25,197 nucleotides of DNA, taken from positions 1 to 25,197 of IMG/VR virus record IMGVR_UViG_3300044262_000109. One strand, written 5' to 3'. The notes under the pieces were generated by a model. That model did no database searches. It was not told where the DNA came from and saw only the letters and a list, made by a program, of their open reading frames with translations. Shown piece after piece: positions 1 to 25,197 of this stretch; positions within the stretch are counted from its first letter, which is position 1; each line of letters begins with the position of its first letter. The position numbers and the translations under genes were made by a program. The stretch comes from a virus. Lineage: Duplodnaviria; Caudoviricetes.

Positions 1-84
1 CGGATCGGCCATGGCGAAGCGCATGATCTCCTGCTCCGCCCGGTTGGCCAGGGTGATCCGATCGGAACGGGACACCCGGCTCAT
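1..84 (-). CDS. N-terminal 28 codons of a gene running off the window (MSRVSRSDRITLANRAEQEIMRFAMADP), possibly a terminase large subunit of a second prophage
   Basis: ATG at 84..82 overlaps the stop of 81..278 (ATGA coupling) and the frame is open to the window edge. The product is inferred only from its position after a TerS-like gene. Confidence 0.45.
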   Translation of the reverse strand, partial: MSRVSRSDRITLANRAEQEIMRFAMADP

Positions 85-278
85 TCGGCCGCCTCCTGGC
101 CCGCCTCGGCCTCGATCTCCTCGGCCCACTCCCGGGCGATGCCGGCCGCCCCGGCCAGCTCCAACCCGTGGCGAGCCCATGGCGCCAAGCCGCCGAAGTA
201 ATCCATCTCCACGGCGATCTCCACCATCTCCGCCGACAGCGCCCGCAACCTGGCGGCCAGTTCCGCCCGGGTCGTCAC
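81..278 (-). CDS. small hypothetical phage protein (65 aa)
   Basis: Translationally coupled at both ends (overlaps 275..278 and 81..84); helical, plausible composition. Confidence 0.7.
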   Translation of the reverse strand: MTTRAELAARLRALSAEMVEIAVEMDYFGGLAPWARHGLELAGAAGIAREWAEEIEAEAGQEAAE

Positions 279-1228
279 GCCTCGCTCCCGGACTGCTGCA
301 TGTGCTCGATCAGGATCGGGTCGGCATCCCGGCGCGCCGCCGCGTTGCGCATCAGCGAGCTCAAGTCCTCCAGCGCCTTCGCCTGGCGCGCCGAGAAATC
401 CGCCAGGGCCTCCCTGGACTGCGCCTGGGACTGCAAGCGGCCGAACTCCTGCTCCTCGTCATCCTGGACCTTCTGGGTCATTCCCATGTCGGCCAGGGAC
501 AGGTTGTTGCGCGACAGCAGCTCACCCAGCGGCTTGAACAGCGGATGCGCCTGGATATCCATGATCGTCCGCCGCTCGCCCGCCTCGGTGTAGTACTCCG
601 CGACGATCAACTGGCCGTCCTTGTCGGTGTAGTACTTCGGCGCCTCCACCTTCACCCCGTCCGCGATGATCGTCTGGACGATCTGCTGCAACAGCGCGAA
701 CAAGGCCGCCTGCAGGTCCGCATAGACCCCGTTCAACAGCTTCGGATTCCGCTGCTCGAACGCCGCATGGTGCTGCATGAACAACACCGTCTGCTTCGAA
801 CAAGCCGCCTGCTGCCCGCACCACCCCCGATCGACATCGCATGCCGCGCAGAACGGATACCCCCCAGGCCGGGCCGGGAAATAGGTCGCCGTCTTGGCCG
901 ACAGGCCATGCTTCAACGCATTGAACCGAGTCCTGCGCGCCTCCTCCGGCGTCGGATGCCCGGCCAGGTTCGCGGCCGTCGCCGCGATCCCCTCCGACGT
1001 CCGCGGCCCGGTAGCGTTCTGCCAAGCCTTCAACAGCGCCCGCTCCCAAGGCGCCTGCTCCTGATCGATAGCCCCGCACTCAGGGCAATCCGAGAAGTAC
1101 CCCCACGGATGCCACTCCCGCTCAGGCGCCTCCACCACGCGCCCAGGCGCCGCCGAAAACGTAGCCCGGCACGCCCCGCACCGGAACGTCACCTCATCAA
1201 GCTGCGCGGAATAGTCAGATTTCGCCAT
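275..1228 (-). CDS. Zn-finger-containing phage protein, putative terminase small subunit-like (317 aa)
   Basis: CGAC...CPEC and CAAC..C..C cysteine clusters. TGPRTSEG...RTRFNALKHGLSAK resembles the STGPRT-EG/NALKHGL motif of TerS-like proteins. Start taken at ATG 1228 rather than TTG 1252. Confidence 0.6.
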   Translation of the reverse strand: MAKSDYSAQLDEVTFRCGACRATFSAAPGRVVEAPEREWHPWGYFSDCPECGAIDQEQAPWERALLKAWQNATGPRTSEGIAATAANLAGHPTPEEARRTRFNALKHGLSAKTATYFPARPGGYPFCAACDVDRGWCGQQAACSKQTVLFMQHHAAFEQRNPKLLNGVYADLQAALFALLQQIVQTIIADGVKVEAPKYYTDKDGQLIVAEYYTEAGERRTIMDIQAHPLFKPLGELLSRNNLSLADMGMTQKVQDDEEQEFGRLQSQAQSREALADFSARQAKALEDLSSLMRNAAARRDADPILIEHMQQSGSEA

Positions 1229-1353
1229 CCTGCCGAGTATCGGCAGGCGCAAGGACAGAACAAGGAAGAATTACGCCGCCCGCCTGGCCAAACGCTGCGG
1301 CAGGCGTACCACAGCGGTTCTCAGTGTGGACGGATCGGGGAGCCAAGTACAGC

Positions 1354-1385
1354 AAGGCCCGCAGCGATGCGGGCCTTTTGCTTTT
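1354..1385 (+). terminator. Rho-independent terminator-like hairpin
   Basis: AAGGCCCGCA-gcga-TGCGGGCCTT (perfect 10-bp stem) followed by TTGCTTTT. Confidence 0.65.
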
Positions 1386-1607
1386 CCACTGCCTTGTGCA
1401 ACCGCTCGGCGAGCGGCAGCACCCCGACCCGCCATCGGGCTTCGCCATGAACGCGCTTGCCGCCGAGCCGCCGTACGGGCAGCATGGCAGGTGCCCGCTC
1501 CGAAGCTGGCCGGCGGGTCCGACGGACGCGCCACGTCATGGCATGACGGAACGCTTCCTGGCAGCCCGGAAAGGGGCAATCGTTCGACACCGATCTGGCA
1601 TGACTGG

Positions 1608-1653
1608 TGTAAGCGCGCGCGATAATTGGCATCGTTTTGCGCGATAATTGGCA
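1608..1653. repeat. putative right end (attR) of the Mu-like prophage with two transposase-binding repeats
   Basis: TGT at 1608, then GCGCGATAATTGGCA at 1617-1631 and 1639-1653 (22-bp period, like Mu R1/R2). It lies about 100 bp past the last tail gene. Confidence 0.75.
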
Positions 1654-1755
1654 CTGGTCGACTCGTCACGTATCGCCAACAGAATTGCCCCGTCGTGAAT
1701 CGCCAGCGATCAGCAGTCGGGCAGCCGGATGCGGGCGCAGAAAGGGCCGTGTGGG

Positions 1756-2421
1756 TTACCCGCCCACTCCCGCGCTCGACGAGTACACGTACTCGAGCGT
1801 GCCGAGCGGTACACCCAACAACATAGGCGTCAACTCCGCCACGAAATCACCATCCCGGTCGTGTGCGATGGGGCACATCTGGCCATTCATCGTGCCATTG
1901 CCGGCACCGGATCGCAGGCCCTCGAAGGCCCACCACCACCCCGGGCAGTCTTGGGTTGGGCACGCAGCGCTGCCGTCGTCGGCGTGGAAGCTGAAGCCGG
2001 TGTGGGGGTTGGATACCGTGCCTGGCAGGCCATCCTCGATACTCCAGTAGTCCGTCCATATCTTTACCGACCAGGAAATATCGTTGGGGTCGCCGACCAT
2101 ATCCACGATGGCGCAATCGGCGACCGTGATCAGGCGGGCATAGTCCTCGTACGACACCGTCGACGCCGGTGATATTGAGTAGCCGTCCTCGGCCACATGG
2201 CGTGTGCCCTGCCAGAGGACATACCCGTCCGGGCGGGGCGGCTCATCAGGAAGCAGCCAGGCCGGCACCAGCCAGCCGATGCCGCGAACCACGGTCCCGG
2301 TCGGCGCGGCAGCTACGGGCGCAGGCGAGCTGGGCGCGTTGGGCGACAGCCGCACGCTGAGGTCCAGGTTTGCGCCCGGCGAGGTCGGCGCGGGCTTGGC
2401 TGGCCAGAAGCGGCGGGTCAT
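1756..2421 (-). CDS. hypothetical distal tail protein (221 aa), last gene of the Mu-like element
   Basis: ATG 2421 overlaps the stop of 2418..4037. Pro-rich N-terminal linker followed by a Trp/Cys-rich domain. Confidence 0.7.
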   Translation of the reverse strand: MTRRFWPAKPAPTSPGANLDLSVRLSPNAPSSPAPVAAAPTGTVVRGIGWLVPAWLLPDEPPRPDGYVLWQGTRHVAEDGYSISPASTVSYEDYARLITVADCAIVDMVGDPNDISWSVKIWTDYWSIEDGLPGTVSNPHTGFSFHADDGSAACPTQDCPGWWWAFEGLRSGAGNGTMNGQMCPIAHDRDGDFVAELTPMLLGVPLGTLEYVYSSSAGVGG

Positions 2422-4037
2422 AGCACGACACCGATGATCATGGGCTGGTAGCCAGCTGCATCGACACGCAGCTCGTGCGCGCCACGGCTCGCCGGGAACG
2501 ATACCCGACCGGCGCCATCGGCGATTCGGCGGGCGCCCCCATCGAGGGTGGCGACGGCGCCGGGGAGTGGTTGGCCGGTCTCGGTCTGGAGCGAGAACAC
2601 GGCTACGCCATCCTGGTACACCACGGCAGCGCCGGCCTGGATGACAGGCTCGAAGGCGGTGGATAGCCGGGCTGACGAGATGACCGGGACCGGACCGGCC
2701 GGTGCCTGGATGGCCATGGCCAGGCTGCCCCGATCCATGTCGAGATCGGCCTGGATGAGGCGATGTCGGCCGCTGACCGGGCTGAGCGGGTGGTCCATAT
2801 CCACCCACGCGCCGGGCGGCAGGTTGGTGGCCCAGGCGCCACGCCAGGACACGGTCCAGGTCGGCCTGGCGGACCAGGCCAGGTGGGCGCGGCCGAGGGC
2901 GTCGGCGAGACGGGCCGAGTGGAGCCAGCCGGCGTCGATCTCGGCGACGATCTCACCGATGTCCTTTATCACATCGGTGGCGCGCAGCTCCAGGGCTTGG
3001 CGGTGCTTGCCGGCCGCCCAGTCGTAGTCGTACAGGACGCGGAGCACCGTGGCCAGGTGGGCCTCACTGGCTACCGGCTGGAGATCCGTGGCGGTGAGTC
3101 TGTCGATGATGGCGTCGGCCGCGACCGTGTCGTGGGTGGGCGGCCAGGCGATGGCGATGCCGGGCATGGCGGCCGACCAGGCGGCGCCGACCGAGGCGAG
3201 CATGGCGTCGACCTGGGCGCGCACGGTGTGGGTGGGGTCGGCGATCACCCCGCCGATCTCGATGCCATCTGTCTCGGCGCGGAAGGCGTCGAGGTCGGCC
3301 AGCGTGACGGCCACGCCGCACACGTCGGCCAGGAAATCCCAGAGCACCTCGTCGGGCCGCACCAGAAGCGCGCCGGTAACCGGGTGCATGCGGCCGCGCA
3401 GCGCGACGGCCAGGCGCTCGCCTTCGGCCAGGGGCTCTTGCAGCTCGATGATGGCCACAGCGTGGCCGGTGCTGTCGGTGGCGTGGCGCCAGGCCCAGGC
3501 GGCGGTGGCCACGTCGTCGCGGCTGACGCGGTCGACGCCCTGGATGGGATGGTCGGCCACCAGCCAGAGGCGGCGGTCCTGGCTGTATTGCACCGGGGAC
3601 AGGCTGGCGCGGCCGTAGACAATGGGCAGCGGCCGGGCGGTGTCGTAGCTGCCCCAGACCGAGCTGGACCGGAGCGGGACCGGCATCGACAGCGGCTGCC
3701 GTTGCCCTGCCTCGATGGTGATCGAGGCCGCTGCGGACAGGTCGCAATCGGTGACCAGGCCGGCGAAGATCGCCTCGGCATCGTCCATTACAGTGGCGGG
3801 CGTGCGCAAGGGAGGCACGGCGAATTCGGCGCTCAGCCGGCCGTCCGCGTTATCGCATCGGGCGACCATGTTGGCGCTGGCGCCCGGCTCGAAATTGGGC
3901 CGGCTCAGCGGTCGCCGCAACGTCCCAATCGAGACCAGGGCCGGATAGGCCACGGCGCAATCGATATGCGCCAGGGCGGCCCGGTCGCGGTACAGGGCGA
4001 CCGGCGGGTCGGTGTCGATGCGCAGCCAGACGCTCAC
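2418..4037 (-). CDS. putative tail tip/hub protein (539 aa)
   Basis: GTGA coupling to the upstream gene. Has a PLPIVYG motif common in siphophage tail-tip proteins and an Ig/prealbumin-like C-terminus (GQPLPGAVATL...ADGAGRVSF). Confidence 0.65.
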   Translation of the reverse strand: MSVWLRIDTDPPVALYRDRAALAHIDCAVAYPALVSIGTLRRPLSRPNFEPGASANMVARCDNADGRLSAEFAVPPLRTPATVMDDAEAIFAGLVTDCDLSAAASITIEAGQRQPLSMPVPLRSSSVWGSYDTARPLPIVYGRASLSPVQYSQDRRLWLVADHPIQGVDRVSRDDVATAAWAWRHATDSTGHAVAIIELQEPLAEGERLAVALRGRMHPVTGALLVRPDEVLWDFLADVCGVAVTLADLDAFRAETDGIEIGGVIADPTHTVRAQVDAMLASVGAAWSAAMPGIAIAWPPTHDTVAADAIIDRLTATDLQPVASEAHLATVLRVLYDYDWAAGKHRQALELRATDVIKDIGEIVAEIDAGWLHSARLADALGRAHLAWSARPTWTVSWRGAWATNLPPGAWVDMDHPLSPVSGRHRLIQADLDMDRGSLAMAIQAPAGPVPVISSARLSTAFEPVIQAGAAVVYQDGVAVFSLQTETGQPLPGAVATLDGGARRIADGAGRVSFPASRGAHELRVDAAGYQPMIIGVVL

Positions 4038-7000
4038 TGGTGCACCGGAGATAGTGCCAGGGCCAGAGAGTAGACGCGCTTGGCGGTGTCGTCTGGACCC
4101 AGTTCGTGGTACTCGACCGGGTCGATGCTGTCCATGTCCACCTGCACCAGCGCGGCATCGCCCGGGTGAAGGTGGTGCGGCACCAGGATCATCGGGTGGC
4201 CGGCCTGCTGCATGGCGTCCAGCATGGCCATGAGCGCGTCCAGATCGGCCTGGAAGAGGAAGCGGCTATCGGCGTCCCAGGCAATCTCGCCCTTGCGGCC
4301 CTGGCCCTGATAGAGGCGGTTGGCGTTGAGGCCATCGCCGCGCTGGATGGCGTAGGCCCGGGCGACGCGGCAGCGCGCGGCGCTGTAGGTGGTGGCCAGC
4401 GGCACCCCGGCCCAGATCCAGCCGATGCGGCCACCGCTGGCGCTGGCGACGGTGACGCGCAGGTGGCTGACCTCCCAGGCCGAGGCCAGGATGACCACCG
4501 AGACCGCGCCGGACACGTCCATGGCCTGGGATTCCGGCCAGGTCGCGCCGTCACCCCCCTCGATCGTCACCGTGGCGCCGGCCGGCAGGTCGTAGCGCGC
4601 CAGGGCCAGGGCCGCGACCGTCTCGACGCCGCCCAGGTCGACTGTCAGCACCGCGCCGGTACCGGACCAGGCCCAGGCCTCGACCGTGGGCACCAGCACA
4701 TGGCTCGGCGCGTTGGGCTGGCGGGCCTGGAAGGTCCAGGCGTCGGCCGCGACCCAGCTCGGCGCGGCGCCGGCGGTGAACCGGGCCGAGAGGCCGTCGA
4801 CGATGGCGATGTCACCGTCCTCGATGTCGGCCGGTGTCGACCAGGCACCGGCATCTTTCCGCCACTTGTATTGCGCGGCGGAAATCTCCACGGTGAACTG
4901 GTCGCCCAGGCCGAACGGGATGCCGCCCCGGTGGATTTGCACCTCGGCGCCGCCGTGGTGGTAGGCCGGCTCCAGGGCGGTGAGGTCGTAGTCGGCCAGG
5001 GGGCCGTCGACCGACCCCACCACCGACCAGGTCAGCGTATCGTCGCCGGTCACGCCGCCAGTCAGCCAGGCCGGTCCGGCCGCGACGACAGCCAGCTCGG
5101 CCGAGTCGCCGACCGCATACGGGCTGACGCCGTCGACCGCCTCGATGGCCACCGTAACCTGGTCGCCCACCTTCAGCCGCTCGGTACAGCCGACCGCGAT
5201 GTGCATGCCGAATTCCCGGGTGGAGTACGGCTCACCGGCCGGTATGCCGGCGCTGGCGCCGGAACCGCAGGACGCCGCCGAGCTGATGTAGGCCTTGTTG
5301 GAAAACGCGGGGAAATAGTACCCGGAGTCGTCGACCCACCAGTGGGTCGCGCTCGGGTCGTCACGCCAGCAGCCGTCCCCGGCTGCGGTGCTGGCGCTAG
5401 ATTTTGGGAGGATGCCCGCCGTGAGCAGGATGTTGTCGCAGGCAGCGCGGTAGCGGTCGAGGAATCGCGGATCATTGCTCGCGTTCGACGTCTCGTCACC
5501 GCCGCCGGTAATAACCGCGATATCGCCCTGTACCTCGGTCCACAGCGCGTCCCACTCGGCCACAGCCGCGGCAACTGAATACACCTGGGCCAGGCAATCG
5601 AGCATGATAGCCACGACAGAGTTGATCCAGTCGATGTCGGCCTGGTTGGCCAGGAAATACGACCGCGAATAGGAGGCACTGGATATCGGGCCGTCCACCA
5701 CCACACTGGCGACGGTAAGCACGGAACCAGGATAGACATCGCGTGGCAGCAGTTCTTCGTAGTCTGGCGCCAGCCCAAGCGAGACCGGAACTTCACCGCC
5801 CGCCGCGACGATGAAGCCAAGGTGCGGATAGTCGGTGCTATTCAATCCGGGCTCGGCGGCGCTGTAATAGACCGGATTGCCTACCGCAATTGCAGCAGCG
5901 GCAGTGCTTGCAGCCGCCGATGTCGCGTAGAGCAATTTTTGCGCGAAACCTGTACCGCCAGTCGAATCTGTCGACAGCACGCCGTCGGCGCCGGCCACAC
6001 CGCCTTCGCCGACAGTAGTCACGCGAACCTGGTAGTACGGGTCAGGCACCGTGGAAGTGCCGCTGCCGGCCTCGGCCGTCTCGTCCCGGATGAATGCCTC
6101 CCGGACGCCGTAAACATCGTCCAGACGACTCTTGTAGTCAGGGTCTATCGACATATCCGGCCCCTCCAGCCCGAGGCAGGCGTTCGTGATGCGCCCCGAC
6201 AGGGTCGCGGTGTTGCAATCACAGTCATTTTGCGGTCGCTCCCGATAGGTGAAGGTGATGGACTTCGGCCGCGCGTTGCGGCCCAAGGTGAAGTTGCGCA
6301 CGCAGACCGACGGCATCGCCTCGCCGTCCGCCCGCGTGGTCGGGTTGAATCGGGTCGCGAACCGACCGGCGCCGAGGTCGGATACGACCGGGTCCGGCAC
6401 GGTGAAGGACACGGCGCCGGACACGAACGGCACCCCAGTGGTGGCCTGGCCGAGCGCGCCGGATACCGGCCCGGACACGCTCCACACCTCGTCGCCGATG
6501 GCGTCGGCGTTAATGCAGGTGATGGATACCGTCTCGGTCGGCGCGGCGGCGGCCACGCTCACCGCCTCCAGGGCGGTACCGGACGCGGACAGCAGCCAGG
6601 CCGAGGTGCGCAATGGCACATCCACCGCCGCCATGCCGCCCGGCGCCCGGTCGGCCGCCACCACGCCGGCCACCTCGACCAGGTCGGAGCTGGCCAGCGC
6701 CGTACAGAGGTCGTAGAACGACACCACGTCGGCATAGGCCTCCGGCGTCACGCCATCGGTCACCACCACGTCATACCCGCCGGTCACCGCCCACACCACA
6801 GTCCCGGCCGTCACATCGCGCTGGAGCGCGGGCGACAGGCCGACGCGCCAGGCGCCATCCTTGTACTCACGATAGGGGCGATAGACCTCCGGGTCGTGGC
6901 CGAAGCGCAGGCGCGGGCTGGCCGCGTCCAGCTCGCCGGACGGCAGCAGCGGCAGCGCGCCGAACTCCCATTGCGGGCCGACCTGGTAGGCCTGGCCGGC

Positions 7001-7465
7001 CGGCCAGTCGGCCAGCAGCGACCAGGCGGTCGCGGTCAGCGTGAGATCCGGCGTGACGGTGAGCCGAATGCTGTTGCCGCCGGCGCCGGCGACGCGGGCA
7101 CGGAGCGTCACGTCGTCGACGGCGAGCCCGGCGGCGGCGGTCGCCGTACCCAGGTCGGCCAGGGTGTAGGTCAACACCTGGTTGGTGGCGCCGACATCGA
7201 CACCGACCACCGACAGGGTACCGTTGCCTACGCCAGCGAATACCGGCGCCGAGGCGCGCTGGGTGGTGCCACCGTCGACGACGGCGATCTCGATCGTCGC
7301 ATCCTCCGCGCCCGTGTAGTCGCCGACCAGCTTGACGCGGCCGTTGCCGGCGCGGGAAACCGCGGTCTGCTTGACCGCGGCAGACGGCAGGACGCTGGAA
7401 GCCGTTACAGCCGCCTCGGCGACGACGTTGTTGGACTGGGCGAGGAAGCGCTGGACGCCGGGCAT
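4034..7465 (-). CDS. large virion/tail protein (1143 aa)
   Basis: Long beta-rich (V/T/G/A) ORF immediately after the tape measure gene and coupled to the next gene. Confidence 0.75.
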   Translation of the reverse strand: MPGVQRFLAQSNNVVAEAAVTASSVLPSAAVKQTAVSRAGNGRVKLVGDYTGAEDATIEIAVVDGGTTQRASAPVFAGVGNGTLSVVGVDVGATNQVLTYTLADLGTATAAAGLAVDDVTLRARVAGAGGNSIRLTVTPDLTLTATAWSLLADWPAGQAYQVGPQWEFGALPLLPSGELDAASPRLRFGHDPEVYRPYREYKDGAWRVGLSPALQRDVTAGTVVWAVTGGYDVVVTDGVTPEAYADVVSFYDLCTALASSDLVEVAGVVAADRAPGGMAAVDVPLRTSAWLLSASGTALEAVSVAAAAPTETVSITCINADAIGDEVWSVSGPVSGALGQATTGVPFVSGAVSFTVPDPVVSDLGAGRFATRFNPTTRADGEAMPSVCVRNFTLGRNARPKSITFTYRERPQNDCDCNTATLSGRITNACLGLEGPDMSIDPDYKSRLDDVYGVREAFIRDETAEAGSGTSTVPDPYYQVRVTTVGEGGVAGADGVLSTDSTGGTGFAQKLLYATSAAASTAAAAIAVGNPVYYSAAEPGLNSTDYPHLGFIVAAGGEVPVSLGLAPDYEELLPRDVYPGSVLTVASVVVDGPISSASYSRSYFLANQADIDWINSVVAIMLDCLAQVYSVAAAVAEWDALWTEVQGDIAVITGGGDETSNASNDPRFLDRYRAACDNILLTAGILPKSSASTAAGDGCWRDDPSATHWWVDDSGYYFPAFSNKAYISSAASCGSGASAGIPAGEPYSTREFGMHIAVGCTERLKVGDQVTVAIEAVDGVSPYAVGDSAELAVVAAGPAWLTGGVTGDDTLTWSVVGSVDGPLADYDLTALEPAYHHGGAEVQIHRGGIPFGLGDQFTVEISAAQYKWRKDAGAWSTPADIEDGDIAIVDGLSARFTAGAAPSWVAADAWTFQARQPNAPSHVLVPTVEAWAWSGTGAVLTVDLGGVETVAALALARYDLPAGATVTIEGGDGATWPESQAMDVSGAVSVVILASAWEVSHLRVTVASASGGRIGWIWAGVPLATTYSAARCRVARAYAIQRGDGLNANRLYQGQGRKGEIAWDADSRFLFQADLDALMAMLDAMQQAGHPMILVPHHLHPGDAALVQVDMDSIDPVEYHELGPDDTAKRVYSLALALSPVHQ

Positions 7466-7467
7466 GA

Positions 7468-10449
7468 TCAGGCGTGCAACCGGCCGATGCGGACCAGCTC
7501 GTCATAGAGCCGGTAGGCCAGCTCGCGGGCCACCGCGTCGGTCATGCGGGAGGGGTCGCCGATGCCGCCCTCCACCACCACCGCGCCGGGGGCGATGGTG
7601 ATGGAGACGGCGCCGTAACCGGTCGGGATGGCGGGGGCGGACGGGGCCGGCGCGGGCACCGGTACCGGCGCGGGCAGGATCGGGGCCGGCGTCGGCGCGG
7701 TCACCGGTTGCGGAGTGGTCTGCTGCTGGCGTTGCTTGGCCTCGTCCTCGCGCTGGCGGGCGCTGTCCTCGCGCAGCGTGTTCAGCTGCTCCTGGAGCTT
7801 GATCGACTCCTGCAGATCCCGGATGCCCTGCTGCAGCGCCTTCACCGCCTCCGGGTCGCCCTGGATCTGGCCGCCGATGCCGGTCATCTTGGCCAGCGCG
7901 TCCTGCGCCTCCTTGAGCTTGGCCTGCAGCTCGGCGATACGCTGCTCACCCTGCGCCTGCTCGACGGCCAGGTACTCGCCGCGCATCTCGGCCAGCTGCT
8001 CGCGCAGGTTGGCCACGGTGTCGCCGGCCGACTCGCCGAAGTCCACCATGCGCTGGTGGGCGGCCTCGATGGCCGCCTTCAGGTTGCTCAATGACTGCTT
8101 GTCCAACAGGCTGAAATTCATCGCGCCGGCGATGGCGGAGTCGGCCAGGCTGGCGCTCTCTGACGTGGCCGCCCGCAGGCGCTCGATCAGCCGGTTGGCC
8201 GCCTCCATCTGCTCGCTGTAGCGGCCGATGACGTTGTCCATCGCCTTGTAATAGGCGGCGATGGCCTGGCCCAGCCAGTGGGTCTGCATCGCCCCGCCCA
8301 CCGCGAGCTCGTTGAACTGGCGCATGGCCTCTTCGCTGCCCTTGGTGGCGGCGAAAACGGCATTGCGGGTGTAGTTGATGTGCTGGGCCAGGCCATCGCC
8401 CAGGGCGCGCAGGTGCTGGTGGAACTGGTCGACGCTGTCCTGGAGTCCACCGATGCCGCCGGAGGTGGCGTTGTACAGCTCGCTCTGCTGCTGGGCGGCC
8501 TGGGTCAGCGCGCGGTTGGCCGCGGCGGTCGCCCGGATCACCCGCTCGGACCAGTTGTCGGTGATTTCCCGCAGCCTCAGCACCGCCCGGCCGGCATCGT
8601 CCACGGTGATGATGTAGCCGCGCATGTGCGCCTCGGCCTGGATGGTCGAGTCGGCGACACCACCGTTGGAGGCGATGGCGGCCTCGGCGTACTTGGCCCA
8701 GGCGGCGTTCAGCACCTCGACGCCGGCGCCGCTGTCGCGGATGGTCTCGTAGGCCGCCTTGGCCGCCGTCGCGGCGGCGTCGAGGGATTCCTGGGACTGG
8801 ATGCCGAGGGTGGCATAGGCGTCGGCGAGCGCGCCGGCGCCGGAGGTCAGCTCCTTGCCGCGCACCTCCACCATCTGCATGGCTGCGTCGAGCTGCTCGG
8901 CCGATATGCGGCCCTTCTGGAATGCCTCCTGGATGGCGAACTCGAACGCCTCCAGGCCCTTGATACCGACCTCCTGGATGGCCTCGCCGAAACCCACCAT
9001 CAGCATGTCGGACGACACGCTGGCCTTGGTGACCAGACGGTCGAAGGATTCGACCAGCGCGGCTTCCGCCGTCTTCATCCCGGAGACGAACTCCTCAGGA
9101 TCGATCTGTAGATGCTTGAGGTCGTCGGCGAGTTGCTTGGCGGCGTCTTGCGTCTTCCCGGTCGCGGCCGCCGCCTTCTCTTGCCCATCTGATATGGCCT
9201 GGCCTGCTTGCTCTCCGGCGGCGCCGAGCTTCTCCTGTTCTCGCGCCTGCTCGGCGATGGCCAGGGTGTTGGTGTCCAGGCCCTTGGCGATGCGCAGTAG
9301 CTCTTCCTCAGCCAGATCGGCATGGGCATTGAGCTGCTGTTCCAGGTTGGAGAAGTCGAGGTTGGTAATGGCATCGTAGAGTGAACCAAAGTCGGCTACG
9401 GTCTTGCCGATCTCGATACCGGCCTTTTGCATCAGGAAGATGATCGGCTTGAGGAACTTCTCGATCACGATCGTTCCGGCCTGCGCCGTACCCGCAGTGA
9501 CGGGCACCATCGACTGACCAAGCTGCTCCTTGAATTGACGGGTCGCCTGTTCGGCGCGCGCCACCTCGCCCTGGTAGCCCTCCAGCGCCTTCTTGGCGTT
9601 TCCGACCTGAGCCTCGGTCTCCGCCATGATGCCGTTGTATTCGGCCTGGATCTTCTGGGCCTGGGTCATCTCCTGGGTGGTGATGCCTTGCTGTCTGGCG
9701 TACTCCTCCCACATCTTGGCGACGTTCTTGGTGACGCCGGCGTTGTCGACCAGGACAGAGTTTTCGTTCTTCAGGCCCTCGGTCGCCGAGAGCACCGCCT
9801 CGGAGAGGGACAGATTGGCCTGCCTGTTGAAGGCGGCAGCATCCTTCAGCCGTCCCAGCGTGGCCTCGGCCTCGTCCAGCTGGTAGCCCCTGGACAACAG
9901 GTTTTGCAGGGCCTTAGAGGCATCGGCGACAGAGACCAGGCCATCGGAGGCGATCCGATTGGCCGTATCCATGGCCTCGCCGATGGCGACCCCGGCATGC
10001 TTTGCCACGGCTTCAAGGCCGCGGAACGAGGCCTCAGCCTGGCCGTATGCCTGGACCGAGTCGCGAGCGAATTGCAGGATGGCGCCGGCCGTCACCATCC
10101 CGGCGATCTGGTTCGCGAGGTCGTTTACGCTCAGCGCGCTCCTGGCGGACTGATCGCCAACCTCGCCCGCACCCTGGGCGATTTCGTCGAGGCCAGACAC
10201 CGTCTGCTTGGCCGCGACAGCCGCCTCCTGTTCGCTCATCCCCAGGCCACGGAACGCTGCCTCGAGATCGGCAATGGCCTGCTTCTTCGGCCCAAGCTTG
10301 TCGATCTCGCCGGCGATCCCCTTGGCCATCTCCTCGGCCTGCTCGGCCCCGACACCGATGCCGATCAATGCCTGCGCGAGAGCGGCAACCTTGTCCTGGC
10401 CGGACGTGGTGGCATCGATGCGGAGGGCGGTTCTCAGTTCACCGGTCAT
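7468..10449 (-). CDS. tail tape measure protein (993 aa)
   Basis: Ala/Gln/Glu-rich helical protein with the TMP-type segment LKDAAAFNRQANLS...EGLKNENSVLVDNAGVTKNV and a coiled-coil C-terminal half. Confidence 0.88.
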   Translation of the reverse strand: MTGELRTALRIDATTSGQDKVAALAQALIGIGVGAEQAEEMAKGIAGEIDKLGPKKQAIADLEAAFRGLGMSEQEAAVAAKQTVSGLDEIAQGAGEVGDQSARSALSVNDLANQIAGMVTAGAILQFARDSVQAYGQAEASFRGLEAVAKHAGVAIGEAMDTANRIASDGLVSVADASKALQNLLSRGYQLDEAEATLGRLKDAAAFNRQANLSLSEAVLSATEGLKNENSVLVDNAGVTKNVAKMWEEYARQQGITTQEMTQAQKIQAEYNGIMAETEAQVGNAKKALEGYQGEVARAEQATRQFKEQLGQSMVPVTAGTAQAGTIVIEKFLKPIIFLMQKAGIEIGKTVADFGSLYDAITNLDFSNLEQQLNAHADLAEEELLRIAKGLDTNTLAIAEQAREQEKLGAAGEQAGQAISDGQEKAAAATGKTQDAAKQLADDLKHLQIDPEEFVSGMKTAEAALVESFDRLVTKASVSSDMLMVGFGEAIQEVGIKGLEAFEFAIQEAFQKGRISAEQLDAAMQMVEVRGKELTSGAGALADAYATLGIQSQESLDAAATAAKAAYETIRDSGAGVEVLNAAWAKYAEAAIASNGGVADSTIQAEAHMRGYIITVDDAGRAVLRLREITDNWSERVIRATAAANRALTQAAQQQSELYNATSGGIGGLQDSVDQFHQHLRALGDGLAQHINYTRNAVFAATKGSEEAMRQFNELAVGGAMQTHWLGQAIAAYYKAMDNVIGRYSEQMEAANRLIERLRAATSESASLADSAIAGAMNFSLLDKQSLSNLKAAIEAAHQRMVDFGESAGDTVANLREQLAEMRGEYLAVEQAQGEQRIAELQAKLKEAQDALAKMTGIGGQIQGDPEAVKALQQGIRDLQESIKLQEQLNTLREDSARQREDEAKQRQQQTTPQPVTAPTPAPILPAPVPVPAPAPSAPAIPTGYGAVSITIAPGAVVVEGGIGDPSRMTDAVARELAYRLYDELVRIGRLHA

Positions 10450-10490
10450 GGCCTATCCTTGGGATCGTTCAACCACAACGGGAGGTCGCC

Positions 10491-10682
10491 ATGAGCGACA
10501 TGGAACGCGCAGTCTCGAAGGGCATCGCCGACGAAAAGACGCGGGAGAGCATCGGCGTATTCAAGGTCATCGGGGCGGTGATCCTGGCGATCGTCGTCGG
10601 GTCGATAACCAACGTCACGATAGGCGTTGCGGTCATGCTTGGGCTCATGGTCTGGATCTGGGCCGGATACAGCCGGCGCTGA
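10491..10682 (+). CDS. small two-TM membrane protein (63 aa), antisense moron
   Basis: GGAGG at 10481-10485 before ATG 10491; hydrophobic segments VIGAVILAIVVG and IGVAVMLGLMVWIW. Confidence 0.7.
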   Translation: MSDMERAVSKGIADEKTRESIGVFKVIGAVILAIVVGSITNVTIGVAVMLGLMVWIWAGYSRR

Positions 10683-10694
10683 CAAGGCCGGACC

Positions 10695-10868
10695 GTGGCC
10701 TTCGCCACCCTGCTGCTCATGATCGCCAGCTTCGTGCTGGGCGTGGCCGTGAACGGCGCCTGGCTGTACCTGTCGGTGGCGTGTTTCGCCTGGCTGATCG
10801 TCATGGCGGCCGTGTGGGTGTGGGCCATGGCCACGGGCAGGACGGGGTTCTTCAATCGCAGGCTGTAG
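10695..10868 (+). CDS. small two-TM membrane protein (57 aa, MAFATLLLMIASFVLGVAVNGAWLYLSVACFAWLIVMAAVWVWAMATGRTGFFNRRL), in the same frame as 10491..10682
   Basis: Read by hand: GTG 10695 to TAG 10868; very hydrophobic; not in the ORF track. Confidence 0.55.
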   Translation: MAFATLLLMIASFVLGVAVNGAWLYLSVACFAWLIVMAAVWVWAMATGRTGFFNRRL

Positions 10869-10901
10869 GTCGTCATGGGGCTCGTCTCTATGCGAGCCCC
10901 G

Positions 10902-10948
10902 ACCTTACGCGCGCGCGGCGCGCCGGGGGATGCTGACCGAGGTCAGTG
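10902..10948 (-). promoter_or_regulatory. putative activator-dependent late promoter for the tape measure/tail-tip operon
   Basis: CTGACC-ga-GGTCAG dyad at 10933-10946 and -10 TAAGGT (10907..10902), with the same spacing as the copy upstream of gene I. Confidence 0.7.
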
Positions 10949-10971
10949 GGTGGCGTTATCCGCCGGGCGGA

Positions 10972-11256
10972 CTACCGGTCGAGCATGCGCTGGCAGTGAC
11001 CGGGGTCGGCCAGGTCAAGCAACCGGCAGGACCAGCGCCCCCACCACTTGCCATCCCGGCGCGCCCGCGCGCAGCGGGTGGAGAGATACTCGCTAGGCGA
11101 GCCGCCCAGGGCGGCGTTGAGGGCCTGGTCGTTGGCCTCGACCACCGCCCATCCGCGCCGGCCGCCGCGCAGGATGGAGACGGGGGCGATCAGGTTGGCG
11201 AGGATGGCCATGGCCAGGCTGCCCAGCCAGAGTGCCAGGCGGGCGAACCGGGTCAC
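10972..11256 (-). CDS. small phage protein (94 aa) with an N-terminal hydrophobic segment
   Basis: GTGA coupling at 11253-11256. DQALNAALGG.P.EYLSTR...CRLLD..DPGHC is a motif often seen after tail-fibre genes. Confidence 0.7.
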   Translation of the reverse strand: MTRFARLALWLGSLAMAILANLIAPVSILRGGRRGWAVVEANDQALNAALGGSPSEYLSTRCARARRDGKWWGRWSCRLLDLADPGHCQRMLDR

Positions 11257-11816
11257 AGCGGCCACCCCGTCTCGATGCCGATGTGGACGACCTCCAGTGA
11301 CTGCAGGTCGGTCGCGGCCGTGGCTGCATCCTGGATGGCGCCGCAGCGGCCGGCGATCGCCGCCTCCAGGGCGGAGAGGCTGGCCGCCTTGGCCAGAACC
11401 TTGTCGACCAGGGCGGCCAGGCCGACCCCGCGGCCCGCGGCCTCCATGGCCAGGTTGGGCGCAGCGGCGGCGCCCATGGCCTGGTAGGCCAGTGCCTCCT
11501 CGCGCTTGATCGGCCAACTCGCCATCTCTGCAGGTGATACCTGGGCGGTGACCGCGTCGCGCAACCGCATGGCGATGGCATCGGCGGCCGAGACGATCAG
11601 CGCCCGGTACTCGGCCACCGTGAGTACTTGCCGGGTGTAGGTCGGCCGCACGACGGCGCCATCGAGGGCGTATCCGGTGTGGACCAGGCGCTCGTAGCCG
11701 GCGCAGATGGGTTGGCTCCAGTCGATGGGATACCAGCCGTCCGACTCGTCCGGGTTGGCGCCGGCAAATCCATCCACCTGGCCGAGAGCGTCGACGTGCG
11801 CGTAGTTCATGGTCAT
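11253..11816 (-). CDS. putative tail fibre assembly/chaperone-like protein (187 aa)
   Basis: Directly follows the fibre gene; EMASWPIKREEALAY...EAAGRG...LVDKVLAKA motif. Confidence 0.65.
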   Translation of the reverse strand: MTMNYAHVDALGQVDGFAGANPDESDGWYPIDWSQPICAGYERLVHTGYALDGAVVRPTYTRQVLTVAEYRALIVSAADAIAMRLRDAVTAQVSPAEMASWPIKREEALAYQAMGAAAAPNLAMEAAGRGVGLAALVDKVLAKAASLSALEAAIAGRCGAIQDAATAATDLQSLEVVHIGIETGWPL

Positions 11817-13216
11817 TCCACCCGATACCAGGTTGCCGTCGAGGAGACGTAGTGCCAGGTGGCGTGGCCATCCGCCGCAATGGTCGTCAGCGCGCCCCGC
11901 AGGGTCTGGCCGGTGTTCGGGTTGTGCGTCACAGCCGTCACCTGCTGGGTGCTGGCCAGCGTGACGCGCTGGCCGTCATAGGGGTTCGCCGGCATGGTGA
12001 TGGTCCCGGTCGCCAGCGTGCCGGCCGGGGTCAGGATCTGGGTGAGGATGCCGTCCGCGAGGGTGAGGGCAAACCCTGTCGTAGGCGTCGTGGCGGCGTG
12101 AGTGGTCGTGTAGTAGAGCCCCCCGGGCGCAATGGTGCCGGGCGTGTCGCCGGGTAGTTTGTTGGCGTTGTTGTTCGCCCCTTCGACGATGCCGCCCAGG
12201 CCGATGTCAAAACGCTTTCCGGTGGCCGATCCGCTGAACGTGGCGGCCGGCATGTACAGCATGCCGCCATCCGCTATGGCGGCGAAGGCGGTGTGGGACG
12301 GTGCGCCAGATACCGTGCAGGCGCTCAACAGATGCACCTTGGAGCCGGGGAAGATGGCGCGCAAGAAATGGCTGCACCCGCCCGAATAAGTGTAGGCGCC
12401 ATCGCCACGGATGGTGCCAGAGATGGCGTCCAGGTGAATTCGCCCCGCACCGGTGCCGCTCAAGGCACCGAACTCCATATTGCTGAACGAGATGAAGGAC
12501 GGTTGGTCGGTGGCGCGGATCGACTGGGCGTTGGCGACGTTCGATTCGGTCTTGAATCCGTTCAGGTACACCGGCGTCGCGCAGGACGTGGCGGAGAACG
12601 CCCGCGTGGTGAAATCCTTGAGGAAGCAGGACGATGGACTGGCCGGATTGCCCAGGAAGGTCAACGACGTGAACCCGACCAGGGTCGTGACGTCGCAGTT
12701 GTCGCCGGTGTAGGTGCCGTCCGCCACGTCGATGGTCGCTGCGAACCCGGCCCCGTCCATGGTCTTGAGTCGGTCGACCGCCCGCTGGCGAGTCGCATAG
12801 GGGTTGCCGGCGCTGCCGTCGCCGGTGGTATCGCTGCCGGTTGTAGCGACATACAGCGTCACATCCGCGGCCGCCGTTTCGCGCAGGCCCAGGCCGGCCA
12901 CCGCCTGGGCCGATGCCGTATAGCCAGCCCAGGTGCGCGCCCACGGCGTGAGCGCATAGCTTGCTGCCGCACCGCTGCCCGTGTAGTACGGGGCTGTATC
13001 GGCTGCGCCGACCACGCCGGAGATCGCCCGCCCGCCCGCCGTGTGCGTGTACAGCGCCCAGGACGTACCGTTGTAGTACAAGGCCGTACCCGATAGCGGC
13101 GAGAGCCCGGCGATCTGCTCCACGTTGACCGGCAGGCCGGCGGCCGGGACGCGGTCCCCGGCCGGCAGCTCGCGCCGCCGACCGCCGACCAGGACCAGTG
13201 GGCGACGGTCGGCCAT
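11813..13216 (-). CDS. tail fibre/tailspike-like protein (467 aa)
   Basis: MADRRPLV N-terminus. TLYVATTGSDTTGDGSAGNPYAT is typical of the start of a right-handed beta-helix domain. G/T/A/S-rich. Confidence 0.7.
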   Translation of the reverse strand: MADRRPLVLVGGRRRELPAGDRVPAAGLPVNVEQIAGLSPLSGTALYYNGTSWALYTHTAGGRAISGVVGAADTAPYYTGSGAAASYALTPWARTWAGYTASAQAVAGLGLRETAAADVTLYVATTGSDTTGDGSAGNPYATRQRAVDRLKTMDGAGFAATIDVADGTYTGDNCDVTTLVGFTSLTFLGNPASPSSCFLKDFTTRAFSATSCATPVYLNGFKTESNVANAQSIRATDQPSFISFSNMEFGALSGTGAGRIHLDAISGTIRGDGAYTYSGGCSHFLRAIFPGSKVHLLSACTVSGAPSHTAFAAIADGGMLYMPAATFSGSATGKRFDIGLGGIVEGANNNANKLPGDTPGTIAPGGLYYTTTHAATTPTTGFALTLADGILTQILTPAGTLATGTITMPANPYDGQRVTLASTQQVTAVTHNPNTGQTLRGALTTIAADGHATWHYVSSTATWYRVE

Positions 13217-13737
13217 CAGGCCAGGGTGATCGGGTCAGACGGCTCGAACGACAGCTCGGTCGCGCTGGTCGCCGTGCCGACGTACTGGATCACGTTGCCG
13301 GATGCGGCCGGCAGCGAGGCGGCGTCGACCAGTGCACCTGGCGTCGCGGCCGATAGATAGTAGCGAGCGCCCGGCGTCAGGCCGGACAGTCCGGTGATGC
13401 TGCCCTCGAAGTACACCGTGGCGTCGGCGCCACTGGATACGCCGGAGAGGACAAATCCGGTCGCCTCCTTGCCCTCGGCTGTCGCGTCCGCCTTGCGTGC
13501 CTTGGCCGTGCCGGCGTCGTACCAGACGTTGACGACGTTGCCGGCGGAGAGGGCCTCGGAGGCGGGCAGCACCTTGGTGTCCGCGCCGATGCCGACCGGC
13601 ATCATGGAGTTGTCGAGGCGGCCCGTATCGTCCAGGGCCGGGATATCGCCGGCATTGGCGGCGCCGGCCGAGGACTGGACGCCCATGATCTGGGTGATGC
13701 GGCCCGCTACGACGCGGAGGAAGGATTTGGCGGCCAT
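13216..13737 (-). CDS. virion structural protein (173 aa), fibre-associated
   Basis: ASEALSAGNVV...GLSGLTPGARYYLS motif; coupled to the fibre gene; SD GGAG. Confidence 0.7.
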   Translation of the reverse strand: MAAKSFLRVVAGRITQIMGVQSSAGAANAGDIPALDDTGRLDNSMMPVGIGADTKVLPASEALSAGNVVNVWYDAGTAKARKADATAEGKEATGFVLSGVSSGADATVYFEGSITGLSGLTPGARYYLSAATPGALVDAASLPAASGNVIQYVGTATSATELSFEPSDPITLA

Positions 13738-13750
13738 GGTGGGCTCCTAT

Positions 13751-14236
13751 CTATCGAACGATGGGGGAACGGACGTCGACGAGCACCCGGGTCGCCGCGA
13801 TGGCGACGCCGATCTGCATGAGGGTGCCGGACGCGGGCGGGGTCTGGGTCAGCGTGCCGGCGGGGCCGACGTATATCGGCCCGGGTGACCAGGACCAGGA
13901 TGGCTCGACCATGTCGCCGCCGGTCTGAAGGGTGACAGTTGCGCCCAGGTCGGCCGCCCCGGTGGTGATGCCGATGGCGTCGGCGCGGTCCGGGTCGTCG
14001 GGGTCGGCGTAGACGGCGCCGGCTGCCGATGCGCAGGCGGCACGGTGGCCCCCCAGCGTCTCGGCCGCGGTCATGATGATGGGCTGGTCGGCGGCGTCGG
14101 CACCGGCCGGACCGGCCGGGCCTTGCTCGGCCACCTCAACCACATCGGCCTGGTCGTCGTGGATCTCCACCACCTCGCCGGTGATGTCGACCTCGACCAC
14201 CTCGGTGACAACGACCTCGACGACATCCTGGGTCAT
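13751..14236 (-). CDS. virion structural protein (161 aa) with a short collagen-like GPAGPAG
   Basis: ATG 14236 overlaps the stop of 14233..14577; ETLGGHRA...EPSWSW.PGPIYVG motif. Confidence 0.7.
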   Translation of the reverse strand: MTQDVVEVVVTEVVEVDITGEVVEIHDDQADVVEVAEQGPAGPAGADAADQPIIMTAAETLGGHRAACASAAGAVYADPDDPDRADAIGITTGAADLGATVTLQTGGDMVEPSWSWSPGPIYVGPAGTLTQTPPASGTLMQIGVAIAATRVLVDVRSPIVR

Positions 14237-14577
14237 ACGATGCTCCAAGTGCCGCGCAGCCAGGGCCGCGTCCGGCCGGACTCGACCAGGTCCAGGCGCA
14301 GGGCGTACTGGCCCGGCGCCATGGCGGCGTAGGCGGCATGTTGCTGATCGATGCGGACCTCGCCGGTGGCATCGAGCGCCTCGATGCCGCCCGCCGTGGT
14401 GGAGAGCGTGCACAGCACGGCGCCGCTGGCGCGGTCGAGCAGCGCCAGGGTGGCGTCCATACCCGTCATGTCGATCACCGGGCCGGTGCGGCTGGTGCGC
14501 CGACGCAGGACGAACACCCGTTCGTCGCCGTGCGATACGGCGATGGCGACCTGGGCGGCGGTGCGGTTGATGGCCAT
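14233..14577 (-). CDS. small Ig-like virion protein (114 aa)
   Basis: IDMTGMDATL...LSTTAGGI...YALRL pattern typical of fibre-attachment Ig-like proteins; coupled to the next gene. Confidence 0.6.
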   Translation of the reverse strand: MAINRTAAQVAIAVSHGDERVFVLRRRTSRTGPVIDMTGMDATLALLDRASGAVLCTLSTTAGGIEALDATGEVRIDQQHAAYAAMAPGQYALRLDLVESGRTRPWLRGTWSIV

Positions 14578-14613
14578 GGTGTCGGATGGGCGCGGCTGGG
14601 CCGCGCCTGTCTA

Positions 14614-15396
14614 TCAGACCGGCAGGGCGTCGACCTTGAAGAACGGGCCCCAGGCGCTGTCGGCGCTGAGTGCGTCGGCGTAGAGGATTTCGCCTTCCAG
14701 GGTCAGGGTGACCTCGTCCTGGGACAGCCAGTTGAAATCCTTGGTGGGGTCGAAGTCGATCAGCGGCACGATCACCCGCACCGGCGCGTTGCCCTCGGCC
14801 ACGTTGACGCCGTCGAACACGATGCCCTTGCGGGTGGCGGCGCCGGTGAACGCCGTGACGCGGCCGTGGGCGGCGTAGGCGTAGTCGGCCTTGAACGGCT
14901 GGGTATAGGCGCCCAGGTCGAGGATCTGGATGCGGCCATGAGCCGCGCTGTCCACCTTGTAGTCGGTGTCGGCCACCAGGGTGGCCGGGGTGCCGGCGCT
15001 GTCCTTCACCACGACAGAGGAGACGCCCGGGTACTTGGTGTGGACATAGTTGCCCACCGCCACGGTGGGGAAGGTTTCGCCGGTGACGGTGCTGCCGGCC
15101 ACAGAGGCGCTGGTGCCGTACAGGCCGATGGCCAGCTCGTCGCGGCTGAACTGCACCATCTCCAGGGTGACCATGGCCTCCTGGCGCTTGGTCCAGGTCT
15201 TCAGGGTCAGGGCTTGGCCGGAACAGGACTCGGGGATCTTGCCCTTCTCCCGGGTCATGGAGATCTTCAGCGTGCGGTTGCCGCAGCCGATGCGCTTGAG
15301 GTTGGTCAGGTAACCCTGGGCGGCCTGGCCGTTGGTGGCGTCGTAGTCGCCCATGAATATCGGGCCTTGACCGGTGAAGACGAGTTGTTCAGCCAT
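14614..15396 (-). CDS. major tail (tube) protein (260 aa)
   Basis: Position after gp37-like gene; FTGQGPIF...IGCGN, an internal Ig-like insert and a TLEGEIL C-terminus; SD GAGGA. Confidence 0.75.
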   Translation of the reverse strand: MAEQLVFTGQGPIFMGDYDATNGQAAQGYLTNLKRIGCGNRTLKISMTREKGKIPESCSGQALTLKTWTKRQEAMVTLEMVQFSRDELAIGLYGTSASVAGSTVTGETFPTVAVGNYVHTKYPGVSSVVVKDSAGTPATLVADTDYKVDSAAHGRIQILDLGAYTQPFKADYAYAAHGRVTAFTGAATRKGIVFDGVNVAEGNAPVRVIVPLIDFDPTKDFNWLSQDEVTLTLEGEILYADALSADSAWGPFFKVDALPV

Positions 15397-15425
15397 GATG
15401 GTGTCCTCTTAGTAAGTGGGGGCGA

Positions 15426-15593
15426 TCAGGCGGCGGCCGGTTCGGCCTTGCCCTGGGCGATCAGCCAGTCGGCCGAGTCGGCCGGCAGGGTCAGCTTGGC
15501 GCCGGGCTGGTATTCGCGGCCGGCGTGCTCGTGGGGGGCGAGCAGCTTGATGCGCTTCTCGGTGTCGGTGGGCTTGGGGTCGGTCTTGGCCAT
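15426..15593 (-). CDS. small phage protein (55 aa, MAKTDPKPTDTEKRIKLLAPHEHAGREYQPGAKLTLPADSADWLIAQGKAEPAAA)
   Basis: Read by hand. SD GGAGA; the H.HAG..Y.PG...ADWL motif is common just before tail tube genes. Confidence 0.7.
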   Translation of the reverse strand: MAKTDPKPTDTEKRIKLLAPHEHAGREYQPGAKLTLPADSADWLIAQGKAEPAAA

Positions 15594-15603
15594 GGTGGCT
15601 CTC

Positions 15604-16053
15604 CTAGTTGGCGCCCGGGCAGGGCATGTGGATCTTCTTCAGCCTGGCGGACCAGGCGAGGGGGAAATAGCCCATGCCCGCGTCAAACCCGGGCCGCGGC
15701 GGGGTCACCGGCAGCAGCGGTTTAACGCCGGTCGGCTGCCAGCCGTACAGGGCATTGAACAGGGCATCCAGGATCGGGCCGGCGTCCGCCCGGGCGTCCT
15801 CACCGCTGGCCGTGCTGCGCAGGTTGCGCACCACCACCACGGTGAACCAGCGCTCGGTGATCTCGACGCTGTTGCCGTCCGCGCTGAAGCCGGGCCCGTC
15901 GTAGACGACGTGCACCGCCGGCGCGGGCTGGGAGGCGGCCTTGATGCCGGCCAGGTCGGCGCGGGTCAGAACCTTGAGCCGCGGCACCTGGAGCGCGCTT
16001 TCGATGCGCGCCACCAGCTCCGGCTCCAGGGCGAGCAGGCCGGGTGTGCTCAC
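15604..16053 (-). CDS. Mu gp37-like tail terminator/completion protein (149 aa)
   Basis: PAVHVVYDG...WFTVVVVRN...ALYGWQP; synteny after gp36. Confidence 0.75.
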   Translation of the reverse strand: MSTPGLLALEPELVARIESALQVPRLKVLTRADLAGIKAASQPAPAVHVVYDGPGFSADGNSVEITERWFTVVVVRNLRSTASGEDARADAGPILDALFNALYGWQPTGVKPLLPVTPPRPGFDAGMGYFPLAWSARLKKIHMPCPGAN

Positions 16054-16460
16054 AGGCCGATCCCATGCCGGCGGCGGTCGGTGGTCACCATCTCGACCGT
16101 GTTCTGGCTCGCCGGCTCCGGTGCTGCGCCCAGGTTGAGGCGGCCCTGGCCGACCAGGGTCAGGAACTGGATCGCGTCCTTGTAGCGCAGCCGCACCGGG
16201 TGTTCCTGGGTGAGCTCGGCATCCGGGTACAGGTTGTAGCGGGCGATGTCGCAGGCGTAGCCGACCAGGATGCCGGGCACCGGCGACAGGGGCACCGGGT
16301 AGCGCCCGGCCAGGTAGCCGTCCACCAGGGCGCTGGCATCGGCCAGCTTCTGCTCCAGCACCGCCGCGTCGATGACGCCATCGCCCGTCCGGTCGGTGAG
16401 CTGGATCATCGGCTCCTCGCCGTAGCGGGCGATCATGTCGGCGACGGTGGCGTAGGCCAT
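16050..16460 (-). CDS. Mu gp36-like head-tail adaptor (DUF1320 type, 136 aa)
   Basis: MAYATVADMIARYG...DASALVDGYLAGRYPVPL...CDIARY.L...RYKDAI..L is the gp36 signature; start at ATG 16460. Confidence 0.88.
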   Translation of the reverse strand: MAYATVADMIARYGEEPMIQLTDRTGDGVIDAAVLEQKLADASALVDGYLAGRYPVPLSPVPGILVGYACDIARYNLYPDAELTQEHPVRLRYKDAIQFLTLVGQGRLNLGAAPEPASQNTVEMVTTDRRRHGIGL

Positions 16461-16464
16461 GGCA

Positions 16465-16857
16465 TTACTCGGCGACGATGACCACGGCGAGCATCGGCTC
16501 GGCCAGGATGGCGGCGACCTGGTCATCGCTCAGGTCGGCGGCCGGCACATCGGTCCAGTCGGTGGACCATGCACGGCCGGCGCGGCGGAAGCCGGCGCGC
16601 TTGGACTTGATTTTGTAGCCGGTGGCGACCGGCTCAGCGGCCCGGATCGGATCGAGGCCCTGGCCGTCGATCTGCTCGCCCGGGCCGAATTCGCCCTCCA
16701 CGTCCACCACTTGCCCATCCACCCCGGCCGCGTCATGCGGCCGGGGGTCGACGGTGGCGGCATCGGCTCGGTTTTCGACCGGCATAGCCGCCTTCTCGGC
16801 GTGGGCATCGGGTGCGGCTGCAGGCGCGGCTGCGGCGGTGGTTCTCTTCTTGGCCAT
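16465..16857 (-). CDS. Mu gp35/HI1506-like protein (130 aa)
   Basis: GFRRAGRAWS...LSDDQVAAILAEPMLAV C-terminal motif; located after the capsid gene. Confidence 0.78.
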   Translation of the reverse strand: MAKKRTTAAAAPAAAPDAHAEKAAMPVENRADAATVDPRPHDAAGVDGQVVDVEGEFGPGEQIDGQGLDPIRAAEPVATGYKIKSKRAGFRRAGRAWSTDWTDVPAADLSDDQVAAILAEPMLAVVIVAE

Positions 16858-16894
16858 AGTGGTCTCCTGATTGATCCGGCGGTCTCTGCCAGGG

Positions 16895-16936
16895 CGCTGA
16901 CTGCAACCCCCTCACCGGGAGGGGGCTGGGTCAGCG
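16895..16936. other. GC-rich hairpin downstream of the capsid gene
   Basis: CGCTGAC..CCCCCTC-accgg-GAGGGGG..GTCAGCG; no U tract. Confidence 0.45.
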
Positions 16937-16944
16937 TCCTGCTA

Positions 16945-17958
16945 TCAGCCGGCGCCGGTCGAGCCGATGGCCAGTTGCCAGAAGCCGTAGCCGCCGGCCG
17001 CCCTGGCCTCGGCGCCGTACTTGTATTCGGCGCGGCTGAACACGTCGTCGGCGGACATGTCGGTCTGGGACACGAACACCGGCGCCTTGCGCTCCTGGTA
17101 GATGAACGGCTTGACCGGCTTGGTGGTGTCGAGCAGGAACCAGGCGGTGTCGCTGGTCAGGCGGGCGTCCACCACCACCTCGGCCGTTCCCTTGTAGGGG
17201 TTGGCCTTGCCGTCGTCGAGGCGGTCGTTGTTCACGATGGCCAGGGCGATGTGCTCCAGGGCGGGCGGCACCAGGAGCAGGTTGGGGGTGACGTTGAGGG
17301 GCCGGCCCTCCTCGTCCAGGAACTTGCGCATGGCGGTGCGGGCGGCGCCATAGCTGGCGATGGCGGCGGCCTGGGTGGCCGCGGACAGGGCCACGGTCAG
17401 CTTGTTGGACACCGAGGCTCCGGCCACCACGTGGTCGGTATCGAAGAAGTACTGGCCATCCCAGCAGGTCGCGGCAAAGCCGTTGTTGACCAGGCCGAAG
17501 ACGATCTCGTCGGGCAGCTGCTTGGCCGAGAAGCCGGCCATCTGCGCCTGGGGCGCATAGATGCCGGTCTGGTCGTCCTCGATGTGGTTGCGCTTGACCG
17601 CCACCGTGGCCTCCCAGTCGTCGTTGACGATGGTGTACTTGAAGGCCTCCAGGCTCTTGACGAACTTATCGCCCACCCACTTGCGCATGCGCGGGAAGGT
17701 GGACAACCAGGCGTAGAGGTTCTCGCTGGTGGTGGACGGCACCCGCATGGCGATCTTTTCCCAGGTCGACGGGGAGTCCGCGAAGGCGTTGTTGAACAGC
17801 GTCTTCAAGGAGGTGAACAGGTTGGACAGGTTCTCCTTGTTGACGAGCATGCCCAGCATCAGCACGCCGCCGGCCGGGTCGGCGGCCATGACGGGGCCGG
17901 CGAACGCCGAGGCGACGACGGCCGCGAGGGCCAGGCCGGTGAGAATCAGTTTCTTCAT
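16945..17958 (-). CDS. Mu gpT-like major capsid protein with a 36-aa signal-peptide-like N-terminal extension
   Basis: VPSTTSENLYAWL..FPRMRKWVG, CWDGQYFFDTDH, AWFLLDTTKPVKPFIYQER and YGFWQLA are gpT-family motifs. Confidence 0.92.
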   Translation of the reverse strand: MKKLILTGLALAAVVASAFAGPVMAADPAGGVLMLGMLVNKENLSNLFTSLKTLFNNAFADSPSTWEKIAMRVPSTTSENLYAWLSTFPRMRKWVGDKFVKSLEAFKYTIVNDDWEATVAVKRNHIEDDQTGIYAPQAQMAGFSAKQLPDEIVFGLVNNGFAATCWDGQYFFDTDHVVAGASVSNKLTVALSAATQAAAIASYGAARTAMRKFLDEEGRPLNVTPNLLLVPPALEHIALAIVNNDRLDDGKANPYKGTAEVVVDARLTSDTAWFLLDTTKPVKPFIYQERKAPVFVSQTDMSADDVFSRAEYKYGAEARAAGGYGFWQLAIGSTGAG

Positions 17959-17985
17959 GGTGTATCTCCAGTCAGATGAGGTCGA

Positions 17986-18843
17986 TCAGGCGCTGGGCGT
18001 GATCTCGATGACGACGTTGGCGGTCACCGAGGCATCGTTGGTGCCGCCGACCGTGACGCTGATCACGTCGCCCACCGCCACCGTCTTGGCGGCGCTGGGG
18101 GCGCAGCTATCGACATCGCCGGCAGCCGAGCCGGCCTGGGCGATGGTGATGACACCTGTGGTGATGGCGGTGGAGCCGATCTTGCCGGTCAGGGTTGCGT
18201 CGCCGGTAGTCAGGGCGCCGTTGGTGACCGAGCGGATCGCCTTGATGTCGCCAGCCACCGGAGCAACGATGCGCAGCACCGTCGCATCGGCGCCGACCAG
18301 CGAGACCGCGCCCATGGGCAGGACAACCTTGTCGGCGCCGCCGCCCAGGTTGGTGCGCGCGGTGGCCTTGGTGCCCAGGTCCGACAGGTTGTTGGCCGCG
18401 AGCAGGCCGGATGCCGGGCTGACGTAGCTGTCGAAGCCCATGCGCACCCAGACGCCGTCGCTGTCCACGTCCTCGATCAGGCCCGCCACACTGCGGGTGG
18501 CCGAGCCGGAGGTCTTGGCCACGGTCTGGTCGTCCACCAGGTAGCAGACGTCGCCGATCTCGGCCACGGTGATCGCATCGGCGTCGGCGGAGTTGGCGTA
18601 GCGGAATACGCCGCGCTTGGCGGTCGCGGTCACATCGCCGGCGTCGCCGGCGGTGTTGTCGACCGTCTCCTCGAAGCGACCGACACAGAGCAGGCCGGTG
18701 GCGGTGACGGCGGGCTTGATGTTGCCGGAGGCGTCCAGCACGGCGATGCCGCCTGCGCGGCACTTCACGGCGGCGGCGACGCCCTTGTTGAGCAGCACGC
18801 CTTCGCGTTCGGGCGTGTTGCGGTCAGCGGTGAGAGCACCCAT
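17986..18843 (-). CDS. head decoration-like protein with a C-terminal fibre-like extension (285 aa)
   Basis: ALTADRNTP...CYLVDDQTVAKT...GVWV is typical of the gene between I and T; it is followed by NNLSDLGTKATARTNLG and a beta domain. Confidence 0.7.
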   Translation of the reverse strand: MGALTADRNTPEREGVLLNKGVAAAVKCRAGGIAVLDASGNIKPAVTATGLLCVGRFEETVDNTAGDAGDVTATAKRGVFRYANSADADAITVAEIGDVCYLVDDQTVAKTSGSATRSVAGLIEDVDSDGVWVRMGFDSYVSPASGLLAANNLSDLGTKATARTNLGGGADKVVLPMGAVSLVGADATVLRIVAPVAGDIKAIRSVTNGALTTGDATLTGKIGSTAITTGVITIAQAGSAAGDVDSCAPSAAKTVAVGDVISVTVGGTNDASVTANVVIEITPSA

Positions 18844-18875
18844 GTCGATCTCCTGTAATGACGGTCAGCCGGCGC

Positions 18876-19385
18876 TCAGGCGGAAGCCTGGGCGGCCAGG
18901 GTGGCCTGGAATGCCTTGGGGTCGACCCCCATGGCCGAGCACATGTCCAACTGGGAATCGGAGAGGGCGCCGGGCTTGCCGCCCAGATCCTTGTCGGAGG
19001 ACTGCATCCCCGCCAGGGCCGGGTTGGCCGGGGTGGCGGCGATGTAGGCCTTGAGCGCGGCCAGGTTGGACTTGCCCAGCTCCTCGGCCCAGGTCTTCTG
19101 GGCGGGCAGCAGGCGGCCCTCGGCCATGGCCTGGTCGATCACCCGCATCGACTCGTCGCCGTTCAGGCGGGCAGTCAGGGCGGCAACCTGGTCCCGGAGC
19201 CCCGTCATCACACCGACCTCGACATACTTCTCGGGGTCGGGCGCCTGGGCCTTCAGGGCGGCGATCTGGGTTTCCTGTTCGCCGGACTTGGCCTTGAGCG
19301 CGGCCACGCCGGCCAAGGCGTCGGCCTCGGTCGTGGTGTCCGGCAGGCCCAGCGCGGCGAGCAGCTTCTTCAGCGTTTCGTTCAC
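18876..19385 (-). CDS. internal in-frame scaffold protein (Mu gpZ analogue, 169 aa)
   Basis: GAGGAG-accacc-GTG at 19385, in frame inside gene I, as in Mu I/Z. Confidence 0.7.
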   Translation of the reverse strand: MNETLKKLLAALGLPDTTTEADALAGVAALKAKSGEQETQIAALKAQAPDPEKYVEVGVMTGLRDQVAALTARLNGDESMRVIDQAMAEGRLLPAQKTWAEELGKSNLAALKAYIAATPANPALAGMQSSDKDLGGKPGALSDSQLDMCSAMGVDPKAFQATLAAQASA

Positions 19386-19904
19386 GGTGGTCTCCTCGTC
19401 AGAGGTGGTGGGAAAGCGGGCGGACAGCGCGGCCAGGTCGGTCAGGCCATCGAGGCCGGCGAAGTTGACCAGGCCGGCGTGCTTGATATCCAGCACCCGA
19501 CCCTGGCTGTCGTAAGAGAAAACGGGGGATATGTAGCGGTATTCCTTCGCCGCGATCATCGCGGCGGCGCGCTCGGTCCATTCCGGAATGACGTACAGGC
19601 CGCCCGGCTCGCCGTCCGCCGGCTCGCGCCACTCCATGCCGGTGATCCAGCCAGCCGCAGGCGCGGGCTGGCCATTGCTGTCGGCCTTCAGGGTCTGGTG
19701 CTCGTAGTCGATCACCTTGTTGTCGGTGCGCGCATTGGCGCGGGCGATCACCTGGCGGGCCAGGTCGGCATCGATGGTCCAGCCCGGGATACCCTCCGGC
19801 CGGCCGGAGCCGTCAGCGGAGCGGAACAGCCCGGCCGGCAGCAGGCGGACGGCCTTGGCGACGGGGTCGAGCTGGAAAGAGAGGACGGCGATGCGGTGGT
19901 TCAT
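18876..19904 (-). CDS. Mu gpI-like prohead protease/scaffold (342 aa)
   Basis: LLPAG.F...DGSGRP, IDYEHQT, APAAGW, WTERAAAMIAAKEYRYISPVF. Confidence 0.92.
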   Translation of the reverse strand: MNHRIAVLSFQLDPVAKAVRLLPAGLFRSADGSGRPEGIPGWTIDADLARQVIARANARTDNKVIDYEHQTLKADSNGQPAPAAGWITGMEWREPADGEPGGLYVIPEWTERAAAMIAAKEYRYISPVFSYDSQGRVLDIKHAGLVNFAGLDGLTDLAALSARFPTTSDEETTVNETLKKLLAALGLPDTTTEADALAGVAALKAKSGEQETQIAALKAQAPDPEKYVEVGVMTGLRDQVAALTARLNGDESMRVIDQAMAEGRLLPAQKTWAEELGKSNLAALKAYIAATPANPALAGMQSSDKDLGGKPGALSDSQLDMCSAMGVDPKAFQATLAAQASA

Positions 19905-19911
19905 GGCCGCC

Positions 19912-19958
19912 AGTGTCGCGGCCGGGTGCGTGGTCCGGGATACTGACCACGGTCAGTG
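19912..19958 (-). promoter_or_regulatory. putative activator-dependent late promoter of the head operon (P_I analogue)
   Basis: ACTGACC-ac-GGTCAGT dyad at 19942-19957 and -10 GACACT (19917..19912), 7 nt before the ATG of gene I. Confidence 0.72.
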
Positions 19959-20013
19959 CCAACAAACCGCCCCGCGCGCGCGATCATCCCTACCACGGCC
20001 AGCGTTTTGCACC

Positions 20014-20019
20014 TATACT
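20014..20019 (+). promoter_or_regulatory. putative -10 (TATACT) of the accessory operon
   Basis: Near-consensus -10 just upstream of the structured leader; no clear -35. Confidence 0.45.
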
Positions 20020-20100
20020 GGCCGCACTGAATCTACGGCGGTAGCTGCACCGATCGGCAGACACTGCCGCCCACCTCGCCCGTGGGCGTTTGTTTTTAAT

Positions 20101-20180
20101 GGTCGGGTTGAGAGCGCCGAATACAACACCCGCAAGGGGAATGAGCGCCGGGTTCCGTAGAACCCAGTTGAGACCCGACC
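20101..20180 (+). ncRNA. C4/CI-like phage antisense RNA
   Basis: Closing stem GGTCGGGT/ACCCGACC, a CCC-GCAA-GGG GNRA hairpin and a GGGTTC-cgta-GAACCC hairpin. Segments are complementary to sites at 20205-20213, 20217-20224 and 20032-20038. Confidence 0.7.
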
Positions 20181-20231
20181 GCCCGCCGACTACTGACCGG
20201 CGGTTCTCAACTGAAATCTACGGAGGCCATC

Positions 20232-20453
20232 ATGGCTGCAATCATCCCCTTCCCGGCGCGCAATGCCGCGCCACAAAAAGCCCAAGATCGCTGTCTCGCC
20301 CTGGTCAAACAGTGGGCGCATGACGAGGCCACGCGCTACGACCACCCAGCCGAGCAACAGGACGTACCGCAAGACGACCTGGGGCGGCGGCTGACCGCCA
20401 TCGAAGCAAAGCTAGATACACTGCTGGCATCTGGAAAACGGAGGATGCAATGA
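20232..20453 (+). CDS. hypothetical protein (73 aa), first gene of the antisense-RNA-controlled accessory operon
   Basis: SD GGAGG at 20222-20226; IIPFP N-terminus and a short coiled coil RLTAIEAKLDTLL. Confidence 0.7.
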   Translation: MAAIIPFPARNAAPQKAQDRCLALVKQWAHDEATRYDHPAEQQDVPQDDLGRRLTAIEAKLDTLLASGKRRMQ

Positions 20454-20713
20454 TCGATTCTGCCAAGCAACCGCATAAACCAATGGCGGGCGAACGCAAG
20501 TCGCCTAGAGAGAAAGCAGCCAGTAACCCAGGCTCCGCCGTCCTGGCCATTGCTGCGTACTGCTATCACGAATGTCAAAACGAAGTTGCGATCAACTCGC
20601 ACAAGACCAAGTTCGCCATCAAGAACTGTGAAGTAACGGGATGCCCACTCTGGCCGTTTCGGGGCTGGAAACACGTCACAGGCGGAAGTACAACAAAGAA
20701 GCAAAACAAATGA
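20450..20713 (+). CDS. small basic Cys-motif (probable Zn-binding) protein (87 aa)
   Basis: ATGA coupling; SD GGAGG; AIAAYCYHEC...CEVTGCPLWPFR motif; visibly lower GC. Confidence 0.72.
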   Translation: MIDSAKQPHKPMAGERKSPREKAASNPGSAVLAIAAYCYHECQNEVAINSHKTKFAIKNCEVTGCPLWPFRGWKHVTGGSTTKKQNK

Positions 20714-20837
20714 TCGTTTTTTACTCGCGTCTAACGCTTATACGGCCTGTTGCGCGACACCAATATCGATGCAGGTATAGTCGGGTAGCCACCAACACCA
20801 TAAAACCCGGCAAATCGCTTTAAACAGCTTCCACACT

Positions 20838-20865
20838 CCCCGGCCAATCGCCGGGGTTTTTGTTT
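20838..20865 (+). terminator. Rho-independent terminator closing the accessory operon
   Basis: CCCCGGC-caatc-GCCGGGG followed by TTTTTGTTT. Confidence 0.75.
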
Positions 20866-21386
20866 CAGCCTTCCAGGTAGCTCCCGACCAGGTCGAGTAT
20901 CGTCCGCTCGTCCGCGTCCGACAAGCCCAGGAACGGCCGCGCCGGGATGTCGCCCCAGGGGGCCCCGCCGCCCAGGCTGCCCGCATCGGCGCCGAATTGC
21001 TGCACGCCGCCGTAGATGGTTGGCGTGCCGATCATCACGGCGCTGTCGCCGTCGAGCTGGTAGTCGATGGTCCCGGCCAGGTTTCCTTCAGCCACGAGCG
21101 GCTTCTTGCCCATCACCGTGCCGGCGCCCTTCTTGGTCAGCTTGCCGTCCTTCTTGCCGTAGACGCCTCCGCGTCCGGCCAGGTACATCAGAATGGTGGT
21201 CTCGGTGTTGGGCGCCCAGCGCTCGCCATCGGGGCCGGTGGAGGTGGCGAAGCGCCGCTGGGTGCTGTCCTGCACCTCCGCGCCGATCTCCAGCATCAGG
21301 GGCCGCAGGTCCGACAGCCGTCCGACCAGGCCAGCCAGGTAGGCCGCGGCGTCGCGGTCATCGTAGTCGATGGTCAGCAGGGCCAT
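20865..21386 (-). CDS. Mu gpG-like virion morphogenesis protein (173 aa)
   Basis: STQRRF....PDGERWAP...IGTPTIYGGVQQFG...IPARPFLGLS. Confidence 0.9.
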   Translation of the reverse strand: MALLTIDYDDRDAAAYLAGLVGRLSDLRPLMLEIGAEVQDSTQRRFATSTGPDGERWAPNTETTILMYLAGRGGVYGKKDGKLTKKGAGTVMGKKPLVAEGNLAGTIDYQLDGDSAVMIGTPTIYGGVQQFGADAGSLGGGAPWGDIPARPFLGLSDADERTILDLVGSYLEG

Positions 21387-21480
21387 GGCTTGCTATCCTT
21401 ATCTGGTGGGCGGTTGTTTCCAATGGGAACGGTTAGGGGCGGGCATCCGCAACTATGATCCGGTTCGAATCCGGCGCCGC

Positions 21481-22716
21481 TCACGCCCCCAACGGCACAT
21501 ATCGCCGATCTCCCTCGATGTTACCCCGGTCGACCCGGCCGCCGGTGCGGATGAAATTCGCCCGGATGCGCTGGCGCTCGCCCTCGATACGGACCTTGTC
21601 GCTGTAATCGACCCGCACGACGACCTTGCCGAGCTCGGCGCCCAGGTCGATCGCGTAGACCAGGGCGTGGTCGACGGTGTCCAGATAGGGCTTCGCCCCG
21701 GCCAGCAGCGCCGGCAGGTCTCGCCACACCGACACCGGCAGGGCCGTGCCAAGGCCGGCCTTCGCGTCGCGCAGGCCGTGCAGCAACTCCTGGTCGCGCA
21801 ACCAGACCCCGGCGCTCTGGGGCGCGACGTTGCGGGCCGCCAGGTCGGCCAGCGTCTTCTCGGCGAGGGTGTGTACCAGCAGTGTCTCGCTGTGGGCCTG
21901 CATCGTTGTTTCGACCCGGTCGACCATGGCTGCCACGGCACGGCCGATCTCGGCCTGGATGACGGGCCGTAGCGCCGATGCCATGGCCGCCCCGATGGGC
22001 GCCTCCAGGTTGAGCAGCTTCTGGTCGACCAGGTCGCGCAGCTCGGCCTGGGCGTTCGCGCCGGGGGCGTAGTCCCAGCCTCGGTCGATGCCGGGCAGGC
22101 GGCCCTTGGTGTCACGCTGGTTCCAGCCGGCCGGGGGTTCGATGGCGTCGCCCTCTGCCGGCGCCCGCACGGCCTTGACGCGGCAGCGGCAGCCCCAGCC
22201 ATTTGGCGGGTAGTGGGTGAGCCAGAAGGCATCATTGTGGTGCAGGGTCAGCCCGGCATCGCCCCATTCCTTGTGCTGTTTCCTGGGGTGCGCCACCGAG
22301 TCGTTGTGAATGTAGCGCCAGTACGGCCGCACTTTGAGCAGGTCGGGGTCGTTGAGCTGCTGCCATCGTCCGGCGGCGTAACTGGAGGCGATGTTGGTGT
22401 TGTAGACCACCCTGGTGCGCCAGGCCTCGCCGGCCTGGGTGCCCTCGCCGGTCCAGCCGGTCCAGCCATGTTTAGCCACGATGGCCTTGAAGTTCTTGCG
22501 GAACGTGGCCAGGGTGTCGCCGTTTGCGATGGCGCCGTCGACCGCTCGGCGCAGATCGTCGAGCAGGTCCGCCGACTGGGCGCCGGCGACGATGAAGGCG
22601 CGGTCGTGGGCGGCGGTCCAGATGTCGTCCCAGCGTTCGGTGGGCAGATTGAGCTTGCGGCGGAAGAAGTCGATCTGCTCCCGGAACGGCAGGCGAACGG
22701 TGAGGATATCGGCCAC
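21481..22716 (-). CDS. Mu gpF-like minor head protein (411 aa)
   Basis: PFREQIDFFRRK, AHDRAFIVAG, HPRKQH..W, FWLTHYPPNGWGCRC. Confidence 0.92.
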   Translation of the reverse strand: MADILTVRLPFREQIDFFRRKLNLPTERWDDIWTAAHDRAFIVAGAQSADLLDDLRRAVDGAIANGDTLATFRKNFKAIVAKHGWTGWTGEGTQAGEAWRTRVVYNTNIASSYAAGRWQQLNDPDLLKVRPYWRYIHNDSVAHPRKQHKEWGDAGLTLHHNDAFWLTHYPPNGWGCRCRVKAVRAPAEGDAIEPPAGWNQRDTKGRLPGIDRGWDYAPGANAQAELRDLVDQKLLNLEAPIGAAMASALRPVIQAEIGRAVAAMVDRVETTMQAHSETLLVHTLAEKTLADLAARNVAPQSAGVWLRDQELLHGLRDAKAGLGTALPVSVWRDLPALLAGAKPYLDTVDHALVYAIDLGAELGKVVVRVDYSDKVRIEGERQRIRANFIRTGGRVDRGNIEGDRRYVPLGA

Positions 22717-22718
22717 GC

Positions 22719-23522
22719 CTATCCCTCGTCGGCCACGTCACCCATGCCCCACAGGTGCCCGGCCGCCATCGCCTCGCTCATGGCCACCACCAGGCCGGCG
22801 CGGTCGATCGTCGGGTAGGCGGCGACCAGCATCTCGCGGAAGGCCTCCAGACTGTCGGCCTGGTCGAGCATGGCGCGGATGGTCTCCAGCCAGGCCTCGA
22901 TGTTGGGGGCCGCCACGCCGGCCAGGCGGGCGGCGAGCTGGTCCTCGATGGGGATGTCGGCCGGTACCGATCCGGACAGGGCCGCCAGGGCTGTCTTGTT
23001 CGCCCCATCCGCTGGCGTTGTTCCCTCACCCCGGGCCCCTCTCCCGGTGGGCGATGGGGGTACACCGAACACCGCCTCGTCCCCGGCCGCCTGGGGGATG
23101 CGCAGCTTCTCATGCACCCAGGCGACCGGGATGCGGGCGCCGTTCTCGGCCAGCTTCGGCAGCGCCTCGGAGTAGGTCTTCAGATCCTCGGCGCTGCCGG
23201 TGTCGAACACCCAGCGCGGGCAGCGTAACAGACCGTTGATGCCGGGCCGGTTTAACGCGATCAGCGGATACACCAGGTCGCGGGTGAGCGTGCCGGCCAC
23301 CTGGCGGGCGTCGGCGTCGCGGATGACGGCCAGGCCGAGGCGGTGTGCGACCAGGGCGTCGCGCACGGGCTTGGGGAGGGTGGCAACCGGGTAGTGACGG
23401 CGACGGCCACCGCGCACGGGGTGTTCCTGGTAGGGCCAGGATTCACGCTCAGCTCGTTGGCTGGCTGCCTGACGGCTGACACCCAGCGCCGCCGCGATCT
23501 CGATCAGGGTGGCGTGGTTCAT
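22719..23522 (-). other. in-frame fusion ORF: MuA transposase N-terminal HTH domain joined to the C-terminal part of a Mu gp29-like portal
   Basis: EIAAALGVSRQAASQRAERESW...GGRRRHYPVATLPKPVRDAL (Mu-type HTH), then from about 23324 IRDADARQVAGTLTRDLVYPL...CPRWVFDT..EDL...LPKL (gp29/DUF935 C-terminus). Alternative start at 23540. Confidence 0.8.
23023..23060 (+). repeat. REP-like CCCTCACCCC..CCCCTCTCCC palindromic element lying in frame in the portal C-terminal linker
   Basis: ccctcaccccgggcccctctcccggtgggcgatggggg; translates as PSPTGRGARGEG on the - strand. Confidence 0.55.
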
Positions 23523-23538
23523 GGCATGATTCGCGCTC

Positions 23539-23793
23539 ATGGACGACCCCGATTTCAATCAATTGCTCGACCGCGTAATGGCGATCGAGTTTGCCCTGTC
23601 AGAGCTTGTTGTTGAGCTTGAGCGGTCTGGCCGTCTTGACGAGGGCTCGCTCGATCTACGCCTGGCAAGGGTGTCTTCGGAGATTCTGGAAGGCTCTGCG
23701 CCTCACCAGGGCGATCCTCGTCGCGACCTTTCCGGGATTTCCGAAGATCTAGAATCGCTGATCGACGACTTAGTGCGTGCTCGTAGGCGTTGA
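23539..23793 (+). CDS. acidic helical hypothetical protein (84 aa), antisense to the early operon
   Basis: Fills the gap between 23797 and the fusion ORF; more protein-like than the overlapping - strand ORF. Confidence 0.5.
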   Translation: MDDPDFNQLLDRVMAIEFALSELVVELERSGRLDEGSLDLRLARVSSEILEGSAPHQGDPRRDLSGISEDLESLIDDLVRARRR

Positions 23794-23796
23794 GAC

Positions 23797-24237
23797 TCAT
23801 TTGTCCTCCCCGAGTACCTTCTTGATTGCCCGCTCCTGGCGGGCGATCTCACCCTTCATCATCTCCAGCCGGCCCAGCTCAGCCTGGAGGCTCTCCTTGC
23901 CAGGCAGCACCCGGCAGCCCAGCTTGGCGGCGAACAGCGACACCAGCGTCATCGACCCCGTCGCCGCGTCGAATGCGATCGCCGTTTCGAGGCTCGGGTG
24001 GTGTTCCTCGGCCGCCTCGCTGGTGTACTTGTCCAGGGTGTTCACCGATACCTCGCGCCCCAGCAGCCGGCCCATGTCGGCGGCGATCTGGTAGCGGTCC
24101 TTGCCGCTGTTGCGGATCGCCTCACCCATGGCGTGGGCGATCTCGACCCGGAAGCGCCAGGCGCCCGGATTCATCGGGTGGGCCTGGGGGATGCTGGCGA
24201 ACAGGTCGCCGGTCAGGCTGTCGATCACGCGACGCAT
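23797..24237 (-). CDS. Mu-like early protein following ner (146 aa), probable DNA-binding
   Basis: ATG 24237 adjacent to the ner stop; DRYQIAADMGRLLGREVS..TLDKYTSEA motif typical of the post-ner gene in transposable phages. Confidence 0.78.
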   Translation of the reverse strand: MRRVIDSLTGDLFASIPQAHPMNPGAWRFRVEIAHAMGEAIRNSGKDRYQIAADMGRLLGREVSVNTLDKYTSEAAEEHHPSLETAIAFDAATGSMTLVSLFAAKLGCRVLPGKESLQAELGRLEMMKGEIARQERAIKKVLGEDK

Positions 24238-24238
24238 G

Positions 24239-24583
24239 TCAGGCCGCCTTCTCCAGGTTGCCGGATGCGGCAGCCGCCCTGCTATTGCGCGCCTTTTCCC
24301 TCGCGTTAAACTGCAAAGCACGCATGCCGCGCGGCTTTTGCGTGCCGTCGTCGTTCCAGCGGCTGGGCCAGATCTCCCAGACCGGCACGCCGATGGCGTC
24401 GGCGATCCGCTTCTCGTTGAGCGGATAGCTGCGCAGGAAGGTGTGGGACAGCGGCGTCGCAGTGCTCATGCCGTGTTGCTGCGCCAGCGCGGCAAGGGTC
24501 CAGCCGGCCTTCGCCAGGGCGGCCTTGATGTCGGCCGGGTGCCAGTCCTCTCGACTGGTTTTTTTTGCGGGGTTGCTTGCCAT
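24239..24583 (-). CDS. ner: Ner-like DNA-binding protein
   Basis: DWHPADIKAAL.K.G.TLAALA...EKRIADAIGV...IWPSRW is the Ner/Nlp signature. Confidence 0.92.
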   Translation of the reverse strand: MASNPAKKTSREDWHPADIKAALAKAGWTLAALAQQHGMSTATPLSHTFLRSYPLNEKRIADAIGVPVWEIWPSRWNDDGTQKPRGMRALQFNAREKARNSRAAAASGNLEKAA

Positions 24584-24725
24584 CGTCTTTGCTCGTTGGT
24601 GGTGGCTGATGGAATGGCATTACAGATCAGATTTGATACCACGTCAAGCGGTTTGACATGGTTGCGGCTTTATTTTTGATACCTTTTTCGCGGAATTATG
24701 AAATACACAATAGAAACAACAGGAT

Positions 24726-24793
24726 ACCGAAAGCTGCAACCTACCTGTAGGTTGCAGCTTTCGGTTGCAGCTTTCGCATGGAAAGCTGCAACC
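24726..24793. promoter_or_regulatory. operator/enhancer array of four GAAAGCTGCAACC 13-mers
   Basis: Copies at 24729-24741 (+), 24750-24762 (-), 24763-24775 (-) and 24781-24793 (+). The first two form a 19-bp perfect inverted repeat (24726-24744/24747-24765). Confidence 0.75.
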
Positions 24794-25197
24794 TGAGGCC
24801 AGCGCTCGCTGAGCGCCTGAAAAAAGCTAGATTGGCACTCGGTTACACGCAATCCGAGTGGCACGAGGCATCCGGCATGCCACTACCAACGCTCAAGGGG
24901 TACGAGGGATCAAAAGCAATACCCGGCGGGGAAGCGTTGTGCTTGTACGCCCGAGCTGGTGTTCGTGTTGACTGGCTGCTGACCGGCGAAGGCCCGATGC
25001 TGCTGAAGGACATGCACCAGGTGGAGGTGCGCGATGTGCCGGAGGCTATCGACGAGAAGCTCCTGGCGCTGTGCATCCAGGGCGTCTACATGGCAGAGCC
25101 GGGCTGCCCGCCTGACAAGGCCGGGCGGTCGGCCGTCGCCTACTACTTCAGACTGAAGGCCATGGATATGGAGTCCGACTCGGACAAGGCGGCATAA
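24778..25197 (+). CDS. XRE-family HTH prophage repressor (c-like, 139 aa)
   Basis: LAERLKKARLALGYTQ...TLKGYEG...PG...GVRVDWLLTGEGPM; divergent from ner. Confidence 0.88.
   Translation: MESCNLRPALAERLKKARLALGYTQSEWHEASGMPLPTLKGYEGSKAIPGGEALCLYARAGVRVDWLLTGEGPMLLKDMHQVEVRDVPEAIDEKLLALCIQGVYMAEPGCPPDKAGRSAVAYYFRLKAMDMESDSDKAA

Follow-up and report, generated by a model that had tools for sequence, protein, structure and literature searches.

The window analysed here, a 25,197-nt stretch of viral DNA, carries between two Mu-like head genes an RNA of the sRNA-Xcc1 family followed by two small overlapping genes. Judging from comparison of related loci, this RNA and two pairing sites that covary with it probably make up an antisense switch of the C4/CI type, which would block translation of ORF1 and of the overlapping ORF2. 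The original prediction had read the locus as a C4/CI-like antisense switch, and covariation supports that reading strongly. The RNA family is a known one; what is new is a C4-type switch in Mu-like head regions with swappable cargo. Literature searches, outside the 2011 family paper and most subscription journals, returned no earlier report of C4-type RNA control in Mu-like phages and no statement of sRNA-Xcc1 as C4-like or as occurring in these phages.

The cassette between genes I and G

The cassette (20014-20865) lies on the strand opposite to the Mu-like head genes. It is flanked on the left, divergently, by gene I, the Mu-like head maturation protease (18876-19904, minus strand; phrog_328, E 5e-103; PF10123), and on the right, convergently, by gene G, assigned to tail completion or virion morphogenesis (20865-21386, minus strand; phrog_26; PF05069), which confirms the G-I position proposed earlier. 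The GC content is 0.50-0.61 over the ORFs, compared with 0.66-0.71 in the flanks. An ORF at 22719-23558 (minus strand) fuses the DNA-binding N-terminus of Mu transposase (aa 11-74) to the C-terminus of the portal protein (aa 79-278), and one assembled piece spans this junction. In run X1, possibly the source sample, one assembled piece covers 19500-22547 without differences. The element looks like a deletion derivative without the genes normally found between A and the portal gene.

Fold prediction gives the 80-mer at 20101-20180 (plus strand) a three-way junction with a long closing stem (z -3.4; none of 200 shuffles was equally stable), in agreement with the 80-nt cloverleaf-like RNA that had been described there, and GGT is present at its 5' end. 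In Rfam, the RNA scores 59 bits against sRNA-Xcc1 (RF02221; gathering cut-off 53), with a hit at 20101-20188 that covers positions 1-87 of the 87-position model, and the orthologous RNA at a related locus (L393) scores 56.1 bits. On family membership the original prediction missed, having named C4, c4-2 and c4-a1b1 and overlooked RF02221. The 80-mer scores 15.6 bits (E 6.7) against C4 (RF01695; cut-off 45), and c4-2, c4-a1b1 and isrK are absent among the nine Rfam matches with E up to 10 within 19900-20900, a search in which clan-overlap filtering could mask a weaker c4-2 match beneath C4.

Other members of the family accumulate as RNA. In Xcc, RACE and Northern blotting showed a discrete RNA of 88 nt, as given in the portion of PMC2996969 consulted, and the member in E. 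coli EDL933 is abundant and untranslated, with an RPKM of 25,609 and a ribosome coverage of 0.02 (excerpt of PMC5331693, Table 1). From its length and position, we take the EDL933 RNA to be the 933W copy. Among named relatives, a close one is the sRNA-Xcc1 copy that precedes the antirepressor gene L0142 in phage 933W (75% over 137 nt); it shares with the cassette the -10, the start of the leader and a spacer hairpin (20183-20203, plus strand; CCGCCG/CGGCGG with a CTACT-containing loop) that is also found in L393. Another candidate, the Stx-phage sRNA 24B_1, was set apart by its location and shape (lom region, long hairpin) as described in extracts of PMC4426718 and PMC10732415, not by sequence.

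Two segments of the RNA find complementary sites nearby. The loop TCCGTAGA (20154-20161) pairs with TCTACGGA (20217-20224) and the 3' junction CAGTTGAGA (20165-20173) with TCTCAACTG (20205-20213), giving a downstream target pair (20205-20226, plus strand) that overlaps the Shine-Dalgarno sequence GGAGG (20222-20226). None of 5,000 dinucleotide shuffles reached this two-site match of 16 nt, and the duplex predicted between the RNA and the downstream target (20205-20225) comprises 9+9 bp at -26.7 kcal/mol and covers the start of the GGAGG of ORF1. The upstream target (20026-20038, plus strand) consists of ACTG, the junction partner, and TCTACGG, the loop partner, and its duplex is weaker, with 7+4 bp at -13.3 kcal/mol. 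Its shuffle score of 12 (equalled by 17 of 5,000 shuffles) overstates the site, because a 5-nt match at 20017-20021 inside the -10 is counted; the reality of the upstream copy rests instead on its covariation with the loop, seen in L393 and across 11 cassettes. The strings and coordinates quoted in the original prediction, both pairings and the upstream copy are all correct in the sequence.

The putative cassette promoter (19991-20019, plus strand) aligns with those of L393 and 933W and combines a degenerate -35, TACCAC (19991-19996), with a conserved -10, TATACT (20014-20019), which is kept in L393 and reads CATACT in 933W. In other members of this RNA subfamily, TTGCNN stands 17-18 nt away from the -10. 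A promoter scan called none at the cassette -10, which it missed because the -35 is degenerate. A 7-bp inverted repeat, CGGCCAG/CTGGCCG (19996-20024), surrounds this -10 and may serve as an operator or, in a longer transcript, form a hairpin; L393 does not keep the left arm of the repeat.

The leader (20037-20097, plus strand) is predicted to form two hairpins, as in most Mu cassettes, and ends in a terminator-like hairpin (20068-20088) with an interrupted U-tract. When the upstream site was blocked in silico, only the outermost terminator pair was freed (0.04 to 0.56) and the inner pairs formed regardless; folding models of other Mu cassettes show a similarly weak terminator response. At the far end, a hairpin resembling an intrinsic terminator with a T-run (20838-20866, plus strand) closes the unit against gene G, and L393 has a similar one. 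The claim that the unit has its own -10 and terminator holds partly: the sites are present and the -10 is conserved, but the -35 is degenerate and the number of terminator-like sites (three, against a shuffle mean of 1.6) is not significant alone. A promoter-like site (20754-20781, plus strand; 9/12) lies between ORF2 and the terminator, where about 0.5 per region is expected by chance.

On the other side, the dyad ACTGACC-AC-GGTCAGT (19942-19957) is followed after 24 nt by the -10-like GACACT (19912-19917) and, after a further 7 nt, by the ATG of gene I. A second copy at 10932-10947 has the identical 24-nt spacing to a -10-like hexamer, and in L393, L446 and L448 a dyad precedes the protease gene at a comparable distance. 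The dyad at 19942-19957 is likely the late-activator site of the gene I promoter, a role that we presume from Mu biology. A gene I transcript from the GACACT promoter candidate would be leaderless. Scanning viral contigs for the dyad gave essentially random matches, with one of 120 loci near a Mu gene.

Covariation of loops and targets

A scan with the 23-nt core of the RNA returned at least 120 viral loci, with an estimated total of about 500 stretches, and 17 of 20 core-motif loci checked exceed the RF02221 cut-off. From 123 motif matches, including the RNA described here, three with short flanks, 39 with duplicate 3' domains and one that could not be parsed were dropped, leaving 79 viral RNAs and the RNA at 20101-20180; kinship within this set of 80 is reduced only by the removal of identical 3' domains. 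RCC(A/C) occurs close to the 3' end in 64 of them. The loop and junction of each RNA were then compared as a two-site match with the flanks of every RNA.

The two-site match is clearly specific to the local partner. Downstream, cognate pairs average 12.4 and non-cognate pairs 8.4; upstream, the values are 12.3 and 8.4, and neither difference was reached in 20,000 permutations. A match of at least 12 is found downstream for 66 and upstream for 55 of the 80 RNAs. These RNAs carry 74 distinct loop segments, which are tracked by their local targets, and the downstream site for the loop has its end at or within the Shine-Dalgarno sequence, mostly 6-12 nt before the ATG.

A bacterial set was assembled in the same form (121 matches; six short, 33 duplicate and four unparsed removed, leaving 78 RNAs). 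Here the cognate match exceeds the non-cognate one both upstream (14.3 vs 8.9) and downstream (10.6 vs 7.8), again with 0 of 20,000 permutations, and matches of at least 12 are present upstream at 71 of the 78 RNAs but downstream at only 38. Most Xanthomonadaceae copies retain the upstream site only. Examples are L135, L159, L171, L197 and L206, with a strong upstream target of 15-16 nt and the downstream one lost. The RNA of L206 precedes symE and may be an attenuating antitoxin. In a separate GC-rich subgroup (L001, L004, L023, L115 and similar loci), the 23-nt core is kept, the 3' domain is shorter and local targets are undetectable.

Ten other Mu-like head regions carry cassettes resembling the one in the window. 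A 20-nt pattern built on the RNA only matched eight viral loci, all eight with homologues of Mu F, G or I no more than 3 kb away; by comparison, a Mu F, G or I gene was found at one of 120 general core-motif loci, 40 of which have short flanks. L393, found through its F gene, holds an orthologous cassette, flanked there by G and by a head protease from a different family. Its loop carries a G-to-A change that is compensated by C-to-T in both targets. After duplicates were merged, 11 Mu cassettes, including the one at 20014-20865, carry 11 different loops, and the cognate target is the sole best match for 10 of 11 downstream and 9 of 11 upstream (0 of 100,000 permutations). The loop-target covariation that had been suggested as a check is thus found in the viral (80), bacterial (78) and Mu (11) sets alike. 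The cassette is an occasional guest in Mu relatives, present at 2 of the 68 loci selected through F, G or I, and the core motif occurs at none of the 18 loci that show both G and I.

The cargo genes

ORF1 (20232-20453, plus strand) encodes 73 aa with an IxFP N-terminus and a leucine-patterned C-terminal stretch. Its relatives are P0004, the L393 protein (49%) and those of L431, L438 and L439, the last three aligned by eye only. It has no match in Pfam, PHROG, PADLOC or the PDB, where its profile gave only weak coiled-coil matches. ORF2 (20450-20713, plus strand) encodes a basic protein of 87 aa with four cysteines (C38, C42, C60 and C65); its ATGA overlap with ORF1 suggests translational coupling of the two.

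More relatives are available for ORF2, with 19 matches including ORF2 itself and 96 representatives in a wider set. In an alignment of 20 sequences, C38, C60 and C65 are present in all and C42 in nearly all, and the ends are basic. ORF2 is likely a zinc-binding domain. The domain also occurs in tandem pairs within longer proteins; 20 of the longer relatives contain no informative fused domain, and one has an HTH. No match to ORF2 was found in Pfam, PHROGs, PADLOC, NCBIfam or the PDB. A model from the 20 sequences has three helices (pLDDT 70) and no Foldseek match at E 0.001 in the PDB or viral libraries; a fold from two sequences (pLDDT 49) was unusable. In the Atlas, ORF2 appears only in unnamed viral clusters and ORF1 gives nothing. 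Metagenome scans and a viral scan with the single ORF2 sequence returned nothing.

A scan with the ORF2 profile yielded 17 loci, 16 of which adjoin Mu F, G or I head genes. The RNA is upstream at six of the 17 and absent at eight; two loci are cut short and one is marginal. Six relatives (L441, L444, L446, L448, L451 and L452) occur singly in the Mu head block, oriented against the head genes and without the RNA. Read by eye, the RNA-less relatives have promoter-like sequences ahead of them. That relatives often lack the RNA and sit behind such sequences argues against ORF2 as a potent toxin.

The content of the Mu cassettes varies. An ORF1-like gene with ORF2 is found at the locus described here, L435 and L438, and L439 adds two more genes. 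L432 carries a Bro-N gene of antirepressor type, and the second gene of L434 has a weak P22_AR_N match. In L433 (284-613) and L436 (3533-3826), the second gene behind the RNA switch encodes 98-110 aa that match only the N-terminal third of Mu gp27, the small terminase; these short gp27 genes are candidate packaging decoys. Across the family, the gene next downstream carries an AntA, KilA-N, Bro-N, P22_AR_N, Rha or ORF6N domain at 56 of the 76 viral loci that have an ORF. The earlier suggestion of antirepressor-like cargo fits the RNA family in this respect, but ORF1 and ORF2 themselves match no family.

Proposed mechanism, alternatives and related systems

Under the antisense-switch reading, a single transcript would run from the -10 at 20014-20019, starting near 20026, through the leader, the RNA, ORF1 and ORF2. 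The tRNA-like 80-mer would be excised, probably by RNase P at the 5' GGT as for C4, and would accumulate. Its loop and 3' junction would pair in trans with new transcripts, downstream over the first Shine-Dalgarno bases, blocking ribosome entry; pairing upstream, on the leader, would probably favour early termination or act as a decoy. The cargo would be expressed chiefly upon entry of the DNA into a cell without matching RNA and would be off in the lysogen, and different loops would stop related phages from silencing each other. Such a pulse of cargo on entry would follow from the logic of C4, and we give it roughly an even chance; for this copy it is weakened by the degenerate -35, the transposase-portal deletion and the eight RNA-less ORF2 loci. 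For the cargo, a part in phage-phage or phage-gene regulation is most likely, not one as an anti-CRISPR, and ORF2 would be a small zinc-binding, nucleic-acid-binding protein in a slot elsewhere taken by DNA-binding domains of the antirepressor or gp27 type.

Several other explanations were weighed against this. The RNA could act in cis only, its 3' half folding onto the downstream site of the same transcript and hiding the ribosome-binding site, so that no trans RNA would be needed. This mode is conceivable because the uncut precursor (20101-20240) is predicted at equilibrium to pair in cis with probability 1.0, losing the closing stem of the RNA. We nevertheless regard it as unlikely: covariation is as tight at the upstream copy as at the downstream one, other family members build up as discrete RNAs, and transcription finishes the closing stem 25 nt ahead of the target. 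Comparably unlikely is a late reading, in which a second promoter that shares the gene I dyad (GATCAT, 19982-19987, facing the cassette) would drive expression during virion assembly and not on entry. GATCAT lies 24 nt from the dyad, the spacing of the gene I and tail-region promoter candidates, and sits at the gene I -10 position in L125, and the own -35 of the cassette is degenerate; but the equally symmetric dyad of L393 has by eye no outward -10 at 23-25 nt, an outward -10 is missing in L446 and only weak in L448, and the scan of the collection for the dyad is uninformative. An idle switch, functional in the parent phage and compatible with the antisense-switch reading, is a possibility of somewhat greater weight, though still a doubtful one. 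The transposase-portal fusion ORF, its junction spanned by one assembled piece, and the degenerate -35 speak for it; against it stands the intact state of the RNA, the two targets, ORF1, ORF2 and the terminator.

An anti-CRISPR or other anti-defence operon, one of the options named in the original prediction, is improbable. Its basis was position, between G and I as in D3112-like phages, and the small size of the proteins; like the acr-aca operons in RGP G of D3112-like Pseudomonas phages, the locus holds accessory low-GC genes in the head region, and a GC content below that of the flanks is reported for RGP G in the excerpted text of PMC4378225. In the same excerpts, one accessory ORF accompanies all known acr genes. 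The cassette, unlike these operons, has no aca-like HTH gene, no Acr match and no match in Pfam, PHROG, NCBIfam or PADLOC, carries an RNA in place of a protein repressor, and runs opposite to the head genes; moreover, the slot is elsewhere occupied by antirepressor-type and gp27-type genes. Very improbable is a role of sRNA-Xcc1 as a trans-acting regulator of host or plant genes with incidental local matches, as it is described in parts of PMC12189769, bioRxiv 2025.06.18.660453 and the APSE preprint. The sections consulted of these sources and of PMC2996969 present it as trans-acting and virulence-linked, with no cis targets, and the APSE preprint, in the part consulted, analyses targets for C4 and not for sRNA-Xcc1. 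Here, unlike in those papers, the RNA is found among Mu-like head genes and precedes genes without a known family. Local targets track 74 distinct loops among 80 RNAs, with a compensatory change in L393. By this covariation, host or plant regulation is refuted as the sole role, which leaves room for a side role on host mRNAs.

A broader proposal is tentative, and we would not expect all of it to hold: the sRNA-Xcc1 switches in the head-gene block of Mu-like phages may form a clade of their own. Each would be an exchangeable, RNA-gated cassette whose loop code is particular to its phage, and it would release a pulse of anti-competitor protein (antirepressors, truncated gp27 decoys or a Mu-specific Cys4 zinc protein) only in cells without matching RNA. 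If true, this would amount to a second, RNA-coded immunity layer in Mu-like phages and provide a guilt-by-association marker for new phage-phage conflict proteins. The antisense-switch reading itself offers a testable mechanism for an Rfam family regarded in papers as a trans-acting sRNA linked to virulence. The 11 natural loop-target pairs make cross-repression testable and are potential orthogonal translational switches, and the switch marks a slot of unstudied small proteins, including the shortened gp27, as candidates for phage-phage interference.

Among known systems, one close in logic is C4 of phages P1 and P7, in which target pairs lie on both sides of the RNA and icd and ant are coupled. 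The RNA described here is likewise about 80 nt long, with a three-stem junction, a GGT 5' end and a variable specificity loop, has its second pairing segment at the 3' junction and pairs across the ribosome-binding site, all of which are C4 features given in the sections of PMC5320573 consulted. According to these sections, RNase P processes C4 at the GGT. Unlike C4 (RF01695), its middle arm is the Xcc1 core AATACAA-ACCCGCAAGGGGAAT in place of a short C4 hairpin, and its cargo is not Icd/Ant by family search. With the P4 CI RNA, seqA and seqC, and with Gifsy-1 IsrK, in which a processed RNA pairs with complementary sites on both of its sides (part of PMC4825925 consulted), the cassette shares the sites upstream and downstream of its RNA. 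P4 CI acts by premature termination, whereas the folding models here change only the outer terminator pair, and unlike Gifsy-1 IsrK the cassette leader has no isrK match.

Two further arrangements were seen on other contigs. On the viral contig L130, a Mu-like protease match is closely followed on its downstream side by a true Rfam C4 RNA (4586-4674; 71 bits). L030 (1160-2491) carries isrK-C4, sRNA-Xcc1 and isrK-C4 in tandem on one strand; judging from this array, the isrK-C4 and sRNA-Xcc1 families act as sibling modules.

Follow-up and report, generated by a model that had tools for sequence, protein, structure and literature searches.

In phage Mu, the transposition enhancer overlaps the operator and is contacted by the transposase MuA through its N-terminal domain, according to the excerpted text of PMC3145075, and a low-level early transcript is present in Mu lysogens (PMC3820752, in part). 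Among incomplete prophages, the genes for lysis, portal and terminase are preferentially lost, as stated in an excerpt of PMC7744054. For grounded prophages, an excerpt of PMC6379469 proposes that the host gains an advantage when a prophage is disarmed while its repressor is kept. The portal of phage JBD30 has a tunnel loop formed by residues 301-325 (PMC11445458, in excerpt).

We analyzed a 25,197-nt stretch of viral DNA (Duplodnaviria; Caudoviricetes; IMG/VR record IMGVR_UViG_3300044262_000109, positions 1 to 25,197), hereafter the window. Its Mu-type features comprise a c/ner/A early module, a right end and a head module (F, G, I and T, with the portal shortened), and its gene content identifies the element as a defective member of the Mu-like transposable prophages. 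The region is tiled by 24 coding stretches (20,991 nt), and the features needed below are as follows, with the evidence in brackets.

1608..1658 (-): Mu-like right end, with two repeats and a terminal CA at 1609-1608 (match to L046 and G005)
1756..19904 (-): head and siphovirus-type tail block, comprising I, Z, T, gp36, gp37, major tail protein, fibre region, tape measure and tail tip (PHROG; collinear with G005)
20865..22716 (-): F (411 aa) and G (173 aa), directly behind the fusion, with a 2-nt gap to the F start (Pfam, PHROG, relatives)
22719..23324 (-): portal-derived back of the fusion, 201 aa (Pfam, PHROG, portal alignments)
23324..23325 (-): deletion junction (intact relatives G005 and G001, and a bridging contig)
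23325..23540 (-): transposase-derived front of the fusion, a MuA I-alpha-type DNA-binding domain of ~72 aa (Pfam, PHROG, L017 alignment)
23539..23793 (+): antisense ORF of 84 aa lying between cII and A (without a match to any family in Pfam or PHROG)
23797..24237 (-): CII-like early regulator (phrog_2345), intact (PHROG, comparison with relatives)
24239..24583 (-): ner-like repressor, intact (Pfam, comparison with G005)
24660..24793 (no strand): five-copy array of 11-14 bp, direct and inverted, across the c start; probably the transposition enhancer (copy count, layout, covariation)
24778..25197 (+): c repressor of the XRE/HTH_3 type, intact (Pfam, PHROG, comparison with G005)

The minus-strand ORF at 22719-23558(-) reads without interruption for 279 aa from a TTG, although an ATG at 23540 or 23522 is the likelier start. 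The initial annotation, made from the letters alone, had read this ORF as switching in frame from a MuA-type domain to a portal C-terminus, and the profile searches it proposed bore this out: in the 279-aa numbering, the front matched transposase phrog_310 at aa 11-74 (E 7e-6) and HTH_Tnp_Mu_1 (PF02316) at aa 32-76 (E 0.0015; 19.3 bits, below the curated cut-off of 23.3), and the back matched Portal_Mu at aa 78-154 (Pfam, E 6e-14) and portal phrog_113 at aa 79-278. By the Pfam and PHROG split, the two halves meet at LGLAV/IRDADARQ. At the equivalent gene position, L017 encodes a 716-aa transposase whose N-terminus shares 65-68% identity with the front; this alignment extends through AV, and similarity to the portal DNA of G005 begins at base 23325 (82% over 262 nt), and we therefore placed the joint at 23325/23324. 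The residue before the I is D in most aligned portals, one of which reads HDIRDADARQ, and one base is perhaps shared at the joint. No long repeat was seen there in the comparison with G005 DNA, with the parent sequence being needed to judge longer microhomology.

Full-length Mu-type transposases, including that of L017, carry the PF02316-type domain at the N-terminus, and most of the 120 proteins matching this domain are 650-790 aa long and carry PF09299. Judging from these alignments, the DNA-binding domain appears to be retained whole, with the cut falling in the linker. The portal fragment aligns from about residue 330 of the 526-residue JBD30 portal, just past the tunnel loop. By this alignment it is without the stem, clip, tunnel loop and most of the wing, and it is not expected to form a portal. 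The AlphaFold model of the whole fusion was poor (pLDDT 58, pTM 0.31), because the alignment placed portal sequence over the front, and a clear helix-turn-helix was absent from the weak single-sequence model of the front. Foldseek searches with these weak models returned nothing at E<=0.001; 1QPM and 1TNS stood near the top of the ranking for the front, but with E above 1, and 1G4D was matched at E 0.21 with a weak model. A GC-rich palindromic element, which may be akin to REP-type elements, lies at window 23020-23065 inside the variable linker of the portal C-terminus, and an element resembling it terminates the short, domain-only transposase ORF of a heavily deleted Mu-like remnant (L100:4418-6882, G392).

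Intact relatives indicate what was lost. In G001 (L017 and L025), the gene order is c, ner, cII, A, B, early genes, late activator, terminases, portal, F, G and I, and G005 (L044, L117 and L118) is collinear with the window from c through the right end. Both have the c-ner-cII-A and portal-F-G-I orders in common with the window, with ner and cII 72-83% identical, and G005 also has the tail order and right end in common. Unlike the window, they encode a full-length A (716 aa; ~735 aa), early genes, a late activator, terminases and a whole portal, and B was identified in G001. The span between the junction-equivalent positions measures ~16.05 kb (16.1) in G001 and 14.3 kb in G005, and contains the transposase core, B, early genes, late activator, terminases and the portal front. 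The absence of this intervening gene set, asserted in the initial annotation, was upheld: the transposase core, B, late activator, lysin and Mu-type terminase had no match among window ORFs (Pfam, PHROG), and tblastn of the A core and B against the window gave no match. The remnant is at least 23.6 kb long, so that, with the missing span added, the parent would have measured ~38-40 kb. This is a usual size for the Mu-like phage group; phage records give 36.7 kb for Mu and 37.7 kb for JBD5. Relatives of the early genes were mostly found in Gallionellaceae and allied genomes.

The remaining genes carry no visible decay, as had been noted from the letters, and this supports the earlier description of the prophage as very recently deleted: the switch, the head and tail ORFs and the right end are intact and collinear with G005. 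The right end is 90% identical to the G005 end over 49 nt and also matches the L046 end, and the c stop codon forms the edge of the window. When the 24 coding stretches were compared with G005, C-terminal ends mostly agreed where a true homologue exists; the mismatches were Z, extended here by an additional domain, and T and the tape measure, with tails that align more poorly. F has the same length as in G001, and one of six fibre-region or tail-end genes without a G005 match is matched over its whole length in L013-L015. The dN/dS ratios against G005 (0.25-0.95) were rejected as a gauge of post-deletion selection, since the comparison is deep and six genes have no true match there. In a rough model that treats the late genes as neutral, the lack of a break in ~17 kb bounds divergence since the deletion at ~0.2-0.6% per site; this bound fits a strain-level event, and selection would look the same. 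A sigma-70 scan found no promoter at the c/ner switch.

Several other features of the window were observed. The gene between I and T at 17986-18843 (-) encodes 285 aa, ~150 aa more than its relatives (~135 aa), and its extra C-terminal domain belongs to no known family. Small antisense ORFs lie between cII and A (23539-23793, +) and between G and I (20232-20713, +), and an 87-aa antisense ORF has a relative at the same position in L004. Outside the Mu right end, a second, unrelated prophage begins (window 1-1252, -). It comprises a 317-aa gene that is conserved (16 relatives, in whose records it often comes first), an ORF of 65 aa and the first part of a 550-aa gene; the last of these precedes a T4-like portal in L027. 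Neither the 317-aa gene nor the 552-aa relative had a family match, and from their position these genes are presumed to encode terminase subunits. We considered this region as a relocated terminase module and rejected it, given its location beyond the Mu right end and its relatives, which belong to another phage type.

A single instance of the fusion was found. It forms a cluster of one on a single JGI/IMG contig of 37,063 bp, 11.9 kb of which lies outside the window, and 19 of its 20 protein matches, all but itself, span the portal part only. An exact scan of viral and metagenome contigs, from which those of the fusion's own genome may be missing, for the junction 25-mer gave 0 matches, and when residues 1-72 were used as query against proteins of 150-478 aa, the fusion itself was the sole return out of 467 candidates. 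Matches were present in 179 phage and 28 plasmid records, each covering less than 80% of the fusion, and Portal_Mu was annotated in 0 of 119 other proteins with the N-terminal domain. No published report of such a fusion was found in a literature search mostly outside subscription journals. Neither the same junction nor a full-length homologue of the ORF turned up in these searches; the initial annotation held that such homologues would speak against a deletion if they occurred in intact phages with a separate transposase and portal.

Deletions of this kind occur elsewhere. We surveyed three samples of 317, 222 and 401 genomes for transposase genes, leaving out four short Mu-type-repressor-like matches, one match off a contig end and one duplicate of G005. 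Deletions had cut 3 of the 25 transposase genes with known ends, 1 of the 3 in frame. In that case (L046:10447-11088), the transposase front (aa 7-142) is fused to a head-protease C-terminus within a Mu remnant of ~3 kb in which c, ner, cII and the right end persist. In L045, the cut transposase continues out of frame into the remains of a methylase, and that of L097/L100 ends after the domain, with additional deletions, among them an out-of-frame one that extends to the portal C-terminus. At the protein level, the same domain is fused in frame to a terminase large subunit (P0208), a tail fibre (P0076) and an early regulator (P0072), all known as proteins only, without their DNA; the fusion scan covered 70 of 149 non-self matches in one search and 11 of 120 in another. 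All three of the other fusions that we looked up were singletons, the P0208 cluster having one member.

L046 and these three proteins resemble the window in having the transposase N-terminus in frame with the back of a downstream phage gene, but their A breakpoints range from ~aa 60 to 240 and they have other partners, never the portal. Breakpoints and partners that differ every time are what would be expected of random deletion; the kind of event is recurrent, whereas the window fusion is a singleton. Selection for sparing the domain cannot be judged from these data, because the searches were seeded with the N-terminal domain and detect only deletions that spare it. Other arrangements of the domain included tandem copies in long transposases, attachment to XRE repressors and a position behind a relaxase-annotated protein (P0021, P0035, P0062, P0134 and P0265). 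In L132 (G366), a full-length A is followed within ~5 kb by a late activator and I-/G-like genes, which suggests another internally deleted prophage.

The array at 24660-24793 contains five matches to an 11-mer, against 0.19 expected by chance. Its layout (52-53 bp from first to fourth copy) was present in 16 of 19 loci, with differing motifs. The array loci are the window, L017, L019, L044-L052, L059, L064-L066, L071 and L120, and the covariation test was run without L133 and without L047, L053 and L132, in which the four-site layout was not detected. Motif distance was correlated with the transposase helix (Spearman's rho = 0.63; 0.58 controlling for c and Ner), compared with 0.38 (0.28 partial) for the c helix and 0.10 for Ner, in permutation tests that ignore relatedness and in which c also correlates. 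The clearest contrast is that of L051 and L052, which have near-identical c helices and identical Ner segments, yet differ in motif and in transposase helix; conversely, the motifs of L051 and L059 are near-identical despite unlike c helices. Because the motif tracks the transposase helix over that of the repressor, and because enhancer and operator overlap in Mu, the array is probably a transposition enhancer, and the fusion front may still bind it. The repeats near 24726-24793, earlier named as a target of the retained domain, are therefore plausible in that role. We regard the array as the more useful by-product of this analysis: its sequence changes along with the transposase helix among 16 prophages, and it possibly represents an enhancer-recognition code, open to testing, for Mu-like phages whose repressors are of the XRE type, a group in which the repressor is no homologue of the transposase domain.

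We consider it very probable that the window records ordinary recent prophage decay, in which one deletion, in frame by chance, left a chimeric ORF probably without a selected function. A single recent deletion likely removed ~14-16 kb, from transposase codon ~72 to portal codon ~320-330, and would have arisen by short-homology or illegitimate recombination, since the joint shows no long repeat. Replication, late activation, lysis and packaging would have been lost in one step with c surviving, and the host would likely gain by these losses while c, and so probably immunity, stays. F and G, which do now lie downstream of the early operon as first proposed, would ride on the early transcript behind the fusion, and the I-to-tail operon, without its presumed activator, would probably be silent. 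Some fusion protein may exist, because Mu lysogens make a low early transcript; its operon would normally be held at a low level by the intact repressor. An in-frame state is expected in one-third of random deletions, and the intact ~21 kb is compatible with a recent event and also with selection. Against decay stand the whole domain and the perfect putative target sites, and, in an excerpt of PMC7744054, transposase genes are enriched in incomplete prophages, not lost. The earlier view of the element as immobilized holds only in the absence of a helper, since the right end is intact and the putative enhancer is kept, and a compatible helper phage could move the element in the manner of mini-Mu if the left end survives beyond the window.

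Other readings make the fusion either an artifact or a functional product. The DNA was matched in one public DNA run, X1, a sediment metagenome that is possibly the source run, and in no RNA run, a result without bearing on expression. There, a 1140-nt Logan contig covers 22539-23678 with 0 differences at a depth of 5.7, close to that of neighboring Logan contigs (3.4-8.2), and flanks the joint by 785 and 354 nt. The Logan contigs of X1 end at breakpoints other than those of the window's assembly, and this contig probably re-assembles the same reads and does not represent another sample. An assembly or library chimera would be compatible with the low depth (~6), the single run that may be the source and the use of contigs rather than raw reads, but we regard it as highly improbable: no X1 contig extends either flank into an intact transposase or an identical portal (23180-23480 examined), and the joint has no visible long repeat of the kind discussed above. 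The second of the two records at 23180-23480 is another phage's portal (88% identical, 9 differences in 76 nt, depth 2.4). A junction-spanning contig with no alternative path argues against misassembly, and together with the 14.3-16.1 kb that intact relatives carry at this place, it substantiates the large deletion.

If the fusion were real and kept by selection, it might bind the five-site array and, possibly multimerized by the portal crown, damp the early switch or block transpososome assembly by related phages. The whole domain with its cut in the linker, the covariation of array and domain helix (r 0.63; partial r 0.58) and the contact between MuA and the overlapping enhancer in Mu (PMC3145075, in excerpt) are in keeping with such a blocker, which is nonetheless very unlikely: the fusion is a singleton, and the other cases each have a different partner and breakpoint. 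Moreover, a same-immunity phage would already be stopped by c, a different-immunity phage would not turn on the resident early promoter, and the array motif differs among most relatives, giving a narrow target range. A decoy role would thus add little to c and would reach only phages with the same motif. A broader version, also very unlikely, holds that deletions that begin inside the transposase gene and leave its enhancer-binding domain are favored, with the leftover domain, joined here to a possibly self-associating portal crown, binding the array across the c start and the early promoter and serving as a second lock or as a decoy against phages of the same enhancer code. In that scenario the transposases of grounded Mu-like prophages would time and again be converted into repressors; if true, this would be a repeatable route from transposase to immunity factor. 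Tailocins are not known to keep capsid genes, and the capsid genes are retained here. Together with the gene order, which is that of an intact phage, the restriction to one contig and the failure to find a lysin, late activator, terminase or whole portal in the window, this makes a domesticated tailocin- or GTA-like particle system, with head and tail genes kept for host use, extremely improbable, although these genes have no visible breaks and their ends match homologues where present.

Recent decay therefore remains our preferred reading. The domestication suggested in the initial annotation is not borne out, the fusion having been found once and the same domain being joined to unrelated partners elsewhere. 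For the same reasons, and because one-third of random deletions fall in frame and c would normally repress the operon, the dominant-negative role against related phages that it raised is unlikely. The window captures prophage decay cleanly at its first step, with killing and packaging functions gone and the switch left. In-frame chimeras recur in Mu-like remnants and are alone no evidence of function.

Compared with known systems, the two halves of the fusion correspond to domain types found in phage Mu (MuA I-alpha, PDB 1TNS; gp29 portal, PDB 9KHX) and in the JBD30 portal (PDB 8RKA), with transposase and portal fused only by the deletion. The Mu enhancer is near the repressor gene, and the repeat array of the window lies at the corresponding place; in contrast to Mu, c is here an XRE-type helix-turn-helix protein, not an I-alpha homologue, and the tail is of the siphovirus type. 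Mobility, lysis, portal and terminase are lost here and the repressor is retained, as in grounded and defective prophages described in excerpts of PMC6379469 and PMC7744054; unlike those, the window has one clean deletion, no other visible decay and ends that are apparently kept. Similar to the mini-Mu (LER) units in the excerpted text of PMC3145075, the element still has one end and a probable enhancer but no A or B, whereas it is natural, ~24 kb long and has only the right end within the window, with its mobilization in trans being putative.
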